Shown: positions 1-64,000 of the stretch, in pieces | How the letters are laid out: every line of letters starts with the position of its first letter | Position numbering within the stretch: position 1 is the stretch's first letter | Assembly (NCBI GenBank): GCA_016201505.1 | Contig: JACQCQ010000002.1 | Span: 12,750-76,749, forward strand | Direction of reading: 5' to 3' | DNA length: 64,000 nt | Origin: Candidatus Sungiibacteriota bacterium | Lineage (GTDB): Bacteria; Patescibacteriota; Minisyncoccia; Sungbacterales; JACQCQ01 | The notes under the pieces: generated by a model | The model's input: only the letters and a program-made list of their open reading frames with translations | Told to the model about the DNA's origin: nothing | Database searches by the model: none | Program-made: the position numbers and the translations under genes

Positions 1-129
1 CAGGTGGCGTACTCCGGCATCAAGCGGATTTACTTCCGCGATGGCTACTCGCGCACCGATGGCCAAGAAGTCTTGAGAGCCAAAGGAGTTGCCATCATCC
101 GCGTAGATATAGAAAGACCCCGGCGCTGA
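1..129 (+). CDS. 3' fragment of a cytidine/deoxycytidylate deaminase-family protein (5' end cut by window edge)
   Basis: Open frame from position 1 to TGA at 127-129. Translation ...QVAYSGIKRIYFRDGYSRTDGQEVLRAKGVAIIRVDI resembles C-termini of dCMP/CMP deaminases. Converges on the thyA-folA pair, consistent with a dTMP-synthesis cluster. Confidence 0.3.
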   Translation, partial: QVAYSGIKRIYFRDGYSRTDGQEVLRAKGVAIIRVDIERPRR

Positions 130-164
130 TCTCGGTTCATCCGAGTATCAGTGCCGGGGCTGTT

Positions 165-1115
165 TTACTTTTTAGCGGGTTTTGGCCCCATGGGAAATCG
201 CACCCGCTCGTAGTCTTCCTTGGTGGTATCAGGGTCAGCCACGATGATGTGAAAGTGGAAGTGGCGGACGGAGGCGCCTGTCAGCGCCGTCTCACCTGAT
301 CGAGCGCCAGTTGAGTAGGCCTTGAGGCCATAGTGCTTCTTGGCCCACCGGAGCATCTCGAGACGCTCGCCAGTTTCTTCGTCTGTAAGCTCGTCTTCGA
401 ACTCGATGTGGCGGTTCGGGATGGCGAGCAGATGAAGGATTGTGAACTTGTACGGCCAGCGGTTGGTCCCCAACCGCCAGTGCTCGCTTTTCCAAACTGG
501 TTCCATCAACTCACCTTCTATCTGATGATCTGGGCAGAAGTTGCAGACGCCTCGATCGGTGAGCTTCTGCATGATGGCGCGCTGGTCGTCGTAGCGCGTG
601 TTTTCGAAGTTGTAGTTCGCGTTGACTCGCTCGTAGATCTCGAAGCGAGAGCGAATCTCGTTTTCCTCGCTGGCGGGGCAGCTTTCCATGTGAGTCGCTT
701 TCCACGCGGACTTATCCCAGTCGGAGAACTTCACATCGCCTTCGCAGTATGCCTCGACATGCGTGATGTAGAGCTTGTCGGCGCGGGGCAGCGCTTCTCG
801 ATATAACTCCGCGCCGCCGATGATGAAGACTTCATCATTGTTCTGGGTACGGGTGAGCGCCTCCTCGAGTGAGTGCGTTACTTCGCACTCGGAGGTGTAC
901 CCCTGATCACGAGTCACGACGATCGTGCGGCGACCTTCGAGCGGATGCCCGAGGCGCCTCAGGATCGATTCGTGAGTCTTACGACCGACGATGACAGTTT
1001 TTCCCATCGTCAACTGCCTGAAGCGTTTCAAGTCGGAGGAGAGCCTCCAGGGAAGCTCTCCATTTCGACCTATGACGCCGTTCTCGGCGACAGCCGCGAT
1101 GATTGAGATTTTCAT
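165..1115 (-). CDS. folA: Dihydrofolate reductase fused to a C-terminal HIT-like (histidine-triad) domain
   Basis: N-terminal 165 aa (MKISIIAAVAENGVIGRNGELPWRL...GGAELY) is canonical DHFR. C-terminal 150 aa carries the CxxC-type motif (CNFCPDH) and the HxHxHxx triad (HFHFHII) of HIT hydrolases. Start overlaps the thyA stop by 4 nt (ATGA), as in thyA-folA operons. Confidence 0.8.
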   Translation of the reverse strand: MKISIIAAVAENGVIGRNGELPWRLSSDLKRFRQLTMGKTVIVGRKTHESILRRLGHPLEGRRTIVVTRDQGYTSECEVTHSLEEALTRTQNNDEVFIIGGAELYREALPRADKLYITHVEAYCEGDVKFSDWDKSAWKATHMESCPASEENEIRSRFEIYERVNANYNFENTRYDDQRAIMQKLTDRGVCNFCPDHQIEGELMEPVWKSEHWRLGTNRWPYKFTILHLLAIPNRHIEFEDELTDEETGERLEMLRWAKKHYGLKAYSTGARSGETALTGASVRHFHFHIIVADPDTTKEDYERVRFPMGPKPAKK

Positions 1116-2044
1116 ACTGGCGTCTTGATCCTCCTTCGTCCCAGTTGAGCATGGTAGTCCTCGACATGGAAGTGATGTGGCCGGAATGCGAAGAGATCCT
1201 TCACATCTGGATCGAGTGTCACGGTTGGGAGCCGCTGCGGCTCAGTCTCGAGCATGTCGCGGACGTCAGCCCGCTGATCGTTCGGCCCTCCAGCGTAGAT
1301 GTGGGTGTCCGAGGTCTGAAAAACGAGTTCAGTCGCGCGATAGCCGAAGACCTGCGCGAGCATCATAGTGAGAGCCGCGTACTGGATCAGGTTGAAGACA
1401 AGACCAACGGGTGCGTCGGCGCTTCGTTGCCAGTGTAGCAGTGAGAGCTCTCCGTCTTTGGCATCGACGAAGATGTGAACAAGTCCATGACATGGAACAA
1501 CAACGACCTTCTGCTCTTTCCCTTTGCCGCGGCCGATGTATTGCGGGATGAATGGAGTCACGATGTGCGTCCGCAGGTGTGGCAACTCCGCCATTTGCTC
1601 GAGCACGTGTTTCCACTGATCGAATGGCGCGCCGTACATAGTAGGGAACGCTCTCCATGCAGCCCCATACGAGCCAGGTCCGAGGTCACCCGTTTCGAGT
1701 CCGCGCTTCTTGCACTTTTCCTCTGTAACCCAAGGCGCCCACCAGCCACAGCCGAAATTTTTCATCTCGTCGAGGGTGCGCGCCCCATTGAGAAACGCAC
1801 AGAGTTCGGCGATAGCCATTTCGAATTGAGACTTGCCGATTTTTCCCGGGTCAAGAAGGTCCCGTTCCGTGATCACCGGGAATCCATTGGAGAAATCAAA
1901 GCGCATCTCATTGCCGATGATGCGCAGTGCTCCCTCTCCCATTTGGGTTTCGGTCACGAACTTGCCGGACTCGATGATCTTTTGAATCAGGTTTCGGTAC
2001 TGTCGATCGGGCTCGCGATCACCGTAGGACACGTATCTGACCAT
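1112..2044 (-). CDS. thyA: Thymidylate synthase (ThyA type, 310 aa with insertions)
   Basis: Aligns block by block with E. coli ThyA: GNEMRFDFSNGFPVIT, GDLGPGSYGAAWRAFP, the catalytic PCH in VVPCHGLVHIFV, QRSADAPVGLVFNLIQYA and SDTHIY. Confidence 0.9.
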   Translation of the reverse strand: MVRYVSYGDREPDRQYRNLIQKIIESGKFVTETQMGEGALRIIGNEMRFDFSNGFPVITERDLLDPGKIGKSQFEMAIAELCAFLNGARTLDEMKNFGCGWWAPWVTEEKCKKRGLETGDLGPGSYGAAWRAFPTMYGAPFDQWKHVLEQMAELPHLRTHIVTPFIPQYIGRGKGKEQKVVVVPCHGLVHIFVDAKDGELSLLHWQRSADAPVGLVFNLIQYAALTMMLAQVFGYRATELVFQTSDTHIYAGGPNDQRADVRDMLETEPQRLPTVTLDPDVKDLFAFRPHHFHVEDYHAQLGRRRIKTPV

Positions 2045-2207
2045 TCTGTTTTCCCCTTATTCTGTTGGTAGTGAACTAAAACTGTGGTGGCATCGTATCA
2101 ACCGTTGCAGGATGCGTCAATTCGTATATTTTTGCTACAATGCTTACATATTTATTGTATGGAATACGAACCGGTGATTGGGATTGTCCCGATTTGTCAA
2201 TTTTGAA

Positions 2208-2489
2208 ATGCCTTACGTTTATATACTAATTTCTAAGAAAGACAGAAGATATTACGTTGGGTCTACAACTGACTTAGATCTAAGATTAAAAATGCATAAT
2301 TCTGGTACAGTGACCTCAACTCGATTTTATAGACCCTGGCAGCTTTTTTATTCTGAACAATTTGATACATTGGGCGAAGCAGTCAGTCGAGAAAGGAAAA
2401 TTAAATCTTGGAAAAAACGAACCGCCATTGAACGATTAGTAAATGGCATTTCAAAATTTGAAACAAATCGAGGATCCTCGACCGATTAA
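2208..2489 (+). CDS. Small GIY-YIG nuclease-family protein (UPF0213/COG2827-like), copy 1
   Basis: MPYVYILISKKDRRYYVGSTTDLDLRLKMHNSG...SRERKIKSWKK matches the GIY-YIG (YVYIL...YVG.T.DL..RL..HN.G) pattern. ATG at 2208 lies inside a terminal inverted repeat. Confidence 0.75.
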   Translation: MPYVYILISKKDRRYYVGSTTDLDLRLKMHNSGTVTSTRFYRPWQLFYSEQFDTLGEAVSRERKIKSWKKRTAIERLVNGISKFETNRGSSTD

Positions 2490-2498
2490 AATCGGTCG
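2479..2498 (+). terminator. 8-bp stem hairpin (CGACCGAT taaa ATCGGTCG) across the GIY-YIG stop, just upstream of gatB
   Basis: Perfect inverted repeat seen directly. No clear T-tract, so the function is uncertain. Confidence 0.3.
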
Positions 2499-2516
2499 GG
2501 AAAGTACACACCGAGT

Positions 2517-4025
2517 ATGGATTATGAAGCTGTTATAGGTATAGAGTGTCACGTCGAACTCAAAACGCGGACGAAGATGTTCTGCGACTCTTTAAATGAT
2601 CCCGATGAGAAGCATCCGAATGTGAACGTCTGTCCGATCTGCCTGGGGCATCCCGGCACATTGCCGACGATCAATAAAGCCGCGGTTGAGAAAGTTATTC
2701 TCGTTGGGCTCGCCCTGCATGCCGAAATTCCTGAATACTCGCAGTTTGATCGCAAAAATTATTTTTATCCTGATTTGCCGAAGGGCTATCAGATTTCCCA
2801 GTATGAGCATCCCTTGGTCAAAGGCGGCTATCTTGAATTTAAATCGGCTGACGGCGCGGTGCGGCACATTCGCATCACGCGGGTTCATTTGGAAGAAGAC
2901 ACCGGACGGCTGATGCACCAGGGTAGTCCCTCGACAAGCTCGGGACGACCAACTTCGTTGGTCGATTTCAACCGTGCCGGGATACCCCTGATGGAACTTG
3001 TCACCGAGCCGGATGTGAGAAGCGCGGAAGAAGCGCGCAGATTCGGCGAAGAGCTGCAGCTTATTATTCGGTACACGGGCGCTTCCGATGCGGATATGGA
3101 AAAGGGGCAGATGCGGGTTGAAGCCAACGTCTCGATCAGGCCCAAAGGCTCAAAGGAACTCGGCACTAAAGTCGAATTAAAAAATATCAATTCATTTCGC
3201 TTTGTCGAAAAGGCGGTGCTCTATGAGATCGCGCGTCAGACAAAACTTTTAGAAGAAGGCGGCAAGGTGATTCAGGAGACGCGCGGCTGGGATTCCGTGA
3301 GGGAAGTGACATTTTCACAGCGTATAAAAGAGGGCGCGACGGACTATCGCTACTTTCCCGAGCCCGATTTGCCGCCGCTTCTCGTTGATCAGAAGTGGCT
3401 CGCATCCATCCGTGCCAAATTAACTGAACTGCCCTGGCAGAAGCGGGTTCGGTTTGCCAGCGAATATGGACTGGATGATGCAACCAGCGAAGTTTTTATT
3501 CGCGAACCGAAATTAGCCGAGTTTTTTGAGGAGGTGGTTTCTGAACTAGAGGAATGGATCGCTTCGATGGGGGACAGAGTCATTAAATCAAAGGCCATAA
3601 AACTTGCCTCCAACTATATTACGAGCGACCTGCAGAAATTGCGGAACGAAACTGGCGCTCTCGTCGACGAGATGAACATTACCGCCGAGAATTTCGCGGA
3701 ACTCATGGCGCTGGTCTACGAAAATAAAATTTCATCGGCGGCGGCCAAACAAGTCTTGGGTGAAATGTTTAAAACCGGCGGCGACCCAGCGCAGATTATC
3801 GAGACCAAGAATTTAACTCAGGAAAGCGGCGAGTCGGCACTCCAGAATACAGTTCTCGAATTGATTGATGCGCATAAAGATATTGCCGAGCAAGTAAGAA
3901 GCGGCAAAAATCCGAACGCGATCCAGGCGCTGATTGGCGCCGGCATGAAAAAGACCCAAGGCAAAGCCAACCCGGCGGTGCTGCGGAGACTGTTTGAAGA
4001 GAATTTGAATTTGAAAAGAATTTGA
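2517..4025 (+). CDS. gatB: Asp/Glu-tRNA(Asn/Gln) amidotransferase subunit B
   Basis: MDYEAVIGIECHVELKTRTKMFC... is the canonical GatB N-terminus. Full-length 502-aa ORF. Confidence 0.95.
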   Translation: MDYEAVIGIECHVELKTRTKMFCDSLNDPDEKHPNVNVCPICLGHPGTLPTINKAAVEKVILVGLALHAEIPEYSQFDRKNYFYPDLPKGYQISQYEHPLVKGGYLEFKSADGAVRHIRITRVHLEEDTGRLMHQGSPSTSSGRPTSLVDFNRAGIPLMELVTEPDVRSAEEARRFGEELQLIIRYTGASDADMEKGQMRVEANVSIRPKGSKELGTKVELKNINSFRFVEKAVLYEIARQTKLLEEGGKVIQETRGWDSVREVTFSQRIKEGATDYRYFPEPDLPPLLVDQKWLASIRAKLTELPWQKRVRFASEYGLDDATSEVFIREPKLAEFFEEVVSELEEWIASMGDRVIKSKAIKLASNYITSDLQKLRNETGALVDEMNITAENFAELMALVYENKISSAAAKQVLGEMFKTGGDPAQIIETKNLTQESGESALQNTVLELIDAHKDIAEQVRSGKNPNAIQALIGAGMKKTQGKANPAVLRRLFEENLNLKRI

Positions 4026-4045
4026 AACAGAAGAAGGTTTGTCCG

Positions 4046-4087
4046 CATCTACTCTATCGTACGCTATAGCGTACGATAGAGTAGATG
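4046..4087. terminator. 19-bp perfect palindrome (CATCTACTCTATCGTACGC tata GCGTACGATAGAGTAGATG) 20 nt after the gatB stop
   Basis: Seen directly. No T-tract follows, so it could be a terminator, an RNA processing site or a protein-binding site. Confidence 0.35.
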
Positions 4088-4161
4088 GACGCACAGAGAA
4101 CGCCGGCGGAATGAGCGAAATGATTTAAAGAAAATTTGAAAAATGGTCAGAATTTTTTAAA

Positions 4162-4205
4162 GCGAATGTAATTTAGTGGCAGAATTCTTGCTTCCCAAGC
4201 CCCGT
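4162..4205 (+). repeat. Degenerate partial copy of the tRNA-Gly 5' half (D-arm and anticodon arm)
   Basis: gtaatttAGTGGCAGaattcTTGCTTCCCAAGC compared with tRNA-Gly gtagtatAGTGGCAGtacatTAGCTTCCCAAGC. The anticodon stem is disrupted and there is no T-arm. Confidence 0.5.
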
Positions 4206-4229
4206 ACCGTAATCTAAAACGCGCTTTGC

Positions 4230-4300
4230 GCGAGAGTAGTATAGTGGCAGTACATTAGCTTCCCAAGCTAATAGCAGGGGTTCGATTCCCCTTTCTCGCA
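4230..4300 (+). tRNA. tRNA-Gly (anticodon CCC)
   Basis: Manual fold: acceptor GCGAGAG/TTCTCGC with a G.U pair, D-arm, anticodon stem TTAGC/GCTAA with loop TTCCCAA (U33, anticodon CCC, A37), T-arm AGGGG-TTCGATT-CCCCT, discriminator A. No encoded CCA. Confidence 0.7.
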
Positions 4301-4318
4301 TTTAATTTTGTAGATTTT

Positions 4319-4414
4319 GGTCACGGGGCAAGCCAGGAGCCTGGGTTCGATTCCCGCCTTCGCATTGGTGTGAGGGCAAGCCATAGGCGCGGTTTCGATT
4401 ACCGCTGGCCGCAC
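4319..4414 (+). repeat. Two tandem tRNA 3'-half-like units (variable region + T-arm + acceptor 3' strand, each ending CGCA)
   Basis: Unit A is ...GGGCAAGCCAGGAGCCTGGGTTCGATTCCCGCCTTCGCA. Unit B is ...GGGCAAGCCATAGGCGCGGTTTCGATTACCGCTGGCCGCA and has a perfect T-arm GCGGT-TTCGATT-ACCGC. No matching 5' halves were found. Confidence 0.5.
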
Positions 4415-4465
4415 TGTTGATAGTTATGTCGTTTTTAAAAGATCTTTTATTTATAATTAATATCA

Positions 4466-4888
4466 ATGCTCACTTCACTCGAACGAGAAGCGCGCAGAAA
4501 CGAGAATTACTTTGTTGACCTCTTGCGCGTGGGACTCGGGCTTACGTTTTTCTGGTTCGGCGGCTTAAAATTTTTAGGTTATAACCCCGTCTATCAAATT
4601 GTCCACGCAACCTATCCGCTGCTTGCCACCACGAACGGCAATCTCATTTTGGGGATGCTGGAAACCTTAATCGGCGTGGGGCTTCTGGCCAATGTCTATC
4701 GCGCGACAACGCACGTGGCGCTCGTGCTTCATTTATCGAGTACATTTCTAACATTTTTTATTGCCCCCTCGATTATGTTCTCGCCGCATTTTACGATTTT
4801 GACACTGGCCGGCGAATTTATTTTCAAGAATGTCATTCTGGTTACGGCCGGGCTCGTTGTCTTTGGCTATTACGAACGGAGGGATTAA
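4466..4888 (+). CDS. Small integral membrane protein (about 4 TM, DoxX-like), hypothetical
   Basis: 140-aa ORF with hydrophobic segments. A strong terminator follows. Confidence 0.45.
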   Translation: MLTSLEREARRNENYFVDLLRVGLGLTFFWFGGLKFLGYNPVYQIVHATYPLLATTNGNLILGMLETLIGVGLLANVYRATTHVALVLHLSSTFLTFFIAPSIMFSPHFTILTLAGEFIFKNVILVTAGLVVFGYYERRD

Positions 4889-4905
4889 TTAAAACCTGAG
4901 GAATC

Positions 4906-4940
4906 AAACGCGCCCTTTACGAAGGGCGCGTTTTCATATA
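4906..4940 (+). terminator. Rho-independent terminator (AAACGCGCCCTT tacg AAGGGCGCGTTT + T-tract)
   Basis: 12-bp GC-rich stem followed by TTTTCATAT. Confidence 0.6.
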
Positions 4941-4979
4941 TTTCTGCCTTAGGTCTTCCCACACAAGAGGAGGCAAGAG

Positions 4980-6131
4980 ATGGTTTGGGTGACGATCCTC
5001 ATCGTGGTTTTCGCACTCTTCTCCACTGCATCTGCTGAGCCGCAAGAGGTTCACGCACTCTATCTTCCCGGCAAGTTCCTCTGTAGTCAGGTCGTCGTAG
5101 CGGACGTGAAGTCGCATGTCGAATCGGGCGCGGCTAATGCCGTGGTGATCGATCTCCGCGACAACGGAACTTTTTTCAACCACTGTATGAGTGAGGTTAC
5201 GGGGTGGTTGAAAGATCACAATGTCTATCTCATTGGACGCATCGTGGTCGGGCAGGACTCAATCATCGCTGATGCTCGCCGCGACATGGCGGTTCATGTA
5301 GCCGATCAACAGATCGCGCTCGAGAGAGTTTTGCAGAGTATCGATCGCATGGTTGAGCGAACACCCGAAGTAAAGAAGGCGGCTCTTCTTAAAACAAAGC
5401 TCGAAGCTCTTGACCGCTGGTACGGCGATGGCCGCAAAAAACCACTCTGGTTTTCCGGCGCGCTGGAACGGCATCGCTACTGGCTCGATCCCGCCTCACC
5501 GGATCTCGCGCGTCTTACCTCTGGAGTTGCCGAATGGGCTTCAACCCTCGGATTTGCCGAGATCAACTTGGACTACATTCGCTTCCCGACAGACGGGGAT
5601 ATGCAGAACATGCGCTATCCCTTCTGGAACGGTGAGCAGTCGAAGTACGAGGTGATAGGACGTTTCGCTTCTTCGGTTGTCGAAGACATCAAGCGGCGAG
5701 TTCCGGGGATGAAGGTCTCGGCTGATATCTTCGGGATCGTCTGCGTAAATGGAGCAGAGTCCTCAACAGGCCAGCGGGTGAAAGATTTTACGGTCTTTGA
5801 CTACCTTGCCTGCATGGGATATGCCTCGCACTTTCGTTGCGGCGACTTCGGGTTTTCCGATCCTAACCAGAAGCCCTATGAAGTGACGAAGACCGTTGCT
5901 TTGGGTCTTGCGCGGCATCTCGCCGGCGTGACAAAAAAGCCCTTTATACGTCCCTGGATCGAGGGTTTTACCATTCCCTCGATCTACCAATGCAGCACCT
6001 GGCGGCCGCCGAGTGCCAAGGAACGCTTCCGCCAGCAAATTCGGGCCCTCGCAGAGCACGGCATCAAAAGCTGGATGATCTGGAACACGGCGGATGAACC
6101 AAAGCCTCTCTATGAGAAGATATTTCGGTAG
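4980..6131 (+). CDS. Secreted putative glycoside-hydrolase-like TIM-barrel protein (DUF4015/GHL-like), paralog 1
   Basis: N-terminal signal or TM segment. Shares the motif INLDYIRFPTDGD (IQYDYVRFPSDGD in the paralog) and overall colinearity with the next gene. The family assignment is from memory of DUF4015-type proteins. Confidence 0.4.
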   Translation: MVWVTILIVVFALFSTASAEPQEVHALYLPGKFLCSQVVVADVKSHVESGAANAVVIDLRDNGTFFNHCMSEVTGWLKDHNVYLIGRIVVGQDSIIADARRDMAVHVADQQIALERVLQSIDRMVERTPEVKKAALLKTKLEALDRWYGDGRKKPLWFSGALERHRYWLDPASPDLARLTSGVAEWASTLGFAEINLDYIRFPTDGDMQNMRYPFWNGEQSKYEVIGRFASSVVEDIKRRVPGMKVSADIFGIVCVNGAESSTGQRVKDFTVFDYLACMGYASHFRCGDFGFSDPNQKPYEVTKTVALGLARHLAGVTKKPFIRPWIEGFTIPSIYQCSTWRPPSAKERFRQQIRALAEHGIKSWMIWNTADEPKPLYEKIFR

Positions 6132-6139
6132 CTCCCGCA

Positions 6140-6195
6140 AGCCCATCCCGATTCCGCCATAGGCAAAATCGGGATGGGCTCTTTCTTATTTCTTC
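6140..6195 (+). terminator. Hairpin (14-bp stem AGCCCATCCCGATT / AATCGGGATGGGCT) followed by a T-rich tract
   Basis: Seen directly after the stop of the 4980..6131 gene. Confidence 0.5.
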
Positions 6196-6222
6196 CCATT
6201 TTCTAGGCTATGATGGAAGCCG

Positions 6223-7473
6223 ATGCAGAAAAAGATTGCCATTTCGATTCTAATGCTCGCCGTTCTCTTCGGCGGCTATTTAATTTTTGAACTGGTCCGT
6301 CCGCCGGCAGAGCTGATTTTGCAGGGCGGGCCTAAAAAAAATCAAAATCAACCAAGCTCACAAAAAACTCTAAAGGAACGGATCCGGGACGCCGCCATGC
6401 GCTCGCAGAATGTGAAGGGCGTCTATGTGACAGCCGCGGTGGCGAACGATCAGGGCCGTCCGGCGACGAATCTGCGCAACTCAATTCTCGAAATTCTTAG
6501 CACGACAGAAATTAACGCCGTGGTGATTGACGTAAAAGAAACTCCCGGCGGTCAAATCACCGATCATTTAAAACCCTTTGTGGATGAATTAAAATCGCGC
6601 GGCGTCTGGACCATCGCGCGCATGGCGACGTTTCGCGATAATTCGCAAGTCACGGCGCATCCCGATTATTATGTAAAACGGCCTGATGGCGGCATCTGGC
6701 GCGACAATAAAGGCAACGCCTGGCTGGATCCGATGAGCGAAGGGACACGCGCCTACATGCTCTCATTCGCTAAAAATGTGGCCGACATCGGGTTTGATGA
6801 GATTCAATATGATTATGTTCGTTTTCCTTCTGATGGCGACACCCGAGACATCGTTTACCCCGCGTATCAGGCGAGTAGTATGCCGAAGTACCTGGCCATC
6901 AAAGATTATTTGTCTTTCATACATGACAATCTAAAAGCCTATAAACCTGAATTGATTCTCTCCGCTGATTTATTTGGCTATGTCGCCACCGAAACAGAAG
7001 ATCTAGGCATCGGCCAGCGGCTGATTGATGTGGCTTCGAATGTTGATTTTATTTCTTTGATGCTCTATCCCAGTCATTTTTATGCTGGCTTTGATGTTCC
7101 GGCTGATTCATTGAGAAATTTAGCTGCCGCCTCGTTGCCCTACCGGGGCGCCAGTACGACCTCGCTCGTTTCAGCCAATCCGTATGCCGTTGTCTATCAC
7201 TCATTGCTGGTGGCGCATGATGCCCTGCTCGGCCGCGTGCCGCATGGCACGACGACGCCGAACCCCGCTATTGTAAATGAAAATCCAGCCGTAAAATTCC
7301 GTCCCTGGCTGCAGGATTTTGATCTCGGCGTTGATACTTCAAGAGGGATTTATTATGATGCCAAAGCCGTGAGAGCCCAGATTGACGCCGCCGAGCATGC
7401 CGGCGCCTCCGGCTGGCTTTTGTGGAGCCCGACGAATACCTACACTGAAGCCGCGTTAAGGCCGAAGTCGTGA
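6223..7473 (+). CDS. Secreted putative glycoside-hydrolase-like TIM-barrel protein (DUF4015/GHL-like), paralog 2
   Basis: N-terminal TM or signal (MQKKIAISILMLAVLFGGYLIF). Motifs YDYVRFPSDGD and ...GWLLWSPTNTY are shared with the paralog. Confidence 0.4.
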   Translation: MQKKIAISILMLAVLFGGYLIFELVRPPAELILQGGPKKNQNQPSSQKTLKERIRDAAMRSQNVKGVYVTAAVANDQGRPATNLRNSILEILSTTEINAVVIDVKETPGGQITDHLKPFVDELKSRGVWTIARMATFRDNSQVTAHPDYYVKRPDGGIWRDNKGNAWLDPMSEGTRAYMLSFAKNVADIGFDEIQYDYVRFPSDGDTRDIVYPAYQASSMPKYLAIKDYLSFIHDNLKAYKPELILSADLFGYVATETEDLGIGQRLIDVASNVDFISLMLYPSHFYAGFDVPADSLRNLAAASLPYRGASTTSLVSANPYAVVYHSLLVAHDALLGRVPHGTTTPNPAIVNENPAVKFRPWLQDFDLGVDTSRGIYYDAKAVRAQIDAAEHAGASGWLLWSPTNTYTEAALRPKS

Positions 7474-7490
7474 TGGAGAGGAGATCATAA

Positions 7491-7898
7491 ATGGCCGACG
7501 CATGGAGCGAAGCGAAGGTAATGGCGACACGGTGTCAGGCGCTCCTCCTGCTCGCGCTGGATCCGCGTGAGCGGGGATGGCAGAAGGTCGGGAGCGACTT
7601 TCTGGTGCGGGTGATTGCAGGCCGTGGCGACATCTGGTTCCGGCACATCCCCGCTGATCGAGAGTCGAGGGCTCACTTCCTCGAGAATACCTTCTCCCAG
7701 CTCTGCCTCCTGCGTCATGAGGAGCACCAGGAAGTTCTCACCGCCGAGTCGGTAAGCGTATGGCGCTGCTATTATTGCCGGCCGCCGGTGATCACTGTTC
7801 TCAAAAAAGCAGGCGAGGGCGAGCGGCTTTTGGGCGAGACGGGTTTAAAAGAATTCGCTCGGGAGTGTGAGTCTCGGTTTGCTCCGGCAGGCCGCTAG
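7491..7898 (+). CDS. Hypothetical protein encoded in a GC-rich islet
   Basis: 135-aa ORF. Its strand is supported by a downstream terminator on the + strand. Local GC is visibly higher than in neighbouring genes. An alternative antisense ORF at 7485..7727 is considered less likely. Confidence 0.4.
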   Translation: MADAWSEAKVMATRCQALLLLALDPRERGWQKVGSDFLVRVIAGRGDIWFRHIPADRESRAHFLENTFSQLCLLRHEEHQEVLTAESVSVWRCYYCRPPVITVLKKAGEGERLLGETGLKEFARECESRFAPAGR

Positions 7899-7924
7899 CG
7901 CGGCCTGCCGGAGGCACATTTTTC
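7884..7924 (+). terminator. Rho-independent terminator (CCGGCAGGCCGC tagc GCGGCCTGCCGG + TTTTT)
   Basis: 12-bp perfect stem overlapping the stop codon, with a T-tract at 7918-7924. Confidence 0.55.
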
Positions 7925-8178
7925 GGATATAATGTTTTCGTCATTGTAAGCTGGAGTAATCGGAGCCTCACTTCTCGTCTCTGGCTTCGAGATCCTAAAA
8001 ATGAATGCTACATTCATTTTGTCATCCTCGCGCCGGAGTAACTCAGCCTGCCCCGTTACCGCCACCTTAGCTCCCTCCTTAGCTCAAATTTATTTTGAGC
8101 TTCAGAAGGGCGAGATTACCCCAAACGAGGGCAGGCTTGCACTTCCGCAGCTTCGATGAGAGTCGAAGCAGAGAGGTT

Positions 8179-8251
8179 GCCACCTTAGCTCAGCTGGTAG
8201 AGCAGCACTTTCGTAAAGTGAAGGTCCCGAGTTCGAATCTCGGAGGTGGCT
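8179..8251 (+). tRNA. tRNA-Thr (anticodon CGT)
   Basis: Manual fold: acceptor GCCACCT/AGGTGGC, D-arm GCTC-AGCTGGTA-GAGC, anticodon loop TTCGTAA (U33, CGT, A37), T-arm CCGAG-TTCGAAT-CTCGG, discriminator T. Confidence 0.75.
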
Positions 8252-8268
8252 CTGATAGAATAAGATGA

Positions 8269-8337
8269 ATGGCTGACATTCCCGCACGTCTTAAAAAAAC
8301 AAAAACTAATATCCGCGTGCTCGCGGAACGTCTTTGA
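8269..8337 (+). other. Relic upstream copy of the RF2 leader ORF0 (22 codons MADIPARLKKTKTNIRVLAERL ending CTT TGA C)
   Basis: ATG at 8269 is in frame through CTT(8332-8334) TGA(8335-8337). It is homologous in length and sequence to the functional ORF0 at 8636 (MNDIQQRLNIVRDKVRVLAERL) and shares its last 28 nt exactly. Confidence 0.5.
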
Positions 8338-8339
8338 CC

Positions 8340-8630
8340 CCGCCCCTTGAGATTTATTATGTATGATATGTATGTGCTCGGTATGAGTAATGGACAATTT
8401 TATGCCGGCTTTGCATCAGACTTAAAAAAGCGAGTTGCAGAACATAAACATGGTAAAGTTTCTACAACAAAAAAATATCTCCCAGTTTCGCTGATATTTA
8501 TGAATGCTATCTTTCCGAGCGAGATGCAAAACATAGAGAATATATGCTAAAGAAATTTGGCAGTACGTATTCTCACCTCAAGAAACGTATTAAAGATAGC
8601 ATTCAGAAATCTCAAGGGCGGGGTTTGACC
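8340..8630 (+). mobile_element. GIY-YIG mini-element copy 2 with terminal inverted repeats and flanking TTTGACC repeats
   Basis: Left end TTTGACC|CCGCCCCTTGAG at 8333-8351, right end CTCAAGGGCGGGG|TTTGACC at 8611-8630. The inverted repeat has an 8-bp perfect core CCCTTGAG/CTCAAGGG extended to about 13 bp. It encloses the GIY-YIG ORF. The whole unit lies between two copies of the 28-bp prfB recoding segment (8312-8339 and 8679-8706). Confidence 0.6.
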
Positions 8631-8633
8631 TAA
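8359..8633 (+). pseudogene. GIY-YIG nuclease-family gene, copy 2, interrupted by a +1 frameshift in a T-run near 8497-8500
   Basis: N-terminal part MYDMYVLGMSNGQFYAGFASDLKKRVAEHKHGK...KKYLPVSLI matches the GIY-YIG pattern. The conserved C-terminal part (YECYLSERDAKHREYMLKKFGSTYSHLKKRIKDSIQKSQG) continues in the -1 frame to TAA at 8631-8633, consistent with a single T inserted in ATATTTATG. Confidence 0.6.
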
Positions 8634-8635
8634 AT

Positions 8636-9749
8636 ATGAATGATATACAACAAAGGTTGAATATTGTACGAGATAAGGTCCGCGTGCTCGCGGAACGTCT
8701 TTGACCTGCGCCAACTTCGCGAGGACATTTTAAAATACGAGTCTGAATTATCAGCGTCGCATATTTGGCAGAATGATCCCGAACGGGCGAAAGAGTTGGG
8801 ATCGCAAATAGCCAATAGCAAAAAAGAAATCGCGCGCTGGGAACATATCACGGGCGAGGCCGCGACGCTTGAGGAACTCTGGGCCATCGCCGGAGCCAGT
8901 CCCGATTCCGGGTTTCTCCGCGAATTTGATGAGCGGCTCTTTATGCTTGAGCAGAGTCTCCGGGCAGTCGAAATTGAATATTTATTTAGCGGAAAATATG
9001 ATAAAGGCTCGGCGCTGGTTTCGATTTATTCCGGCGCCGGAGGCAAAGACGCCGAAGATTGGGCGGCGATGCTGGCGCGCATGTACGAGCGCTACGCTGA
9101 ACGCCTGGGCTGGAAGGTGATCCGCGTCCACGAACATAACGGCGAGTACCACGGCCCGTCGGGCTGGGGGATTAAAAACGTAACACTCGATATAAAAGGC
9201 GACTTTGCTTATGGCTATTTAAAACATGAGCGCGGCGTGCATCGGCTGGTGCGCATCTCGCCGTTTTCATCGCAGTCACTGCGGCACACCTCATTTGCGC
9301 TGGTTGAAGCCCTGCCCGAGATGATTGAGCCGGAAGAAATCGAAATCAAACCCGAAGAAATTACCTTTGATTTTTTCCGCGCGTCAGGTCCGGGCGGCCA
9401 AAATGTAAATAAACGTGAGACGGCGGTGCGCGTGATTCATAATCCGACCGGCATACAGGCAACGGCTCAAAGCGAACGGACGCAGGAACGAAATCGTGAG
9501 ACGGCCATGCAGCACTTGCGGGCCAAGTTGTACCAAAAAAAGTTAGCCGAGATCGAGGCCGAACGGCGCGGCATCCGCGGCGAGCAGGTATCGGTTGAAT
9601 GGGGTTCGCAAATTCGCTCGTATGTCCTGCATCCATACCGGCTCGTCAAAGACCATCGCACCAATTACGAAACCTCGGATGTTGAGGGGGTACTCGACGG
9701 TGATCTAGACGCGCTGGTTGAGGCTTCGATTCGAAGAGTAATGCCGTAG
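8636..9749 (+). CDS. prfB: Peptide chain release factor 2, expressed through a programmed +1 ribosomal frameshift
   Basis: ORF0 runs ATG 8636..CTT 8701 then TGA 8702-8704. The +1 frame (GAC at 8703) continues DLRQLREDIL...SPF...GGQ... to 9749. SPF and GGQ motifs identify RF2. Confidence 0.9.
8699..8705 (+). promoter_or_regulatory. RF2 programmed +1 frameshift (recoding) site CTT TGA C
   Basis: Classic autoregulatory shifty site: CTT in frame 0 is followed by the in-frame TGA, and TTT GAC is read in the +1 frame. Confidence 0.8.
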
Positions 9750-9811
9750 TTTGGTTCCCCGCGGCAGGCTTGGTATAATGCTACCAGTGCAGGATACTGC
9801 AGGGTCCGCTT

Positions 9812-10492
9812 ATGATTTTTCTTGATAATGTCTCAAAAATTTATTCTGAAACAGCAACTGCCTTAAAAGGAATTACCCTGCGCATTAAGCCTAAAGAGTT
9901 TGTTTCGCTGGTCGGCCCTTCCGGCTCCGGCAAGACGACCCTGTTTAAGCTTTTAATTCGCGAGGAGGATCCCTCGGAGGGGAAGATTTTTTTTGAGGAT
10001 GTCGATATTACGGGTATGGCGGCGAAAGACTTGCCCTATTTGCGCCGCCGCGTCGGCCGCGTATTCCAGGACTATCGGCTGCTGCCCATGAAAAATACTT
10101 TTGAAAATGTGGCCTTTGCCATGGAGGCGGCAGGCAAAACGAAAGAAGAGATCGAGCATGACGTGCCGCAAGTCTTGGAACTTGTCGGCCTCGCGGACAA
10201 GTCGAATAATTTTCCGCATGAATTGTCGGGCGGCGAGTCGCAACGGGTTGCCATTGCGCGGGCTTTAGTCAATCGTCCCGATGTGATTCTGGCCGATGAG
10301 CCGACGGGAAATTTGGATCCCACCAATACCTGGGATATCATCAGGCTGCTTGAAAAAATTAATGAACTTGGAACCACAGTCATGCTCGCCACGCATGATA
10401 AGGAAGTCATCGATTCATTGGGCCGCCGCGTCGTGGCGCTTGAGAAGGGCGAGGTCATTCGTGACGAGAAGAAAGGCAAATACGAGGAATAA
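9812..10492 (+). CDS. ftsE: Cell-division ABC transporter ATP-binding protein
   Basis: Walker A GPSGSGKTT, ABC signature LSGGESQRVAIARAL, Walker B ILADEPTGNLD. Immediately followed by an FtsX-like permease. Confidence 0.9.
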   Translation: MIFLDNVSKIYSETATALKGITLRIKPKEFVSLVGPSGSGKTTLFKLLIREEDPSEGKIFFEDVDITGMAAKDLPYLRRRVGRVFQDYRLLPMKNTFENVAFAMEAAGKTKEEIEHDVPQVLELVGLADKSNNFPHELSGGESQRVAIARALVNRPDVILADEPTGNLDPTNTWDIIRLLEKINELGTTVMLATHDKEVIDSLGRRVVALEKGEVIRDEKKGKYEE

Positions 10493-10500
10493 TTATTTGC

Positions 10501-11412
10501 ATGAAATTATCCGAACTTATTCGCAGAATCAGTCTGTCAGCCGCCTTGTCCTTTTGGCGGAACGGGCTTCTTTCGACGGCGACAGTCTTGGTCATGGTGC
10601 TGGCACTTTTTGTCATCGGCGGCCTTCTGCTTTCCTCCGTTTTGATGAATTCAGTGCTGGATAGTCTGCAAAATAAAATTGATGTCTCGGTGTATTTCCT
10701 GCCAAATACGCCCGAGGATTTAATTTTGGGACTGAAATCTGAATTTCTTAAAATTCCGAATGTAAAAAATATTTTGTATGTCTCTCAAGCCGAAGCCTTA
10801 GAAAACTTTAAGACCAAAAATCAGGCTAACCCGACCATCGCTGAATCTTTAAAGGAACTGGATACGAATCCTCTTGAAGGTTCCTTAAATATTACCGCTC
10901 TCGATCCAACAAAATTTTCTGACATCTCCTCAATCATCGAAGCGCGGAAGGAGCAATCGATTGATAAGATCAATTTTCATGAAAATCAGTCAGCCATTGC
11001 GAGATTAACTGAAATTATGAATGGTTCGCGAAGCGCCGGTGCGGTGCTCGCCGTCGTTCTCATAATTGTCGCAGTGACGGTTACATATAATACGGTGCGC
11101 CTCGCCATCTTTACGGCCAAAGACGAAATTTCCATCATGCGGCTCGTTGGTGCGACCGCCTGGTATGTCCGATTACCCTTTCTATTGGAAGGCGTCATTG
11201 ACGGGGTGATTTCAGCTATTATCACGACATTCGTTTTCCTGCCGATTGTTTCGATTCTCTCGCCTAAAATCAGTTCGTTTACCGGCGGCATAGATTTATG
11301 GGCTTATTTTGGCTCGCATTTTTTTGAATTCTTTTTCATTCTCTTATTTATCGGCGTAGGGCTGGGGATTATCTCGGCTTTTCTGGCCACCCGCAAATAC
11401 TTGAAAGTTTAG
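10501..11412 (+). CDS. ftsX: Cell-division ABC transporter permease
   Basis: 303 aa with an N-terminal TM segment, periplasmic domain and three C-terminal TM segments. Position directly after ftsE. Confidence 0.85.
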   Translation: MKLSELIRRISLSAALSFWRNGLLSTATVLVMVLALFVIGGLLLSSVLMNSVLDSLQNKIDVSVYFLPNTPEDLILGLKSEFLKIPNVKNILYVSQAEALENFKTKNQANPTIAESLKELDTNPLEGSLNITALDPTKFSDISSIIEARKEQSIDKINFHENQSAIARLTEIMNGSRSAGAVLAVVLIIVAVTVTYNTVRLAIFTAKDEISIMRLVGATAWYVRLPFLLEGVIDGVISAIITTFVFLPIVSILSPKISSFTGGIDLWAYFGSHFFEFFFILLFIGVGLGIISAFLATRKYLKV

Positions 11413-11527
11413 ACATCTCGTCTATACTACGGTCAATTTCGTTCATACCAGTTCGGTTCTTTTATAGCGAACTCAATACTCGTTGTTTCCATCTTTAACA
11501 TGCGGAGAAGGTCCGCAAGAGGTCATC

Positions 11528-11872
11528 ATGGCGATACGAGTTAGGACGATCGAGTTCTACGGCACAACGGATGCAACTTTCACGGAGGAAGACTGCGAAG
11601 CATCGCTCTTTCGTCCCCACTACGCGCGCATCGAGGGTGGGGACGACGACCCGAAAGCAGTACTCGAGAAAGAGTTGAGATCTCGCCGGGAGATCGAGGA
11701 GGCCATTCTCGAGCCCCAGCGCCGGGCGAGGAAGAGGGCGGGTCAAGATATCAGCCGGGATCTGAATCTGGTTTACACCGCGCTGATCCCGATCTGCCAG
11801 GAGCGGTGGAAGGTGACGGAGGGCGAGTCGCTGGACGTCAGGTACCGCATTCGCATCTCGCGACCGCTCTAG
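11528..11872 (+). CDS. Hypothetical charged protein encoded in a GC-rich islet
   Basis: ATG preceded by a GAGG-type RBS. The + strand is supported by a downstream terminator. An antisense ORF at 11495..11887 is rejected. Local GC is above that of the flanking genes. Confidence 0.4.
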   Translation: MAIRVRTIEFYGTTDATFTEEDCEASLFRPHYARIEGGDDDPKAVLEKELRSRREIEEAILEPQRRARKRAGQDISRDLNLVYTALIPICQERWKVTEGESLDVRYRIRISRPL

Positions 11873-11888
11873 AGTGCGTGCGCCCACG

Positions 11889-11925
11889 GGCGCGGCCGTC
11901 CATCGGCCGCGCCCCGTTTTATTAT
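11889..11925 (+). terminator. Rho-independent terminator (GGCGCGGCCG tcca TCGGCCGCGCC + TTTTATTATTT)
   Basis: GC-rich stem followed by a T-tract. Confidence 0.6.
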
Positions 11926-12238
11926 TTGATCCCGTTAGAAAATCCCGTAACTTAAAAAAAGTTGTGGCTTGAATAATTTTAAATCTGGCGCTGGATAATG
12001 GCTCGTGTTAATTTTCTATCGGGATTGAAATATCACTTAAAAATCGGCATTATAGACAAAGTTTTCTTATTATCAGGCAGACCGTAGGTCTACCATAAGA
12101 AAACCTTAAGCGAAGAATCTCTTTTCAAAACACTCAATTTGCGAGCGACCATGGTGTCATAGACGAGCGAGCAAATTGGTGAGAGAGTTTTATCGGTGGG
12201 AAAACGAACTATTTTGAAAAGACGGTTCGAGCAGACAA

Positions 12239-12309
12239 TGCGGGATCGGCTAACGGCAGGCCACGAGACTCTGAATCTCGGTATCTTGGTTCGAATCCAA
12301 GTCCCGCAG
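12239..12309 (+). tRNA. tRNA-Gln (anticodon CTG)
   Basis: Manual fold: acceptor TGCGGGA/TCCCGCA, D-arm GGCT-AACGGCA-GGCC, anticodon stem CGAGA/TCTCG with loop CTCTGAA (U33, CTG, A37), T-arm CTTGG-TTCGAAT-CCAAG, discriminator G. Confidence 0.75.
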
Positions 12310-12712
12310 CCCTTCGACAAGCTCAGGGCCTTTGCCATAATAGGCTCATGAGTTGGAATGTTTACATTCTTCTTTGCGATCAGAAAACTTTTTATGTTGG
12401 TCTAACAGATAATATTGAAAGACGAGTGAACCAGCATAATCGGAAAGAGTCATTTTTCACTAAAAAGTTTTCTGATGTAAGGCTGGTGTATCAAGAAGAA
12501 TATAGAAACAGAGCCACGGCTGAAAAAAGAGAACTGCAGCTCAAGAAGTGGAGTATCGCAAAGAAGAAAGCTCTCATTATTGGAGATAAGGAATTGCTAA
12601 AGAAATTAAGCAAAAGCCGTGAGGTTGACGATATGCTGGGGTAGTAAAGATAATGGTGAGCAGTTCGACAAGCTCACTGTTGAACGTGTCGAATCCATCC
12701 AAGTCCCGCAGC
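12291..12712 (+). mobile_element. GIY-YIG mini-element copy 3 inserted at the 3' end of tRNA-Gln, bounded by direct repeats of the tRNA 3' end
   Basis: tRNA 3' segment TCGAATCCAAGTCCCGCAGC (12291-12310) recurs as TCGAATCCATCCAAGTCCCGCAGC (12689-12712) after the GIY-YIG gene. Sub-terminal TTCGACAAGCTCA is present near both ends (12313-12325 and 12664-12676). Confidence 0.55.
12348..12644 (+). CDS. Small GIY-YIG nuclease-family protein, copy 3 (intact)
   Basis: MSWNVYILLCDQKTFYVGLTDNIERRVNQHN...RELQLKKWSIAKKKALI matches the GIY-YIG pattern and the C-terminal KxW region of this family. Confidence 0.8.
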   Translation: MSWNVYILLCDQKTFYVGLTDNIERRVNQHNRKESFFTKKFSDVRLVYQEEYRNRATAEKRELQLKKWSIAKKKALIIGDKELLKKLSKSREVDDMLG

Positions 12713-12897
12713 TATCCTTCATTAAAGCTACGGAATAGCAGGCCATCTTTCGCCAAGGTCCACTACGCCTCCAGAGCTGCAAGCAACGGAGCGTTACAGA
12801 ATGGCATGCCCCCAGTTGAGGAAATTTGGAGTCAGGCTTTAGGGGCTAAAGCCTGAATGCGGTTGCTATTTAGCCCTGAATGCGATAAAAACAAGTC

Positions 12898-13158
12898 ATG
12901 GCTAAAAAACTATTTGTAGGAGGGCTGTCGTACGACACAACCGACAGCTCGTTGCGGGAAGCCTTCTCGAAGGCCGGAACGGTTGAGTCGGCAGCAGTCA
13001 TTACCGATAAAATGTCCGGTCGGTCCAAGGGATTTGGTTTTGTCGAAATGTCATCGGAAGATGAAGCGGCAAACGCCATTTCAACGCTAAACGGCAAAAA
13101 TCTGGACGGGCGTGCGATTACGGTAAACGAGGCGAGGCCGCAGGAACCAAGACGCTAA
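12898..13158 (+). CDS. RRM-type RNA-binding protein
   Basis: RNP2 LFVGGL and RNP1 KGFGFVEM motifs. 86 aa. Confidence 0.85.
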   Translation: MAKKLFVGGLSYDTTDSSLREAFSKAGTVESAAVITDKMSGRSKGFGFVEMSSEDEAANAISTLNGKNLDGRAITVNEARPQEPRR

Positions 13159-13174
13159 GGCATAGCAAAATGAA

Positions 13175-13210
13175 AACCACCCGACGTGACGTCGGGGGGT
13201 TTTCATTTTG
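13175..13210 (+). terminator. Rho-independent terminator (AAAACCACCCGACG tga CGTCGGGGGGTTTT + TCATTTTG)
   Basis: Long GC stem followed by a T-tract. Confidence 0.6.
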
Positions 13211-13280
13211 CGCACCCATTCATCTTTTGAGGAGAAGGCCGTCGTTCTTTTGCGAAAGATCAGCGCTTCGGGTATGGTAG

Positions 13281-14389
13281 AAAAAATTAGAGACAGTTGT
13301 ATGAGAAAAACTCTGCCCGTCAGAACGTGGATTGAACTCGACAAAAAGGCCCTGCTCGCCAATTTTAATTTTTTTGCCTCACGGGCACGGGGCATGGAAA
13401 TTATGGCGGTGATTAAATCAAACGCCTACGGACATGGCCTGGTTACGGTCGCTCGATGCATCTCGGGAAAATCAAAAAAAATCTGGCTCGGTGTTGATTC
13501 GATTACCGAAGCTTTGGCATTGCGCCGTGAAAAAATAAAAAATCCGATTTTGGTTTTAGGCTATACCCTGCCGAATCGCATGAAAGAGGCGCGCCAAAAT
13601 AACGTTTCGATAACCATTTCTAATTTTGAAAGCCTGAAGGCGCTCGAAACCTTAAAAGCCAAGCCGGCCTTTCATATTAAAATCGAAACCGGCATGAATC
13701 GACTCGGATTTAAAAAGGCAGACTGGCCAAAATTAATTTCCCGGCTGCAAAAATCAAACCTGACGCCCGATGGGATCTATTCGCATCTGGCCGAGGCCAC
13801 GGATAGAAAATATTCAAAAAAACAAATCGAGTGTTTTCGCGAGGCGATTTTAAGTTTTAAAAACTCCGGCATCAGGCCAAAATTCGCGCACATCTTAAAA
13901 ACTGAAGGCATACTTAATTTCCCCAGTGTCGGGAGCATGGTGCGTATTGGCATCGGTCTTTATGGCTACATTCCCTCGCGGCTTAAAAATCTAAAGCCGG
14001 TGATGACCTGGAAAACGATGGTGGCGGAGGTAAAAAATGTGAGACAGGGTGAGCTCATCGGTTATGGCTTGACGGAAAAGTTTCGCCGCGATTCCCGCGT
14101 TGCGGTACTGCCCATCGGCTACTGGCATGGGTATGATCGGGGGTTGTCATCTATTGGCGAAGTCTTAATTCACGGTCAACGCGTAAAAGTTATGGGACGC
14201 GTCTCGATGGACATGACCGTGGTGGATATAACGAATATTCAAAACGTTAAAGTGGGCGATGAAGCGGTACTTCTCGGCCGGCAGGGGAATGATTATATTT
14301 CGGGTGATGAAATTGCCGACAAGATCGGAACAATCGTCTACGAAGTCATTACGCGCATTAATCCGCTGATTTATAAGGTTGTCGTATAA
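13281..14389 (+). CDS. alr: Alanine racemase
   Basis: PLP-site motif AVIKSNAYGHG. Length and domain order are typical. ATG 13281 is chosen over the upstream alternative start. Confidence 0.85.
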
Positions 14390-14404
14390 TTTATTTATTT
14401 AACT

Positions 14405-14965
14405 ATGGCTAAGACTATCCAACGAGTGGCCTTCGGCGGCGGATGCTTCTGGTGCACCGAAGCCGTCTTTCTTGAATTGAAGGGTGTCGCGAATGTCACA
14501 CCCGGCTATGCCGGAGGAGCTCTATCGGCTGACGGAAAGAATCCGACCTACGGGCAAGTCTCGTCCGGAAAAACCGGACACGCCGAGGTCATTTTAATTG
14601 AATATGATCCATCAATTATCTCGTTTCAAACATTACTCGACGTCTTTTTTATTTCGCATGATCCAACGACTCTCAATCGGCAGGGAAATGATGTGGGAAC
14701 ACAGTATCGGTCTGTTATTTTGTTTTCGACCGATGATCAAAAGAAAGAGGCCGAAGCCAGTATCGCGGATCTCGCCGGTGAGAAAAAATACTCTCGCGCG
14801 ATCGTAACCGAAGTGGTGCCGCTCGGCGCGTTTTATCCGGCGGAGGAGTATCACCGAGAGTACTACCAGCGCCATCCCACCGAAGGTTACTCTCAATACG
14901 TCATCGAGCCCAAGATGCAAAAATTAAAAAAGGAACGGCCCGATCTTTTAAAATCAAATGTCTAG
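14405..14965 (+). CDS. msrA: Peptide methionine sulfoxide reductase MsrA
   Basis: Active-site GGGCFWCTEAVF motif. 186 aa. Confidence 0.9.
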   Translation: MAKTIQRVAFGGGCFWCTEAVFLELKGVANVTPGYAGGALSADGKNPTYGQVSSGKTGHAEVILIEYDPSIISFQTLLDVFFISHDPTTLNRQGNDVGTQYRSVILFSTDDQKKEAEASIADLAGEKKYSRAIVTEVVPLGAFYPAEEYHREYYQRHPTEGYSQYVIEPKMQKLKKERPDLLKSNV

Positions 14966-15575
14966 GCGGGCGTTTTATTGGCTGTTAATCGTTCTCCTGA
15001 CTGCCGCGGGATATTGGTTTTTTACGCGGCGGCACTTTATGGCGGATCGTCCAACGCGCGGCGGGACCATTGTGGCGTTTGGCGACAGTTTAACGGAGGG
15101 CGTTGGCGCAACTAGCGGCCATGACTACGTTTCGGTTCTTGCGCGGCGGATTGGCATGCCGATTATCAATGCCGGGAGATCGGGAGACACCACCGCCACT
15201 GCTCTCGGTCGGCTTGAGTCCGATGTGCTGGATAAAAATCCCAAAATCGTCATTTTATTTCTGGGCGGGAACGACGCCATTCGGTCGCGTCCGGTGGCGG
15301 AAACGTTCGCCAATCTAAAAGACATGATAGAAATGATACATAGGCACGGCTCGGCGGTGATGCTCATTGGTATTCATGTCGGCCTTTCAGCCTCGACCTA
15401 CGACACAAATTTTGCCGATCTTGCCGAGCGCGAAAAAACCAGTTTTGTGCCCAATATTTTAGGCGGCATTTTAGGCCATGACAATTTGATGTCTGACGGC
15501 ATCCATCCCGATGACCAAGGCTACCGCATCGTAGCCGATCGTATCGAGCCGATCTTGATGGAAATGCTGAAATAA
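14958..15575 (+). CDS. SGNH/GDSL-family hydrolase (arylesterase/lysophospholipase-like) with N-terminal TM
   Basis: Blocks GDSLTEG, GGNDA and DGIHP (catalytic Ser, Gly, Asn, His). Confidence 0.8.
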   Translation: MSRRAFYWLLIVLLTAAGYWFFTRRHFMADRPTRGGTIVAFGDSLTEGVGATSGHDYVSVLARRIGMPIINAGRSGDTTATALGRLESDVLDKNPKIVILFLGGNDAIRSRPVAETFANLKDMIEMIHRHGSAVMLIGIHVGLSASTYDTNFADLAEREKTSFVPNILGGILGHDNLMSDGIHPDDQGYRIVADRIEPILMEMLK

Positions 15576-15646
15576 ATTTTAATACAGCTTGTAGTATTGT
15601 TCGAGTCTCACGTAGGATAGAATAAAAATCTAATACATTACGAGTC

Positions 15647-16150
15647 ATGCAAAAAGGAGTTATCAGCGTCATCGCACTGATCATTTTAATTGGTGGGGGC
15701 TATTGGTTGTTTGGCGGGGCATTGAAGACCGGATCCTCGAGTTCGGCGGGCGAGATTACTGGAGCTCGTGATATGAGCCAGCCGGGGAATAAAACCGCTG
15801 GCCAGACCCAAGCCGCCACAGAGTCCACGCCTCCGCCAACGACCGAAACACCAACGGGATCGGCCGCGGCGCGCCAGATTTCAGTGACTGTAAACGGCCA
15901 AAACTTTTCCTTTTCCCCTTCCGTGATTAACGCGAAAAAAGGCGATGTCATCACCGTCAATTTCGTAAATCAAGACGGCTTCCATGATTTGCGAATCGAT
16001 GGTTACAATGTCGGCACTAATCAAATTGCGTCAGGCGAGACCAATTCCTTCACATTCACCGCGGACAAAGCCGGAAGTTTTGAGTACTACTGCTCGGTTT
16101 CGAGTCACCGCGCCATGGGCATGAGGGGGACGCTTGTCGTGGCCGAATAA
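15647..16150 (+). CDS. Secreted cupredoxin-domain (plastocyanin/azurin-like) blue-copper protein with Thr/Pro-rich linker
   Basis: N-terminal TM or signal. C-terminal ...GFHDL...YYCSVSSHRAMGM supplies His, Cys, His and Met copper ligands. Confidence 0.7.
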   Translation: MQKGVISVIALIILIGGGYWLFGGALKTGSSSSAGEITGARDMSQPGNKTAGQTQAATESTPPPTTETPTGSAAARQISVTVNGQNFSFSPSVINAKKGDVITVNFVNQDGFHDLRIDGYNVGTNQIASGETNSFTFTADKAGSFEYYCSVSSHRAMGMRGTLVVAE

Positions 16151-16238
16151 ATTAGAGACACTTTGTGTAATCGCAGAATGTGCATCATCCCCCATTCTCT
16201 TATGAGGTAGTTCTTGGTGTGCTATATTACGAATATCT

Positions 16239-17681
16239 ATGCGGTTTCGCACCTCGCTTACGCTTTCAGTCCTCGTCACCCTGCTCGTCGTGGGCCTCGT
16301 CATCGCCTCCTCACGCGCTATTTCGCCGATTTTGATTTCGGCAGAGCGCCAAAATTTGATTTCACTTTTTCCGATTGTCCAAAACGTAATTCTTGAGACT
16401 AATTCATTCCCCAAAGAGCGCATGCAGAAAATCCGCGACATCACGGGGGTTGATGTAACACTGCTCGATGAATCAAATCACATTCAACAAACGACGCTTG
16501 ACTCGTTGCGTCTCGGGACGGTGCTCTATATTGCTTCAGGCGAAGATACGATTTTTGATGTTGTGGCGATCAACGGCGTTTCTTCATTTATCCTGACGGC
16601 GCCGCTTAAATTAAACGGCGTGCCGTTGCGGCTCGTGATTTCAAAAAAAGATGATTTACTTGGTCCCTTTCTTGATGAATTTTTAACCGCCTCGGTGTTT
16701 GTCGTGTTACTCGGTCTCGCCGGTTCGATCGCTGTCGGCGTGTATATCGCCAGCCGCGAACGTTCGGCCTCATTTGCGCTTGAGCGTTCCTATGCCGAGC
16801 GCATGGAAACGGAAGTCAGGCGCACCAGGTCTTCAACCGAGGCCGAGATTGGAAGACGCATCAAAGCCGGCGAGAATGAAAAACGAGCCTTTCGTTCGGC
16901 ACTCGGTGCTTCTGATGAGGGCATCTTTGTGATTGACGCACTCGGGAAAATTATTTTTTTCAATCCAAAAATGGAAATCCTCTCGGGTTACGAGGAAGAG
17001 GGGGTTTTGAATCACGCTTTGTCTGGCATTATTTGGCTCACCAGAAAAGGCAAAGTTGATCAATTAACCGGCCTGATTCCGCGCGTTTTGGCGACCGGCG
17101 TGCCGGAAGTCTTTCCCCGTGATACTTTGCTGAAACGAAAAGATGGCAACTACGTTCCGGTTTCGGTAAAAACGGTGCCCGTCCGGGATGATACGCGTTC
17201 CGGCATCACGCACATTGTGGTAACGGTTGCGGCACTTCCCACCGAGCCACGCGTTGTGCCCGAGGAGGGCGCGCGCGAGGAGATAACGTTGTCTTTGCCC
17301 AAGCCCTTGCTCATGCCGAGCATAGAGACGCGCGAGATGGTTGATTTACGAAAACAGCAGGCCGTGCCAGTTTACGCGGCGCCAGCCCCCGCGATGAGTC
17401 TGCTAGAATCAAAACCTGCGGTTCATCCGGTGTCTGAATACGAGGCTGGGGCCTTAGAGACCAAAACGGCGGGCGAGACAAAATTAGAAGACACTTCACT
17501 ACTGACCGATCTTGAAGAATTGGGCCAGATCGTAAAAGAAACCATCCTGCCCCGTTTAGTAAAAAAAGAACCTGAGGCTCCTCCTGCGGCGCCACCTAGA
17601 GGGGCGAGCCTCGCCGCTGGCGGGCCGTCAAGCGCCACGGGCCTCGCCGCCGGCGGGCCGCCGGCCAATCTGCCCGTCTGA
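16239..17681 (+). CDS. Membrane-anchored PAS-domain protein with Pro/Ala-rich C-terminal tail (no kinase domain detected)
   Basis: N-terminal TM. Central PAS-like block GIFVIDALGKIIFFNPKMEILSGYEEEGVL...RKDGNYVPVSV. The C-terminus is low complexity. Confidence 0.55.
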   Translation: MRFRTSLTLSVLVTLLVVGLVIASSRAISPILISAERQNLISLFPIVQNVILETNSFPKERMQKIRDITGVDVTLLDESNHIQQTTLDSLRLGTVLYIASGEDTIFDVVAINGVSSFILTAPLKLNGVPLRLVISKKDDLLGPFLDEFLTASVFVVLLGLAGSIAVGVYIASRERSASFALERSYAERMETEVRRTRSSTEAEIGRRIKAGENEKRAFRSALGASDEGIFVIDALGKIIFFNPKMEILSGYEEEGVLNHALSGIIWLTRKGKVDQLTGLIPRVLATGVPEVFPRDTLLKRKDGNYVPVSVKTVPVRDDTRSGITHIVVTVAALPTEPRVVPEEGAREEITLSLPKPLLMPSIETREMVDLRKQQAVPVYAAPAPAMSLLESKPAVHPVSEYEAGALETKTAGETKLEDTSLLTDLEELGQIVKETILPRLVKKEPEAPPAAPPRGASLAAGGPSSATGLAAGGPPANLPV

Positions 17682-17745
17682 ACCTATATTGTACTATAGG
17701 ATGATATAGGTAAGCTCCAGCTCGTGGACGGGGTTTTCTGGCCGC

Positions 17746-17774
17746 TTGAGTAAAATAAAATTCCTCGTTATACT
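17746..17774 (+). promoter_or_regulatory. Sigma70-like promoter (TTGAGT - 17 nt - TATACT) upstream of the peroxiredoxin gene
   Basis: Hexamers and 17-nt spacing seen directly, about 30 nt upstream of the ATG. Confidence 0.5.
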
Positions 17775-17806
17775 TTGAGCGCCTAATCTTAACTCTTTTA
17801 TTTTTT

Positions 17807-18328
17807 ATGATAAAAGTTGGCGCACCCGCTCCGGAGTTTACACTCCAGGGGGTCATGAACCATAAAACCAAAGCTTATTCACTCGAAAAGCAGCGCGGCA
17901 AGTGGACGGTGATTTTTTTCTATCCGCTGGATTTTACCTTTGTCTGCCCAACCGAGATTCATGGCTTTGATAACCATATTAAAGAATTTAAAGATTTGAA
18001 CGCTGATGTCTGGGGAATTTCAGTTGACTCGGTGCACTCGCATCGCGCCTGGATCGAATCTGAATTTAAGAAACTTTCTTTCCCGTTGCTTTCAGATTTT
18101 AACAAAGAAATTATTCGCGAATACGAAATTGATACCGAGGAGCCGGAGGGGACAGTGGCGCTTCGCGGGACATTTATAATCGATCCCGAAGGATTACTTC
18201 GATACGTTGTTGTATCCGATAACAATGTTGGCCGGTCGGTTGAAGAGACCATCCGCGTTTTGCAAGCTTTACAGACCGGAAAACTTTGCCCCGTCGAGTG
18301 GGCAGTCGGGGAGAAGACGCTGAATTAA
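17807..18328 (+). CDS. Peroxiredoxin (AhpC/TSA family, 2-Cys type)
   Basis: Peroxidatic Cys motif FTFVCPTEI. Probable resolving Cys in KLCPVEW. Confidence 0.9.
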   Translation: MIKVGAPAPEFTLQGVMNHKTKAYSLEKQRGKWTVIFFYPLDFTFVCPTEIHGFDNHIKEFKDLNADVWGISVDSVHSHRAWIESEFKKLSFPLLSDFNKEIIREYEIDTEEPEGTVALRGTFIIDPEGLLRYVVVSDNNVGRSVEETIRVLQALQTGKLCPVEWAVGEKTLN

Positions 18329-18335
18329 GAATCAT

Positions 18336-18375
18336 GAGCCCAAAACCGTCTACAGGCGGTTTTGGGCGGTTTGCC
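18336..18375 (+). terminator. Hairpin terminator (CCCAAAACCG tctacag CGGTTTTGGG)
   Basis: 10-bp stem after the prx stop. Confidence 0.45.
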
Positions 18376-18463
18376 ACTCCCCATAAAACGCATATACTAG
18401 TCTTACTTCAATGAAAAAGGTAAAAAAAGAAACGTTTACCCCACGCCATAATTAAATTTTAAG

Positions 18464-19837
18464 ATGTCGGACAATACTTTTAAGAAAAAAGATGTTAAGC
18501 GGGTAAATTTTTCCAGACCGAACGATGGCGTGGGGGTGTATCTCGACTACGCCGGCGCGACACCGATGGATCCAGAGGTGAAACACGCCATGGAGCCATA
18601 TTTCGAGGATAAGTTCGGCAATCCCGCCGCGCTCTATCGAGACGGACGCCTGGCGAAAGACGCGATTGATGAATCACGCAAAACGATTGCGCGGATTTTG
18701 AATTGCCGCGAATCGGAAATTATTTTTACCGCCGGATCGACGGAGGCCGATAACATTGCATTGTTCGGCGTGGCTGAAGCTGTGGCGGGGAATAGGGCAT
18801 GGGGCATAGGGAATGGAAACGGGCATCTGATTATTTCGGCCATCGAGCATCATGTGGTCTTAAATTCTGCCGAGGCTTTAAAACGGAAAGGCTTTGAAGT
18901 CTCGCTTGCTCCGGTTGATGCAGAGGGCATCGTAAACCTGGATGAATTAAAAAAATTAATTCGGTCGGATACATTTTTAGTTTCCGTCATGTACGCTAAT
19001 AATGAGATCGGCACCATCCAGCCGCTTTATGAAATCGGGAAAATAATAAAACAGGTCCGCGAGGCTCGAAAAGCATCGGGCAACAATCTGCCAATTTATT
19101 TTCACTCGGACGGGGCGCAGGCCGTGGGCGCTTGTGATTTGGACACGCAAAAACCCGGCCTTGATTTATTTGTGATTTCTGGATCCAAGATTTATGGGCC
19201 GAAAGCCATCGGCGCCCTTTATATACGAAGAGGCACGCCAGTCAGGCCGATGTTTTTCGGCGGCGGGCAGGAGAATAATTTGCGCTCCGGCACGGAAAAT
19301 GTTCCAGCGATCGTGGGACTGGCGAAAGCGCTCGAACTCGCCGAAGCCAAAAGGAATCCGCCGACTGGCGGAGAAAATACGCGGCTCATCAAATTACGCG
19401 ACTATTTCATCAAACGGCTTGTAACAGAAATCCCCAAAACAATTTTAAACGGGCACGCGACACGGCGCCTCCCCAATAACGTGAACGTCTCGATCTTGGA
19501 TATTGAAGGCGAGGCGGCAGTCTTATATTTAGATGCGCACAGCATCTCGATTTCCACCGGCTCGGCCTGCACCTCGCTGACACTTGATCCCTCGCACGTC
19601 ATTTTGGCGCTTGGCCGCCCCTATGAGCACGCGCATTCGTCGCTCCGGTTTTCGCTCGGCCGCAAGACGACGAAAGAAGACATTGATTATGTGATGGAAG
19701 TTTTGCCTCAAGTTATCGCGCGGCTCCGTCAGATTTCGCCGCTTAACATGAAGGTGGATCAAAAAGAAATTTCGCACCCCGAAGCCTTTGCGGGGCAGGG
19801 AGCGAGGGTGAAAGTGGGGGGGCAAAAATATAAATAA
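18464..19837 (+). CDS. Cysteine desulfurase (NifS/IscS family, class V aminotransferase)
   Basis: PLP-lysine region SGSKIYGPKAIGALY and active-site loop SSGSACTS. Followed by an IscU/NifU scaffold gene. Confidence 0.9.
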   Translation: MSDNTFKKKDVKRVNFSRPNDGVGVYLDYAGATPMDPEVKHAMEPYFEDKFGNPAALYRDGRLAKDAIDESRKTIARILNCRESEIIFTAGSTEADNIALFGVAEAVAGNRAWGIGNGNGHLIISAIEHHVVLNSAEALKRKGFEVSLAPVDAEGIVNLDELKKLIRSDTFLVSVMYANNEIGTIQPLYEIGKIIKQVREARKASGNNLPIYFHSDGAQAVGACDLDTQKPGLDLFVISGSKIYGPKAIGALYIRRGTPVRPMFFGGGQENNLRSGTENVPAIVGLAKALELAEAKRNPPTGGENTRLIKLRDYFIKRLVTEIPKTILNGHATRRLPNNVNVSILDIEGEAAVLYLDAHSISISTGSACTSLTLDPSHVILALGRPYEHAHSSLRFSLGRKTTKEDIDYVMEVLPQVIARLRQISPLNMKVDQKEISHPEAFAGQGARVKVGGQKYK

Positions 19838-19987
19838 GTTCGCTGCCGTTTCTGCAATACATGCCAAAATTCAATGTAAAGAATTTTGCCCTCACGCTCG
19901 TCATAACTCCGCGATGATTTCAGAAACGGCAGCTTCACAAGAGCTGGCTGTAGGTATTCAAAAGAAGTAAATAATAATTTTGTAAAA

Positions 19988-21781
19988 ATGCCTGAACCGA
20001 TCGACGTCATAAACCAATATACGGGTGAAAAATGGTATTACTCGGATCAGGTAAAGGATCACTTTTTTAATCCGCGGAATTTGCTGCTCGACGACCCAAA
20101 AGAAGGCGAGTATAACGCGATGGGGCTCGTCGGGAGCCCGGCCTGTGTTGATCCCGCCACTTTAATTCAGACTAATCCCGCGTCGAAGAGAATTGATGAG
20201 GTATCTAAAAAGGAAAAGGTTCTAGGCCATGACGGTTATTTTCATTCAGTAGAAAGAATTTTTAAGCCTCGCTATGCGAGTGAAGTGATAAAAATAAAAA
20301 ATCAGCTGGGAACATTATCGGCGAGTCCCGACCATTTAATATTTGCCATACAAATCCCTCGAACAAAATCAAAATTCTTTCATACCTATCGAAAAAAGAA
20401 ACTTCCGATTTCCTGGGTCCATGCGGGTGATTTAAAAAAAGGAGATATTGTTCTCTATCCAATTCCGCAAGAAGTGCGGGAAATGAAAGAAATTGTTCTG
20501 CCTGAATTTGTAAAAAAAGTCTGGGATTTTAAAAGTAAATCATTGCCGTCTCGCATCCCGATTCAAAAAGATCTTTTGGAGCTTTTTGGCTACTTTGTGG
20601 CAGAAGGACACACGAGAGATAGCGGAAAAGAGGCGGGATTTACGTTTAGTATTAACGAGAAGATATTTGCTGAGCGTGTTAGATTCTTGGCGCGGAAATA
20701 TTTTCATGTCGAGTCCGTCATTCGTGAGCGGAGAGAAAGTAATCGCATCGATGTCGCAATCTACAGCGTCCAGCTTTCAAGACTTTTCCGTGAGTGGTTT
20801 GGATCAGGCGCTGCAGAAAAGCGTGCACCAGGATGGCTGATGTTTCTTTCACCTGAACTGCAGGCAGGATTTATCCGCGGCATCTGGCGCGGCGACGGGT
20901 ATTTTAATGCAATCCGATCACAACCTCGAGCTGGTTTTGCGACGATTTCAAGAACTCTTATTCATCAAATGCGCTGGCTTCTTCTACGACAAAAAATTGC
21001 GCCGTCGTTCTATCGCGGACAAGCTTCCATCAAAAAAGGAGTTTCTCATAAAGCTTCATATCGGATTCATATTGGTGGTATGAATTCGCTCGAACGGCTT
21101 GCGGCAATTTTGGAAATTCCCTTTTCTCGAGATGTGAGTAAGCAACACGCCGAAGAAGTTTGGTTTGATGAAGAGTATATGTATCTTCCAATTCGGAATT
21201 GTACCATCGGAACTTTTAGCGGCAGACTCGCTAATTTTGAAGTGGCAGAATCTCATTCATATACAACTGATGCTTTTCTTGTTCATAACTGCGGCGATAT
21301 GATGCACATTTGGATGAAAATTAATCCGGAGTCGGAGCGGGTGACTGATTTAAAGTGGCGCACCTTCGGCTGCGGTTCGGCGATTGCCGCAACCTCGATG
21401 TTTTCGGTGATGGTAACGGAGAGCGGCGGGAGGACTTTGGAAGAGGCGCGCGGCATCAAGCCCCAACACATCATGGAGCGGCTCGGCGGACTGCCCAATC
21501 GAAAAATTCACTGCTCGGTCTTGGTAGATAAAGCCTTCCAGAAAGCGGCTAATGATTATTTTAGAAAAATCGGGAAGTACGAAAAGATTGTCGTTGAGGG
21601 CGCCAAAGTCATTGATGCGGGAACGCAGACGACCGATAAAGATATTGAGGAGGCGGTGCTGGAGGGCGCGGTTGATTTGGATGCGGTTCAGAAAAAGTTA
21701 AAAGTCGGCATCGGCAATCCAGAAATAATTCCCGAAGTCGAGCAACTCATCCGCTTCTATAAAGAGAAGTACTACGGCTAG
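19988..21781 (+). CDS. IscU/NifU-type Fe-S scaffold protein interrupted by an intein (extein about 215 aa)
   Basis: Exteins YSDQVKDHFFNPRN...GSPA | CGDMMHIWMKI...TFGCGSAIAATS...KIHCSVL match IscU blocks. A 382-aa insert lies immediately before the conserved CGD cysteine. Confidence 0.85.
   Translation: MPEPIDVINQYTGEKWYYSDQVKDHFFNPRNLLLDDPKEGEYNAMGLVGSPACVDPATLIQTNPASKRIDEVSKKEKVLGHDGYFHSVERIFKPRYASEVIKIKNQLGTLSASPDHLIFAIQIPRTKSKFFHTYRKKKLPISWVHAGDLKKGDIVLYPIPQEVREMKEIVLPEFVKKVWDFKSKSLPSRIPIQKDLLELFGYFVAEGHTRDSGKEAGFTFSINEKIFAERVRFLARKYFHVESVIRERRESNRIDVAIYSVQLSRLFREWFGSGAAEKRAPGWLMFLSPELQAGFIRGIWRGDGYFNAIRSQPRAGFATISRTLIHQMRWLLLRQKIAPSFYRGQASIKKGVSHKASYRIHIGGMNSLERLAAILEIPFSRDVSKQHAEEVWFDEEYMYLPIRNCTIGTFSGRLANFEVAESHSYTTDAFLVHNCGDMMHIWMKINPESERVTDLKWRTFGCGSAIAATSMFSVMVTESGGRTLEEARGIKPQHIMERLGGLPNRKIHCSVLVDKAFQKAANDYFRKIGKYEKIVVEGAKVIDAGTQTTDKDIEEAVLEGAVDLDAVQKKLKVGIGNPEIIPEVEQLIRFYKEKYYG
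20144..21289 (+). other. Intein with LAGLIDADG homing-endonuclease domain inside IscU
   Basis: Starts with Cys (CVDPATLIQ, block A) and ends ...AFLVHN followed by the extein Cys. Block B TxxH-like SPDHLIFA. Two LAGLIDADG-like motifs (LFGYFVAEGH and GFIRGIWRGDGYF). The insert is in frame and a multiple of 3 (1146 nt). Confidence 0.8.
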
Positions 21782-21926
21782 CAGCGAGGGAAAAATGAAA
21801 ATATCAATTTTCATTTTGGCCGAGCGAACTAGCCGATGAGCGGAGCGAGTGCAAGGAGCAGCGAGGGAAAAATTAAAATATCAATTTTCATTTTGGCCGA
21901 GCGAACTAGCCGATGAGCGGAGCGAA
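21780..21926 (+). repeat. Tandem direct repeat, 2 x about 69 bp (1 mismatch, 8-bp spacer), each unit with an 11-bp stem hairpin AAAATGAAAAT atca ATTTTCATTTT
   Basis: Seen directly downstream of the iscU stop. Confidence 0.7.
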
Positions 21927-21985
21927 TACAGCTCCCCTCCCCCGCGTTAAGAGGTTTTAGTGAATAAAATAACAAGACCCGGCGA

Positions 21986-22619
21986 TTACTTCTTCGCCAG
22001 GTCTTTGGCCTCTTTGGGGACGGCGCACTTCATGGTGCCGCGCTGCCAGCCTCGGAGGCCGGCCGCCAGCAGGCGTATCGTGAGCCAGCCGCATTCGGCC
22101 AGCAGGATCGGCAGGCCGGCCGCCAGGCAGAAGAACTTCTCTGTCTTTGTCATCGGCTCTTTGCGGTATTTCTCGATAAGCCGCAAGAGACGATGATTAA
22201 CGCCGACGTAGAGGCAGAACGACACGATCGCGATCGCGAGGCGCACCGCTTTTCACCTCCTTCGAGGCCGATGCCGCGTGGAGTCCCCCGTCGATGTAGC
22301 GAACTCCTTCCCAGAGCACGATGACGACTGGGGCGAGCCCGAAGAAACCGTACATCTGGTCTCGATAGCCGATGAGGATCGCGAGGATGTTGAGCGACCA
22401 AACGATGAGAGGCGAGAGGATTGTGATCAGCACAATCATCCCCAACTTGAAAGCCAGAGAGCCCATAGTTCCTCCATGTCGAAGTTCGCCACTTGATTGC
22501 GAAAGATCCGCGTTTATACCTACAATGTACAGGTATGGAGAGTCAAGCGCCAGATATAAAGCCCAAAAAAATTGGGAAGATCGTTGTCGATCGCAATTTG
22601 TGCATCGGCGCGGCCTCAT
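21986..22619 (-). CDS. Hypothetical membrane protein in a GC-rich islet. Two overlapping minus-strand ORFs (22197..22619 and 21986..22246) may be one frameshifted gene.
   Basis: Hydrophobic segments in both ORFs. Gene boundaries are uncertain. Confidence 0.3.
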
Positions 22620-22786
22620 GCGTGGCTGTCGCTCCCGGTGTTTTTGAGTTGGACGGCGAAAATAAGGCCGTGGTGCATAATCCGGAAGGTGCGGATTTTG
22701 AGACCATCATGCTGGCCGCCAAATCCTGCCCGACGATGGCGATTTATGTTTTCGATACGGAGGGGAATCAGATTTACCCCGTTTAG
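22535..22786 (+). CDS. Small single-cluster ferredoxin
   Basis: CIGAASC..C-type cluster cysteines (CIGAASCVAVAP ... KSCP). Confidence 0.7.
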   Translation: MESQAPDIKPKKIGKIVVDRNLCIGAASCVAVAPGVFELDGENKAVVHNPEGADFETIMLAAKSCPTMAIYVFDTEGNQIYPV

Positions 22787-22993
22787 AAAATTTAACTTGT
22801 GACAGTAATATTGTTGTACATGTTATTGGGATTCTATGCCTTGAGTTTTGTAAGAGCTACGTATAAATTTTCTAACGGGGTGTATCCGGAGTAAGGTAAA
22901 ATGCTAAATCCGAAGCACGAAGCACTAAACAAATTCTAATGACAAAAATCCAAAGCTCAAAACGTTTAGAATTTAAGGTTTTGAATTTAGATA

Positions 22994-23338
22994 TTGTTTC
23001 GGATTTCGCATGCCGAATTTATGAGAATAGCGTGTAAAGTCGATGATGCGGGATTAAATTCTCGCGGCTGGAAAGTATTTGATTGTTTCGGCGGGAAAAC
23101 CTGTCTTGTTATTAAAGAGGGCGAGGCATATCGGGGGTTTGTAAACACCTGTCCACATATGCAAGGCGAAGTGCGTCCGTGGGATAAGACAACGGGCGAG
23201 CGCGTGTTACAATGCAAGACGCACGGCGCCGAGTTTGATTACGCAACAGGCGCGCGCCTTTCTGGCCCGCCGCCGGAAGGCTCGAGTCTTCGCGCCTTAC
23301 AATTTTTTGTCGAGCAGGACGTCATTTATTATAAATAA
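22994..23338 (+). CDS. Rieske [2Fe-2S] domain protein
   Basis: Rieske boxes CPHMQGEV and CKTHGAEF, about 20 residues apart. Confidence 0.65.
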   Translation: MFRISHAEFMRIACKVDDAGLNSRGWKVFDCFGGKTCLVIKEGEAYRGFVNTCPHMQGEVRPWDKTTGERVLQCKTHGAEFDYATGARLSGPPPEGSSLRALQFFVEQDVIYYK

Positions 23339-23375
23339 TCTTAATTCTTTATTCTTAATTCATAATTCTACGCAC

Positions 23376-23969
23376 ATGGATCTAAAGCCGTTAAAATATA
23401 CTTCACTCGAAGGACTGTCCGAGAAGCAGTTAAAAGAACACCACGACGTGTTGTATGCCGGGTATGTTAAAAAGACGAATGAAATTCGTGAGGCGCTGGC
23501 CAACGTCGATCTTGCAAAATCGAATGCCACATTTTCAGATTTGCGTGAGCTGAAATTAGAAGAGACCTTCGCCCTAAACGGTGTCAAATTGCACGAGGCT
23601 TATTTTGACAATATGGCGGCGGGGAAAGTCTCCGGGGGTCTCGCAAAAAAATGGATCGAGGAGGATTTTGGTTCATTTGAAAAATGGGCCGAAGATTTTA
23701 AGGCGACCGGCATCGGCGCGCGCGGCTGGGTGGTGCTGGCCTTTGACCTCGATGAAGGAAAACTGCGAACATTTCTCTGCGATGCGCACAATCAGGGCGG
23801 CGTCTGGAATACTATTGCGCTGCTTATCATGGATGTTTACGAGCACGCGTATTTTATTGACTACGCCACCGGGAGAAAGAACTACATAGAAACTTTTATG
23901 AAATTAATTGATTGGGGAGAGGTCAATCGGAGACTTGGGCTTTACGGACTCGAAAAGTTTAGAAAGTAA
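23376..23969 (+). CDS. Fe/Mn superoxide dismutase
   Basis: N-terminal HHDVLYAGYV and C-terminal DVYEHAYFIDY metal-ligand motifs. ATG 23376 chosen (198 aa). Confidence 0.9.
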   Translation: MDLKPLKYTSLEGLSEKQLKEHHDVLYAGYVKKTNEIREALANVDLAKSNATFSDLRELKLEETFALNGVKLHEAYFDNMAAGKVSGGLAKKWIEEDFGSFEKWAEDFKATGIGARGWVVLAFDLDEGKLRTFLCDAHNQGGVWNTIALLIMDVYEHAYFIDYATGRKNYIETFMKLIDWGEVNRRLGLYGLEKFRK

Positions 23970-23995
23970 TCTGTTGCGGCGGATAAAAAAAGATC

Positions 23996-24023
23996 CCCGG
24001 GCCGCGTGTCTACGCGGCCCGGG
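23996..24023. terminator. Hairpin (12-bp stem CCCGGGCCGCGT / ACGCGGCCCGGG) between convergent genes, with an A-run on the + strand and a T-run on the - strand
   Basis: Seen directly. Probably terminates the minus-strand gene 24040..24588. Confidence 0.5.
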
Positions 24024-24039
24024 GGTGAGCCCCGGAGTG

Positions 24040-24588
24040 TCATCTGACTGTCTCGTAAAATAACAGATTGTGATCGATCCCGGCCTCGAAATCAACCAGT
24101 GGCGGCAAATCCTTGCCCTCGCTGGGCTTTCGGAAATAGAGCTCGAGCGCCAGCTCCCCGAAAATTCCCGCCTCGAGTAGTTCGCTGGCGACAAGGCGTC
24201 TCGCCCGCAGTTCCGTGCGGCAATCCTCGAACTCGACCGACTCAATCTCGCTCTCCATGAGGGGGATGAGACGCAAGGTGTAGCCGAGGACGAGGCCTGA
24301 TTTGTTTTTCACCTCACGCACCTCTGCGGCCAGCATGAGGTAGTCCGTCTTTGATTCGATCTGCAGTCGAATCCGTGCGGCCAGCAGGTTGCGAACGATG
24401 TCCTCCAGCCTGGTCTTTCCAACCGATGAGGCCGAGGCCAAGAGGTGATCAGCGTTGATCACCGGCCAATGAATGATCGGCCCGCCATCGACTAGGAGGT
24501 TACCGGAAACCGAGTCGCCATTTCTTGTAACGCGCATGCTTTCTCCTTTTGCTCCGGGGATGAAATAGGACGCCATAAACATTGACAC
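24040..24588 (-). CDS. Hypothetical protein (182 aa), GC-rich
   Basis: Long ORF with a terminator downstream on its own strand. No recognisable motif. Confidence 0.4.
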   Translation of the reverse strand: MSMFMASYFIPGAKGESMRVTRNGDSVSGNLLVDGGPIIHWPVINADHLLASASSVGKTRLEDIVRNLLAARIRLQIESKTDYLMLAAEVREVKNKSGLVLGYTLRLIPLMESEIESVEFEDCRTELRARRLVASELLEAGIFGELALELYFRKPSEGKDLPPLVDFEAGIDHNLLFYETVR

Positions 24589-24637
24589 TTTGCAAGCTTA
24601 TTGTCAAATGGAACGCAAAATGGCATAGTAAAAAATC

Positions 24638-24865
24638 ATGGACCAAGTACCGATCAAGAAACAGCGCCTCTACTACGCGGCACTGGCCGTCGCCATTTTA
24701 AATCCGATTCTTTCAGGACTGATTTTGGGTATCGCCATGCTGCGCGAGCCGAATTTAAAACATGAAGGCAGGATTGTGCTTATGTTTTCTGTTGTCTGGG
24801 GCACCCTGGTTTTACTGCTGGTGGGGAAATACAATAGCCAAATCGTTTCATTTTTCCAGAATTAG
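24638..24865 (+). CDS. Small 2-TM membrane protein, hypothetical
   Basis: 75-aa hydrophobic ORF divergent from the previous gene. Confidence 0.3.
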   Translation: MDQVPIKKQRLYYAALAVAILNPILSGLILGIAMLREPNLKHEGRIVLMFSVVWGTLVLLLVGKYNSQIVSFFQN

Positions 24866-24972
24866 ACGCGGTCCCGTTAGAAAATTAAGCTGTATCTCGC
24901 AGAAAATAAATGACGAAAATTTTAGAAGAAATCAGAAATTACATTAAAGTCACTGGTTAATTTTCTAACGGG

Positions 24973-25197
24973 ATGAAAGAAGCCATTGAACAAGCGCTGG
25001 ATTCAGTCCGTCCCATGCTCGCCCTCCATCGCGGCGGCGTGGATTTTGTTGCCTATAATGAAGAGACCAAAACCGTCCAGGTCAGGTTAAAGGGAACGTG
25101 TCACGGCTGTCCGCTGTCGAGCCTCACCTTAAAAGCTGGCATCGAGGAGATTTTAAAAGAGAAGGTTCCGGGGGTGCTCTATGTTGAGTCGGTGTAA
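24973..25197 (+). CDS. NifU C-terminal domain / Nfu-type Fe-S cluster carrier
   Basis: GTCHGCP CxxC motif in a 74-aa protein. Confidence 0.75.
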   Translation: MKEAIEQALDSVRPMLALHRGGVDFVAYNEETKTVQVRLKGTCHGCPLSSLTLKAGIEEILKEKVPGVLYVESV

Positions 25198-25245
25198 TAT
25201 CGCTTGGATTTTTTTGTAAGTAATAGGTGCTTTCAAGGTACCCGC

Positions 25246-26448
25246 ATGCCTATTGAGAAGATCAGCCGAACACAATTTTTGGCGTTGGTGGCTATCGTAG
25301 CCTTTAGCGCCGCCGCGGGCGGCGGGATTTTTGCGTTCAGCTATGTGTTAAAAAATGCCGGGACCTCTCATTCTATTATTGGTTCTATCCCGAGCTTTGC
25401 AAATGATGAAGCCGTGGTTCAGGCGGTGGCCGAGGCCTCACCGGCGGTGGTCTCAATCGTCGAGTCAAAAGATGTTCCCATCATTGAGCAATACGGCGTT
25501 TCTCCGTTTGGCAACGATCCATTTTTCCGGCAATTTTTCGGTGATTTGCAGATTCCGCAGTATCGCCAGAAGGGAACAACAAAGCAAACGGTCGCGAGCG
25601 GCACCGGGTTTATTGTTTCTCAAGACGGCATGATCGTAACCAACAAGCACGTGGTGCCTGATGCCAACGCCGATTACACGGTCTTCATGAATGACGGCAG
25701 TACATTGTCCGCCAAAGTTTTGGCGCGTGATCCAATCGAAGATTTGGCGATTCTGAAAATAAATAAATCCGGCCTCGCCACCTTAAAACTCGGCGACTCG
25801 TCAAGGCTTAAAATCGGCCAGACCGCGATCGCCATTGGCAACTCACTCGGCGAATTTAGCAATACCGTTTCGGTCGGCGTCATCTCGGGACTACGGCGGA
25901 ATGTGACCGCCTATGCTGGGGCTCTCGGGGGCGGCGAAGATTTATCGGAACTCATTCAAACTGACGCCGCGATTAATCCCGGCAATTCAGGCGGACCGCT
26001 GCTGAACATCGAAGGCGAAGTGATCGGCATTAACACCGCGATTGTTGAAGGCGCCGAGAGCATAGGCTTCTCTATTCCCGCGAGTAAAGCCCAACACGAT
26101 ATTGATTCAATCAAGAAATCGGGGAAAATTATTTATCCCTATATGGGAGTTCGCTATGTGTCGTTAAATCGAGATCTAGAGGCGCAAAGCAAACTGCCGA
26201 CTGCCAACGGCGCTTGGCTCTTTGCGGCGGATTCAAGTTCGGCCGTTCTTCCCAGCTCGCCGGCCGAGAAGGCCGGACTTAAAACTGGGGATATCATTAT
26301 CCAAGTCAACAGTGATGAGATTGACGCAAACCATAGTCTCGCCCAGTTGCTGGAAAAATATTCTGCCGGAGATGTGATCGCGCTTTCCTATCTAAGGGAT
26401 GGTGCTCGTAAGACTACGAACCTGACGCTGGTGGAGCGCCCGCAGTGA
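25246..26448 (+). CDS. HtrA/DegP-family serine protease with C-terminal PDZ domain
   Basis: Catalytic blocks TNKHVV, DLAILKI and GNSGGPLLN. The C-terminal region is PDZ-like. Confidence 0.9.
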   Translation: MPIEKISRTQFLALVAIVAFSAAAGGGIFAFSYVLKNAGTSHSIIGSIPSFANDEAVVQAVAEASPAVVSIVESKDVPIIEQYGVSPFGNDPFFRQFFGDLQIPQYRQKGTTKQTVASGTGFIVSQDGMIVTNKHVVPDANADYTVFMNDGSTLSAKVLARDPIEDLAILKINKSGLATLKLGDSSRLKIGQTAIAIGNSLGEFSNTVSVGVISGLRRNVTAYAGALGGGEDLSELIQTDAAINPGNSGGPLLNIEGEVIGINTAIVEGAESIGFSIPASKAQHDIDSIKKSGKIIYPYMGVRYVSLNRDLEAQSKLPTANGAWLFAADSSSAVLPSSPAEKAGLKTGDIIIQVNSDEIDANHSLAQLLEKYSAGDVIALSYLRDGARKTTNLTLVERPQ

Positions 26449-26760
26449 AACATTGTTCGATTATTCGGCATATAATATATCCAATCAAAACAGTCTCAAA
26501 CTCGAAATGGAAACCCGGGTTGATTCATTGGGGTTATCAGCACCGAAGGCTTAGGTAGCGGTTTTCTTTGATGGTTTGATGAAAGTCAGCCCGGTAGGCT
26601 TGGTTAAAACGCTTTAACTATGGGCGAAATCTGGATTGATTTATCCGATTTTTTAAGCTATAGTCAGACTAGACACTGCCAAACGGCATGCGTTGAGAGA
26701 CCAGAGTAAAAGATTTAAGTTTCTTTTAACCCTCGTTTTTCAATTGCCTGCACAAAACGA

Positions 26761-29442
26761 ATGCAAATGCCGCCGTTCAACAATTTCACCAATAAGGCGC
26801 AGGAAGTCTTAAAGAAATCGCACGATCTGGCGCTTGAGCGCTCGCATCGGGAGGTGGATACCCTGCACGTTTTGACCTCGCTCGTATTGCAAGAGGAGGG
26901 GATTGTTGAAGCTATATTGGAAAAACTGGATATCGATATTTCGCAGCTGGCCGACAAGCTGCTTGAGCTGCTTGACTCGATGCCGCGCGGCGCTTCGATG
27001 TCGGTCATCGGACAGGTGTATTTAACGCCGGATTTGGTGCGCGTCATGGAGCAGGCGCACCGCGAGGCCGGCCAATTAAAAGACGAATTTATTTCAACTG
27101 AACATTTAATGCTGGCCATCGCCGAAATCCCTTCTCGTTCGCGCGACATGTTGTTAAACGCCGGACTGACGAAAGACAATATTTTAAAATCTCTGCAAGA
27201 GTTGCGCGGCAACACGCGGGTTACCGACGCCGAGCCGGAAACAAAATACAACGTCATTGAAAAATACGCGCGCAATTTAACCCGGCTGGCCAAAGCCGAC
27301 AAGCTCGATCCCGTTATCGGCCGCGATGAAGAAATCCGCCGCGTCATGCAGGTGCTTTCACGCCGCACCAAAAATAATCCGGTGCTGATCGGAGAGGCAG
27401 GCGTGGGCAAGACCGCGATCGCCGAAGGACTGGCGCAAAAAATTGTTGCCGGCGAAGTACCGGAGTCACTTAAAGATCGTGAACTGATTTCGCTGGATCT
27501 CGGTTCGCTGGTTGCCGGAACAAAATATCGCGGTGAATTTGAAGACCGGATGAAAGCGATTTTAAAAGAGCTTGAGCGGGCTGACGGAAAATATATTATC
27601 TTTATTGACGAATTACATACGATTGTAGGCGCCGGTGCGGCCGAAGGCGCGATTGACGCCTCGAATATGTTAAAGCCGCCGTTAGCCCGCGGCGAACTGC
27701 ACGCGATTGGCGCGACAACTCTGAAAGAGTACCAAAAATATATCGAACGTGATCCGGCGCTGGCGCGGAGATTTCAGCCGGTTTATGTCGATGAGCCGAC
27801 GATCGAAGAAACAGTGGCTATTTTAAAAGGCTTGAAGCACCGCTATGAAGTCCATCACGGCATTAAGATCACGGACGGGGCCTTGGTCGCGGCCGCCAAT
27901 CTTTCATCGCGCTATATTACCGACCGCTTTCTGCCCGATAAAGCCGTTGACTTGATTGACGAGGCGGCCTCGAGTTTGCGGCTTGAGATTGATTCAACGC
28001 CCAGAAAATTAGAGGAACTGCGGCATGAAATCATGAAGCATGAAATTGAGCGTGAGGGACTCAAAACCGCCAAAGACAAAATTTCGAAAGACCGGCAAAA
28101 AAAGATTGCCAAGGATCTGGAGATGTTAAAAGAAGAATACGCTAAGATCGAAGAGACCTGGAAGAGCGAGAAAGGTTCGATTTCCGAAATCCGCGAATTT
28201 AAAAAGACGCTTGATCAATTGCGCCAAGAATCAGCCTCGGCCGAGCGCGAAGGCGACTTTGGCAAAGTGGCCGAAATTCGCTACGGGCGCATTCCTGAAA
28301 CGGAAAAGAAGCTGCGGTTGGCCGAAACAAAATTGCGCAGACTTCAAACCGCTCGTCAGGTGGTTAAGGAAGAAGTGACTGAAGAAGAGGTTGGGGACGT
28401 CGTCGCGCGCTGGACGGGCATTCCCGTAACCAAGATTTTGGAAGCCGAAGCCGAGAAACTGATTCATATGGAAGAGGCCTTAAAACAGAGAGTCATCGGC
28501 CAGGCTGAAGCGGTGGAAAAAATTGCCAACGCGGTACGAAGATCTCGGGCGGGCATTTCTGATGAAGATCGGCCGATGGGTTCGTTTATCTTTTTGGGCC
28601 CGACGGGTGTCGGCAAGACGGAACTCGCCAAAACCCTCGCCCAATTTCTCTTCAACGATGAGAAGGCTCTCATTCGATTCGACATGTCCGAGTTCATGGA
28701 AAAACACACGGCTTCCAAGTTCTTCGGTTCGCCGCCGGGGTATGTCGGCTATGAAGAGGGCGGCCAGTTGACCGAGATGGTAAAACACCGGCCGTATTCC
28801 GTCGTTCTTTTCGATGAAATTGAAAAAGCCCATCACGATGTGTTTAATGTGCTTCTGCAGATTTTGGATAATGGGCGCCTGACGGATGCCAAGGGCCGCA
28901 CAGTGAACTTCAAAAATACGATTATCATCATGACTTCGAATGTCGGCAGCGAATTCGTGCAAGACTACTCACGACTTGGATTCTTGGGCGGGAGTGAAGA
29001 TACAAAATTAAAAGAAGAAGAGGATGTTCAATCCAAGATTAGGAAGACGCTGGAACGAAATTTTCGGCCGGAATTCTTAAATCGGGTGGATGAGATTATC
29101 TACTTCAAGGCTTTAACGCCCGAGGTTATCCGCGAAATTGTCGACATTCAGTTGTCGCGCGTAGCGCAACGCATGTCGAAAAAAGAAGTGGCACTTGAAT
29201 TCTCGAGTACCCTCCGCGATTATGTGGCGGAAAACGGCTATGACTCAAGGTACGGCGCACGGCCGTTAAAGCGATTCATTGAATCAAAGATTTTAAATCC
29301 CTTGGCTTCTGAAGTTGTCTCATCCCGCATAAATCCGGGGGACTCGATCTTTGTTGATATCCGGGATGGAGAAGTCACCCTCGAGAAATCCGGCATACGG
29401 CTGGCCACGGCGAAAAAACGGAATCTGGCAAAAATTAAGTAA
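26761..29442 (+). CDS. clpB: ClpB-type AAA+ disaggregase chaperone
   Basis: Two AAA+ modules (GEAGVGKT and GPTGVGKT Walker A) and a long coiled-coil middle domain. 893 aa. Confidence 0.9.
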
Positions 29443-29445
29443 TAA

Positions 29446-29483
29446 GCAAATAGCAAATAGCAAATAGCAAATAGCAAATAGTT
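29446..29483 (+). repeat. Heptanucleotide microsatellite (AGCAAAT) x 5 to 6
   Basis: Seen directly between clpB and the next ORF, abutting a TTGACA hexamer. Confidence 0.8.
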
Positions 29484-29486
29484 GAC

Positions 29487-29512
29487 AAAAGCGCCGTCAG
29501 GCGCTTTTGTGG
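29487..29512 (+). terminator. Hairpin terminator (AAAAGCGCC gtca GGCGCTTTT + GTGG)
   Basis: Seen directly after clpB. Confidence 0.55.
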
Positions 29513-29561
29513 TTATACGAGCCTTGATATCCGAAGCGCAGGTAAAAAGTGAGGTGTTTAC

Positions 29562-29834
29562 ATGACCAAGGCCAAGGTTCTTGCGGTAATCGCGCTCTAC
29601 CGCGAGCGATTCGAAAAAGAGGGGATAGGGAAAATCAAGTTGGCTCATGATGCGATTCCCGCCTCGAGTGGTCAGGTACTAGAGCACTGTCACGCCATGC
29701 TCGACCAAATGGTGGAGTTCATGGCAGAAGGTAGGCTGGAGAAGGTCTTCAGATGGCTCGGCTTCATCCAGGGATGTTTCTGGCGAGCGGGTTGGTATAC
29801 CCTGGATGAACTTAAAGACCATAATCGGCCCTGA
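29562..29834 (+). CDS. Hypothetical protein (90 aa)
   Basis: ORF only. Confidence 0.3.
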   Translation: MTKAKVLAVIALYRERFEKEGIGKIKLAHDAIPASSGQVLEHCHAMLDQMVEFMAEGRLEKVFRWLGFIQGCFWRAGWYTLDELKDHNRP

Positions 29835-29910
29835 CCGAGATGGTTTGGTAAATCCCATGAACCAGGGCGGTGCAGAACAGTGCGCCGCTTTAAATTTGCC
29901 GAAAACCAAA

Positions 29911-30645
29911 ATGTCTCATAGACTTGTATGTACTATGGGACAGGGACCTCTTCCAATCGAAACGCGCCGCCAGGTCTATGCCTTTGTCTTATCTCTCTAT
30001 GAGACATTTGAAGCCCTGCCGGAGCGGGGAATATTAGTCCAAGACATTGAGTCTGCTTCAAATCGCATCTTGGGGTATGTAGCCAAATACGCTTTAGCTG
30101 AATCAAAATCCAAAAATCTAAAGGACATCGTGGGCGAGATTAAAGGACTAAGAGCTTTACTTGGTATTGTAAGGGACACGTCGGTTCTGGAACGATACAA
30201 AGCGCGTATCACTTTAGAGGCCTGCTCGAAATTAGAAGAGCTTTTTCTCTCACTTCTATCAGAAGCGGCGGTGGATGAAAAAGAAGCCGAATCACCACCA
30301 GCTCTAAATATGCCGTATGATACCATGAGGGTTATGATCCAAGCCTCTCCGCAGCTCCCGATGAAAACTGAAGATGCCGGTCGGCCCAGAAGTGAAGCAG
30401 ATCCCACGGCCTCTTCGCCGGCTGTTATGCCTTCTCAGCCAAGCGATGATAGGTATCTTTCGGCCCGCCAAGAGGCCATCATGGAGGTTCTGCGTCACCG
30501 GCCGAGAGTCTCGGTGGGGGATCTGGCCAATTTATTTATGAGCCGCGTCTCCCGCAAGACGCTCCAGCGGGATCTTCAGGAGCTGATTGAAAAGAATATT
30601 GTTAAAAAAGAAGGCGACCGTCGCTGGACTCATTATTTCGTATAA
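29911..30645 (+). CDS. Putative transcriptional regulator with C-terminal winged-helix HTH domain
   Basis: C-terminal RQEAIMEVLRHRPRVSVGDLANLFMSRVSRKTLQRDLQELIEKNIV is a DeoR/MarR-like wHTH. Confidence 0.45.
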   Translation: MSHRLVCTMGQGPLPIETRRQVYAFVLSLYETFEALPERGILVQDIESASNRILGYVAKYALAESKSKNLKDIVGEIKGLRALLGIVRDTSVLERYKARITLEACSKLEELFLSLLSEAAVDEKEAESPPALNMPYDTMRVMIQASPQLPMKTEDAGRPRSEADPTASSPAVMPSQPSDDRYLSARQEAIMEVLRHRPRVSVGDLANLFMSRVSRKTLQRDLQELIEKNIVKKEGDRRWTHYFV

Positions 30646-30665
30646 GCTTCGATAAAGGACAAATT

Positions 30666-30701
30666 ATAAAGGACATGAACCATATGAGTCATGTCCTTTA
30701 T
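30666..30701 (+). terminator. Hairpin (13-bp stem ATAAAGGACATGA / TCATGTCCTTTAT)
   Basis: Seen directly after the regulator gene. Confidence 0.4.
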
Positions 30702-31475
30702 GTTATGTCCCTTATTGCCGACCTTTTTCTTCCTGCTTTATCTAACTAATAGCGGGTAAGAATCGTCTCATCTATTTTTTGGTTTGATCAGCGGCGCAGG
30801 CATCAAATTTGACGAAAGATATTATTTAGTTTTTAGCACAATTTCGGCTCAAAAGGCGTTGACTTTGGTGTCATACCGGCATACTCTGATATTGGCCCGT
30901 AGGGTTCTTTTTTTACCTCGACGGCTTGGGCTTGGCTAATCTTGGATGAAAGTAGCGGCTAGGCTTATCCCCGTCAATTGGTTATCCACACGAGAGAGCT
31001 TGAGCCTGGAAGAGTCGAGCCATATAATAGGAACATCGCATATGGCCTGAAAGTTTGGCGAAATAAACGAACCGAATTTTTGGTGTCGTTTGTGCGTGTA
31101 AGAAATCAGAGCATGTTCCAGGGATAGTTAAAAAAATCAGGACCGAAAAGTTCAGCGGCTTAAAATTCACTAAGCAACTGAACTTTCCGGTACTGGCAAT
31201 CTCGGAGAGAATTGCGGTTGACGCAAGGAACTTCGGGAGGAGGCGTACGGAAAGAGTGGTTCGACAAGCTCACTATAAACAGTGCGGCATCGAATCAATC
31301 TTGATCAGCTTGAGATTGAGTCATCATACTCGTCCCGAGTGCAGTCGAGGGATTGATCATTCACAACTGAATGATTACGGTCGAAATATTCTTTGCCAGA
31401 AGAATGTAAATTCTTTTTGCAATTGGAGTAAGTATTTTAGTCTAGATTATTCTCAGATGCTCATCTGGTCGGCCT

Positions 31476-31515
31476 GTCCAAATCTTTTGCCTGACCATCG
31501 GCAAAAGATTTGGAC
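31476..31515 (+). promoter_or_regulatory. Perfect 16-bp stem hairpin (GTCCAAATCTTTTGCC tgaccatc GGCAAAAGATTTGGAC) in the long leader of the giant surface-protein gene
   Basis: Seen directly, about 145 nt upstream of the ATG at 31660. Confidence 0.4.
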
Positions 31516-31659
31516 GGGAAGGACGAGCATCATGCAAGAAAAAATATCCATCGGTATACGACCATCGGCTGATACACCTGTCTCTTCGTCGAACAGATAT
31601 CAACTGATGCGCTCGAGGTTTAAAACACCGGCGAGCATTAAAATAGAATTAATCACGAT

Positions 31660-34600
31660 ATGAGTAAAACATTCAAAGCGAGACTGAAAGTGGCCGCCAT
31701 CGCGGTGGCGACAACCGTCTCGATCTCTGGAGCTCTCATCGTTGCCCCGCAATTAGCCAAAGCAGATGCAATCAGCGATCTCATGGCACAAATTGCGGCG
31801 CTTCAGTCACAGATCGCAGCCCTTCAGGGCGGCGGCTCATCTGGCACCGGCACTGGTCTCAATCTGACGACCAATCTTGGCCCTGGCTCGAAAGGAGCAG
31901 CCGTTACTGCATTACAGACTGCATTGAAGACTGATGCGTCAGTCTATCCGGAAGGAATCGTTTCAGGTTTCTATGGGTCACTGACAACGAAAGCGGTACA
32001 GCGCTTCCAAGCGAAGTACGCCATTGTTAGCTCTGGAACACCATCCGCCACTGGATACGGTGCGGTTGGTCCAAAGACACGTGCGAAATTAAATTCAGTA
32101 TATGGAGGTACAGGTGGTACTACGGGTACTGGAACTACGGGTACAACCGCAGTAGGTTCGGGCCTCACGGTTTCATCCGTTACCCAGCCATCAGCTACAC
32201 TCGCCCCCCAAGGTGCCTCACGACTGCCATTTGTTAAGGTTCAATTGAGCGCCTCAAGTGACGGCGATGTGACCGTAAAGAGTCTCACCGTAGCCCGACA
32301 AGGACTTGGCGATGACGCGGTATTCACTGATCTTGCGCTCCTAGATGATAACGGCATGCAGATTGGTTTGACCAAGACCTTCAATGCCAACCACACCTTA
32401 AGTTTTAACTCTCCGTTTACGGTGAAAGCCGGAACGACGAGGACGCTGACGGTAGGAGGCAACATGGCCGCCAGCCTTGCAGCCTACGCGGGTGAAGTCA
32501 TCAATCTGGCGGTTACCGCCGTTGATGCCGGCACTTCCGCAGTTTCCGGATCATTGCCAGTAGCCGGAAACGGCATGACGATCAACGCCAGCCTCACTAT
32601 TGGTGCGGCGACTGTTCAGATCGGCACGACTGATCCGCAAGCTTCTTCGACCGCCAAAAACGTTGGTGACTCGAACTTCATCTTTTCCGCAGTCCGCATG
32701 ACTGCCGGATCGGCTGAAGATCTGACCGTCAAATCAATTCGTTGGGAACAAGTTGGTTCAGTCGGCAGCGCAGACATTGACAACGTAACGGTTGTCGTTG
32801 GCGGAACAAGTTATCCGACGACAAACGACGGCAAATTCTACTGGGCCAGCTTTGGCAGCAGCGGCATTATGGTTCCGAAAGGCAACTCGCTTGAAATTGC
32901 CATTAAGGGTGATTTCGTAAACGGCTCTGGCCGCACGGCGCAGTTCAACATTCGGAAGGCCTACGACATTGTCATGACCGGCAACCTCTTCGGCTACAAC
33001 GTTACGCCGACAGGATCCGGCGGTCACTTCTCGACAGCTGAACCGTTCTTCGGCGGCTATCTGGCCACCGTAAATAACGGTACGTTGCTCGTCCAGAAGG
33101 ATAACACTGTTACTGCAACAAACATTCCGTTGAACACTTCAAACGTTCCGCTGGGATCGTTCCTCTTCACCGCTCGCGGTGAGGCGATTCAGATCACCAG
33201 CCTGCCGATTACTTTCACGGGGTCAACCTCGCCGAATCTGACGGGTGTGGCCATCTACGACAAGAATGGCAACGTCGTTGCGGGTCCAAAGGATCTTGCG
33301 GTAACCGGCGGCCCGACCACGATGACCTTCACTGATACGATTACCGTCCCGACGGGTGATAATGTCTACACCCTCAAGGGTAAACTGGGAACACAGTTCA
33401 ACAACGGTGATACGATTGGTATCAGTATGACGCCGTCTGGCTTCACTGCTCGTGGAACTGTAACGGGTAATACCATTACCCCGACGCCATCGTCGGCAGT
33501 TACGGGTAACACCCAAACCGTCCGCTCCGCCGCGCTCTCCTCTTCTATCGCTTCTACGCCGGTTGTGCAGAATGTGGTGAGAGGTGTCAACGGCTTCAAG
33601 TTCGCGACGATTCAGTATGACGCTTCTAACTCGGGTGAGGACCTGCGCATTACCTCACAGGCTTTGACTGACACGCTGACGAACAGCGCTGTGGCCGGAG
33701 ACCTTACCTCCTGCTTCCTCTACGACGGAACGACAATCTTGAACGATGGTTCTAACGTAGTCAACCCATCGGCGGCCGCCAATACCTTCACCTTCACGAA
33801 CGGCTTAGTCGTTACGAAAGGCACGGTCAAGAACGTGGACCTCAAGTGTAATATCACCTCGAGCGCGGTCTCAAACGGCACGCACTCCTGGGGATTCACT
33901 GCGGCGCAGACAGCCGCTGTTACTGGGTTAACCACCGGTAACACGGTTACCCCCCTACAGTCACTCCAACTTGGACAAGGCATGACCGTCAAGGTTGGTG
34001 GTTCATTCACCATCACTCTTGATACCTCAAGCCCGACTGAACGCTATGGTATTGCCAATTCAACCGGCAATGTCTTGTCAGTCTTCAAGCTCCATGCCGT
34101 AAATGAAGACTTGAGGCTGGATAAGATTCAGCTGTCATTCTCATCCTCGACCGCTTCTACAACCGACATTGTTCAGTTCACCCTCTGGGATGGCGCGACA
34201 CAGGTCGGATCAGGAGTATTCGCCGGATCGAACGTAACAGCCACCACGACCTTGAGCTCAAGCGTCATTATCCCCAAGGATGGTGATAAGCTTCTAACGG
34301 TAAAGGCTGATCTTACGCAGGTTGGCACTTCACAGCCAGGAACGACTGGACACACCATTGCTATTAATATCAATGGTTCCGCCACGACTTCCACGGTGGC
34401 GATTGGCCAATCATCAGGCTCATCCTTCAACTCAGGCACGAGCGCTGACGTGAACGGGAATGGTGTCAGACTGGTGAAATCCTATCCAACACTGGCACTC
34501 CTGCCGCTTCCGACGAACACCTTGTCCAATGGCCAGCAGGCCCTCTACCGCTTCTCGGTAACGGCTCCTGCCGCGGGTGACGTGGGACTCTACAAGTTCA

Positions 34601-35151
34601 CCTTCAACGTCTCCTCATCGACGGTTGCAACGTCATCGTCCTTCTCGGTCTACGGCTACTCTGATTCAGCCTTCTCCGTCCAGGCGTATAACAACAACCC
34701 GTTGAACTCGAATCCAGCGGCTGTCGTTAGTTCATCCACGATGCTCTCGATGAACTCGAAGCTGAACGGACAGTCGGGTAACGCCTCAACAAGTCAGATC
34801 GCAATCTACTTCGATCCGGTCTTGAAGACGCCAACCACGCCAAACCAAGAGGCGATTAACGTCCCGGCTGGTACGACGCGTTACTTTGAGCTCCGAGGCA
34901 CGATCACGGGCGCCATCGCAGGCGATGCGTTTATCGTAAGTCTGCAGGGTGACTCCTCGGCCCCATCGCGCACGTCAACGAACGTCTACGCGTATACTAG
35001 TATCTATGTTGATCAGAACGGCACCGGCAAGTTCATCTGGTCGCCAAACTCAACCTCCACTGCGGCCACAACGACCCAGGATTGGTTGAACGGCTACGAA
35101 CTGCCAGGGCTCCCATCGACCAACATGCAGTCGCAGACCATCTCGAAATAG
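31660..35151 (+). CDS. Giant secreted Thr/Gly/Ser-rich cell-surface protein (1163 aa) with an N-terminal peptidoglycan-binding-like (PG_binding_1-type) domain
   Basis: Signal peptide. Coiled segment ISDLMAQIAALQSQIAALQ. PGBD-like block GSKGAAVTALQTALK...GFYGSLTTKAVQRFQAKY. The remainder is beta-rich T/S/G/N repeats with many N-x-S/T sequons. Confidence 0.75.
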   Translation: MSKTFKARLKVAAIAVATTVSISGALIVAPQLAKADAISDLMAQIAALQSQIAALQGGGSSGTGTGLNLTTNLGPGSKGAAVTALQTALKTDASVYPEGIVSGFYGSLTTKAVQRFQAKYAIVSSGTPSATGYGAVGPKTRAKLNSVYGGTGGTTGTGTTGTTAVGSGLTVSSVTQPSATLAPQGASRLPFVKVQLSASSDGDVTVKSLTVARQGLGDDAVFTDLALLDDNGMQIGLTKTFNANHTLSFNSPFTVKAGTTRTLTVGGNMAASLAAYAGEVINLAVTAVDAGTSAVSGSLPVAGNGMTINASLTIGAATVQIGTTDPQASSTAKNVGDSNFIFSAVRMTAGSAEDLTVKSIRWEQVGSVGSADIDNVTVVVGGTSYPTTNDGKFYWASFGSSGIMVPKGNSLEIAIKGDFVNGSGRTAQFNIRKAYDIVMTGNLFGYNVTPTGSGGHFSTAEPFFGGYLATVNNGTLLVQKDNTVTATNIPLNTSNVPLGSFLFTARGEAIQITSLPITFTGSTSPNLTGVAIYDKNGNVVAGPKDLAVTGGPTTMTFTDTITVPTGDNVYTLKGKLGTQFNNGDTIGISMTPSGFTARGTVTGNTITPTPSSAVTGNTQTVRSAALSSSIASTPVVQNVVRGVNGFKFATIQYDASNSGEDLRITSQALTDTLTNSAVAGDLTSCFLYDGTTILNDGSNVVNPSAAANTFTFTNGLVVTKGTVKNVDLKCNITSSAVSNGTHSWGFTAAQTAAVTGLTTGNTVTPLQSLQLGQGMTVKVGGSFTITLDTSSPTERYGIANSTGNVLSVFKLHAVNEDLRLDKIQLSFSSSTASTTDIVQFTLWDGATQVGSGVFAGSNVTATTTLSSSVIIPKDGDKLLTVKADLTQVGTSQPGTTGHTIAININGSATTSTVAIGQSSGSSFNSGTSADVNGNGVRLVKSYPTLALLPLPTNTLSNGQQALYRFSVTAPAAGDVGLYKFTFNVSSSTVATSSSFSVYGYSDSAFSVQAYNNNPLNSNPAAVVSSSTMLSMNSKLNGQSGNASTSQIAIYFDPVLKTPTTPNQEAINVPAGTTRYFELRGTITGAIAGDAFIVSLQGDSSAPSRTSTNVYAYTSIYVDQNGTGKFIWSPNSTSTAATTTQDWLNGYELPGLPSTNMQSQTISK

Positions 35152-35196
35152 TCGAGAGACTGCACCTAAAGAGTTACTTGTGATAACTCGCGACTC

Positions 35197-35236
35197 AAGC
35201 CCCCCGACGTACGTCGGGGGGCTTGGTCGTTTTCGG
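35197..35236 (+). terminator. Rho-independent terminator (AAGCCCCCCGACG tacg TCGGGGGGCTT + GGTCGTTTTC)
   Basis: Seen directly after the giant gene. Confidence 0.55.
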
Positions 35237-35385
35237 CACTCAAACCCCTCTCGATGTGACGTCGAGAAGGATTTTTGTTCATGTGGATAAAAGGGTTATG
35301 TAACCTTGGCGAGTCTTAGCATGTAAGCATATAATAGGAGTGCAGATTTATTACTCATAAGCGCTCGTTTGGCGTAAAAACAAAA

Positions 35386-35922
35386 ATGAATAAACAAACA
35401 AAGGATCTTTTAAAGATGATGACCGTCGCGGGGGTCGCCGTTGTGTTAACTGCAGGCATCTCAGTACTGGCAAGCTCAATCGGCACCAGTTTTTCGGTTG
35501 ATAGCGCCCTAACCGTTACCGGCAACTCAACACTCGGGGCTAACTCTTCAAGCACCTTCACGGTCAATTCGGTTGGTACCATGGCCAACGTCACGATTAC
35601 GAATTCGACAACGACCAACGCTACCACAACCAACGTAACTTCGACTGGGTCAGCTCTATTTACGGGCAATACGACGATTGGAGATGCTGTATCTGATGTT
35701 CTGACCGTAACGGCAACGACAACGCACTCAGCTGGTTTTTATGTAAACACCTCGGGTACCTCGACGATTTATGCAACTTCACAGACTGCGCATAGAGGCG
35801 GATGTATTGAGATGAATGATTCGGAAGGCAACGCCTATCGCATTTGGATCCCAAACACTATTACGGGTGGTGCGACGACGACCGGTGTCGCACTCCATGT
35901 AGAATCAGGAACGTGCCGCTAA
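35386..35922 (+). CDS. Secreted Thr/Asn/Ser-rich small surface protein with C-terminal Cys pair
   Basis: Signal or TM N-terminus. More than 10 N-x-S/T sequons in 178 aa. Confidence 0.55.
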   Translation: MNKQTKDLLKMMTVAGVAVVLTAGISVLASSIGTSFSVDSALTVTGNSTLGANSSSTFTVNSVGTMANVTITNSTTTNATTTNVTSTGSALFTGNTTIGDAVSDVLTVTATTTHSAGFYVNTSGTSTIYATSQTAHRGGCIEMNDSEGNAYRIWIPNTITGGATTTGVALHVESGTCR

Positions 35923-35940
35923 TTATCGAATTCGCTTGTC

Positions 35941-36717
35941 ATGAAAAAAATTAAATTCGGTCTCATCGCCGCTGGCGCTCTGTTTGGCCTCTCTGCATCA
36001 ATCGCCTGGGCTCATACCGTGGACCAAGATATAACAGTTGTGCTTCCATCAGACGGCTCAAGTTATATCCTTCAGGCCGGCTCGTCATACGATACATTTG
36101 ATATGAGTTTGGGAACATTTACCTTCACGATGTCATCAGGTGAAACGATGACACTTTCCTCATCTGACCGCAAAAACTTCAACAACTCAGGCGGAGTGAC
36201 ATCTTGCTATGCCGGGTATTCCAAGCTTGTTATTTCACCTTCATCAAGCGTCACAGTAACCGCGAGTCCATCTGGGACCTGTTCAAGCAATTCAAGCACG
36301 AGCTCTTCAGGCAGCGGCAATGGACCCATAGGCGGCGGTGTAGGAGGATCGTATCAGCCTATGACAGTGAGCACGTCGCCGGCATCAGCCAGCTCAAATC
36401 TATCTAGTCTCCAGTCCCAGCTCGCAACGCTTCTGGCCCAAGCGACGAAACTGAAAGGATCCACAAGTGTTTCAGGCTCAATCTCTTCGCCTCTGCGCTT
36501 TAGTTCGCAAGGGAAACAGGTCACGCTCCTTCAGCAGATTCTGGCGAAAGACGCCTCAATCTATCCGGAAGGAACGATTTCTGGTTACTTCGGCGTTAAA
36601 ACCCTGGCTGCGCTTAAGAGATTCCAGGTAAAATACGGTATTGCCAATCCGGGCGATCCGGGGTATGGATCAGTCGGACCCAAAACCAGGGCCAAATTAA
36701 ACTCGATGATGCCCTAA
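35941..36717 (+). CDS. Secreted Ser-rich protein with a C-terminal PG_binding_1-like domain
   Basis: Signal peptide. C-terminal GKQVTLLQQILAKDASIYPEGTISGYFGVKTLAALKRFQ is paralogous to the domains in the 31660 and 36796 genes. Confidence 0.6.
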   Translation: MKKIKFGLIAAGALFGLSASIAWAHTVDQDITVVLPSDGSSYILQAGSSYDTFDMSLGTFTFTMSSGETMTLSSSDRKNFNNSGGVTSCYAGYSKLVISPSSSVTVTASPSGTCSSNSSTSSSGSGNGPIGGGVGGSYQPMTVSTSPASASSNLSSLQSQLATLLAQATKLKGSTSVSGSISSPLRFSSQGKQVTLLQQILAKDASIYPEGTISGYFGVKTLAALKRFQVKYGIANPGDPGYGSVGPKTRAKLNSMMP

Positions 36718-36760
36718 ACAAAAAATCCCCTCGCATTTGCGAGGGGATTTTTTGTTTTCT
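36717..36760 (+). terminator. Strong rho-independent terminator (AAAAAATCCCCTCGCA tt TGCGAGGGGATTTTTT + GTTTT)
   Basis: Seen directly. Confidence 0.65.
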
Positions 36761-36795
36761 CGACAAGCCGTTTTAGAACCCAGTATACTTAAGTC

Positions 36796-37944
36796 ATGAA
36801 GAAGCTATTACTTGGCGCCGCTCTCTTTTTATTACCCGTTACAGTTTTCGCTGACTCCGTTACTAAAGACTTAAGACTCGGCTCGAAGGGGGCAGAGGTA
36901 ACTATTCTGCAGACCTTTCTAGCTGAAGATGCCACTCTGTATCCAGAAGCCATAGTAACCGGTTATTTTGGTTTAAAAACACAGGCAGCAGTAAAGCGAT
37001 TTCAAAAACGGGAAAGTATCACGCCCGCATCCGGCATCGTCGGTCCGAAAACGAGAGCCCGACTTAACCAACTGATTTCCGGTACTGCAGATGGGAGCCG
37101 AACAAACATAACGTCTTTACAAGCCCAGCTTCAGGCACTCCAGCGCGTACTTCAGGTATTAATTTCAGCCTCATCTTCGCAGGCCACATCAAGCGTATCT
37201 CAAGACACGACCCCGCCGCGTTTTATTTCTGGTCCCGCCGTAACATTTGGGACAATATCAACTTCGTCGCCGTTTGGCGCCCAGGCCCCGATCCAAGTTT
37301 CGATTGACTGGAAAACCGATGAGCCCTCGGCACCCACGGGATTTGGCTGCAATCCCTTGCTCGCCCAATCAGGCTTTGGGCTTCAAGCCCTCTATTATGC
37401 CGGACATGCGGGACCGCACCAATGCGTTCTCCAAGTAAAAGATGCCGCCGGCAACAAGGCTTCGGCGAGTTTTAGTTTTGCCGCTCCCAGCTGGTTTTCC
37501 GTTTCGGGATCAAGCACGGCGGCATTCTATGACGCTCAAAAAATTGGCGACGTCGTCATTGTAAATAACGCCACGACTTCCCAGATCATTTATAAGGTCA
37601 ATATTAATTTAGATGAGGCGTTAAATGATACGAATGCTCGGGGAGCGAAGTTCAATCTGTATCTGCGAAACGGGACAACGACCTACGATACCGTCTTAAC
37701 TAAAACAGAAGTTACGCTCGCGGGCCGTGACCCCTATCCTATCGGTACCTTCAACAGCCAGATTATTACGATGTATGCGGGTCTTGCGGTTGCCTCGGGC
37801 GAGACGAAAACTCTCTCTCTTTGGTATGATGCACTTCCCGGGCCCAGATATGCCGGCAGTTATATGCGCCTAACCGTTTACTCTGTGCTCGGGTTACCGG
37901 ATCAGGCGTCAGTCGGCAACGCAACATTCTCGTTCCTGCAATAA
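36796..37944 (+). CDS. Secreted protein with an N-terminal PG_binding_1-like domain and a beta-rich C-terminal region
   Basis: Signal peptide. GSKGAEVTILQTFLAEDATLYPEAIVTGYFGLKTQAAVKRFQ. Confidence 0.6.
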   Translation: MKKLLLGAALFLLPVTVFADSVTKDLRLGSKGAEVTILQTFLAEDATLYPEAIVTGYFGLKTQAAVKRFQKRESITPASGIVGPKTRARLNQLISGTADGSRTNITSLQAQLQALQRVLQVLISASSSQATSSVSQDTTPPRFISGPAVTFGTISTSSPFGAQAPIQVSIDWKTDEPSAPTGFGCNPLLAQSGFGLQALYYAGHAGPHQCVLQVKDAAGNKASASFSFAAPSWFSVSGSSTAAFYDAQKIGDVVIVNNATTSQIIYKVNINLDEALNDTNARGAKFNLYLRNGTTTYDTVLTKTEVTLAGRDPYPIGTFNSQIITMYAGLAVASGETKTLSLWYDALPGPRYAGSYMRLTVYSVLGLPDQASVGNATFSFLQ

Positions 37945-37977
37945 AACGAGCCCTTATCCCTCCTCGGCTGTTTCGAT

Positions 37978-38754
37978 TTGACGTTTAAATCCGATAGGAA
38001 GGCAAAAGACATGGACGATTTTTCCCCGAAATTAAAAACTATGCGGCCGGAGTTTATTGGTTTTGCGCTAATGGCGGCCTTGATATTGGCAGTGCTTGGC
38101 GGACGCATCTATTGGGATCAAACGCACAAAATAAAATCTAAAAATTTCGGCAACCTGCCGCCTTATATCGGACGGGATCTGCGTGAATGGAAGATTGATC
38201 CGAAAGAAGTCGCAGTTTTTTCCTCCGAGCAGCTAAGCCAGTTGCATCAAAAACTGCTGGATGCTGCGGGGTCGATTGATGTCAATGCCGATCAGCTTGA
38301 TCCCTGGATTATCGCGGGGCTGATGAAACATGAAATCGGCGATAACCAAGGCGCCCGCGACGCCTGGGAGTATGCCAGTCTGATTCGGCCGAAAAACATT
38401 GTTTCGTTCATTAATTTGGGGGACCTCTACTTTCATGATCTGCCGAATTTTCCGAGAGCCGAGCTGATGTATAAAACAGCCATCCAAAACGATGCGAAAG
38501 TTATCCGGGATTATGTTTCGCTTTCCGATCTGTATCGGTATAGTTATCAAAGTGCCGGCATTAATCCGGCAGCGCCCCTGCTCGAAGGGCTTCAAAAAAA
38601 TCCCAATAACGAGGATCTGACCTCGTATGCAGCAGAATATTATGAAGAAATTGGAAATAAAACCGAGGCCATTTTCTATTTTAGAAAACTTATGCAAATT
38701 GATCCGGCTAAATCGAGCGACGTTGAGCAAACGTTAAAAAGCCTTGGCGCCTGA
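37978..38754 (+). CDS. Membrane-anchored TPR-like repeat protein
   Basis: N-terminal TM. Helical-repeat composition (W/Y/L-rich 34-residue periodicity). Weak assignment. Confidence 0.4.
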   Translation: MTFKSDRKAKDMDDFSPKLKTMRPEFIGFALMAALILAVLGGRIYWDQTHKIKSKNFGNLPPYIGRDLREWKIDPKEVAVFSSEQLSQLHQKLLDAAGSIDVNADQLDPWIIAGLMKHEIGDNQGARDAWEYASLIRPKNIVSFINLGDLYFHDLPNFPRAELMYKTAIQNDAKVIRDYVSLSDLYRYSYQSAGINPAAPLLEGLQKNPNNEDLTSYAAEYYEEIGNKTEAIFYFRKLMQIDPAKSSDVEQTLKSLGA

Positions 38755-40267
38755 AATGGATATAGCCAAAACAGACTGGAGACGCGGCGGCCTCTATGTC
38801 TGGTTTCTTTTGTTTTCTTTTCCCAGCGCCGCACTGGCTGGATCAGTCGCGATCAACGAAGTTCTCTTCGATCCAGCCGGCAGCGATACCGGCCAAGAGA
38901 TAATTGAATTTTATAATGCCGGTTCGGATGACGTGGACCTGTCTGGCTGGCAAGTCTATCCCGATGGCATCGGCTATTTTATCTTCCCCAGCGGCGCTAA
39001 CATTGCCGCCCATTCGTTTTTGACGCTTAATTTGCGAAAAGACGGCCTAAATACCGCCAGCACTTATTTTTTTCCTGGAGCGACCGCCAATATGGGCAAC
39101 AGCTCCGGCTCCGCGGCTTTGTTTACGGCGGGTGATCGTACCAAGGATACGATTCGCACCTTTGTCCGATACCAGAAACCGGGAAGCGCCGAGCGCAAGA
39201 CTTGGGAGTCGACTGCGGCTGACGCCGGACTTTGGACCGTCGGCCAGTATGTCGATATCTCGAATTTCAGCGAAGGCGGGTCGATTGGACTTGTCAGCGA
39301 TGGGGCGGCTATGGGCGCCTCTGCCTGGAAAATTTATGCCGCTCCGACCGTTGGACAAACAAATTCTGCAGCCGGCGGATCTGATGATTCCGGTCCGCAA
39401 AATAGCGACGGGTCCTCAACTCCTGAATCAACCGCGCCTCAATTTTCAGTTGCTCCGCTGTATACGGTTCCTCGGCTGGATGTTTCCATTACCGCTGAAT
39501 CGAACGGCATCATCGGAGCGCCCCACACCTTTCTTGGCAAGGCGTGGTTAAATAAAAAACCGGTGACTGATCACGTGAGATTCCTCTGGAACTTTGATGA
39601 CGGTGCGGTGATGGAGGGTCCGGGTGTATCGCACACGTTTGCATTTCCGGGAGTTTATACGGTTTCATTATCCGTCAATTCGGAAGAGGCTGTTGGGTCG
39701 GAAAATCAGGATGTGAGCATTACTGAAAATCATATAGCTCTCGCCAACGTCGAGCCGGGTGCCGACGGTTTTGTTTCACTCATAAATCATTCGGCAGTCG
39801 AGGTCGATCTATCCGGCTGGATGCTCAAAGGAAAATCAAATACGCAGTTCACCTTGCCCAAAAATACTTTCATCCGCCAAAATAGGACGCTAATTTTGCC
39901 GAATAAAACGACGGGCCTCGATGCCGAGTCAATCCAAGATCTGGCGTTTTTCTACCCAAACGGCGTAATAGTTTCAGCAGAGCCAGCCTTCTCGATCGGA
40001 CAGCACAGCGTCGCCATTGCATCTTTAGCGGATTCCGGATCGAGCGTTCGAGCAATCAATACATCTTCGAGAAGTCTGGAAGATCCAAGAAACAAGGCCG
40101 ATTTAGCCAGCGTTGCAGGAGACAGGGGTGTTCAGGCCGCGGCCACATCGTCGCTCGCCGCCATAGGTTTAAAAGAAAGACTGCGGCTGGGGTTTCTCGT
40201 AGGGGGTATGCTGCTTGCGCTGCTTAGCGGTTTCGGCGCCGTTTTTCTGCGCCGCGTCATCTCATAA
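38744..40267 (+). CDS. Surface protein with two lamin-tail domains and a PKD domain, plus a C-terminal TM anchor
   Basis: LTD signature INEVLFDPAGSDTGQEIIEFYNAGSDDVDLSGWQV. Second LTD-like LANVEPGADGFVSLINHSAVEVDLSGWML. PKD block FLWNFDDGAVMEGPGVSHTFAFPGVYTVSLSV. C-terminal hydrophobic tail. Confidence 0.7.
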   Translation: MAPEMDIAKTDWRRGGLYVWFLLFSFPSAALAGSVAINEVLFDPAGSDTGQEIIEFYNAGSDDVDLSGWQVYPDGIGYFIFPSGANIAAHSFLTLNLRKDGLNTASTYFFPGATANMGNSSGSAALFTAGDRTKDTIRTFVRYQKPGSAERKTWESTAADAGLWTVGQYVDISNFSEGGSIGLVSDGAAMGASAWKIYAAPTVGQTNSAAGGSDDSGPQNSDGSSTPESTAPQFSVAPLYTVPRLDVSITAESNGIIGAPHTFLGKAWLNKKPVTDHVRFLWNFDDGAVMEGPGVSHTFAFPGVYTVSLSVNSEEAVGSENQDVSITENHIALANVEPGADGFVSLINHSAVEVDLSGWMLKGKSNTQFTLPKNTFIRQNRTLILPNKTTGLDAESIQDLAFFYPNGVIVSAEPAFSIGQHSVAIASLADSGSSVRAINTSSRSLEDPRNKADLASVAGDRGVQAAATSSLAAIGLKERLRLGFLVGGMLLALLSGFGAVFLRRVIS

Positions 40268-42529
40268 ATGAATACTAGAGCCACAATTTACGTATTTTCA
40301 ACTGCCTTTTGGCCGCTCGTCGGCGGAGCTGAAATCGCAGCCGAAGAGGTCATTAGACGACTCGAAGACTCGTTTGATTTTGTCGTGATTACGGGCCGCC
40401 TGAAAAAAAATTTAAAAAAAGAAGAAGTGCGTGGCGGCTGCACCATTCTTCGCATCGGCTTCGGCAATGCCTTCGATAAAATTTTACTTCCCGTTCTAGG
40501 ACCTTTCATCGTCCATCAAACGGACAAAAAGCGTCCCGCCCAACTTTTTTGGCCGGTGATGGTGTCATTTGCCTCGGGCATTCCTTACATTTTTAATATT
40601 TTATTTAAACGTCATATTCCCATTGTTTTGACGCTCCAGGAAGGCGATCCCGAATCACACCTGCGACATTCTCGAGGCGGGCTCATCGGGCTGGCCTGGC
40701 GTATGGCGCTTCGGCGATCATCAGCGGTGACGGCCATCAGTTCATATCTGGCGAGGCTGGCCAAAGGCTTCGGCTACCAAAAAAATGTCCAGCTCATCTC
40801 AAACGGCGTGGATCTGGCGTTGTTTGAGAAGAAATTTTCCACCGTTGAGAATGATGAATTACGAACCTCACTGGAGATACCCGAAGGCGCCAAAATTATT
40901 GTTACGACTTCTCGCTTGGTCAAGAAAAATGGCATTGATATTCTGATTCGGGCTTTTCTGGCTTTGCCCCAAGATCTTAAAGGACAAGCCTATCTTTTGA
41001 TTTTAGGCGACGGTGCTGAAAAAGAGAGTTTAAAGAGACTGGCAACTAACAAACGAATTCTTTTTCTCGGCTCTAGGCCGTATCACGATCTGCCACGGTA
41101 TTTAGCCATTGCCGACGTATTTGTACGTCCCTCGCGCTCCGAAGGCATGGGCAATTCATTTATTGAAGCCATGGCGGCCGGTGTGCCCATCATTGGAACG
41201 CCGGTCGGCGGTATCCCCGAGTTTTTAGTTGATGGGGAGACTGGTCTTTTGGCCGAGCCTGAAAATCCAAACTCAACGGCAGCTGCCATCGGGCGAATTT
41301 TAACTGACACCCGGCTGCGGAATTTGCTTATCGAAGCGGGCAAGAAAAAGGCCCAAGAATATAATTGGCACGATATTAGCGAAAAATACGGGGCAGTGTT
41401 CCTGGCAGAAATGAATAAAAAAAGATCAGTTCTGATTGCAACAGGCATCTTCCCGCCGGCAATCGGCGGGCCGGCGCTGTATGCGTTAGCACTGGCCGAC
41501 TATTTTAAACAGAAAGGCTGGCAGGTCTCGATACTTACCTATGCTCATGGTGATCCAACTGCAGGAGTTCATCGCGTCTCCCTGGAGATCCCAAGCGGCG
41601 TGCGGCATAGCCTGACATTTTTAAAAGCCATCAATCTCGTTTTTAAAGCGGATGCCGTTTTACTGCTGGATCATGCAAGCCTGGGATTTCCTGTCGCTAT
41701 CGCAAGCCGCATTTTGGGAAAACGCTATATCGTCCGCGTGGGCGGTGATTTTCTTTGGGAGGGATTTGTGATGAGCCGCCGAGCGGAGCTTTCCCTCCCG
41801 GATTTCTATCAACGGGCGCCGGATTTATCCTTCAAGGAGCGAATTATTTTTCAGGCGGTGCGTTATACTCTGCAGCATGCCGCAACAGTTGCTTTTAATA
41901 CCGAATGGCAAAAAGATATTTTTATTCGAGCTTATGGCTTAGACCCAACTAAAGTAACAGTCGTGCAAAACGTCTGCCTGGCTCGCCAGGGTGCGGCCCA
42001 AGAGTCAGAGAGAGAATACAGCCGCTTTTTATATGTTGGCCGATTTTTGTTTTTAAAGAATCTCAAAAGAACCATACGTTCATTTATCACAGCGCAAAAA
42101 AAAATGAACAGGCCGTTTATGTTTGAAATCATCGGCGAAGGCCCCGAGGAGGAAGCGCTGAAAACGTTCGTCAAAACTTTACATACCGATCGGGTGGTCT
42201 TTCATGCCTCGATGGCCCAAAAAGATATGTTTGAGAGGCTTGAATCCGCCCGCGCCGCCGCCGTCGCGTCATATTCCGATGTAGCCCCGAACATTATTAC
42301 CGAGTCTTTGGCGCTTGGCACACCGGCCATTCTGACCAAGTATTCAGGCCTGGAAAAGGCGAGAGCAGACGGCGTTTTGCGTGTCGATCCGCTTGATGAA
42401 TCATCCATTGAGGCGGCATTTTTGCGTATGATGGATGACGGCCAGTATGCGGATCTGCGAAAAGCTGTCGCAGTGTCGTCTCCAAGATCTTGGAGCGACG
42501 TGGCAAAAGAGTATGCAGTGCTGCTTTAG
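40268..42529 (+). CDS. Tandem two-module glycosyltransferase (GT4 + GT4)
   Basis: Two Rossmann GT-B halves. EGMGNSFIEAMAAGVPIIGT-type GT4 signature in the first module and a second GT4-like module C-terminally. 753 aa. Confidence 0.75.
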   Translation: MNTRATIYVFSTAFWPLVGGAEIAAEEVIRRLEDSFDFVVITGRLKKNLKKEEVRGGCTILRIGFGNAFDKILLPVLGPFIVHQTDKKRPAQLFWPVMVSFASGIPYIFNILFKRHIPIVLTLQEGDPESHLRHSRGGLIGLAWRMALRRSSAVTAISSYLARLAKGFGYQKNVQLISNGVDLALFEKKFSTVENDELRTSLEIPEGAKIIVTTSRLVKKNGIDILIRAFLALPQDLKGQAYLLILGDGAEKESLKRLATNKRILFLGSRPYHDLPRYLAIADVFVRPSRSEGMGNSFIEAMAAGVPIIGTPVGGIPEFLVDGETGLLAEPENPNSTAAAIGRILTDTRLRNLLIEAGKKKAQEYNWHDISEKYGAVFLAEMNKKRSVLIATGIFPPAIGGPALYALALADYFKQKGWQVSILTYAHGDPTAGVHRVSLEIPSGVRHSLTFLKAINLVFKADAVLLLDHASLGFPVAIASRILGKRYIVRVGGDFLWEGFVMSRRAELSLPDFYQRAPDLSFKERIIFQAVRYTLQHAATVAFNTEWQKDIFIRAYGLDPTKVTVVQNVCLARQGAAQESEREYSRFLYVGRFLFLKNLKRTIRSFITAQKKMNRPFMFEIIGEGPEEEALKTFVKTLHTDRVVFHASMAQKDMFERLESARAAAVASYSDVAPNIITESLALGTPAILTKYSGLEKARADGVLRVDPLDESSIEAAFLRMMDDGQYADLRKAVAVSSPRSWSDVAKEYAVLL

Positions 42530-44308
42530 CTAGTTAATTTTCTTGAAGCGCACGAGATAGGCCGTCGCCAGCCACTTAAGTTCATTGCGTTCGTTACGTT
42601 TGAGCCGGTCTGCGATTATATTTGTGAGTCCGGGCAAAAGTTTATCTAGCGGGAAGGGTAAGATCCTAAAGTTATATCCGACCAGATCTTGAATTTCAAA
42701 GTTAGTCGATGCGGCGAGTCGCCGTATTTCTTTTTCTTTGTATTCTCGGTGCGTTAGGGGGTGTACTTCTTTGCCTAAAAGTCGTTTCAGCCCGCGCCAG
42801 GTGAAGCCAAAAATAAAAACCAGAATTCGATTCCAAACGCGCCAGGGGCTCCAATAATTGGGGAATGAGATGATAGCTTGGCCGTTGATATCGAGTACGC
42901 GATGTAGCTCCCGCATGGCACTCGCATCCTCCTTTAAATATTCGAGCACGCCAAGCGCCGTTGCCATATTAAATGCATTGGCGGAAAATCGCAGATGCTG
43001 AATATCGCCGACTTCAGCCGCAAGCCTGGGGCTTTGGAAACGTTTCTTTAAAAGTTCGGTCATGCCGGGGGCTAAGTCAACTGCAGTCACTGAAGCTTTC
43101 TGGTCGAGCAATTCTCCTATGATGACGCCGGGGCCGGACCCAACATCGAGAACGCGTTTTCCCCGCGTGTTTCCGAGCATCTGGAGCGTGAGACGTTTCC
43201 GCTCGCGAAATGAATAGCCTTCGGGCGTAGCACGGCTATATTCTTTCAGATATGGGTCAGCCGTTTCATGGAAAAATTCTTCCGGTCGCTTATGCTCGGC
43301 GCGAAAGATATTGACGAGGTTAACCAGTCTCGCTCGGAGGCCGCTCGCGGTCAGCCGGAAAAAGCGCATGTCATCAGTCGCATCCATGGTAATTCGTTTG
43401 ATCGCGTATGGATCGTCAATAGTATTAAATGATCCCGGGACAGTCGTGAGTCCATAATGAAGTCCTGCCGCCTTAAGAGTTTCGATAATTGAGACCGTGA
43501 TATCGCGCGGCTGGCCATTGGGGTAGGCGAATACGGGAATATACTGGCTGCATTTTTGTTTGATGATGTCATTTGATTCATTAATTTCAATACGCGCTTC
43601 ATCTGGCGAGATGTGTGATAAAATCGGGTGAGTTTTGGTGTGCGGGGCAAAATGTATCAGACCTGAGGCCTCCATTTCGCGTATGTAGTCCCAGGCCAGT
43701 CCTTCGTATGGCGAACCCTCCAGTCTAAGTTTTGTTTCAGACTGATTTTCAACCTCCAAAATTAACTTCTCCTTTTCTTCTCCATTAATTTGTTTGCAGT
43801 ACGTTCTTAGAAAATCATCAGCTTTTTCTTTCTCTTCCCGCGATCTGATGGGGAACCTCCTAGATTTGCCGTCAATGGTTAAATCAATTGTATCTTTTTT
43901 TGCGTGTCCGATGGCATATTCTATTCTATCAACCCAGAGTGGAGACTCGTTCCCAACCAGCGCGGTTGTAAGAAATACGGTTGCGGGAGTGTTAAGTCGC
44001 TTTAAGATAGGAAAAGCCTCGGTGTAATTATTTACATACCCGTCGTCGAACGTAATGGCCAGCCGACGGCCGGGATCCGCCGTTTCCAGCAGGGAGTTTA
44101 ACGGTACAATGGTATAAAAGCGCCAAAGCCAGCGAAGCTGATTCTCAAAATTCCTGGGCTGGATAAATTTTTTCCGGTAGTTAAAAATGCCTGACCCCGT
44201 ATCCGAGGAAACACCGTGATAGACCAAAATTGTGCGGCTGCCGGCCGCGGCGAGAGCCCAGCGCCAAAAACCCAGGAAATCCAGCAGGAAAAAGGCGATT
44301 TTTTTCAT
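42530..44308 (-). CDS. Bifunctional polysaccharide deacetylase (CE4/NodB) and class I SAM-methyltransferase
   Basis: N-terminal ITFDDGYVNNYTEAFPIL...HTKTHPIL (NodB motifs). C-terminal VLDVGSGPGVIIGELL...VTAVDLAP SAM-binding motif. Confidence 0.75.
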   Translation of the reverse strand: MKKIAFFLLDFLGFWRWALAAAGSRTILVYHGVSSDTGSGIFNYRKKFIQPRNFENQLRWLWRFYTIVPLNSLLETADPGRRLAITFDDGYVNNYTEAFPILKRLNTPATVFLTTALVGNESPLWVDRIEYAIGHAKKDTIDLTIDGKSRRFPIRSREEKEKADDFLRTYCKQINGEEKEKLILEVENQSETKLRLEGSPYEGLAWDYIREMEASGLIHFAPHTKTHPILSHISPDEARIEINESNDIIKQKCSQYIPVFAYPNGQPRDITVSIIETLKAAGLHYGLTTVPGSFNTIDDPYAIKRITMDATDDMRFFRLTASGLRARLVNLVNIFRAEHKRPEEFFHETADPYLKEYSRATPEGYSFRERKRLTLQMLGNTRGKRVLDVGSGPGVIIGELLDQKASVTAVDLAPGMTELLKKRFQSPRLAAEVGDIQHLRFSANAFNMATALGVLEYLKEDASAMRELHRVLDINGQAIISFPNYWSPWRVWNRILVFIFGFTWRGLKRLLGKEVHPLTHREYKEKEIRRLAASTNFEIQDLVGYNFRILPFPLDKLLPGLTNIIADRLKRNERNELKWLATAYLVRFKKIN

Positions 44309-44310
44309 TG

Positions 44311-45417
44311 ATGCATCATAGCAACGCGCTACTTACCGGTCAAAAGAAAAATGTTTTATCCATCGGCACCGATGAGAAAATTTTTGATCCCGCTTCCTCT
44401 GTGCGCCGCCGCGTCAGGCGCTACGCCCAAGGATTTAATTCATTTCATATAATCTGCAAGACGAGAAAAAAGTTTCCGGTGGAGAAATTCGAAAATATTA
44501 CGCTTTATTCGGTCAGTCCCCGATTCCGTCCTATGTTTTTTGGGCAGATGTATGCGGTGGGAAAAGGTATTCTTCGGTCGTCTTCACAGTGGGTCATAAC
44601 CGCCGAGGATCCCTTCGAGACCGGTCTTGCCGGCTGGCTGCTCGCGCAGAAATTTGGCATTCACCTCCAGGTTCAAGTCCATACTGATATTTTCTCGCCC
44701 TATTTCCGTCGACATTCTTTGGCTAATTATATTCGTTATCTCATAGCCCTTTTCGTCCTACCGCGAGCCAACTGTATTCGAGTCGTTTCGGCCCGCATTG
44801 GGAATAGCCTCGAGGCTATCGGGATTTCACCTCGAAAGATCACCATTTTACCGATTTGGAATGTTTTCTCGTCTGAATTTCCTCATAAAAAAGTTACGGA
44901 TGATATTTTTACGGTTTTATTTGTCGGCCGTCTCGAAAAAGAAAAAGGTGGAGAGGTGGCGCTCGAAGCCTTCAATCATTTTCTTAGTCTCGGCGGGAAA
45001 GGGAAGCTCATATTCGTTGGCGCGGGTGGGGAGGAGGAATACTTACGGGAAAAAGCCAAGTCTTTGTCCACTTCGGTCCAATTTGCCGGCTGGCAATATG
45101 ATGTTCTGCCGTACTATTTAAAAGCCGATGCGCTGTTATCTACTTCTTTCTACGACGGTTGGGGAATGGCTGCGGCCGACGCCGTTTCACTCGGCGTGCC
45201 AGTCGTTATGACGGACGTCGGCCTGGCGGGGGAGGCCGTGATTGATGGCGTAAATGGGTTCGTGCGGCCGGTCGGGGACATTACAGGTCTTGGTGAGGCA
45301 CTTTTTCGCATATACCAAGACCCTAAGATTCTTCCCATGAATCATTCAAAAATTTCTTCGATTCAATCTTTTGAGGAATATGCCGCCCAATACCAAGAAC
45401 TTCTTCGCTCCAGCTAG
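44311..45417 (+). CDS. GT4-family glycosyltransferase
   Basis: C-terminal DGWGMAAADAVSLGVPVVMTDVGLAGE GT4 signature. ATG at 44311 avoids overlap with the convergent gene. Confidence 0.75.
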   Translation: MHHSNALLTGQKKNVLSIGTDEKIFDPASSVRRRVRRYAQGFNSFHIICKTRKKFPVEKFENITLYSVSPRFRPMFFGQMYAVGKGILRSSSQWVITAEDPFETGLAGWLLAQKFGIHLQVQVHTDIFSPYFRRHSLANYIRYLIALFVLPRANCIRVVSARIGNSLEAIGISPRKITILPIWNVFSSEFPHKKVTDDIFTVLFVGRLEKEKGGEVALEAFNHFLSLGGKGKLIFVGAGGEEEYLREKAKSLSTSVQFAGWQYDVLPYYLKADALLSTSFYDGWGMAAADAVSLGVPVVMTDVGLAGEAVIDGVNGFVRPVGDITGLGEALFRIYQDPKILPMNHSKISSIQSFEEYAAQYQELLRSS

Positions 45418-47270
45418 TGGTTGAAGGCGTAGAAGTCGTAGAAGCGCTGGATTAAATCATCCAAGTTATGTCGTTTTACTACCTCCTCGCGCAAGGCAAG
45501 GTTCTTTTTGCCCGGACGCTGCGAAAATTCCTCGATTTTTCGAGCCAGATGTTCCAATGAGAGCGATTCGATGAAATTTTCACCTGGGACGAGCGGCTTA
45601 AAAGTTCCGTTGCTCGTCAATACATTCAGCCCGCAGGCCATGGCTTCGAGCACGACTTTATCGATACCGGTTTTGCCTGCCAGGTTTAAAAATAAATCAT
45701 GTGAGTTGTAGATTTTTGGCATATCGAAGTTCTCGGCCCGGCCTTTTAGGAAAATCCTATCTTCTAATTGGTTATCTTGAATGTATTGCTTAATGCGGCC
45801 GTAATACTCCCAGTCTTTATCGAGTGCCGGCAGGCTGTAGATATCAAGGAGAACACGTACCCCTTTATCTTTTAGCGCTTTTACCGCTTGGCACATGAGC
45901 ATCTGATTTTTGGTTTCAGTAATGCGGCCCAATGAAAGAAGTCGGAATGTTTTATCACGCGCGATTTCATCCATGGGCCGGTAGAAGTTCGTATCAATGC
46001 CGTGGCCGGTTGCCACCCGATTTTTCGTCTTATAAGGGAAGGTATCGTATGAGGCGGTCAGCACCGCATCCACCAGATGTGCCGCCAGTCTTGCATCCCA
46101 ATTGACGGTCCGATGGTTATACCAAAGCGCCTTTTTCTTGCCGAACAAGATGTAAAGCGGCCAGCCTAAAATGGCATAAATTTGATTCATGTGGATGAAG
46201 ACACCATCAACTTGGGGCAAGAACCGCAGAAGATAGCGGTAAAAATTAAAAAGTCGTGCAATTTTCAGATTACCGAGCTCTTTGCCTAGACTTACCACCT
46301 CAACATTTTTGGGCAACGGGTCGTATCTGCCTTCCTCGAGGCAAATCACCTTGACTTCGGCAAAATATTTGGCGAAGGTATTGATCCAGCGGATAAAAAA
46401 CCACAGATCAAAATCAGCCTCGCTGACTTTCTGCGTTAAAATCAAAATTGAAAGCGCCGGTTTATCGGGCGTCATGAAAAGTTTTTTGTATTTGGCATTT
46501 TCTCGAACGAGAAACGGAAAGAAATCGCGCTCGGGCATGACCTCTTTGGATAAATGGGCCAGCGCCATGGCATCTTTCGGCAAGCATTTCCCGCCAAAGC
46601 CCATCAGGCTGTCATTGCAGTCGAGATAATGATCCTCAATATTATAGCGCTTCACCGCGGCATTTTTTACCTTCTCGTATGAAATGCCGAGTTTTCGCAT
46701 GAGCTCGTAAAATTCAGTTGAGAATAAGACCCGTGTGGCATTAAAACTGTTGGTAAAATATTTTACAGCTTCGGCCTCTTTGGGGGAGAGCCAAACGATG
46801 TCTTTGGCAACACCTCGATGAATACTCTCGAGAAGTTCTGCATCCGCCTGATTATATGCGCCGATAACGCAAAGATCCTGATGTTTTAAAAAGTCTTCTT
46901 GGGCGTATTTTTCGCGTAAGAACTCGGGATTATGCGCGAGTCTCAACTCTGGAAACTTATCATGCAGGGTATCAGTCGTTCCCGGAATGATAGTTGACTT
47001 GATGGTTATAAGTCCCCTGAAATTATGTCTTTCGAGAGTAGCCAGGGTTTCCTCGATGATGCCAGCGTCACAGCTTCCATCAGGCCGAGATGGCGTCGGG
47101 AGTGAAATAAAAATAATTTCCCGGTCCAGCAAATTTTCTAGTCTCTGTTCGGGGTACTTACTATCAAACCCCCTCATGTCGTGGCCGAGACTCGCAAGCG
47201 CCGAAAATACGGCGCCGCCGACCGCACCCAGACCAATGACTCCGATCTTTCGTTTTTCAAACTTCTGCAT
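45414..47270 (-). CDS. Fusion of a UDP-sugar 6-dehydrogenase-like N-terminal module (NAD-binding and central domains) with a C-terminal GT4 glycosyltransferase
   Basis: N-terminal KIGVIGLGAVGGAV Rossmann fold and ...GFGGKCLPKDAMAL (catalytic Cys region of Ugd/GMD dehydrogenases). C-terminal GT4 EAMACGLNVLTSN. Confidence 0.65.
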   Translation of the reverse strand: MQKFEKRKIGVIGLGAVGGAVFSALASLGHDMRGFDSKYPEQRLENLLDREIIFISLPTPSRPDGSCDAGIIEETLATLERHNFRGLITIKSTIIPGTTDTLHDKFPELRLAHNPEFLREKYAQEDFLKHQDLCVIGAYNQADAELLESIHRGVAKDIVWLSPKEAEAVKYFTNSFNATRVLFSTEFYELMRKLGISYEKVKNAAVKRYNIEDHYLDCNDSLMGFGGKCLPKDAMALAHLSKEVMPERDFFPFLVRENAKYKKLFMTPDKPALSILILTQKVSEADFDLWFFIRWINTFAKYFAEVKVICLEEGRYDPLPKNVEVVSLGKELGNLKIARLFNFYRYLLRFLPQVDGVFIHMNQIYAILGWPLYILFGKKKALWYNHRTVNWDARLAAHLVDAVLTASYDTFPYKTKNRVATGHGIDTNFYRPMDEIARDKTFRLLSLGRITETKNQMLMCQAVKALKDKGVRVLLDIYSLPALDKDWEYYGRIKQYIQDNQLEDRIFLKGRAENFDMPKIYNSHDLFLNLAGKTGIDKVVLEAMACGLNVLTSNGTFKPLVPGENFIESLSLEHLARKIEEFSQRPGKKNLALREEVVKRHNLDDLIQRFYDFYAFNH

Positions 47271-47400
47271 GGTATCATCAGCCTACGGACGGGGCTATAT
47301 TTAAAACTTTGGCCTAAAAACTCCGGTTCTATACTATACGTAACGGTAAAACTATAGCCTAAGTTTCAGCTAATTTCCATCGCATTGGCGTAACGGCCTC

Positions 47401-48219
47401 ATGGGCAAAGGGATTTTTGCGAATAGGTTAAAACAAGCTATCCGACTATTCACGCTCGGATTTTTAAGTCTATGCTGCCGGCTGGTCTCTCCATGGCTTT
47501 CTCGTCCTGAAGTTTTAGTTCTGGTGTATCACTCGGTCCGGGATGATGATTGGTTTTATTCCGTCTCCCCGGCTGATTTTCAACGCCAAATCAAATATAT
47601 CAAAGAACAGTATCATCCGGTCTCACTCGCCGATGTCTGCCAATATGCCAAAGGAATAAAATTGCTTGCTCATCGCTCCATAGCAGTTACCTTTGATGAT
47701 GGTTATGAAGACTTCAAAACCAATGCCCTGCCAATTTTGGAGATGTATCAAATACCAGTGACATTATTTGTTTCGGCTGGAGTCGTTGATGCTAAAGACT
47801 TAGGAACAAACCTGCCGACCCTGCAGGGCGTCGCCTTAAAAGAAATTTCTGCTCATCCGCTTGTCAAAATCGGCAGCCACGCCATGACGCACAGAAAATT
47901 AACCAGGCTTTCAGCCGAGAATCAAAAAGAAGAAGTCATAAAATCAAAGAGACTGCTTGAGGCTATGCTGGAAATTCCCGTCCATTTTTTTGCCTATCCA
48001 AAGGGAAATTTCAGCACTGGCACGCGAAATATCATAAAAGATGCCGGATATCGTGGAGCAGTGACGGTAATTCAAACAACCATAAAACCAGGCAATGATC
48101 CCTATCTTCTGCCGCGTATCCAAATCGATCGGTCGATCGGATTTTCTGAATTTGTTTTGCGGCTGACTCGGGTCGCTGATTGGTATTACGCGCTATGGTG
48201 TTTGATCATCCATGGATAA
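47401..48219 (+). CDS. Polysaccharide deacetylase (CE4/NodB family)
   Basis: AVTFDDGYEDFKTNALPIL and GSHAMTH motifs. Confidence 0.8.
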   Translation: MGKGIFANRLKQAIRLFTLGFLSLCCRLVSPWLSRPEVLVLVYHSVRDDDWFYSVSPADFQRQIKYIKEQYHPVSLADVCQYAKGIKLLAHRSIAVTFDDGYEDFKTNALPILEMYQIPVTLFVSAGVVDAKDLGTNLPTLQGVALKEISAHPLVKIGSHAMTHRKLTRLSAENQKEEVIKSKRLLEAMLEIPVHFFAYPKGNFSTGTRNIIKDAGYRGAVTVIQTTIKPGNDPYLLPRIQIDRSIGFSEFVLRLTRVADWYYALWCLIIHG

Positions 48220-48997
48220 AATTCCGGTTTCAGTCTTCATACTGACGAAAAACTCTGAAGCGACCTTGGGGCGCGCTCTTTTGTCAGTGAAAGACTTTGA
48301 TGACGTCATTGTCTCTGATGGAGGCTCGGTCGACGGGACGGTCGAAATTGCCCGTCGCCACAATGCTTCGATATTTTTACAACACGAAGCTTGTCTCAAA
48401 AACGGCAGTGTCACGGATTTTTCCTGCTTAAGGAACGACTGTCTCTCGCATGCCAAATATGACTGGGTTTTGTATGTTGATTCCGACGAGTCTATTAGCC
48501 AAGGGCTGGCGGCGGAAATCAAGGATGTCGTCTCCAAGAATCCTTCGCATACGGCGTTTCAGGTTCCGGGTCAAATAATATTGGATGGCAAGCCGATTCG
48601 GTTTTCATCGAATTACCCGGCTTATCAAATTCGATTTTTTAGAAAGTCGAAAGGCCGTTTCGAGAAACCCATTCATGAGCGCTTCCGTGTTGCTTCAGGC
48701 TCTATCGGAACTTTGCAAAATCCCTGGCATTATTACGTAGCGTCCCGATCTTCAGAAGAGGATTATCGGCGGGATCTTGCACGCGATATGCCTATCTACC
48801 AATCTCGGTACGGAGGTCATTCGGTTGGCGGGAAAGGTAGAGGCCTGTTTCTTGCCCTCCGCACTATTCTCGTGATCATCATAAAATCGATCAGAAATTA
48901 TATGCTTCACGGCCTTGGCGACTCCTACCCACCGAAGCTTGAAATCCGGCGCATCCGTTATCAGTTTGCCATCATTAAAGCTATCCTCCATGCATAA
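48212..48997 (+). CDS. GT2-family glycosyltransferase
   Basis: VSVFILTKNSEATL...VIVSDGGSVDGT (GT-A DxD region). Confidence 0.65.
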   Translation: MDKIPVSVFILTKNSEATLGRALLSVKDFDDVIVSDGGSVDGTVEIARRHNASIFLQHEACLKNGSVTDFSCLRNDCLSHAKYDWVLYVDSDESISQGLAAEIKDVVSKNPSHTAFQVPGQIILDGKPIRFSSNYPAYQIRFFRKSKGRFEKPIHERFRVASGSIGTLQNPWHYYVASRSSEEDYRRDLARDMPIYQSRYGGHSVGGKGRGLFLALRTILVIIIKSIRNYMLHGLGDSYPPKLEIRRIRYQFAIIKAILHA

Positions 48998-49616
48998 CGT
49001 CCAAGTCGAACGCGAGCACTATTTTAACTGGCGCTACATCAAGGCCGAGCGCTGGATGAGCTATTGGCATCAGTTGGAGAATGTAGTCTCGACAAAGCCG
49101 CAATCGGTTTTAGAAATCGGCGTGGGAAACTCAATTGTCCGTGAGACATTAAAAAAATTGAATATTCAAGTAACAACAGTCGATATCGATGCCTCGTTGA
49201 ATCCTGATCTCGTGGCTTCGGTGGTTAAACTGCCTCTCGCTGATAATTCTTTCGATACTGTTCTGGCGGCTGAAATTTTAGAACATATTCCATTTGGGGA
49301 GCTAGAAAATGCGCTTGGTGAATTGCATCGCGTATCCCAGGAGTATGTTGTCATCTCGTTGCCTCACGTTGGCTCGCAATTCATGCTTTCATTTAAAATT
49401 CCCTTACTCAAAAAAGTAACTGTATTTTTTAAAGTTCCTCATTTTTGGAAAACAAAAACCTCAACCCCCGAACATCATTGGGAAATTGGCATGTCCGGCT
49501 TTTCGCTGGCGCGTATTAGGCATCAGTTCAAGGAGGCTAGATTCCGAGTTTTAAAGGCTCGAGGCTACGCCGACGATCCCGCGCACATCCATTTTATTCT
49601 AGAGAAACATGACTAG
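48990..49616 (+). CDS. Class I SAM-dependent methyltransferase
   Basis: VLEIGVGNSIV...VTTVDID...FDTVLAAEILEHI motifs. Confidence 0.65.
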   Translation: MHNVQVEREHYFNWRYIKAERWMSYWHQLENVVSTKPQSVLEIGVGNSIVRETLKKLNIQVTTVDIDASLNPDLVASVVKLPLADNSFDTVLAAEILEHIPFGELENALGELHRVSQEYVVISLPHVGSQFMLSFKIPLLKKVTVFFKVPHFWKTKTSTPEHHWEIGMSGFSLARIRHQFKEARFRVLKARGYADDPAHIHFILEKHD

Positions 49617-50730
49617 CCGGATTATCTATGTCGCAAATGTCAGGATGCCGACCGAGCGCGCGCATGGGCTTCAAATCGTAAAAATGTGTGAGGCGTTCTC
49701 CAGCGCCGGTGCGGCGGTGACGCTAGTTGTGCCCAGGAGGAAGAATCTGATTACAGCCGATCCTTTTGAGTTTTATGGAATTCCCAAATCATTTGAGATT
49801 CGCTGGCTCCCCGTTTGGGATCTTGTCTCCTGGGGCTATCTTGGTTATGTCATCGAAGCCATCTCGTTTGCGTTTGCGACCATCAGAATACCCGTACAAA
49901 AAACGGATATACTATTTACGCGCGATATATTTTCCACCCTTCTCTTTTCGTTCCGTACGAGAAATGTTTTCTACGAAATGCATAATTTCCCGAGATCTGG
50001 ATTATGGTTCTGGCGTCTAACTTTGAAACGAATGCGTGGCATCATCTCAACCAACAAATGGAAAGCAGACCAGCTGATACTCCAATTCGGATTTTCAAAA
50101 AACCGCATCATATCATTTCCCAATGGATTTGATCCGACTGAATTTGTGGGCCTATCTCCAGCCAGTTTCAGATTCAGCGCTGAAAGACCGGTCATTCTCT
50201 ATACCGGAAATCTTTTCGGCTGGAAGGGGGCAGACATTTTGGCTCGCGCCGCTAAAATCCTTCCCACGTACGATTTTGTCTTTATCGGCGGCTCGCCGCG
50301 CGAATATGAGGACTTCAGAAAAAAATTTGGCAGTTACGCAAATATTCATTTACTGGGGAGAAGGCCGCATAATGAGATTCCGCGGTATCTAGCTACGGCC
50401 GACATACTCGCACTGCCGAATTCAGCCCAAGATCCGGAATCGGTCTACAGCACTTCACCGATTAAGCTATTTGAGTATATGGCCTCCGGAAAGCCTATCG
50501 TTGCGGCTGATCTTCCCGCGATTCGCGAAATTGTGAGCGAGGAAGAGGTATTCTTTTTTCGACCCGATGATCCAGAGTCGTTGGCTGAAAAAATGAAAGA
50601 AGTTTTTCAAAATCTAGAATTTGGAGAGGGAAAAGCCAAAGCCGCGAAAATTAAGGTGAGTCAATACACCTGGGATCATCGCGCGCGTGCGATCCTTTCA
50701 TTTCTTGTGAGGCATGTTTCGACTCAATAA
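49609..50730 (+). CDS. GT4-family glycosyltransferase
   Basis: GT-B fold with a GT4 C-terminal signature (LFEYMASGKPIVAADLPAIREIV). Confidence 0.75.
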   Translation: MTSRIIYVANVRMPTERAHGLQIVKMCEAFSSAGAAVTLVVPRRKNLITADPFEFYGIPKSFEIRWLPVWDLVSWGYLGYVIEAISFAFATIRIPVQKTDILFTRDIFSTLLFSFRTRNVFYEMHNFPRSGLWFWRLTLKRMRGIISTNKWKADQLILQFGFSKNRIISFPNGFDPTEFVGLSPASFRFSAERPVILYTGNLFGWKGADILARAAKILPTYDFVFIGGSPREYEDFRKKFGSYANIHLLGRRPHNEIPRYLATADILALPNSAQDPESVYSTSPIKLFEYMASGKPIVAADLPAIREIVSEEEVFFFRPDDPESLAEKMKEVFQNLEFGEGKAKAAKIKVSQYTWDHRARAILSFLVRHVSTQ

Positions 50731-52114
50731 AAACGAAAAAATAATATTTTGGGCTTCGATTGCGGTCAAGCTCGTCTTTTTTGTTTTCATTGGCTCAATC
50801 TTTGGCTGGCATCAGCCGTTTTCCCAAATTCAGTCTGACGGCTACCTACCGAGAGCGGAAAATATTTTTTACCACCACGTGTTCTCGAGCGACGCAACCC
50901 CGCCCTATCGTCTGGAATCGATGAGTACGCCGGGCTATCCGCTCTTTCTTGCCACGACAGCAGTGCCATTTGGCACGGTGATTTTCGCGCTTCTTATTCA
51001 GATTTTTCTCGTATCGTATGCCGCTGTGCTATTTTTTGCCTCTTTGAAAGGGCTTTTACCCTTTAAGGCCGCTTTTTTGGGGGGTGTCATATTTGCTATC
51101 GAGCCCTGGAACGCCTATTCAGCGAACTCTGTTCTCTCGGAATCATTATTTCTTTTTTTTCTGATTCTTGGCTGGTATTTGGCGAAACTGGCGTACCAAA
51201 ATCTAAACCCGCGTGATTTTTTCTTTGCAGGACTCTCTCTTGGTCTCGCCGCCTTTTTGCGTCCGATCGGCCTTTACCTTCTGCCGCTTGGCGCCTTATG
51301 GTTGCTCATTCTTCTATTTAAAAAAATTGGCGCGCGGAAGATGATTTTTTATGCGGGTTTGTTTCTCGTGGGCGGATATCTCATTATTGGCGCTTGGTCG
51401 CTTCGTAATTTAAAAGAACTCGGGACCTACTCATTTGCCACCAAGGGACCGCATACGCTGTATTTCTATAACGTCGAACAGCTGCTGGTTTTTGAGAAAC
51501 ATATTTCCGCGGGGGAAGCCGATGAGTTTCTCTATGACCGAGCCAAAAAAGATTTCCCCGATCTCCGGTCAAAAGAGGAGCTAAATGACGTGAAGTATGG
51601 CCCATACCTGACGCACGAGTCACTCGCGATTATCAGCCAATATAAAAAAGATTATCTAAAGCTTCAGATCCTTTCGATGGGTACCTTCTTTTTTTCGGAT
51701 GGGTATCGTCTACTCGCCTCGGAGCTCGGCGTCCATTTGGGAGCGTTACCGAACATAACCTATCTTATATTTCACCATGAGTTTCAGACGTTATTTTTGT
51801 ATCTTAAGTCTGATGCATTAACCGCCATTCTCTTTTTTACCGGCCTCGTCTTCTGGGGGCTTTGCTCGATCCTCGCGTTTCTTTCGTTTCCGCTCGCGTT
51901 TTTGAGACGCGATTCTCGAGCCGCAAAAATGACTATTCTCATATTGCTCTCGATTATTTTCTATTTTGCGGTTTTGACGGGTCCTGTTGCTCAGGCACGC
52001 TACCGTGTTCCCATAACGCCATTTCTTTTTGTGCTTGCAGCTTACTCCGTCATAAAATTAAAGGAGAATCGGCATCAGGTTGAATCAGACAACATTCTGT
52101 ATTATCCTAACTGA
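50714..52114 (+). CDS. Polytopic GT-C-fold membrane glycosyltransferase (ArnT/PMT_2-like)
   Basis: More than 10 predicted TM segments. N-terminal loop region with conserved acidic and aromatic residues typical of polyprenyl-phosphate-sugar dependent GT-C enzymes. No WWDxG oligosaccharyltransferase motif. Confidence 0.55.
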
Positions 52115-52121
52115 CGACTTT

Positions 52122-53177
52122 ATGAAGGGGAGTAAGAAAGCCTTAATCACGGGCATCACGGGCCAAGACGGGTCATATTTGGCCGATTTGCTGATGGAGA
52201 AAGGCTATGAGGTGCATGGCATTATACGGCGCGCCTCCGTTCCGAATACCTGGCGGATTGACCATTTAATCGATCCATCAGGCACCCCGACCGAACGTTT
52301 CTTTCTTCACTACGGCGACTTAACCGATGCTTCGGTCTTGAATCGCTTGCTGCGCACCATCCGTCCTGATGAGATTTATCATTTGGGCGCGCAATCATTC
52401 GTGCGTGGTTCATTCGATATTCCAGAGTACACGTTGAATGTTACCGGTATCGGTACCTTGCGTATTTTAGACGCCATGCGCGACGCGGGTCTAAATCACA
52501 CGCGCTTCTATCAGGCCTCAAGCTCCGAGATGTATGGCGATGTGTTAGAAATGCCGCAGACGGAAACCACGCCCTTTAATCCGCGCAGCCCTTATGGGAT
52601 TGCCAAAGTCGCCGCTCACTGGACAGCGAAAAATTATCGCGACGGCTACGGCATGTTTGCTTCAAACGGTATTTTATTTAACCATGAGTCGCCACGGCGT
52701 GGCGAGTTATTTGTAACCAAAAAGATTACGAAAGCTATCGCCAATATCCTCGTCGGAAAACAAGACAAGTTATATTTAGGAAATTTAGAGGCGAGGCGCG
52801 ACTGGGGGTACGCGCCGGAATACGTCGAGGCTATGTGGTTGATGCTGCAAGCCGACAAGCCGGATGATTTTGTGATTGCGACCGGTGAGGACCATTCGGT
52901 GCGCGAGTTTTTAGAGAGAGCCTTTGACTACGCCGGACTTGATTGGAAAAAGTACGTCGAAATCGATCCAGCGCACTTCCGGCCGACCGAGGTAAATAAG
53001 CTTCGCGGGGACGCCTCAAAAGCTAAAAAAGTTTTAGGCTGGGCACCAAAAATAAAATTTGAAAAATTAGTTAAGCTGATGGTAGATGAGGATTTAAAAG
53101 AGGCTGGAGTTTCAGCTAAGCACAGGCCTATAAAGCAAAAAGCTTTAAAGGAGAAATCAATGAAGACCAAAAGCTAG
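52122..53177 (+). CDS. gmd: GDP-mannose 4,6-dehydratase
   Basis: [35 protein letters not shown]... is the canonical Gmd N-terminus. 351 aa. Confidence 0.9.
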
Positions 53178-53181
53178 TGTC

Positions 53182-54135
53182 ATGGAATTGCGCGATAAGA
53201 AAATTTTAGTTACCGGTGGGGCTGGATTTCTAGGTTCAGCAGTTGTTCGCACGCTCAAAGGTCGAGGAGTGCCTGAAAAGAGTATCTATATTCCTCGTTC
53301 AAAGACGCACGATTTGCGAGAAAGGAAAGTTTGCGAAGAGGTCGTGAAAGACAAAGACCTGGTTATTCATCTATCGGCGAAAGTTGGTGGGATTGGGTTT
53401 AATCGCGAAAATCCCGCGACAATTTATTATGACAATTTAATCATGGGCGCCGAATTAATGGAGGCGGCGCGAAAAGCCAAGATTGAAAAATTCGTAGCGA
53501 TCGGAACTGTTTGTGCCTATCCTAAATTTGCTCCAGTTCCCTTCAGTGAAGACGACATTTGGAACGGCTATCCCGAGGAAACGAATGCGCCCTATGGACT
53601 CGCCAAAAAAATGATGCTGGTGCAAGCCCAAAGTTATCGCGACCAGTATGGATTTAATGCGATTTATTTGCTTCCGGTAAATCTCTATGGGCCGGGTGAT
53701 AATTTTGACCCCGTCTCATCGCATGTGATTCCAGCTCTCATCAAAAAATTTGTTGAAGCGAAAGAAAGCGGCTCGCCCTATGTGGAAGCCTGGGGAACGG
53801 GCACTCCAACGCGTGAGTTTTTGTATGTTGATGACGCCGCCGAAGGAATTGTGAAAGCCGCCGAGAACTATGACGGGCGGGATCCGGTTAACCTCGGTTC
53901 AGCATTCGAAATTTCCATCAAGGATTTAACAGGTTTAATTGCGCGGCTTGTCGGCTACAAAGGCAAAGTTCGTTGGGACACATCAAAACCCGATGGCCAG
54001 CCACGCCGCAAGCTCGATGTCTCCCGCGCGGAAAAACATTTCGGGTTTCTTGCGAAAACATCCTTTGAGGACGGACTCAAAAAGACGATTGGCTGGTATC
54101 AAGAAAATAAATCAAAGCCAAGCTTTTCAGTATGA
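53182..54135 (+). CDS. fcl: GDP-L-fucose synthase (GDP-4-keto-6-deoxy-D-mannose 3,5-epimerase/4-reductase)
   Basis: [14 protein letters not shown] and [11 protein letters not shown] motifs. Directly follows gmd. Confidence 0.85.
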
Positions 54136-55535
54136 AAAAAGTGATTCAGGAATACTATGATGCCAGGGCCGATGAAATGGCGCGCTGGCACGGCAGGCGT
54201 AATTATTACCATCAGCAAATTAGAAATCTACTTAATTTTTTAGTTCCGCGAAATGTCTCCTTATTGGAGGTTGGTTCCGGAACAGGCGATTTACTTTCCA
54301 GTTTAAACGTAAAAGAAAAAAAAGGCATTGACATCAGCTCGAAGACCATCGAACTCTCTTTAAAGCTGCATCCCGGGCTTGACGTGCAGGTTGATGACAT
54401 TGAGTCTTTGCGCACCCGCGACCATTTTGATTGTATTTTATTTTCTGAATTAGTCGGCTCACTCTATGACATTCAGAAGGCGCTGGAGAATGCGAAAGCC
54501 ATTATCAACGAAGAAGGAAGGCTGGTTATTATCTATCACAATTATTTGTGGCAGCCAGTTCTTGTATTGCTTGAGTCACTAAAGTTAAAGGCAAAACCGC
54601 CGCTCCAAAATTGGCTGTCTCCGGCAGATCTTGAGAATTTTTTGGCGCTTGCGGGATTTGAGGTGATAAAATCCGGCCGGCGGGTATTGGTGCCGGTGTA
54701 TATTCCAGTTGTCTCCTGGTTTTTTAACCAGATCATCGTTCGTTTGCCATTGTTGTGGCGTCTTGGTTTGGTAAACTACGTCGTCGCACGGCCGCATATT
54801 GTCCGCCAGCCGGTATCAGTTTCGGTTGTTGTTGCGGCTCGCAATGAAAAAGGGAACATCGAGAAAATAATTGAGCGGGTGCCTGCCTTCCCCCAGTATT
54901 CAGAGATTATCTTTATTGAAGGCGGGTCATCTGATGGCACTTGGGAAGAAATTGAACGCGTCGCCGACAAATACAAAGGCAAGAAAAATATCACGATTGC
55001 AAAACAAGACGGAAAAGGAAAGGGGGATGCTGTCCATAAAGGATTTGGCCTCGCACGAGGCGAACTGCTTATGATTTTGGATGCTGATATGACGGTTGCG
55101 CCCGAGGATCTGCCGAAGTTTTATGAAGCGTATGTTTCTGGCCGCGGGGACTTCATTAACGGTTCGCGGCTTGTGTATCCGATGGAAAAGCAGGCCATGC
55201 GGTTTTTGAATATCTTAGGTAACAAGTTTTTCGCGACGGCTTTTTCCTGGTTATTGTCTCAACGCATTAAAGATACGCTTTGCGGCACGAAAGTACTCTC
55301 AAAGTCGGATTATCTCCGTATCGCCGCCAATCGCTCGTATTTCGGCGACTTTGATCCTTTCGGCGATTACGATTTGCTGTTTGGCGCCTCAAAATTAAAT
55401 TTAAAAATTATTGAAGTTCCCATCCGATATAAAGAGCGAACCTACGGCTCGACCAATATCCAGCGATTTCGACATGGTTTACTACTCCTGCAAATGTGCA
55501 TCTTTGCCGCGCGCAAGTTAAAGTTTAATCCTTAG
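54132..55535 (+). CDS. Bifunctional class I SAM-methyltransferase (N) and DPM1/ArnC-like GT2 polyprenyl-phosphate glycosyltransferase (C)
   Basis: N-terminal [16 protein letters not shown]-terminal [15 protein letters not shown]...LDADMTV (GT2 DxD) with one internal TM. Confidence 0.7.
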
Positions 55536-55537
55536 GC

Positions 55538-55906
55538 ATGTTAAAGCTCATCAGTCTTTTGCTTTTTACCTCCGCGACCGCGGTCTTGAGTCAGATTTTA
55601 TTTAAGCGCGGGGTGCGTCTCGCAGGACCGGTGGCTCCAGGCGGCGAGGGTCTGTATCATCTTTTTTTAAGGCTTCTCTCGCTGCCGAGTTTTATTATCG
55701 CGCTTATTTCCTACGGGCTTTCGTTCATCGTCTGGATTTTGCTGCTTTCCAAAACCAACCTCTCGCTTGTCTATCCCGTCGGCATTGGGTTAAACGTCAT
55801 TTTTATCCTCATCTTCTCGCAAATTGTCTTGGGCGAGCCGATCCGTATGATTCAACTGCTTGGGGTTGCTCTTATTATCGGCGGCATATTTGTTGTGTTA
55901 GGCTAA
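55538..55906 (+). CDS. Small 4-TM membrane protein (ArnE/ArnF or GtrA-like, SMR/DMT fold), candidate lipid-linked sugar flippase subunit
   Basis: 122 aa with four hydrophobic helices, immediately downstream of the DPM1-like GT2. Confidence 0.45.
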   Translation: MLKLISLLLFTSATAVLSQILFKRGVRLAGPVAPGGEGLYHLFLRLLSLPSFIIALISYGLSFIVWILLLSKTNLSLVYPVGIGLNVIFILIFSQIVLGEPIRMIQLLGVALIIGGIFVVLG

Positions 55907-55910
55907 GACA

Positions 55911-56597
55911 ATGAGCGTTCAAGATGAGATTACCGGCCATTTTGACGCCATCGCGGCCGAATACGACTACTGGAAAAAGAAAAACTGGTACTATTATCGT
56001 GAATTAGAATCGATTGCCTCTAGGGAAGTTCGTCCAAGTGATCGTGTGCTGGACGCGGGTTGCGGTACGGGCAGCATGTTAGCTGCAGTCTCTTCTGCCG
56101 AGGGCGTGGGTGTTGATATTTCTCCTCAAATGATTCAGATTGCGAATGTCCGGCACGGCGATCAAAAAAATCTCTCTTTTTATGCGACTGACATAGTTGA
56201 TTTTTCTACTGATCGCCCCTTTGAAGTGATTTTATTTTTTGATGTTATCGAGCATTTGGAGAAACCCGCAGAAGTTATCAAAACCCTTAGTAGATTAGTA
56301 AAAAAGAACGGCAAACTCATCATCACCATGGCCAATCCCGCCTGGGAGCCAATCTTAATGCTTGGCGAGAAATTAAAATTAAAAATGAAAGAAGGCCCCC
56401 ATCATAGAATTTCCATCGGCGCGTTTCGAGCCATGCTCGAGCGGGCAGGATTTCATATCACCAAAACGGAAACTCGGCTCTTAATTCCCAAATATATTCC
56501 TTTCATTTCAAATCTGATAAATAAACTTGCTGCACGGATTCCTATCGTCCGAGACTGGGGAGTGATTAAGGTTTTTATCGCCTCGCGCGTGGCGTAA
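55911..56597 (+). CDS. Class I SAM-dependent methyltransferase
   Basis: VLDAGCGTGSMLAAV motif I. ILFFDVIEHL motif. Confidence 0.7.
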   Translation: MSVQDEITGHFDAIAAEYDYWKKKNWYYYRELESIASREVRPSDRVLDAGCGTGSMLAAVSSAEGVGVDISPQMIQIANVRHGDQKNLSFYATDIVDFSTDRPFEVILFFDVIEHLEKPAEVIKTLSRLVKKNGKLIITMANPAWEPILMLGEKLKLKMKEGPHHRISIGAFRAMLERAGFHITKTETRLLIPKYIPFISNLINKLAARIPIVRDWGVIKVFIASRVA

Positions 56598-56598
56598 T

Positions 56599-58041
56599 AT
56601 GAGTTCATTCATGCGTCAGTACCGGTTTATTGTGGCGATATGTTTGGTGGGCTTCATATTGCGTTTGGGGCTGTTCCTGGTTTTTTTGCATCAGGGCGGG
56701 GAAGAAAATTTACTCGTGGTTGACGCCGGCCAGTATTTTCAAATAGCGAAAAATCTTTTGGCAGGCAACGGCTTTTCCATGTCATATGCGCCGCCCTATT
56801 TGATTGACGGGGTGCGGACGCCTCTTTATCCTCTCTGGCTCGCCTTCTTTTATGGGTTGACGCATCACATCTGGCCGGCAGTTCTGGTTCAAATTATTTT
56901 AAACAGCCTTCTGCCATTTTTTGTCTACTCAATTGGAAAACGATTTATAAAAGACAAAAGAGTATTGTTTCTGGCACTCACGCTTACGGCGCTTGAGCCG
57001 AATCTGGTGTATTACACGAGCGTAGTCGGAACCGAAGGCTTATTTATTCCTTTATTTACGATCAACCTTTGGTTTTTGATGCGCTGCCTTGACGGAGGCC
57101 GTACACTAAGAAATGCTCTATACGCGGGCGCTTTTCTCAGTCTGGCAACACTTACGCGGCCCATTAGTCAATTCTTCTTCATTATCGGCGGACTTTTTTT
57201 ATTTTTCGTCACTCGCTATCTGCATCAGAATTGGCGGCGAGCGATTATGATCTCGCTCGCCTATGTCGTAATTTTTCTTTTGGTTATCAGTCCCTGGGTG
57301 TTAAGAAATTGGATTGAATTTAAATCAGTCTCTCTTTCTTCATTTACCTGGCTCAACTTCTACTCGCGTACCGCCTCCTCCGTGGTTGCGCTCCGCGATC
57401 ATAAGACCTATGGCGAGGCTTACCAGGAATTGTATGATGACTTACTTCGCGCGGGGATCATCAAAAATACCTATGATGAAAAGGAGCTGATCAAATTAAA
57501 CAGCTTCTCCGTCCAACCCGAATTGCGTCGGAGGGCCATCGACATCATAAAATCCGACCCCTCGGCAGTGCCAAAGATTTACGCTGTGACATTTTTCAAC
57601 GTTTTAACCCAAGACAACACCTATCTTGTGTTGCATCAGCTGGGAATTCTGCCAGGCGTTTCAGGGTCGGTTTCGCCCTCTCTGCTTCTTTTCCAGCGGG
57701 GGATTAAACCGGCATTGGCCACAGTTATAACGTTGGCTAGAAATCCTGTCTATGTTGTTCTCTATTCAGGTCGAGCAATTTGGTTTTTGATTACTCTACT
57801 GGCGCTCCTCGGTATTGCGGCCTCTCTAAGAAATGCGGACTGGCGCGTGCGATCCGTTGCAACTCTGCTAGCCGTTACATTACTGTACTTTTTTATTCTT
57901 GCGCTGCCCGCAACGGCTTCAGTTGATGCGCGACTCCGTGTTCCCACCGAAGCTTTTGAGATGATCTTTATATCTCTTGGCTTTTTCACGTCTGCTCGAT
58001 ATCTTAAAAAGGGAATAATGTATGAGCCGGAACATTTCTAA
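56599..58041 (+). CDS. Polytopic GT-C-fold membrane glycosyltransferase (ArnT/PMT_2-like), paralog A
   Basis: Multi-TM protein. N-terminal block AGNGFSMSYAPPYLIDGVRTPLYPLWLAFFYGLTHHIWPAVLVQ is shared with the next gene. Confidence 0.6.
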   Translation: MSSFMRQYRFIVAICLVGFILRLGLFLVFLHQGGEENLLVVDAGQYFQIAKNLLAGNGFSMSYAPPYLIDGVRTPLYPLWLAFFYGLTHHIWPAVLVQIILNSLLPFFVYSIGKRFIKDKRVLFLALTLTALEPNLVYYTSVVGTEGLFIPLFTINLWFLMRCLDGGRTLRNALYAGAFLSLATLTRPISQFFFIIGGLFLFFVTRYLHQNWRRAIMISLAYVVIFLLVISPWVLRNWIEFKSVSLSSFTWLNFYSRTASSVVALRDHKTYGEAYQELYDDLLRAGIIKNTYDEKELIKLNSFSVQPELRRRAIDIIKSDPSAVPKIYAVTFFNVLTQDNTYLVLHQLGILPGVSGSVSPSLLLFQRGIKPALATVITLARNPVYVVLYSGRAIWFLITLLALLGIAASLRNADWRVRSVATLLAVTLLYFFILALPATASVDARLRVPTEAFEMIFISLGFFTSARYLKKGIMYEPEHF

Positions 58042-59437
58042 ACCTCTTGTATACATTTATATAATTTCCCTAATCCTGCATCTTGCGGTATTTTCATTTT
58101 TCTTATTAAAACAAGGAGAAATCGGAGGACTCTTTGTGGTTGACGCCTCGGATTATGTCGGTGAGGCAAAAAATATCGCCGATGGCCATGGATTCTCGGT
58201 TACGCCGGAGGCGCCGTATATTCCCAATGCCACAATCGGACCTCTCTATCCTCTATATCTTTCAATTTTCTATCGATTTACGGGCCACTTTTGGCCGGCA
58301 GTACTTGTGCAGAATATTATTGCGAGCTTTATCCCTATTCTTGTTTTTCTTATCGGTTCTTATTTTATTTTAGACAGGCGGATTCTTTGGGGCGCGGCAT
58401 TATTTTCGGCGATCGAGCCGAATCTCCTGTATTATACCAGTGTCGTGGCGAGCGAAGGGGTTTTTATTGTGCTGCTACTTCTTTCAATGCTCGCCTTCAT
58501 TCGATTTTTGAAAACCGATAAAAAAAGCTGGCTTATCGTGAGCGCCCTCATACTCGGCCTCACGGTGCTCTCGCGCATTGCCATCCAATATCTCGTTGGC
58601 TTTTTGGCTTTTTGGCTTCTCGTTTATTTCATAAAGAAAAAATACAGTACTAAAGTAATTATTCAGAACTTAGCCATTCTCTTACTCGTCTATTTCGCCT
58701 TTATTTCTCCCTGGATGATTCGAAATTGGCGCACGTTTGGACATACGGAACTCGCCACCACGGGCTGGATTGACCTTTATACCCGAACCGGCTCTTCAGT
58801 CCGGGCTTTGGTTGAAGGCACAAGTTACGGAGAAAGTTATCACCGGCAATTGCAGGATTTGGTTGACCAAGGGATTATTAAAGATGCCGATGAGCGGGAA
58901 ATGTACGGCTTTCAATTTCAGCCGTTACTAAAAGCGCAGACGCTCACCCTGTTCCGCGAGCATCCTGAAGAGCTCGTTAAAGTTTCCCTCATTTCATTTA
59001 TTTCTATTCTGACGCAGGACAACACCTATGTCTTCCTTCACCAGGCAGGAGTTTTGCCTGCGGTGCCCGGGAACGTCTCGCCTTCGCTCATCCTCTTTCA
59101 AAAAGGCATTCGCGGAGTTGTGGCAACGATGCTCACTCTCGCGAGAAACCAGGCCTATCTTGTGATTTACGCGGGGCGGATTCTCTGGGCGATTCTTACT
59201 GTTTTGTTTGCCGTCGGTGTCTATGCCCTGTGGAAGGCGAAAGAGAGCCGTGCTTTCATTTCATTTTTAATGCTGGTAATTTTCTACGTCTGGGGGATCT
59301 CAATTCCCTTGACCGCAAGTATCTCGGCTCGCTATCGAACGCCAATTATTCCTATTATGTCGCTTTTTATTGTTGTTGGCGCTTGGTATCTCGCCTATCG
59401 CATATTCTCTCGTTATGTCTCGCCGCGTTCCCAATAA
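58022..59437 (+). CDS. Polytopic GT-C-fold membrane glycosyltransferase (ArnT/PMT_2-like), paralog B
   Basis: ADGHGFSVTPEAPYIPNATIGPLYPLYLSIFYRFTGHFWPAVLVQ is colinear with paralog A throughout. Confidence 0.6.
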   Translation: MSRNISKPLVYIYIISLILHLAVFSFFLLKQGEIGGLFVVDASDYVGEAKNIADGHGFSVTPEAPYIPNATIGPLYPLYLSIFYRFTGHFWPAVLVQNIIASFIPILVFLIGSYFILDRRILWGAALFSAIEPNLLYYTSVVASEGVFIVLLLLSMLAFIRFLKTDKKSWLIVSALILGLTVLSRIAIQYLVGFLAFWLLVYFIKKKYSTKVIIQNLAILLLVYFAFISPWMIRNWRTFGHTELATTGWIDLYTRTGSSVRALVEGTSYGESYHRQLQDLVDQGIIKDADEREMYGFQFQPLLKAQTLTLFREHPEELVKVSLISFISILTQDNTYVFLHQAGVLPAVPGNVSPSLILFQKGIRGVVATMLTLARNQAYLVIYAGRILWAILTVLFAVGVYALWKAKESRAFISFLMLVIFYVWGISIPLTASISARYRTPIIPIMSLFIVVGAWYLAYRIFSRYVSPRSQ

Positions 59438-61019
59438 AAAAATCGTCGTTGTTATGCCGGCCTATCACGCGGTGAGGACCTTAGAGCGGACGTTTAGGGC
59501 TATCCCCAGAGACTGGGTGGATGAAATTATATTGGTAGACGATGCTTCATCAGATGAAACAGCGAACCTTGCCAGATCGCTTGGGATTACGACCATTGTT
59601 CACCAAAAAAATAAAGGCTACGGCGGGAATCAAAAAACCTGCTATCAGGAAGCGCTGGCGCGCGGCGGCAATATTGTCGTCATGGTGCATCCCGATTTTC
59701 AGTATGATCCGAAATATATTCCTCAATTAATTGCGGAAATTGCGAGCGGCAGAGGCGATGCGTGTTTTGGGTCGCGTATGATTTTAGAGGGAGGTGCCAG
59801 AGCCGGCGGCATGCCCTGGTGGAAATTCATCTCTAACATTTTTCTCACCAAGATCGAGAACCTGATTTTAGGTCTTGGTTTGACAGAGTATCATTCTGGT
59901 TTCCGTTCTTATAGCCGTAAGGCCCTCGAGTCTTTACCGATTGAAGCTCTTTCTGATGGATTTATCTTCGATAGCGAGATTATTGTGGGCCTCCGGCTTT
60001 GTGGCTTTGGGATCCGTGAGATCCCCATAGAGACACGTTACTTTAAGGAGGCTTCTATGGTTGGTTTTGCAAAGAGCGTAGAGTACGGCTTCTCTATTTT
60101 GAAGCTTATGCTCGATTTTATTTTATTTCGTGCCGGATTTAGAGCAGATCCGCGTTTTCGCGTGGCACTACCTTTTTGTCCAGTTTGTAAAAGCCAAAGA
60201 ACTTTTCTCACGCACCCGGCCACCATTCTTTCGGTCGCTCATTATACCATCACCGAGGCTGCCAGAAATAAGCACTTCAATATTTTTGTCTGTCGCAATT
60301 GTGGCTCAGGTTTTCAGCCATTTCCTGGCGGGAGGCGAGCACTGCTTGATTTTTATACGATGCAACCAGAAGATACAACCTACTTACAAGAGGAAGCCGG
60401 AAGAAGAAAAAGCTTTGTCCGAGTGCTTCGTCGAATCAACCGTATAACGAAGAAGGGAAAAATTTTAGACATCGGGGCCGGGCCGGGGATTTTTTTAGAT
60501 GAGGCGAGGCTCCGGGGTTGGGAAGTTACCGGCATTGAACTATCAGAAGCTGCAGTCGGTATAGCCAAAAATCGATATGGCATCCGCATTATTGAGGGGG
60601 CTTTGGATGCGTTACATGTTTTCCCCGATCACTCATTTGATGCAATAACTGCTTTTGATGTCATTGAGCATCTCGAGGAGCCAAAAGAATTATTACAAGA
60701 AGCGGCGCGTCTTCTTACGGCTGATGGAATTCTTGTTTTAACTACGCCGAAATTTGATAGCCTTTTATCGCGCGTCTTACGATCCCGCTGGTATGCCATT
60801 CTTCCAGCGCACCTTTTTTACTTTACTAATCGTGGCATCGAACATCTCATAGAAGATTCTCAATTTTATTTAATCAAATCTCACTATTTTAGGCGCTACT
60901 TCTCCCTCTCGTATATTTTCGAGCGTGTTCGAGGCCGCCCGGCGGGGAAAAAAGCCGGGCTCGTTATTCCGCTCCAGCTTTTTGATGAGTTCGAGTTGTA
61001 TCTAAAAAAACACAGCTAG
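59415..61019 (+). CDS. Bifunctional DPM1-like GT2 glycosyltransferase (N) and class I SAM-methyltransferase (C), with a CxxC...CxxC zinc-ribbon-like linker
   Basis: N-terminal KKIVVVMPAYHAVRTLE...LVDDASSDET (GT2). Linker CPVCKSQ...CRNCGSG. C-terminal ILDIGAGPGIFLDEA SAM motif. Confidence 0.7.
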   Translation: MSRRVPNKKIVVVMPAYHAVRTLERTFRAIPRDWVDEIILVDDASSDETANLARSLGITTIVHQKNKGYGGNQKTCYQEALARGGNIVVMVHPDFQYDPKYIPQLIAEIASGRGDACFGSRMILEGGARAGGMPWWKFISNIFLTKIENLILGLGLTEYHSGFRSYSRKALESLPIEALSDGFIFDSEIIVGLRLCGFGIREIPIETRYFKEASMVGFAKSVEYGFSILKLMLDFILFRAGFRADPRFRVALPFCPVCKSQRTFLTHPATILSVAHYTITEAARNKHFNIFVCRNCGSGFQPFPGGRRALLDFYTMQPEDTTYLQEEAGRRKSFVRVLRRINRITKKGKILDIGAGPGIFLDEARLRGWEVTGIELSEAAVGIAKNRYGIRIIEGALDALHVFPDHSFDAITAFDVIEHLEEPKELLQEAARLLTADGILVLTTPKFDSLLSRVLRSRWYAILPAHLFYFTNRGIEHLIEDSQFYLIKSHYFRRYFSLSYIFERVRGRPAGKKAGLVIPLQLFDEFELYLKKHS

Positions 61020-61020
61020 T

Positions 61021-61950
61021 TTATTTCCCCAAAGCAAACCGCTGGGACGGCGTAAGGCGTCTGGCTTCTTCTTCTAGTTTGGGCGAGAGCTTCAAGAGAA
61101 TCGGGCGCGGGGAGGCCTCGCTAAAATAACCGGCGGTAAACATCAGCCGCTCTTTCTCTTTGGCATAGCCTCCGCGATGGAGTCCGCTCGTATCGCAAAA
61201 CACAATCGTTCCCGCGCGTCCCGTGCAGGTCACGACTTCGCTTCGCGGGATGATCTTTTCGATGGCGCCATCCGGTGGATAATAGCCGTGCGGCGGACGC
61301 TGGCGAAAAATACTTCGCCACCTGCCGCCATAATGCGAATCTTTAATGTAGGTAAACGGACCGGTTAGATCATCGACGTCATTTAAATACAAAAAAATCT
61401 TGGTCATCTTTTTGTCTTCCGGATCGCGGTGCCAGCGTTGGGAGTCTTTGGGTGGCGCTTCGTTTCCGACGGGCAATGTGACGTTTAATGAGGTTATGAA
61501 AAACTTCGCGTACATTTCTAAATAGCCGTTGATCGTTGCCAGAATTTTTTCGTTTAACGCCAATTGAAAAAAGGGATTTGCAAGATCAATTTCCGGTAGC
61601 CGATTGAAGAGAGCCAAGAGAAAAGTCTTTTTGGCGCTGGGAACGGCTTTCATTCGTAAATTATTGGCATAGGCCTGGAGTTTAGGCAGCCATTCCGGCC
61701 CAAGCAGAATATCGAGATGTGAAATCGCAATTCCGTTTTGTTTCAGCTCGCTCGCAATTCGTTTTTCCTCCGCCCCCAAAGAGTGCTGGGTCGTATCGCC
61801 TTCGTACATGGCTCTCGATTTTCCATTCAGCCGCCACCAAATCGGCCAGACAGTGCGGACCAGGTAATAGGGCCGCAGCGTAGCGTTTTTAGCCTCAATA
61901 AGGTATGATTTGACGCGATGCGCCATAGATATCGTTACTATAACATACAA
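61021..61950 (-). CDS. PhyH-like Fe(II)/2-oxoglutarate-dependent dioxygenase
   Basis: WHRDPE (HxD) and a downstream GLHRG histidine, about 60 residues apart. Family-typical length. Confidence 0.55.
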   Translation of the reverse strand: MYVIVTISMAHRVKSYLIEAKNATLRPYYLVRTVWPIWWRLNGKSRAMYEGDTTQHSLGAEEKRIASELKQNGIAISHLDILLGPEWLPKLQAYANNLRMKAVPSAKKTFLLALFNRLPEIDLANPFFQLALNEKILATINGYLEMYAKFFITSLNVTLPVGNEAPPKDSQRWHRDPEDKKMTKIFLYLNDVDDLTGPFTYIKDSHYGGRWRSIFRQRPPHGYYPPDGAIEKIIPRSEVVTCTGRAGTIVFCDTSGLHRGGYAKEKERLMFTAGYFSEASPRPILLKLSPKLEEEARRLTPSQRFALGK

Positions 61951-61959
61951 GCTTAGCCC

Positions 61960-62733
61960 ATGAAGAGTATAGCAGAGCAGGTCGCAACTCGGTACATCGG
62001 CGCTGGCCGATACTTTCGCGGTGAATATAAGAAAGACGGATTGGCTGCCATTGTTCTGCTTGGTAAAAAATTCCCGTTTTATAAAAATGTTGTCTACAAG
62101 TTTTATCAGCCCAGAAAATTCCAGCGGTATTTTTTAACTGATGATCAGTTCGGAAAATTCTTAGAGGGGACCATCTTGGATGTGGGGAGCAGGGAAGACA
62201 CGATGAAGAGCGTTTTAAAACGAAACGCGGTTTTGGTGGATAAAAACAATCCCAATTTACTTCCCTTCGACTGGGAAAAGGCAGACCTGCCCTTTCCGGC
62301 GAATTCGTTTGACACGGTCGTTTGTCTTGACACGTTAGAACATATTAACGATTTACATCGTTCATTCTATGATCTGCTCCGCGTATCTAAACATTATGTA
62401 ATTATTTCTCTTCCGAATCCCTGGAGGAAAACATTTAAGCGGATGCTTGGCGGGACATGGGATAAGGGGGACTATGGCCTGCCGCCTGAAAAACCTTTCG
62501 ATCGACATAAATGGTTTTTTAACACTGAAGATATAGAGTATTTTATTTTTTATAACTCCGTTACATCTCCGTATCCGTATGAAATAAGGGAACTTCGTTA
62601 TCACATTCCTGTAACCGTAAGGAAGCATAGAATAATGTATCCGCTAGCGCGCTTGATTCTCCCAGAACGATATATTAAAAATCTTTTCGTCAATACTTTT
62701 TTCTTTGTGATTGAAAAGAAAAACGGAAAATGA
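61960..62733 (+). CDS. Class I SAM-dependent methyltransferase (Methyltransf_11-like)
   Basis: ILDVGSREDT ... FDTVVCLDTLEHI motifs. Confidence 0.55.
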   Translation: MKSIAEQVATRYIGAGRYFRGEYKKDGLAAIVLLGKKFPFYKNVVYKFYQPRKFQRYFLTDDQFGKFLEGTILDVGSREDTMKSVLKRNAVLVDKNNPNLLPFDWEKADLPFPANSFDTVVCLDTLEHINDLHRSFYDLLRVSKHYVIISLPNPWRKTFKRMLGGTWDKGDYGLPPEKPFDRHKWFFNTEDIEYFIFYNSVTSPYPYEIRELRYHIPVTVRKHRIMYPLARLILPERYIKNLFVNTFFFVIEKKNGK

Positions 62734-62754
62734 TGAGTTTGAGTTCTATATATC

Positions 62755-64000
62755 ATGGTTCTGGATAAAAAATCATTTTCCCGAAATGTTGCAGAGGCCT
62801 TCGCCTGGTCTTCCGCCGGATCATGGATCATACGAGTAGTTGGGATTTTCACCACAGTCTTGGTGCTGGCGCAGTTTTCCTTGCGGGATTATGGGACGTA
62901 TCAATTAGTTCTTGCCGCTTGGGGCCTTTTATTTTCGTTTTCGCTTCAGGGAGTTGATCAAATTGTGGTAGCGGAGGGGGCTCGTATCACTGGCAAAGAT
63001 GAATATGCAGCCGTCCTTCTTGGACAGGGTTATTTTCTTTTTAAGTTATTCTCAAGTGCCATATTATTCACTCTGCTGTATCTTGGGGCACATATTCTCT
63101 CAGGTTGGTATAGTCTCGATATTGTTTCTTTACTAAAGGTCCTTTCGCTTTCATTCATCGCAGTTCCATTTGAGCGCTTGATAAATTATCATCTTGCGCG
63201 GCATTTAAAATTTTTCCAGACAAGCCTGTACACCGTCCTCGAGGAGGTTTCAAAATTTGTCCTTATCGCGGTCGTTCTATTATTATTTCACTTCCGCATC
63301 GGAGCTGTTCTTGCGGCAACTGCATTGTCTGCTATTGGGACCATGATCGTATTTATTCCCATAGTACCGCGGAAGTATTTTTATTTTTCACGCCATTCGC
63401 TTTCATCGCTTTTCCATTTAATTATAGTCAGACACGGAAAATGGAATATCTTTCAAAAGTATATTCGCCAAACCGAGAAAAATATCCGTCCCATCTTTGT
63501 TGAGTATTTTATTGGCCGCGAAGGAGTGGCTTTATTTTCGGTTGCGGAAAAGCTTTTTAACACATTTGCTGATCTCTTCCCTATCTCGGATGTACTCACG
63601 CCCATTCTTTCAACCGAGCTTGAAAATCGCGCCCGTTTGCAACGCACGTTAGAACGTGTTTTTAAATATACATTTCCGTTGTTGGCGATAATTTCTACTG
63701 TGGTCGCACTAGTTGCTCCTTTTATACTTGCGTACGCATTTCCTCAGTACATACCGGCATTGTCCCTCTTTAATATTTTGCTGTTTTATATACCCTTTCT
63801 TGGCTTGGGCTATACGCTTACGTCACTTTATTTTTCTCAGCGGGAACAAAAAGAGGCATTTTATTTAATTTTGATACGCTTTGGCTTGTATGTGGTGACC
63901 GCGCCGCTTCTTTTGAAGACGCTTGGTCTTTGGGGAGTTGCCATTGAATATAGTGCCACCCTCATTTTTTTCGATATTCTTCGATATTGGTCCCTGGTTC
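62755..64000 (+). CDS. Wzx/MOP-superfamily polysaccharide-biosynthesis flippase-like membrane protein (3' end beyond window)
   Basis: ATG 62755 with an open frame to the window end (no stop codon seen, checked codon by codon). More than 10 hydrophobic segments. Absent from the ORF track because it is unterminated. Confidence 0.5.
   Translation, partial: MVLDKKSFSRNVAEAFAWSSAGSWIIRVVGIFTTVLVLAQFSLRDYGTYQLVLAAWGLLFSFSLQGVDQIVVAEGARITGKDEYAAVLLGQGYFLFKLFSSAILFTLLYLGAHILSGWYSLDIVSLLKVLSLSFIAVPFERLINYHLARHLKFFQTSLYTVLEEVSKFVLIAVVLLLFHFRIGAVLAATALSAIGTMIVFIPIVPRKYFYFSRHSLSSLFHLIIVRHGKWNIFQKYIRQTEKNIRPIFVEYFIGREGVALFSVAEKLFNTFADLFPISDVLTPILSTELENRARLQRTLERVFKYTFPLLAIISTVVALVAPFILAYAFPQYIPALSLFNILLFYIPFLGLGYTLTSLYFSQREQKEAFYLILIRFGLYVVTAPLLLKTLGLWGVAIEYSATLIFFDILRYWSLV

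Follow-up and report, generated by a model that had tools for sequence, protein, structure and literature searches.

The programmed frameshift site of release factor 2 (RF2, encoded by prfB) is one of the most conserved short sequences in bacteria, and frameshifting there is stimulated by a Shine-Dalgarno-like sequence 3 nt before the CUU. A mobile nuclease gene is linked to a recoding signal in phage T4, where the gene 60 bypass element is associated with the mobA endonuclease cassette and the signal arrives with the insert. The Seg proteins of T-even phages are free-standing GIY-YIG homing endonucleases with a C-terminal DNA-binding domain, which spread by "intronless homing"; to our knowledge, terminal repeats, target duplications and miniature forms are all missing from them. 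Where genomic islands or prophages enter a tRNA or tmRNA gene, they supply a replacement gene end and rely on a tyrosine or serine integrase with a fixed attachment core. REP/REPIN-RAYT and IS200/IS605 elements are moved by HUH tyrosine transposases without duplication of the target, which in IS200/IS605 is TTAC or TTGAT. Stand-alone proteins of the UPF0213/COG2827 group have been deposited as hypothetical, and we know of no description of them as mobile.

The interrupted RF2 leader

We analysed a 64,000-nt stretch of DNA (the window) from a Candidatus Sungbacteria MAG in which a tRNA-Thr gene, a relic RF2 leader (ORF0-A), a 286-bp element, a functional RF2 leader (ORF0-B) and prfB follow one another from 5' to 3' (Table 1). 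A preliminary description of this DNA had reported two 22-codon leaders whose ends share an exact 28-nt repeat. Both leaders were recovered, each ending in CTT TGA, and the repeat is exact, with a chance expectation of 0; at 94% identity it reaches 33 nt, its copies lying 367 nt apart. The element occupies the TTTGA of the older leader, ORF0-A, and cuts it off from the RF2 body. As judged from the reading frames, RF2 would be expressed from ORF0-B, the second complete leader, which has its own shift site and starts 7 nt past the right-hand target duplication. It had been suggested that a spare leader and shift site preserve RF2, and this agrees with what we found: prfB would still work because a complete leader and frameshift site follow the element and the RF2 body is intact in the +1 frame. 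Past the shift site this frame encodes a full RF2 (PCRF E 1e-43, RF-1 E 2e-36), and the gene call (P0018, NCBI, 361 aa) is 100% identical to an annotated Candidatus Sungbacteria MAG RF2.

Table 1. Coordinates of features at the prfB locus, numbered from the first letter of the window
Feature	Position	Strand	Details
tRNA-Thr(CGT)	8179..8252	+	upstream neighbour; ARAGORN, Rfam 65 bits
ORF0-A, relic RF2 leader MADIPARLKKTKTNIRVLAERL*	8269..8337	+	22 codons, ends CTT TGA
28-nt direct repeat, copy 1	8312..8339	+	hairpin CCGCG-TGCT-CGCGG, then CTT TGA CC
Target duplication TTTGA, left copy	8333..8337	+	5 bp, within shift site CTT-TGA
Mobile element, 286 bp	8338..8623	+	left repeat CCCCGCCCCTTGAGATTT 8338-8355, right repeat AAATCTCAAGGGCGGGG 8607-8623
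Stand-alone GIY-YIG nuclease pseudogene	8359..8633	+	pieces 8359-~8499 and ~8499-8633, in different frames
Target duplication TTTGA, right copy	8624..8628	+	followed by CC and spacer TAAAT (8629-8635)
ORF0-B, functional RF2 leader MNDIQQRLNIVRDKVRVLAERL*	8636..8704	+	22 codons; +1 shift site CTT TGA C 8699-8705
28-nt direct repeat, copy 2	8679..8706	+	exact match to copy 1
prfB main frame (RF2 body), read after +1 shift	8703..9749	+	PCRF and RF-1 domains

The locus has the hallmarks of prfB +1 frameshifting, a short ORF0 ending in CUU UGA and an RF2 body in the +1 frame. The Shine-Dalgarno-like stimulator is absent before the window's shift site, where the sequence reads GCGGAACGU CUU UGA; a conserved 6-bp hairpin stands upstream and ends 5-6 nt before the site. 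No known RNA family other than the tRNA matched the locus. A promoter-like site was not found on the + strand between 7900 and 8800, and an element-made promoter for prfB was rejected; transcription probably reads through from the tRNA-Thr side. Frameshifting that would join ORF0-A and the nuclease was also considered and rejected: relative to ORF0-A, the nuclease start is in frame 0 in the window and in a different frame at the corresponding locus of another organism (L177).

Between the leaders, the repeat-bounded GIY-YIG gene noticed earlier was borne out: it matches Pfam PF01541 (E 8e-10) after frame repair, and inverted repeats of 17 nt (8339-8355 and 8607-8623, 88% complementary) enclose it. 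TTTGACC does adjoin both sides of the element, at 8333-8339 and 8624-8630. By tblastn the window nuclease is split over two frames, while its homologues in L177 and in a further organism (L180) are intact. The lesion is the loss of one nucleotide near 8494-8500 (window, CTGATAT-TTATGAATGC; intact homologues, CTGCTATACTACGAATGC), so the copy has lost its reading frame, in line with the earlier view that it is decaying; alternatively, the deletion may be a sequencing error in the MAG. In the public annotation only 63 aa of the window nuclease are called (P0017), and gene callers often mis-start or truncate genes of this family.

The nuclease consists of a catalytic domain of ~90 aa and nothing else. 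Family proteins measure 86-101 aa with GIY-YIG as their sole domain match, and Y5, Y15, G17, R25, H29 and E61 are invariant in 17 aligned sequences, so the domain and its conserved residues (Tyr, Tyr, Arg, His, Glu) are present. A domain search of the family proteins found no separate DNA-binding domain for a long target, which makes long-site homing of the intron-endonuclease kind unlikely for so small a protein. The element encodes no recognised transposase or recombinase (DDE, HUH, serine/tyrosine), and no integrase gene lies within its 286 bp. Searches of NCBIfam, PHROG and PADLOC with the nuclease returned nothing past weak GIY-YIG matches; the family profile matched two UPF0213/COG2827 structures (PDB 1zg2, E 1.8e-8; 1ywl, E 2.9e-6).

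The element family and its insertion sites

Comparison with relatives showed that the element at 8338-8623 belongs to a family of mobile elements ~290 bp in size. Its relatives measure 283-300 bp, the stand-alone nuclease that each encodes has 86-91 aa, and the same repeats are common to all relatives at least 53% identical, in at least 10 unrelated flanking contexts; they hug the GIY-YIG gene in all ~18 elements examined (at least 10 independent flanking contexts). Family comparison puts the repeat arms at ~19 bp, running in the window from C8338 to G8623. The left-hand CC beside the element is thus part of the repeat and the right-hand CC is host sequence, so the duplicated target is TTTGA (5 bp; 4-5 bp family-wide) rather than the 7 bp proposed at first. 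Across 16 elements, pairing between the 19-bp arms reaches 95%, with compensatory changes in 12/20 pairs; none of 500 shuffles reached the observed value, and slid controls paired at 37-62%. An internal 13-14-nt inverted repeat (8492-8514 / 8592-8614) is kept only in the window, L177 and L180 group and is not family-wide.

Miniature copies without an open reading frame carry the same ends (121 nt in L081, 59 nt in L115). At E<1e-15 the family counts 984 proteins, the few organism-named ones mostly from Patescibacteria/Parcubacteria groups. This appears to be a mobile unit encoding only a small nuclease that is undescribed in the literature searched: within incomplete coverage, we found no report linking GIY-YIG nucleases to prfB, of repeat-bounded GIY-YIG elements in Patescibacteria, or of UPF0213 mobility. 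Viral contigs scanned with two junction patterns gave chance-level matches and one conserved phage gene, and the nuclease was absent from them.

Gene, repeat and target are interlocked. The last nuclease codons (SQGRG) are formed by the right repeat, and translation normally stops at the TGA that the duplicated target provides. Of the 52 family proteins with a QGRG-type end, 39 terminate exactly at the TGA within a TTGA target; a TTTGA-type tail occurs in one cluster only among these 52. The flanking duplications seen were TTGA, TCAA, AATAA, AAAA, TTTGA and TTT, and at promoter sites we infer short target duplications of 4-5 bp from the flanks alone. Of eight TTGA-flanked copies, seven coincide with a -35 hexamer that is followed 16-18 nt downstream by a -10 box (at least 5/6 positions), for a chance expectation of 1.8%. 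Most family copies occupy TTGA(C) on a promoter -35 hexamer, which the duplication rebuilds. The RF2 shift site, CTT-TGA-C, includes the same motif. The proposal that the element homes to prfB thus holds for the insertion at the RF2 recoding site and fails for the specificity: the element is a TTGA-targeting generalist.

Filled and empty prfB alleles

A search for the same arrangement elsewhere, as the preliminary description had recommended, found relic leader, element and new leader in three other organisms (L177, L180/L181 and L114/L115). In the nuclease tree the L115 protein branches separately from the window and L177 group, which implies at least two arrivals at prfB; our trees are neighbour-joining trees of short proteins. 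The L115 locus also has a different junction register and spacer. The window and L177 have equal 367-nt spacing and sister nucleases and may descend from a single event, in which case only two arrivals would be independent.

The recommended check for an empty site was also positive. Seven relatives with RF2 70-79% identical have one leader and lack the element. Five of them (L092/093, L095/096, L179, L210 and L211/212) have neither element nor repeat arm. The other two, L094 and L178, are likewise single-leader and element-free, the former with a complex upstream region and the latter with a flank of only 147 nt; a second CTT-TGA leader ORF was not seen in either, L094 having a weak possible remnant. 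We tested the L094 insert, which runs from tRNA-Thr fragments to the leader, as a decayed element and dismissed it, finding no significant similarity and no repeat arm. In empty relatives (L095/L096) tRNA-Thr lies 19 nt ahead of the single RF2 leader. Filled and empty alleles are interleaved in the RF2 tree, the empty L179 nesting with L177 and L180 at 100% bootstrap. As controls, none of 55 unrelated prfB loci had a second homologous leader, and an RF2 genome scan returned only relatives at most 49% identical, with no nuclease and no second leader.

The leaders themselves form a patchwork, with three layers in L180. ORF0-A stands where L095 has its single leader, and the only leader of L210, which is functional, is of its type. 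Leaders A and B of the window are only 48% identical over their 5' 42 nt, which is background level, but 96% identical over their 3' 27 nt, where other leader pairs reach 70-85% (a range that leaves out two close orthologue pairs at 0.93 and 1.00). The repeat core between leaders varies from 28/28 in the window to 21/27 in L177. The 28-33-nt identity of the window leader ends is probably the product of recent gene conversion, and would permit clean loss of the element through recombination between the repeats.

The earlier idea that the element carried its leader along fits the comparison less well than a local duplication does. Leaders A and B of L115 are more similar to each other than to any other leader (15/22 residues shared). 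After the right repeat comes the heptamer that also forms the functional shift site of the same genome: TTTGACC for the window, TTTGATG for L177 and L180. Between the window and L177 the final 37 nt of the element, through the duplicated TTTGA, are identical, while the adjoining leaders are 50% identical, so identity stops at the element's end. C-type leaders share 64-67% identity with the B leader of L177 and L180, the background being 45-55%. We infer that the spare leader would be a local duplication rather than element cargo; the background-level 5' identity of the window leaders (48%) makes a local origin of B less certain for this copy.

Origin of the arrangement and known systems

As a whole, the arrangement is probably best explained by a TTGA-targeting element in the TTTGA of the older leader, with RF2 served by a locally duplicated leader. 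The formal pre-insertion state would be a tandem 76-nt unit (5 nt, ORF0 and shift heptamer) with the element entering the upstream unit. The spare leader might have arisen when a break made by the nuclease at the shift site was repaired, or it might have been a rare pre-existing duplication that offered the only background where the insertion could survive. The nuclease would act on the stem formed by the paired element ends and drive mobility. We know of no strand transfer by a hydrolytic GIY-YIG nuclease, and the nuclease could for that reason be the cargo of another enzyme. With these reservations we tentatively put forward a fuller scheme, in which the 90-aa GIY-YIG protein would be the mobility enzyme of a minimal ~290-bp element class whose ends form a base-paired stem and which seeks TTGAC at -35 boxes and at the RF2 site. 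Its attack on the RF2 site would trigger leader duplication, and cycles of insertion, turnover and loss would reshape the prfB leader and could end in loss of frameshifting, as in L115, where the new leader is fused in frame and has neither the hairpin nor the TTGAC motif.

We weighed these readings against others. A leader-carrying homing cassette, whose nuclease cuts an empty prfB recoding site so that repair copies in the element with a downstream leader and leaves the old leader as ORF0-A, would account for the ancestral position of the left leader, of a type functional in L210, for exact 28-nt repeats that resemble a recombination core, for the mixture of alleles in the RF2 tree, for the spacer (TAAAT, AAATC or TAAATT) and 367-nt spacing kept between the window and L177, and for the patchwork leader region with its three layers in L180. 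We nevertheless consider it unlikely: the nuclease has no DNA-binding domain of any kind, the family sits mostly at promoters with a flanking duplication that never exceeds 4-5 bp, conservation between the window and L177 ends with the element (37 nt identical, leaders 50%), and the new leader of L115 is nearest to the resident one. Filled genomes also retain a functional shift site identical to the presumed target, which hence would not be immune to cutting. A reading in which the repeats are those of an unrecognised transposon, its transposase being encoded at another locus, and the GIY-YIG gene is carried along as in mobile insertion cassettes, is quite unlikely. The lack of a known transposase fold in the element fits this, as do the miniature copies, whose ends must be movable in trans; against it, the repeats bracket this one gene in every element examined (~18), the right repeat encodes the conserved C-terminus and the target supplies the stop codon, three features that point to long co-evolution of gene and ends.

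A passive history appears improbable. Here one ancient, unrelated tandem duplication of the leader would have been followed by a TTGA-seeking element in the dispensable upstream copy, then by vertical descent with occasional loss. A tandem leader is indeed the formal pre-insertion state, the window and L177 have diverged to a similar extent in nuclease (72%) and RF2 (75%), and orthologous promoter insertions survive across diverged genomes. Tandem leaders without a nuclease, which the preliminary description had named as the sign of a plain ancient duplication, did not occur in the 55 unrelated loci or in the five relatives with full upstream flank (L092/093, L095/096, L179, L210 and L211/212). 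Moreover, the combination arose anew in L115 with another nuclease lineage, junction register and spacer, and the duplication junction falls exactly at the shift heptamer, the element's own target. That the source is a MAG with a frameshifted nuclease gene might raise the suspicion of a false repeat made in assembly or binning, the chance of which is negligible given that L177, L180/L181 and L114/L115, assembled independently from other samples, repeat the layout in diverged sequence.

On the preferred reading, insertion beside a locally duplicated leader, the RF2 recoding site becomes a landing pad for a selfish element from which the cell escapes by duplicating the leader. This would give a concrete route for leader turnover and possibly for loss of programmed frameshifting (cf. 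L115). The elements rank with the smallest mobile units seen to encode a protein, and their ends show co-variation of the kind found in structured nucleic acids. Should the nuclease prove to be the mobility enzyme, its transposition chemistry would be new, and the family may also offer a compact, motif-directed insertion tool. Many Patescibacteria annotations of "GIY-YIG nuclease family protein" may be mobile elements.

Like the Seg system, the family places a selfish GIY-YIG gene in or beside a conserved gene, with filled and empty alleles and no splicing; unlike it, the protein is the catalytic domain alone and comes with terminal repeats, target duplication and miniatures. The locus shares with T4 gene 60 and mobA a mobile nuclease gene tied to a recoding site in an essential gene that still functions, but the element here landed in the recoding site, and a duplicated leader preserves function. 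As in tRNA and tmRNA islands, direct repeats made from the end of the target gene flank the insert, and that gene remains intact, whereas no integrase is encoded and repeat identity varies (28/28 in the window, 21/27 in L177). One small gene, structure-forming ends, short non-autonomous derivatives and a short specific target recall REP/REPIN-RAYT and IS200/IS605, from which the family differs in its GIY-YIG nuclease and 4-5-bp duplication. The UPF0213/COG2827 proteins (1zg2, 1ywl) belong to the same single-domain fold family of ~90-100 aa, whereas members of the window family are framed by conserved repeats at many different sites.

The prfB locus and its element family

In the window, tRNA-Thr(CGT) is followed by two RF2 leaders, the relic ORF0-A and the functional ORF0-B, whose final 28 nt are identical (0 such matches expected by chance); the match grows to 33 nt at 94%, with copies 367 nt apart. 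In the +1 frame after ORF0-B, a domain search found a complete RF2, PCRF and RF-1 domains included; it is 100% identical to P0018, the annotated RF2 of a Candidatus Sungbacteria MAG. Between the leaders lies a GIY-YIG gene (PF01541, E 8e-10 after repair of a 1-nt deletion) framed by inverted repeats, with TTTGACC on both flanks. This is the layout given in the preliminary description, which was also right that an element has inserted (it is one copy of a repeat-bounded mobile family with the same ends in relatives), that a spare leader rescues RF2 (ORF0-B and the RF2 body are complete), and that this copy is decaying.

Features and their coordinates, in the window unless another locus is named
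Feature	Coordinates
tRNA-Gly(CCC)	4230-4300
tRNA-Gly(CCC) with its fragments	4162-4405
tRNA-Gly(CCC) 5'-half copy	4162-4200
tRNA-Gly(CCC) 3'-half copies	4329-4355, 4377-4403
tRNA-Thr 5'-end fragments	8061-8085
tRNA-Thr(CGT)	8179-8252
ORF0-A, 22 codons, ends CTT TGA	8269-8337
Leader hairpins	8312-8327, 8679-8694
GIY-YIG element, 286 bp	8338-8623
Internal inverted repeat, 23 nt	8492-8514 / 8592-8614
ORF0-B, 22 codons, ends CTT TGA	8636-8704
tRNA-Gln(CTG) region	12239-12713
18-nt direct repeat	12308-12325 / 12659-12676
Second GIY-YIG gene, 98 aa	12348-12644
tRNA-Gln(CTG) 3'-end copy, 16 nt	12697-12712
Motif of ~40 nt	12659-12700, 31256-31300
Mis-started nuclease gene (L081)	2794-2916
Two tRNA-Thr types (L094)	1765-2075
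Element beside RF1/RF2-like gene (L108)	1000-1500
In-frame prfB leader (L115)	2096-2482

No plus-strand promoter-like site was found between the tRNA and prfB, so prfB probably depends on read-through from further upstream. A frameshift fusion joining ORF0-A to the nuclease was excluded, since the nuclease's frame relative to ORF0-A is not the same in the window and in L177 (L-numbers denote comparison loci from other genomes or metagenomes). A 6-bp hairpin (UCCGCN-loop-NGCGGA) ends 5-6 nt upstream of CUU UGA in the window leaders and in all of L092, L094, L095, L177-L180, L210 and L211. Its innermost pair occurs as five types (CG, GC, AU, UA, GU), and no other pair varies. These leaders contain no Shine-Dalgarno-like stimulator, and the hairpin may stimulate the +1 shift in its place.

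A profile search returned 984 proteins at E<1e-15, the few organism-named ones mostly from Patescibacteria, Parcubacteria or Azambacteria. At 57-73% identity, the nearest relatives of the nuclease all come from metagenomes, and just one carries an organism name, Candidatus Parcubacteria. Two common ends, CCCCGCCCTTGAGA... and ...TCTCAAGGGCGGGG, were present in every relative at ≥53% identity with DNA read (~18 elements, at least 10 unrelated flanking contexts). Family members are 283-300 bp long, and ORF-less copies with family ends measure 121 nt (L081) and 59 nt (L115). The protein consists of the catalytic domain only, with UPF0213 proteins as nearest solved relatives and no applicable NCBIfam, PHROG or PADLOC family; its conserved C-terminus, SQGRG, is encoded by the right arm. 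In a set of 16 elements, pairing between the 19-bp arms is 95%, with both-side changes in 12/20 pairs. This level was reached by 0/500 shuffles, and sliding the partner by 1-3 columns reduced pairing to 37-62%. Because the inner five or six positions vary between elements yet always match their own partner, and T-G pairs occur on the coding-strand reading, complementarity itself seems to be under selection, like a stem in single-stranded DNA or RNA.

In the internal inverted repeat of the window nuclease gene (91% complementary), the codons for YYECYLS pair with those for KDSIQ; L177 and L180 keep this repeat, and other family members lack it. Family-wide, gene callers often place the nuclease start on the TTG within the flanking TTGAC, which gives N-termini such as MTPPL..., or read the target TGA as Trp, so public protein entries are frequently mis-extended or truncated.

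Target sites, filled loci and empty loci

The elements are flanked by short direct repeats, mostly TTGA, once TCAA (opposite orientation), and otherwise AATAA, AAAA, TTTGA or TTT. Of 52 family proteins having a QGRG-type end, 39 stop exactly after it, and therefore the stop codon is the TGA of the TTGA target. In 7/8 TTGA-flanked copies the right flank reads TTGACN, 16-18 nt and a -10 hexamer (≥5/6 positions), against a chance rate of 1.8% in the same loci; judged by this spacing, the family's usual home is exactly the predicted promoter -35 box, which would be rebuilt by the duplication. The RF2 shift site CTT-TGA-C includes the TTGA(C) motif, and a TTTGA-type tail appears in only one cluster among the best 120, making prfB a minority site. 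Against this family-wide pattern, the prfB-specific homing and the 7-bp target-site duplication proposed earlier are wrong or unproven. At L108, a family element with AATAA flanks separates rpmE from an RF1/RF2-like gene (40% in its best match to the RF2 query, which spans residues 125-329). Compared with a normal release factor, this ORF seems to begin near residue 120 and so to lack the N-terminal domain.

Filled prfB loci were found in other genomes; counting the window's own, the element is co-oriented with prfB in 4/4. In L177 the order is tRNA-Thr, leader MHDIPDRLAKIKDNIRVIADRL*, an element whose gene is intact, TTTGATG AAATC, leader MTDIGKRFEDIRIRIRMLADRL* and prfB. L180/L181, 96% identical to L177 in both RF2 and nuclease, have three leader layers. 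First comes a fragment of the first type, 10 codons long, then a complete second leader that abuts the element, and last the functional leader. In L114/L115, which belong to a distant AT-rich genome, two insertions break the old leader: the 59-nt miniature copy, in its hairpin loop, and an element with a nuclease gene, at CGTCTTT/.../TTTGAC. The new leader starts 10 nt after the latter element in an in-frame fusion to RF2, with no frameshift. The fusion reads CTT AAT CTG and has lost the hairpin, and the interrupted leader retains the shift site; frameshift loss also takes away the element's target motif. The L115 nuclease groups with L112 in the nuclease tree, apart from the window/L177/L180 group, which implies at least two arrivals at the prfB site.

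The single-leader empty site that the preliminary description proposed looking for in relatives exists: L095/096 has tRNA-Thr, 19 nt and one leader, and in L092/093, L179, L210 and L211/212 the leader is single too. L094 and L178 have one leader and complex or incomplete upstream sequence. No nuclease gene or repeat arm was found in any of these loci. In the RF2 neighbour-joining tree, empty L179 groups with filled L177 and L180 in 200/200 bootstraps and filled loci are never monophyletic, so the history needs gain and loss, or several gains.

Origin of the spare leader

Taking out the element and one TTTGA leaves a 76-nt unit (5 nt, ORF0, shift heptamer) repeated in tandem, and the spacing between shift sites is 367 nt in the window and in L177. 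A homologous second leader occurred in 0/55 unrelated prfB loci with a recognisable leader. Sequence evidence from L115, L177, L180 and the window junction favours a local duplication. The L115 leaders share 15/22 residues and are each other's closest relatives; the functional leader of L177/L180 is 64-67% identical to the leader type across the element, compared with a 45-55% background; and the heptamer directly after the element is the locus's own functional one (TTTGACC in the window, TTTGATG in L177/L180). The final 37 nt of the element, including the duplicated TTTGA, are the same in the window as in L177; in the adjoining leader identity drops to 50%, leaving the earlier idea of the leader as cargo wrong or unproven. 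For the window copy, one result runs against local duplication: over their 5' 42 nt, the two leaders have only 48% identity, so the event is old or the leader was imported. Their 3' 27 nt are 96% identical compared with 70-85% in other leader pairs (leaving out two close orthologue pairs, 0.93 and 1.00), suggesting recent gene conversion.

Leader-end repeats would permit clean deletion of the element, and the L179 shift region is a revertant-like mosaic of both leader types, at only two informative sites. Our best guess at how leader duplication and insertion are coupled is that nuclease breaks at the shift site would be repaired with a duplication, or that an insertion would survive only in a leader duplication that already existed and was rare.

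Other tRNA-linked repeats and known systems

A second GIY-YIG gene, unrelated to the first (33% identity), directly follows tRNA-Gln(CTG) and is flanked by the 18-nt direct repeat containing TTCGACAAGCTCA; with an exact copy of the tRNA 3' end, this region may be another tiny nuclease element with a duplicated target sequence. The ~40-nt motif GTTCGACAAGCTCACT...GTG...TCGAATC occurs after this gene and upstream of a large surface-protein gene. tRNA-Gly(CCC) lies amid its own fragments, a 5'-half copy upstream (77% identity) and two 3'-half copies downstream, which resemble scars left by repeated rounds of integration and replacement. Fragments of the tRNA-Thr 5' end precede the real gene, and in L094 a window-type tRNA-Thr is followed by decayed pieces of a second type, the one present in L095; the interval from tRNA-Thr to prfB seems to be a replacement hot spot.

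Among the papers searched, we found none tying GIY-YIG to prfB and no description of repeat-bounded GIY-YIG elements in these bacteria. We take the nearest concepts to be free-standing GIY-YIG homing endonucleases, the T4 gene 60 / mobA cassette, target-restoring islands integrating into tRNA genes, and REP-RAYT and IS200/IS605 elements. The element departs from each on a defining test: a DNA-binding domain, an integrase and any known transposase are all absent from it. There is a reasonable chance that it belongs to a new class of mobile element.

What the first reader, a model, noticed from the sequence alone, without database searches (positions are those of the whole stretch)
12239..12715. 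Second GIY-YIG gene inserted at the 3' end of tRNA-Gln with an att-like duplication of the tRNA 3' end
The intact tRNA-Gln (12239-12309) is followed by a 297-nt GIY-YIG ORF. Then comes a second copy of the tRNA 3' terminal 20 nt (TCGAATCCA[+TCC]AGTCCCGCAGC, 12689-12712; 20 of 24 positions match, with a 4-nt tandem insertion). Both flanks also carry TTCGACAAGCTCA in direct orientation. Duplicated tRNA 3' ends are the classic scar of elements that integrate into a tRNA gene and replace the piece they disrupt. Here the cargo is only about 400 bp and encodes a GIY-YIG nuclease instead of an integrase.
Basis: seen in the sequence. Interest (0 to 1): 0.7.

Follow-up and report, generated by a model that had tools for sequence, protein, structure and literature searches.

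The report
Tiny nuclease element targeting tRNA ends
A 386-bp selfish DNA element carrying one small GIY-YIG nuclease gene sits just after an intact tRNA-Gln gene and has duplicated the last 16 bases of that tRNA; related elements do the same at 11 or more other tRNA types in Patescibacteria, and I found no published description of this kind of element.

Summary
tRNA-Gln(CTG) (12239-12311) is followed by a 98-aa GIY-YIG ORF (12348-12644). An exact 16-nt copy of the tRNA 3' end (ATCCAAGTCCCGCAGC) lies at 12295-12310 and again at 12697-12712.

Among about 36 relatives next to a tRNA, 24 carry an exact 16-18-nt duplication. It always runs from the T-loop (position 57-59) to the discriminator plus 1-2 nt. 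The targets are Asn, Gln, Asp, Ser, His, Glu and Lys tRNAs. The elements are about 355-390 bp long and have 13-nt terminal inverted repeats (TTCGACAAGCTCA / TGAGCYTGTCGAA). Each repeat sits in a short hairpin whose stem covaries and spans the element-target junction. One stem base covaries with the tRNA discriminator.

The syntenic FtsX-linked tRNA-Gln is empty in about 30 related metagenome loci, including the closest relative.

The protein is a UPF0213/SLX1-like nuclease with no DNA-binding domain, and no integrase is present.

Best reading: an autonomous, tRNA-3'-end-specific, transposon-like element with a target-site duplication. Its mechanism is inferred, not shown. Seven literature searches found no description.

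The parts
12239..12311 (+). Intact tRNA-Gln(CTG), the target gene
   Evidence: ARAGORN; Rfam RF00005, 57.2 bits. The syntenic FtsX-linked tRNA-Gln is present in 39 related loci.
12295..12310 (+). Left copy of the 16-nt duplication (ATCCAAGTCCCGCAGC). It covers tRNA positions 59-73 plus 1 nt and is part of the functional tRNA.
   Evidence: The same T-loop-to-discriminator span is duplicated in 24 of 36 related loci.
12311..12696 (+). The inserted element proper, 386 bp
   Evidence: Boundaries come from the duplication and from the empty-site locus L138, where the window's right-flank sequence abuts the tRNA.
12309..12329 (+). Left-end hairpin. The stem is G C|C C T ... A G G G C, around the left terminal repeat TTCGACAAGCTCA (12313-12325). 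The element/target junction lies inside the stem.
   Evidence: RNAalifold and pair counts on 22 elements: 98% paired, and 3 of 5 pairs covary. The partner of the discriminator base is C for G (15 elements) and T for A (5 elements).
12314..12341 (+). Promoter-like site: -35 TCGACA (inside the left repeat), 16-nt spacer, TG-extended -10 CATAAT that ends 6 nt before the ATG. This suggests a leaderless mRNA.
   Evidence: 10 of 12 matches. The same spacing of repeat, TATAAT-like box and ATG is seen by eye in relatives.
12348..12644 (+). GIY-YIG nuclease gene, 98 aa, UPF0213/SLX1-like, catalytic domain only
   Evidence: Pfam PF01541 E=4e-15. Profile hit to UPF0213 structures 1zg2 and 1ywl, E=2e-11 and 1e-9. 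AF2 model pLDDT 85, with Foldseek best hits UPF0213 then Slx1. Y6, Y16, G18, R26, H30 and E62 are invariant in 40 homologues.
12367..12568 (.). Nested inverted repeats inside the ORF. Outer arms are 12367-12378 and 12557-12568; inner arms are 12379-12394 and 12461-12476. Their function is unexplained.
   Evidence: Perfect 14-nt and 16-nt arms. They are conserved with compensatory changes in 22 elements: 93% and 82% paired versus 45-56% when the partners are slid, and 0 of 500 shuffles reach the observed value. L022 and L051 carry a multi-base compensatory replacement. The strand cannot be assigned.
12609..12632 (+). Inner right repeat (AGCAAAAGCCGTGAGGTTGACGAT) within the ORF 3' end. It is complementary to the left-end 24 nt.
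   Evidence: 18 of 24 positions in the window. The family mean is 19 of 24 versus 14.9 for shuffled sequence (maximum 18), with locus-specific matches in L010 and L008.
12653..12698 (+). Right-end hairpin. The stem is ATGG (12653-12656) / CC|AT (12695-12698). The loop is expanded and contains TGAGC, the direct TTCGACAAGCTCA copy (12664-12676) and the terminal inverted repeat TGAACGTGTCGAA (12681-12693).
   Evidence: In 27 relatives the 3-4-bp stem around TGAGCYTGTCGAA shows 17 stem types, with 92 of 108 cells paired versus a shuffled mean of 62 (maximum 76). The repeat lies 2 nt from the duplication in 20 of 27.
12697..12712 (+). Right copy of the 16-nt duplication, a non-functional tRNA 3'-end fragment
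12713..12745 (+). Original 3' flank of the tRNA (TATCCTTCATTAAAGCTACGGAATAGCAGG..)
   Evidence: 86% identical over 36 nt to the sequence directly following tRNA-Gln in the empty locus L138. It also follows the element in L010.

Best explanation
Window 12311-12696 is one copy of a family of roughly 355-390-bp autonomous mobile elements found in Patescibacteria (CPR).

Each copy has:
- two hairpin-forming ends that carry 13-nt inverted repeats;
- an inward promoter;
- a single gene for a roughly 95-aa SLX1/UPF0213-like GIY-YIG nuclease.

The elements insert immediately after tRNA genes and leave the tRNA intact. Insertion duplicates the 16-18 bp from T-loop position 57-59 to one or two bases past the discriminator, giving a target-site duplication.

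Inferred mechanism:
1. The nuclease is structure-selective. It recognises TTCGA-containing stem-loops, namely the T-arm of the target gene and the two element ends.
2. It nicks the two target strands about 16 bp apart, one nick in the T-loop and one just past the discriminator.
3. It nicks the element ends inside the hairpin stems, 2 nt outside each repeat.
4. Host repair and replication join the element and fill the gaps, which creates the duplication.
5. Two subterminal bases at each end pair with the flanking target bases (A59-T60, and N73 plus 1 nt). This helps set the cut site and restricts each lineage to tRNAs with a matching discriminator.

Status of the claims:
- Shown: the anatomy, recurrence at many tRNAs, empty sites, covariation and the protein family.
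- Inferred: that the GIY-YIG protein is the mobilising enzyme, the position and polarity of the nicks, and the repair steps.
For: 1. The exact 16-nt duplication is non-random.
2. Of 67 genome loci encoding relatives, about 33 of the 49 closest have a same-strand tRNA ending 35-110 nt upstream. Many of the rest sit at contig ends.
3. 24 of 36 loci have an exact 16-18-nt duplication of that tRNA's own 3' end, always starting in the T-loop. The targets cover 11 or more isoacceptors.
4. The ends are conserved: CC/AC+TTCGACAAGCTCA on the left and TGAGCYTGTCGAA+2 nt on the right.
5. The hairpin stems covary at both ends and include 2 target bases. The discriminator base covaries with an internal base.
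6. Protein clades follow the discriminator or hairpin type but contain several tRNA species. The window's element (Gln) is sister to L003 (Asn) at 78% aa identity.
7. Presence and absence:
   - About 30 syntenic FtsX-linked tRNA-Gln loci are empty.
   - The closest relative, L071, is empty.
   - L138 shows the exact empty junction.
   - In an unbiased 602-kb sample, 2 of 133 tRNAs are occupied.
8. Tandem, truncated and frameshifted copies and mismatched flanks occur, as expected for selfish DNA.
9. The nuclease residues are intact and the fold is UPF0213/Slx1-like. Slx1 is a structure-specific nuclease (established knowledge; PMC8287910).
10. There is no other ORF or known RNA in the element.
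Against: - No recent movement was seen. Elements from different species are at most about 80% identical in DNA. Identical proteins were found only in one genomic context each.
- Copy number per genome could not be measured.
- A hydrolytic nuclease cannot perform strand transfer, so integration has to rely on host functions that were not identified.
- A 98-aa protein with no DNA-binding domain is a surprising sole determinant of target specificity.
- tRNA-Gln is also occupied in Sungiibacteriota L010 and Yonathbacteria L007/L114. Some copies may therefore be old and inherited vertically.
- The ORF-internal helices and the inner right repeat have no role in this model.
Confidence: 0.7

Rival explanations
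1. It is a free-standing homing endonuclease gene. The nuclease cuts empty copies of the same tRNA gene in other genomes. The break is repaired by copying from a filled allele. The tRNA body (left) and the duplicated 16-18 nt (right) act as built-in homology arms, so the duplication is carried along rather than made at each insertion.
For: - The protein has a GIY-YIG domain, the classic homing-endonuclease fold, and gives a weak hit to the group I intron endonuclease model.
- The element is flanked on both sides by tRNA sequence.
- The same tRNA-Gln locus is occupied in three distant lineages.
- No recent intragenomic copies were seen.
Against: - Close relatives sit at different tRNA species, each with a perfect duplication of that tRNA's own end. 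A carried arm would give a mismatched acceptor stem after switching tRNA.
- The protein has no DNA-binding domain. TIGR01453 scores 17 bits against a cutoff of 56.
- Terminal inverted repeats and hairpin stems that span the junctions are not features of homing endonuclease genes.
Confidence: 0.15
2. It is the scar of an integrase-type integrative element. On this view the direct repeats are attL and attR made by a tyrosine recombinase acting in trans, and the GIY-YIG gene is cargo.
For: Direct repeats running from the T-loop to the 3' end are the typical att sublocation of tRNA-integrating islands (established knowledge: Williams 2002, recalled from memory, not checked here). The repeats themselves are confirmed.
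Against: - There is no integrase in or next to the element.
- One element family uses 11 or more tRNA species, whereas an integrase is specific for one att core.
- The inverted-repeat hairpin ends are conserved and covarying.
- The element is only 386 bp long.
Confidence: 0.03
3. It is a host-beneficial, non-mobile tRNA-linked module. The nuclease and the hairpins would serve tRNA 3'-end processing, transcription termination or defence, and the extra tRNA 3' end would be a functional decoy or processing signal.
For: - The left hairpin pairs with the discriminator base and is often followed by a T-run.
- The ORF is intact and conserved.
- Copies are stable within populations.
Against: - Only about 2% of tRNAs in an unbiased sample are occupied, and most orthologous tRNA-Gln loci lack the element.
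- Tandem, truncated and frameshifted copies exist.
- The tRNA species used vary between genomes.
- The symmetric inverted-repeat ends suit DNA recognition, not one RNA function.
Confidence: 0.05
4. It uses RNA-guided targeting. An RNA transcribed from the right end (hairpin scaffold plus the 16-nt tRNA copy) would guide the nuclease to empty tRNA sites, by analogy with TnpB/omega-RNA, whose guide also comes from the DNA flanking the right end.
For: - A structured right end is followed by a 16-18-nt target-identical segment.
- An outward promoter-like site lies at 12625-12654.
- The element has extensive conserved secondary structure.
Against: - The predicted start site would fall inside the hairpin loop, not before it.
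- A 98-aa GIY-YIG domain has no known RNA-binding module.
- The two ends are symmetric at the DNA level, which an RNA scaffold does not require.
- The strand of the internal helices cannot be assigned.
Confidence: 0.05

Closest known systems
UPF0213 / YhbQ / COG2827 proteins and the eukaryotic SLX1 nuclease domain (GIY-YIG superfamily)
   Same: Closest in sequence and fold. Profile E=2e-11 and 1e-9 to BH0048 and EF2693, with Slx1 next. Like them it is a roughly 95-aa catalytic domain only. SLX1 cuts branched and stem-loop DNA, which fits hairpin ends.
   Different: No function or mobility has been assigned to bacterial UPF0213 proteins in anything I found. SLX1 needs SLX4 and has a RING domain. 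Here the gene sits inside a repeat-bounded element with a target duplication.
Free-standing and intron-borne GIY-YIG homing endonucleases (I-TevI, I-BmoI, T4 Seg/Mob)
   Same: A selfish nuclease gene of the GIY-YIG fold placed beside a conserved gene. T4 SegB is linked to the phage tRNA gene region (PMC13096335, listed).
   Different: Those enzymes are about 200-260 aa with a C-terminal DNA-binding domain. They spread by double-strand-break repair and have no terminal repeats or target duplication. TIGR01453 scores 17 bits against a cutoff of 56 here, and I-TevI ranks only 38th in the fold search.
Casposons (Cas1-solo transposons)
   Same: Terminal inverted repeats plus a long (14-15 bp) target-site duplication. 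Some integrate at the 3' end of a tRNA-Pro gene (own knowledge; related papers PMC4779613 and PMC6614799 were listed but not read).
   Different: They are 8-20 kb, are mobilised by a Cas1 integrase plus a family B polymerase, use one target, and have no hairpin ends.
tRNA-integrating genomic islands and prophages (tyrosine integrases, T-loop sublocation)
   Same: An intact tRNA followed by the element and a displaced copy of the T-loop-to-3'-end segment.
   Different: They need an integrase and an attP that carries the tRNA piece, and each integrase uses one tRNA. None of this holds here.
IS200/IS605 family
   Same: Very small, with a single small protein, subterminal hairpins and sequence-specific insertion. 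Their cleavage sites are read by base pairing with bases next to the hairpin (own knowledge). The analogue here is the covariation of an element base with flanking target bases.
   Different: They use an HUH/Y1 transposase, have no inverted repeats, make no target duplication, and have no tRNA preference.
Mobile GIY-YIG/LAGLIDADG ORFs in fungal mitochondria that duplicate a host gene terminus (Allomyces atp6; Glomeromycota mORFs, PMC3630166 listed)
   Same: A nuclease ORF inserted at a gene end with a second copy of that end, so the host gene stays intact. This resembles the other two GIY-YIG genes of this window even more closely (gatB and prfB 5' ends).
   Different: Those are organellar. 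Their duplications are long, diverged and of foreign origin. The ORFs are often fused in frame, and no hairpin ends are described.

Membership tests
GIY-YIG nuclease superfamily | GIY-YIG catalytic domain detectable by profile | tested here: met
   PF01541, E=4.4e-15, 56 bits against a cutoff of 22.6.
GIY-YIG nuclease superfamily | Conserved catalytic residues (two Tyr, Arg, His/Tyr, Glu) and the beta-beta-alpha-beta-alpha core fold | tested here: met
   Y6, Y16, G18, R26, H30 and E62 are invariant in 40 sequences. The AF2 model has pLDDT 85 with strands 3-10, 14-20 and 44-52 plus helices. It matches GIY-YIG structures.
UPF0213 / SLX1-like branch | Closer to UPF0213 and Slx1 than to the UvrC, I-TevI or EndoII branches | tested here: met
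   hmmsearch against PDB: 1zg2 at 2e-11, 1ywl at 1e-9, Slx1 at 1e-3, EndoII at 0.4. Foldseek ranks 1-10 are UPF0213 and Slx1, with UvrC at rank 31 and I-TevI at rank 38.
GIY-YIG homing endonuclease (I-TevI/Seg type) | C-terminal DNA-binding domain joined by a linker, total about 200-260 aa | tested here: not met
   The protein is 98 aa with only the catalytic domain. TIGR01453 scores 17.4 bits against a cutoff of 56.
GIY-YIG homing endonuclease (I-TevI/Seg type) | Spread by homing into one cognate site, without terminal repeats or target duplication | tested here: not met
   Terminal inverted repeats, a 16-18-bp duplication and 11 or more tRNA targets.
tRNA-integrating island (tyrosine/serine recombinase) | A recombinase gene within the element | tested here: not met
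   The only ORF of 60 aa or more in 12311-12696 with a protein-family match is the GIY-YIG gene.
tRNA-integrating island (tyrosine/serine recombinase) | Direct repeats made of the tRNA 3' part | tested here: met
   A 16-nt exact repeat.
tRNA-integrating island (tyrosine/serine recombinase) | One element lineage uses one tRNA att site | tested here: not met
   Related elements lie at Asn, Gln, Asp, Ser, His, Glu and Lys tRNAs.
DNA transposon / insertion sequence (generic) | Terminal inverted repeats | tested here: met
   The 13-nt repeats TTCGACAAGCTCA and TGAGCYTGTCGAA are conserved across about 30 loci. There is also a 24-nt imperfect inner pair.
DNA transposon / insertion sequence (generic) | Target-site duplication of characteristic length | tested here: met
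   An exact 16-18-nt duplication in 22 of the 36 loci, 24 counting the 19-nt and 22-nt cases.
DNA transposon / insertion sequence (generic) | Transposase of a known class (DDE, HUH, Ser/Tyr, Cas1) | tested here: not met
   Only a GIY-YIG domain was found.
DNA transposon / insertion sequence (generic) | Several copies per genome, with evidence of recent movement | tested here: inconclusive
   Only 64 kb of this genome is visible. Tandem and relic copies exist in L003, L028, L011 and L069. No near-identical copies at different sites were found.
IS200/IS605 | HUH Y1 transposase, with no inverted repeats and no duplication | tested here: not met
   Only the hairpin-end logic is shared.
Group I intron in a tRNA gene | Ribozyme core detectable; insertion inside the mature tRNA | tested here: not met
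   Rfam at E<=1 finds only the tRNA. The tRNA is uninterrupted.

The most novel reading that the evidence does not exclude
These are the first examples of a new class of prokaryotic transposable element. Its only protein is a roughly 95-aa SLX1/UPF0213-like GIY-YIG nuclease. The nuclease recognises TTCGA-containing DNA hairpins, namely the element ends and the tRNA T-arm. A few element-to-target base pairs set the cut sites, and insertion makes a 16-18-bp duplication at tRNA 3' ends. If this extends to the two other GIY-YIG mini-elements in this window and their relatives at tRNA 5' ends, it would give a first biological role (selfish mobility) to at least part of the very large and uncharacterised bacterial UPF0213 family.
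Probability: 0.4. Interest if true: 0.9.

Novelty: categorically new. Interest (0 to 1): 0.82.

Why it matters
- No class of prokaryotic mobile element that I know of or could find is driven by a GIY-YIG nuclease alone and also has inverted-repeat hairpin ends and a long target duplication.
- The UPF0213/YhbQ family has solved structures from structural-genomics projects released in 2005. It spans more than 17,000 50%-identity clusters. It still has no assigned function in bacteria.
- These elements give a concrete, testable substrate for that family: T-arm DNA and the end hairpins.
- They add a DNA-element, bacterial case of tRNA-gene targeting as a safe landing site in very small, gene-dense genomes. 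Until now such targeting was known for integrases, casposons and eukaryotic retrotransposons.
- They explain recurrent assembly breaks and odd "FDKLR"-type peptide artefacts next to tRNAs in CPR genomes.
- A 95-aa nuclease with a defined, structure-based target could interest tool builders.

Tried and rejected
- Known RNA families. Rfam at E<=1 on 12100-12900 finds only the tRNA, so there is no intron, ribozyme or known guide RNA.
- A second tRNA or tRNA-like gene at the downstream repeat. ARAGORN and Rfam find none.
- Phage origin. One distant hit in 2.9 million viral contigs.
- Recent transposition.
  - Blastn between elements gives at most about 80% identity.
  - Identical proteins P0092 and P0104 occur in a single context each.
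  - Exact-protein look-ups of the GIY-YIG, RRM and FtsX proteins returned nothing or only the same organism.
- Strand or RNA assignment of the internal helices from wobble pairs. The result is ambiguous: 14 G.T cells versus 28 A.C cells.
- Extended pairing between the left end and the outer right end beyond the 13-nt repeat. It is not conserved; the local hairpins are.
- Own-versus-other test on the 11 nt after the left repeat. It is weak (8.9 versus 8.3). Only the 24-nt measure and individual loci are convincing.
- Literature. Seven full-text searches, including the repeat sequences themselves, and three papers opened gave no description of tRNA-linked GIY-YIG elements. The library lacks most subscription journals, so absence is not proof.
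Full report
**Observation**

ARAGORN places tRNA-Gln(CTG) at 12239-12311. Rfam scores it 57 bits and finds nothing else between 12100 and 12900. The next ORF, 12348-12644, encodes 98 aa with a GIY-YIG domain (E=4e-15).

The 16-mer ATCCAAGTCCCGCAGC occurs twice in 64 kb, at 12295-12310 (inside the tRNA) and at 12697-12712. Shuffles give 0.03 expected matches. TTCGACAAGCTCA is at 12313, 12664 and 31260. Two independent Logan assemblies carry the same arrangement. The source is a Candidatus Sungbacteria MAG.

**Relatives**

A word-indexed protein search gave 273 homologues, almost all from Patescibacteria. An alignment of 40 of them (A1) retrieved 67 loci from species-representative genomes.

- About 33 of the 49 closest loci have a same-strand tRNA ending 35-110 nt before the start codon. 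The tRNAs are Asn, Gln, Asp, Ser, His, Glu, Lys and Leu. Many of the remaining loci begin at a contig end.
- In 24 of 36 tRNA-linked loci an exact 16-18-nt copy of that tRNA's own 3' end lies 20-70 nt after the stop codon. Seven more have 11-15 nt.
- The copy always starts in the T-loop, mostly after GGTTCGA at position 59 and at position 57 or 58 in one subfamily. It ends 1-2 nt past the discriminator.
- Element length clusters at 352-393 bp. The window's element is 386 bp.

**Ends**

Every left junction reads tRNA end + CC or AC + TTCGACAAGCTCA + GGG(C/T) or GTGC. Every right junction reads (A)ATGG + TGAGCYTGTCGAA + 2 nt + duplication. These are therefore 13-nt terminal inverted repeats.

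In the window the right hairpin loop is expanded by about 22 nt, and that expansion contains the direct TTCGACAAGCTCA copy. The same variant occurs in L006, L024, L036 and L038.

**Hairpins**

Left end, from an alignment of 22 complete elements (A3):
- The stem [N73 C|C/A C T]...[A G G/T G N'] is 98% paired.
- Three of its five pairs covary.
- The partner of the tRNA discriminator is C when the discriminator is G (15 elements) and T when it is A (5 elements).

Right end:
- A 3-4-bp stem around the repeat shows 17 different complementary arm pairs, such as ATGG/CCAT, ATAG/CTAT, AGGG/CCCT, TCC/GGA and CAG/CTG.
- 92 of 108 cells are paired, against a shuffled mean of 62 and a maximum of 76.
- The repeat lies exactly 2 nt from the duplication in 20 of 27 loci.

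Both element-target junctions therefore lie inside a stem, 2 nt outside the repeat, and the geometry is two-fold symmetric. That symmetry, identical hairpins on opposite strands, fits recognition of DNA better than it fits a single RNA function.

**Other conserved structure**

Inside the ORF, two nested inverted repeats are perfect in the window (14 nt and 16 nt) and conserved at synonymous sites across the family. In the combined structure (left hairpin plus the two internal helices) 88% of cells are paired, against 45-56% when the partners are slid, and 0 of 500 shuffles reach the observed value. The two internal helices are 93% and 82% paired.

L022 and L051 replace the inner helix by ATAATCG(A/G)AAAT and ATTTTCGATTAT. 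This multi-base compensatory change also alters the protein. Wobble counts do not identify the strand.

The left 24 nt are also complementary to the last roughly 24 nt of the ORF. The family mean is 19 of 24 against 14.9 for shuffled sequence, and L010 and L008 show locus-specific matches. I have no explanation for either feature.

A promoter-like site uses TCGACA in the left repeat as the -35 box. It has a TG-extended CATAAT box ending 6 nt before the ATG, which suggests a leaderless mRNA.

**Empty sites**

FtsE-FtsX followed by tRNA-Gln is syntenic in L010 (Sungiibacteriota) and L007 (Yonathbacteria), and both are occupied. A metagenome scan with an FtsX alignment gave 80 loci.

- 39 loci have the downstream tRNA-Gln, and only L092/L093 and L114 carry an element. 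About 30 loci with enough downstream DNA have neither the gene nor the repeats.
- The closest relative is L071 (FtsE 81% and FtsX 60% identical, tRNA 3' half identical). There the tRNA runs ..GCAGCCA straight into unrelated DNA.
- In L138 the tRNA is directly followed by TATCCTTCGCCAAGGCTACGGAATAG. The homologous sequence follows the right-hand duplication in the window (86% identical over 36 nt). This fixes the insertion point at 12310|12311.
- In this unbiased 602-kb sample only 2 of 133 tRNAs are occupied.

**Target switching**

A neighbour-joining tree of the proteins groups elements by hairpin and discriminator type:
- Glu, His and Lys, with an A discriminator;
- Gln, Asn and Asp, with a G discriminator;
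- an Asn/Ser subfamily with the left end ACTTCGGCAAGCTCAGTGC.

Each clade contains several tRNA species. The window's Gln element is sister to an Asn element at 78% aa identity. Each copy duplicates its own tRNA's end exactly, so the duplication must be produced at insertion and is a target-site duplication.

Selfish-DNA decay is also visible:
- L003 has a tandem internally deleted copy plus a full copy that share three repeats.
- L028, L069 and window 31256-31350 hold truncated relics.
- L048, L064 and L023 have broken ORFs.
- L031 and L035 have flanks that no longer match, which suggests rearrangement between copies.

**Protein**

The AF2 model has pLDDT 85. The nearest structures are the UPF0213 proteins BH0048 and EF2693, then Slx1. 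UvrC and I-TevI are far. The group I intron endonuclease model is far below its cutoff. There is no DNA-binding domain. The wider family is huge, with 17,525 clusters at E<=1e-3.

**Interpretation**

The best-supported reading is an autonomous transposon-like element specific for tRNA 3' ends, mobilised by its own structure-selective GIY-YIG nuclease. The cut positions are inferred from junction geometry, and the joining steps are unknown.

Weaknesses:
- No recent movement was seen.
- Copy number per genome is unknown.
- A hydrolytic nuclease needs host help for integration.

Homing with a carried homology arm is the main rival, but it fits the frequent tRNA switching poorly. An integrase-type att scar, a host tRNA-processing module and RNA guidance are each unlikely, for the reasons listed under rivals.

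**Novelty**

Seven full-text searches, including the repeat sequences themselves, and three opened papers found no description. The nearest precedents each share one feature only:
- casposons: inverted repeats, a long duplication and a tRNA 3' end target;
- IS200/IS605: hairpin ends and base-pair-guided cutting;
- homing endonucleases: the fold;
- tRNA-integrating islands: the scar.

Noticed in passing
window 2157-2542: A second, different GIY-YIG mini-element lies at 2187-2501, with its ORF at 2208-2489 (Pfam E=5e-18). Its ends are TCCCGATTT and AATCGGTCGGGA, and a 14-nt inverted repeat brackets the ORF. It sits just before gatB. It is flanked by two 75%-identical copies of the gatB start (2157-2184, MEYEPVIGI.., and 2515-2542, MDYEAVIGI..). 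The downstream copy continues into gatB.
   Followed up: partly
L151 1908-2350; L153 2740-2982: Relatives of that second family sit at the 5' end of tRNA genes. In L151 the ORF runs into a tRNA, and a 17-nt copy of the tRNA 5' end (GCGGGATTAGTATAGTG) lies upstream, next to an 85-nt TCCCGATT...AATCGGGA module. In L153 an ORF-less copy of that module interrupts the D-loop region of a second copy of a tRNA.
   Followed up: partly
window 8267-8708: A third GIY-YIG gene (8359-8633) is frameshifted near 8495. It is bracketed by a 17-nt inverted repeat (CCCGCCCCTTGAGATTT / AAATCTCAAGGGCGGGG). It lies between two complete copies of the short first ORF of prfB (MADIPARLKKTKTNIRVLAERL* and MNDIQQRLNIVRDKVRVLAERL*). 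The last 28 nt of the two copies, including the CTT TGA C +1 frameshift site, are identical, while the rest is diverged. Only the downstream copy continues into prfB.
   Followed up: partly
window 31256-31350: An ORF-less relic in an intergenic region. GTTCGACAAGCTCACTATAAACAGTGCGGCATCGAATC resembles the window element's expanded right end (12662-12696). It is followed by TCCCGAGTGCAGTCGAGGGAT, a hairpin like the right end of L009. No tRNA is nearby.
   Followed up: partly
window 12713-12745; L138 2730-2767; L010 about 4337-4372: A conserved roughly 36-nt motif (CCTTCGNCAAGGCTACGGAATAG..TTATGCAT) follows tRNA-Gln in three lineages, whether or not the element is present. Its start resembles a degenerate left terminal repeat, so it may be the remnant of an older insertion.
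   Followed up: partly
window 12625-12654: An outward-facing promoter-like site (TTGACG, 18-nt spacer, GATAAT). Its -35 box lies in the inner right repeat and its -10 box just before the right hairpin. Similar TTGNCG ... TAAAAT/TAAATG spacing is visible in several relatives. It could drive downstream genes or a right-end RNA.
   Followed up: no
L025, L035, L036, L041 (about 40 nt upstream of the left repeat): Some elements are preceded not by a recognised tRNA but by a short tRNA-like piece with an odd T-loop (GGTTCCAGACC). In L031 and L035 the right-hand duplicate is a tRNA-Glu end that does not match the left flank. L029 follows a tRNA-His-like gene with a non-canonical T-loop that ARAGORN missed.
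   Followed up: no
L003-L069, L092 (anchor tRNAs): All the occupied tRNAs found read two-codon boxes or serine codons (Asn, Asp, His, Gln, Glu, Lys, Ser), plus a relic after tRNA-Pro in L069. None is Thr, Gly or Met, although these are common in the same loci. The sample is too small to say whether this is a real preference.
   Followed up: no
L169 (window 8199-12311) and L001 (window 12282-14209): Short-read assemblies of the same organism break exactly at the tRNA-Gln 3' end, with a 30-nt overlap, and also inside tRNA-Thr. Many relatives likewise start at contig ends. These elements or their tRNA targets may be a recurrent cause of fragmented CPR assemblies.
   Followed up: no
P0021, P0041 (alignment A1, N-terminal extensions): Gene callers extend some homologues upstream through the left repeat and the tRNA. 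This produces artefactual peptides such as ..GEPFGRLRAC.. and ..VQVAAGSIPVIHP... The window's ORF 12196-12351 reads ..PFDKLRA.. across the same repeat.
   Followed up: no

Follow-up and report, generated by a model that had tools for sequence, protein, structure and literature searches.

The question raised by this locus is whether a gene for an IscU-type Fe-S scaffold, lying in a window of 64 kb (the whole stretch of DNA that was analysed) from a Candidatus Sungbacteria genome, is interrupted by a genuine intein, and, if so, what that intein would do. The original prediction placed a 382-aa intein with a LAGLIDADG homing endonuclease immediately before the cluster-ligand cysteine of IscU. It was found that the ORF, which starts with ATG, has no internal stop codon, and keeps its frame intact across 1,794 bp, encodes a precursor of 597 aa, consisting of an N-extein of 52 aa, an intein of 382 aa, and a C-extein of 163 aa. 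The junctions read ...GLVGSPA/CVDPATLIQ... on the N side and ...AFLVHN/CGDMMHIWMKI... on the C side, and the location, length, and junctions of the insert were all as predicted. After removal of the insert, the computed spliced IscU is a protein of 215 aa with the predicted ligated junction peptide GLVGSPACGDMMHIWMK; such a product had been foreseen at about 23 kDa, but its mass is 24.2 kDa. In a Pfam scan of the precursor, NifU_N was matched by two separate stretches (E 4.8e-32), and there were two matches to LAGLIDADG_3 (E 4.8e-15). The same extein-intein architecture is present in more than 100 full-length homologues, and the junction residues C1, H-N, and C-G-D are kept in 107-108 of the 108 that were aligned; the architecture is therefore far beyond chance. 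It is confirmed that the IscU gene carries a genuine 382-residue intein with a homing endonuclease, directly before the first conserved active-site Cys. The coordinates are given in Table 1.

Table 1. Positions in the window of the IscU gene, the parts of its intein, and the adjacent desulfurase gene.
Feature	Coordinates	Strand	Details
NifS/IscS-type cysteine desulfurase gene	18464..19837	+	NCBIfam TIGR03402 FeS_nifS, E 3.5e-133 (444 bits, under the curated cut-off of 530.75)
IscU N-extein (aa 1-52), end ...GLVGSPA	19988..20143	+	aligns to IscU residues before the first Cys ligand
Intein (precursor aa 53-434), HINT splicing domain with inserted double-motif LAGLIDADG endonuclease	20144..21289	+	
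Block A, CVDPATLIQTNPA	20144..20182	+	first nucleophile, Cys53 (intein Cys1); Cys in 107/107 aligned homologues
Block B, GTLSASPDHLIFA	20309..20347	+	S113-x-x-H116 (S113-P-D-H116) versus family TxxH
LAGLIDADG motif 1, LLELFGYFVAEGHT, aa 196-209	20573..20614	+	acidic residue E206 (LLELFGYFVAE206G)
LAGLIDADG motif 2, GFIRGIWRGDGYF, aa 294-306	20867..20905	+	acidic residue D303 (FIRGIWRGD303G)
Block F, GRLANFEVAESHSYTT	21221..21268	+	N416-F-E418...H423; Asn416 where many class-1 inteins have Asp
Block G plus +1 residue, DAFLVHN/C	21269..21292	+	His433-Asn434, then Cys435; each 108/108
IscU C-extein (aa 435-597 and stop codon), begins CGD	21290..21781	+	Pfam NifU_N best stretch 433-528

The gene for the NifS-type desulfurase, the sulfur donor partner, precedes the IscU gene by 150 bp, and the surroundings include oxidative-stress and Fe-S genes (MsrA, peroxiredoxin, NifS, ferredoxin, a Rieske protein, Fe/Mn-SOD, HtrA, and ClpB). 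Upstream of the IscU ATG, no convincing Shine-Dalgarno sequence or clear ribosome-binding site was found, and a promoter and terminator scan around the gene gave matches no more numerous than in shuffled sequence. No ORF on the opposite strand beneath the gene exceeds 71 aa. In the public record, the protein (NCBI MBI3627175.1, UniRef100_A0A9D6QV94) carries no name beyond 'iron-sulfur cluster assembly scaffold protein', and the same holds for its named homologues.

The intein blocks A, B, F, and G named in the original prediction are present and conserved across 108 homologues. Outside the splicing residues, the intein is only 37-74% identical, whereas 99-108 of the 108 keep the splicing residues themselves (C1, (T/S)xxH, the N/E/H of block F, and the HN/C at the C-terminal junction). 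In block B, the His is invariant (108/108) and is preceded by Thr in 103/108 and Ser in 5/108, the window copy being a Ser variant. Conservation in block F is 107/108 for N, 104/108 for E, and 99/108 for H, and the Asn is common to related inteins in other host proteins, which makes it a trait of the subfamily. The two LAGLIDADG motifs were also found, and the acidic residue is E in 98/104 and D in 4/104 for motif 1 (102/104 together) and D in 101/104 for motif 2. The protein thus has the Cys1 nucleophile, block B, block F, and block G with Cys+1 of a class-1 intein, and the two motifs, each ending in an acidic residue, of a single-chain LAGLIDADG homing endonuclease. A class-3 intein, defined by the lack of an N-terminal nucleophile and by an internal WCT triplet, was rejected because Cys1 is invariant; a BIL domain, which lacks the +1 nucleophile and sits in variable proteins, was rejected because Cys+1 is invariant and the insert interrupts an active-site loop of high conservation.

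To either side of the intein, the protein is IscU. In the proposed comparison with intein-less IscU, the spliced extein could be aligned with no gap at the junction to the solved IscU sequences 4eb5_C, 7c8m_A, and 9wfy_D, and 2z7e_A has the same aligned range as the other solved IscU sequences in the alignment table. The active-site residues C435-G-D437, C462 (TFGC462GSAI), and H508-C509 (KIH508C509S) are invariant in 108 sequences, and the +1 residue, Cys435, is presumably the equivalent of Cys37 of E. coli IscU. The tail of the C-extein is a BFD-like extension of about 68 aa that contains no Cys. The Pfam NifU_N score of the precursor was 111 bits versus a cut-off of 22; the NCBIfam equivalog models IscU, NifU_clost, and NifU_proper matched (E 1e-30 to 1e-34) with scores that fall short of their curated cut-offs, and the protein is therefore considered an IscU-like family member and not an assigned equivalog.

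An AF2 model of the precursor had a pLDDT of 89.5, with mostly >90 in the endonuclease domain. When this model was compared to the PDB using Foldseek, the top 16 matches were all inteins (E 7.6e-22 to 3e-11), the best being the endonuclease-bearing TliVMA intein 7qsu (E 7.6e-22), with PI-SceI, PhoVMA, PI-PkoII, and PI-PfuI also among the best matches. Both the HINT fold and the double alpha-beta-beta-alpha-beta-beta-alpha LAGLIDADG fold were recognized, and the free-standing endonucleases I-Tsp061I, I-DmoI, and I-SceI were matched as well (E 1.9e-6 to 2.6e-5). The extein part of the model matched IscU structures with an rmsd of 1.5-1.7 A. The fold is therefore that of solved endonuclease-bearing inteins, in agreement with the predicted nature of the insert. 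A phmmer search of PDB sequences likewise gave TliVMA (E 3.2e-7) and also PI-PkoII, and the NCBIfam matches of the insert were confined to the intein parts of the Tes, PolII, RNR, VMA, DnaB, IF2, and RecA models.

The best PDB matches in both structure and sequence are the VMA inteins (TliVMA 7qsu/7qss, PhoVMA 7qst, and PI-SceI 1vde/1ef0), which share the HINT and double-motif LAGLIDADG domains (Foldseek TM 0.74 on the target). However, they are only 13-19% identical to the IscU intein, are hosted by the V-type ATPase subunit A, and differ at the conserved block F position, where the IscU intein has Asn and not Asp. The archaeal intein endonucleases PI-PkoII (2cw7) and PI-PfuI (1dq3) have the same two-domain architecture overall (Foldseek E 6.7e-14 and 1.1e-12, respectively), but they are larger (454-537 aa), carry additional DNA-binding domains, and reside in DNA polymerase and ribonucleotide reductase. 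Among the closest relatives outside IscU are inteins of the 2-oxoacid:ferredoxin oxidoreductase beta subunit (site WCPG/CGDF; 34-38% identity), which, although in a different host enzyme, have the same Cys1, TxxH, block F Asn, and HN/C and a similar local target, P-x/C-G-D; the DNA at their insertion site is ...TGGTGTCCGGGG/TGCGGAGACTTT... An NJ tree placed the IscU and oxidoreductase-beta inteins as sisters with a bootstrap value of 21%, which hints that the two may form a sister group.

Our preferred interpretation, which we consider very probable, is that a canonical intein of class 1, in which a LAGLIDADG homing endonuclease is embedded, sits in frame between Ala52 and the Cys of P-A-C-G-D. 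The IscU intein is mechanistically ordinary, and by homology we infer that it splices and cleaves DNA. A single 597-aa chain of about 68 kDa would be translated, and this precursor would be unable to assemble a cluster because its active-site loop is split by a foreign protein of 44 kDa. An N-S acyl shift at Cys53 (intein Cys1) would be followed by a transesterification in which the thioester is attacked by Cys435 (+1), itself one of the conserved IscU active-site cysteines. Cyclization of Asn434, with His433 assisting, would release the intein, and an S-N shift would yield an IscU of 215 aa and 24.2 kDa whose ...GSPACGDMM... loop is intact and whose partner would be the adjacent NifS. The free 44-kDa intein would then be predicted to cleave IscU alleles that lack an intein, across ...GGN AGY CCN GCN/TGY GGN GAY..., and repair of the cut allele would copy the intein in.

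Such intein-free alleles exist. We found 119 intein-less orthologues that match the spliced extein, with up to 88% identity, and the window exteins share 80-88% identity with orthologues lacking the intein; the comparison of orthologues suggested in the original prediction thus yielded a presence/absence polymorphism and not a fixed structural domain. At a syntenic locus (L001), the site GSPA/CGD is uninterrupted (DNA ...GGGATTGTGGGCTCGCCCGCG/TGCGGAGACGTCATGAGGATT...), and the same gene neighbourhood surrounds the intein-free allele. The distribution of the intein is patchy: on an NJ tree of exteins with 191 tips, 72 of them with the intein, its presence changes at least 34 times, a number inflated by noise in such a short protein, and in 24 cases a protein with the intein has as its closest extein neighbour one that lacks it. 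The same allele was found in at least 66 species-representative genomes, and its bearers include CPR bacteria, DPANN archaea, Omnitrophota, and others; the same IscU site is also occupied by mini-inteins of 144-164 aa, from which the endonuclease domain has been deleted. The composition of the intein is foreign, with a GC3 of 0.348 versus 0.615 and 0.638 for the exteins and 0.50-0.58 for neighbouring genes. Mobility of the intein is supported by the near intein-free orthologues, the empty site of L001, the patchy presence together with the mini-inteins, and the low GC3. Cleavage of the intein-free allele and homing are supported indirectly, by the patchy distribution, the foreign GC3, and the spread of the allele across phyla and domains.

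It is conceivable, although we think it rather unlikely, that the intein splices yet is immobile, its endonuclease being inactive or without remaining targets, and that it persists only because an inexact excision beside the active-site Cys would destroy IscU. Across the homologues, identity to the window copy varies together in intein and extein (Spearman 0.84), so much of the inheritance may be vertical, and this fits a long co-inheritance. The nearest sampled intein is only 68% identical to that of the window, and the mini-inteins show that endonuclease decay occurs in the family. However, the acidic residues of both LAGLIDADG motifs are retained in this copy, as they are in about 97% of homologues, the model of the endonuclease domain has a high pLDDT, near intein-free alleles are available as potential targets, and the gap in GC3 (0.35 versus 0.62-0.64) argues against amelioration to this genome.

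A further possibility is suggested by the intein of M. tuberculosis SufB (Pps1), which uses a class-1 mechanism with cysteine nucleophiles and whose splicing is reportedly conditional, responding to redox and metal. Both inteins interrupt a core Fe-S assembly component, so that the machine matures only once spliced; in contrast, SufB belongs to the SUF system and is not an IscU scaffold, the insertion site and the phylum are different, and the IscU intein takes as its +1 nucleophile one of the conserved active-site cysteines of IscU. No special sequence relationship between the two was detected. With this precedent (Topilina et al. 2015, in the reference list of PMC4760082), the IscU intein might have been co-opted as a conditional-splicing switch, in which oxidation of, or metal at, Cys1 and Cys+1 would block splicing and so tune scaffold maturation to redox or iron. 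We regard this as improbable: both nucleophiles are indeed cysteines, but Cys1 with Cys+1 is the commonest intein configuration, and near relatives do without the intein. The gene does sit amid oxidative-stress and Fe-S genes, but because the same neighbourhood surrounds an intein-free allele, this context belongs to IscU and not to the intein. Equally speculative, and to be held with little confidence, is the broader idea of a redox- or metal-gated Fe-S scaffold switch retained in reduced-genome symbionts (CPR and DPANN), in a lineage that possibly jumped between two unrelated Fe-S proteins, IscU and oxidoreductase beta, through recognition of the coding sequence for P-x/C-G-D that both have ahead of a conserved cysteine.

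That the insert is instead a permanent non-splicing domain, or the gene a dead pseudogene or assembly chimera, was rejected as extremely improbable: the Pfam Intein_splicing score of the window copy (14.5 bits) is under the cut-off of 35.8, but many homologues pass it, the reading frame is intact and the splicing residues are all conserved, the exteins remain close to those of intein-free orthologues, a permanent insert would split the IscU active-site loop, and the same architecture recurs in over 100 independent assemblies, which come from several data sources.

The canonical class-1 intein in IscU had also been thought to add a second class of homing element to the window, but no other homing element was found beside it. 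Over the whole 64 kb, three tRNAs were the only Rfam matches at gathering thresholds, with neither group I nor group II introns among them; a search of the six-frame ORFs of the window by phmmer and with a profile built from 89 related inteins revealed no second intein; and when 58 ORFs of the window, which comprise essentially every ORF of 150 aa or more, were scanned with Pfam, none showed a further homing endonuclease.

In the portions of the literature consulted on inteins in IscU/NifU, CPR/Patescibacteria, and DPANN, including the main text of the Novikova 2015 survey, no description of an IscU/NifU intein was found. IscU, the central ISC/NIF-type scaffold, joins the list of intein hosts. 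Unless the intein is annotated, studies of IscU in these phyla that rely on length or on domains will go astray. Both the endonuclease and the naturally occurring mini-inteins are candidate tools, and the hypothesis of conditional splicing in response to redox or metal can be tested directly, in a protein that is small and easy to express. For the IscU of the window, it is reasonable to suppose, as originally proposed, that Fe-S biogenesis depends on protein splicing; such dependence reaches beyond the 64 kb, because another scaffold, e.g., SUF, could sit elsewhere in the genome. The allele is widespread in CPR, DPANN, and several other uncultivated phyla, in which the options for Fe-S assembly are often few, and in the organisms that bear it protein splicing should be an obligatory step towards an active scaffold.

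The IscU precursor is encoded by an uninterrupted ORF of 597 codons with an ATG start, and its junctions read ...NAMGLVGSPA/CVDPATLIQ...AFLVHN/CGDMMHIWMKI... (slashes mark the splice points). Translation and Pfam searches confirmed every factual element of the original prediction, namely the ORF, the junctions, the 382-aa insert, and the LAGLIDADG pair. In Pfam, the NifU_N match was split in two (E 4.8e-32), LAGLIDADG_3 matched two times (E 4.8e-15), and the Intein_splicing model gave a weak match (14.5 bits). Removal of the insert leaves an IscU of 215 aa with a computed mass of 24.2 kDa, trivially different from the approximately 23 kDa originally given, and the insert alone is 44.1 kDa (computed). 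The protein (NCBI MBI3627175.1, UniRef100_A0A9D6QV94) bears the sole record name "iron-sulfur cluster assembly scaffold protein".

Positions of features and conservation of intein residues (window nucleotides unless aa or residue numbers of the precursor are given)
Feature	Position	Strand	Remark	Basis
IscU precursor ORF	19988-21781	+		
N-extein	aa 1-52	+		translation
Insert (intein)	aa 53-434; 20144-21289	+	382 aa	translation
C-extein	aa 435-597	+		translation
C-terminal IscU extension	aa 530-597; 21575-21778			
Intein Cys1	Cys53		107/107	alignment
Block B	His116		108/108	alignment
Block B Thr/Ser	residue 113		Thr 103, Ser 5; window copy Ser	alignment
LAGLIDADG motif 1	E206		98 E + 4 D of 104	alignment
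LAGLIDADG motif 2	D303		101/104	alignment
Block F	Asn416		107/108	alignment
Block F	Glu418		104/108	alignment
Block F	His423		99/108	alignment
Block G	His433-Asn434		108/108	alignment
+1 residue and loop	Cys435-Gly-Asp		108/108	alignment
Oxidative-stress and Fe-S cluster	14405-29442			
MsrA	14405-14965			
Cupredoxin-like protein	15647-16150			
PAS protein	16239-17681			
Peroxiredoxin	17807-18328			
4Fe-4S ferredoxin	22493-22786			
Rieske protein	22994-23338			
Fe/Mn-SOD	23235-23969			
HtrA-like protease	25204-26448			
ClpB	26761-29442			
ORF run	31660-37944			
Glycosylation and methyltransferase cluster	about 40-63 kb			
Dehydrogenase/glycosyltransferase ORF	45414-47270	-	617 aa	
Oxidoreductase-beta intein	about 3001-4107 of the locus sequence (not of the window) in most of loci L070-L076, L078-L082			

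The spliced sequence matched the NifU_proper, NifU_clost, and IscU models with E values of 1e-30 to 1e-34, below the equivalog cut-offs. When the spliced extein was aligned with solved, intein-less IscU proteins, there was no gap over the splice junction (query vgspaCGDmm, A. fulgidus vgnpvCGDlm, 9wfy_D IscU cgnpaCGDam), and the other IscU active-site residues, Asp437, Cys462 (TFGCGSAI), and His508-Cys509 (KIHCS), were invariant in the family. Judged by sequence, this alignment and the invariant residues indicate that the intein directly precedes the first of the conserved active-site cysteines of IscU, Cys435, the equivalent of Cys37 of E. coli IscU. Cys435 would have a double role, as an active-site residue and as the +1 splicing nucleophile. 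The gene 150 bp upstream encodes a NifS-type cysteine desulfurase. The protein ends in an extension of about 68 aa with a weak match to a BFD-like [2Fe-2S] domain (PF04324, E 0.029). The extension is similar to the NifU middle domain yet lacks cysteines, and among the 69 of 108 intein-bearing homologues that have it, Cys was found in one column only (18 sequences).

The isolated insert matched, among NCBIfam models, only the intein portions of the Tes, PolII large subunit, RNR, V-ATPase A, DnaB, IF-2, and RecA models, and by sequence in the PDB, the TliVMA intein (3.2e-7) and PI-PkoII. In a search of 5.8 billion proteins, the protein itself was recovered together with more than 100 homologues of full length, every one with HN/CGD at the C-terminal junction. 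In a 108-sequence alignment, intein identity was 37-74% overall, and the catalytic positions were nonetheless fixed, with blocks A, B, F, and G all present and conserved. By its spacing relative to the Mtu RecA intein, we take Asn416 to occupy the position of the Asp found in many class-1 inteins; this block F Asn is not peculiar to the window copy, as it occurs in 14/14 oxidoreductase-beta inteins and 6/8 other related inteins examined. From the same alignment, an AlphaFold2 model of the precursor was computed, with a mean pLDDT of 89.5. In a Foldseek comparison of this model with the PDB, intein chains occupied the first 16 ranks, including TliVMA (7qsu, E 7.6e-22, TM 0.74 on target), PI-SceI, PhoVMA, PI-PkoII, and PI-PfuI. 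IscU structures of A. fulgidus (4eb5_C) and Aquifex (2z7e) followed for the extein part (rmsd 1.5-1.7 Å), and free-standing LAGLIDADG enzymes were also matched. The interpretation that the IscU insert is an intein allele is well supported.

By homology, the intein should splice via the standard four-step class-1 pathway: an N-S shift at Cys53, transesterification to Cys435, cyclisation of Asn434 assisted by His433, and an S-N shift. The outcome would be active IscU and a freed 44-kDa endonuclease that would target intein-free alleles. Because the insert splits the active-site loop of IscU, it is very unlikely that the unspliced precursor serves as a scaffold.

Several results indicate that the intein is, or once was, mobile. 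Searching with the spliced extein yielded 119 intein-free orthologues (71-88% identity), several of which are labelled Candidatus Sungbacteria. In the closest, at locus L001, the site is uninterrupted (...GGCTCGCCCGCG/TGCGGAGAC...) and the neighbourhood is similar to that in the window (peroxiredoxin, NifS, IscU, ferredoxin, Rieske protein, SOD, and ClpB). At least 34 state changes in intein presence were required on a neighbour-joining (NJ) tree of 191 exteins, a count inflated by noise in a short protein, and the nearest extein was intein-free for 24 intein-bearing proteins; the two kinds of extein are plainly interleaved. Three homologues (P0079, P0081, and P0082) have mini-inteins of 144-164 aa at the same site, which keep the HINT halves but have lost the endonuclease domain and are clearly endonuclease-deletion derivatives of this family. 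A fourth protein, P0198, has a 143-aa, unrelated-looking mini-intein there with a canonical block F (VYDMTV, with Asp); it looks like a separate intein, implying that the site was occupied a second time, independently. The composition of the window copy is foreign to its host gene, with a GC3 of 0.348 compared to 0.615 and 0.638 for the exteins and 0.50-0.58 for neighbouring genes. Identity to the window copy was correlated between intein and extein (Spearman 0.84, n = 105), which counts against purely horizontal spread, and the intein evolves faster (58-68% identity to nearest relatives, compared to 80-87% for the extein).

With one genome scanned per GTDB species, 227 loci proved to encode a relative, and at least 66 of the best 80 have IscU interrupted at the same position. 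Group assignments, taken from record titles, comprise CPR/Patescibacteria (Nealsonbacteria, Paceibacterota, Gribaldobacteria, Parcubacteria, and others), DPANN archaea (Woese-, Nano-, Pace-, Micr-, Iain-, and Undin-archaeota, Diapherotrites), other bacteria (Omnitrophota, WOR-1, Elusimicrobia), and other archaea (Methanomassiliicoccus, Methanomethylicota, Bathyarchaeia, Thermoplasmatota). Eight loci (L007, L008, L020, L026, L037, L039, L048, and L078) in third-party MAGs titled "uncultured Gammaproteobacteria" or "uncultured Methanosarcinales" have genes of the CPR-type or DPANN-type IscU-intein kind. Judged by their IscU sequences, these taxonomic labels look unreliable.

When the intein alone was the query of an exhaustive HMMER search of 1.84 billion cluster representatives, 5,136 proteins matched at E <= 1e-3, of which 126 reached E <= 1e-30. 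Next to the IscU inteins in relatedness come, among others, inteins in the 2-oxoacid:ferredoxin oxidoreductase beta subunit (P0253 and P0257, 35-38% identity), with a pyridine-nucleotide disulfide oxidoreductase, UDP-glucose dehydrogenase, a radical SAM protein, and a glycosyltransferase as further hosts. In the 12 genome loci listed (34-38% identity when taken with P0253 and P0257), the oxidoreductase-beta intein is inserted at WCPG/CGDF, which presumably precedes a Cys of the [4Fe-4S]-binding CxxC motif. The target is locally similar to that in IscU, G(S/N)P(A/V)/CGD(M/V/I)M, and the DNA of both reads CCN GNN/TGY GGN GAY. Such likeness suggests that an ectopic jump took place between the two Fe-S host proteins. 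On an NJ tree, the oxidoreductase-beta inteins (bootstrap 99%) were sister to the IscU inteins (67%), but the two grouped together at only 21%, and therefore the jump is a lead rather than a finding.

Rfam found three tRNAs only in the whole window; no further inteins were found there, and Pfam scans of its larger ORFs detected no other homing endonucleases. Promoter and terminator matches around the IscU gene were no commoner than in shuffled sequence. The NifS-IscU pair is within an oxidative-stress and Fe-S gene cluster, the gene set and order of which are largely common to intein-free L001. If each is started at its first possible start codon, the Rieske and SOD ORFs share about 100 bp; the SOD Pfam match starts only at residue 52, so SOD is probably initiated downstream of the TTG (23235). 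Elsewhere, a minus-strand ORF within the glycosylation and methyltransferase cluster joins a UDP-glucose/GDP-mannose dehydrogenase to a group-1 glycosyltransferase domain at the C terminus; its dehydrogenase N domain matches from profile position 75 onward only, and it is either an unusual fusion or truncated at the N terminus. A run of ORFs, one of 1,163 aa, had PG_binding_1 (peptidoglycan-binding domain) as its sole Pfam match and encodes large, otherwise unannotated proteins that are possibly located at the surface.

The closest functional precedent is the M. tuberculosis SufB intein, likewise in an Fe-S assembly protein, although the protein, system, and site differ. The SufB intein is reported to be redox-sensitive (Topilina 2015, cited in PMC4760082). 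IscU is, to our knowledge, absent from the InBase host list. The IscU-intein sequences are public, and LAGLIDADG and intein domains are already marked in them by precomputed Pfam matches. Neither the literature searched nor the survey text of Novikova (2015) mentioned an intein in IscU or NifU. As far as we found within that literature, the allele is so far undescribed; its interest lies in its site and distribution, the mechanism being unsurprising.
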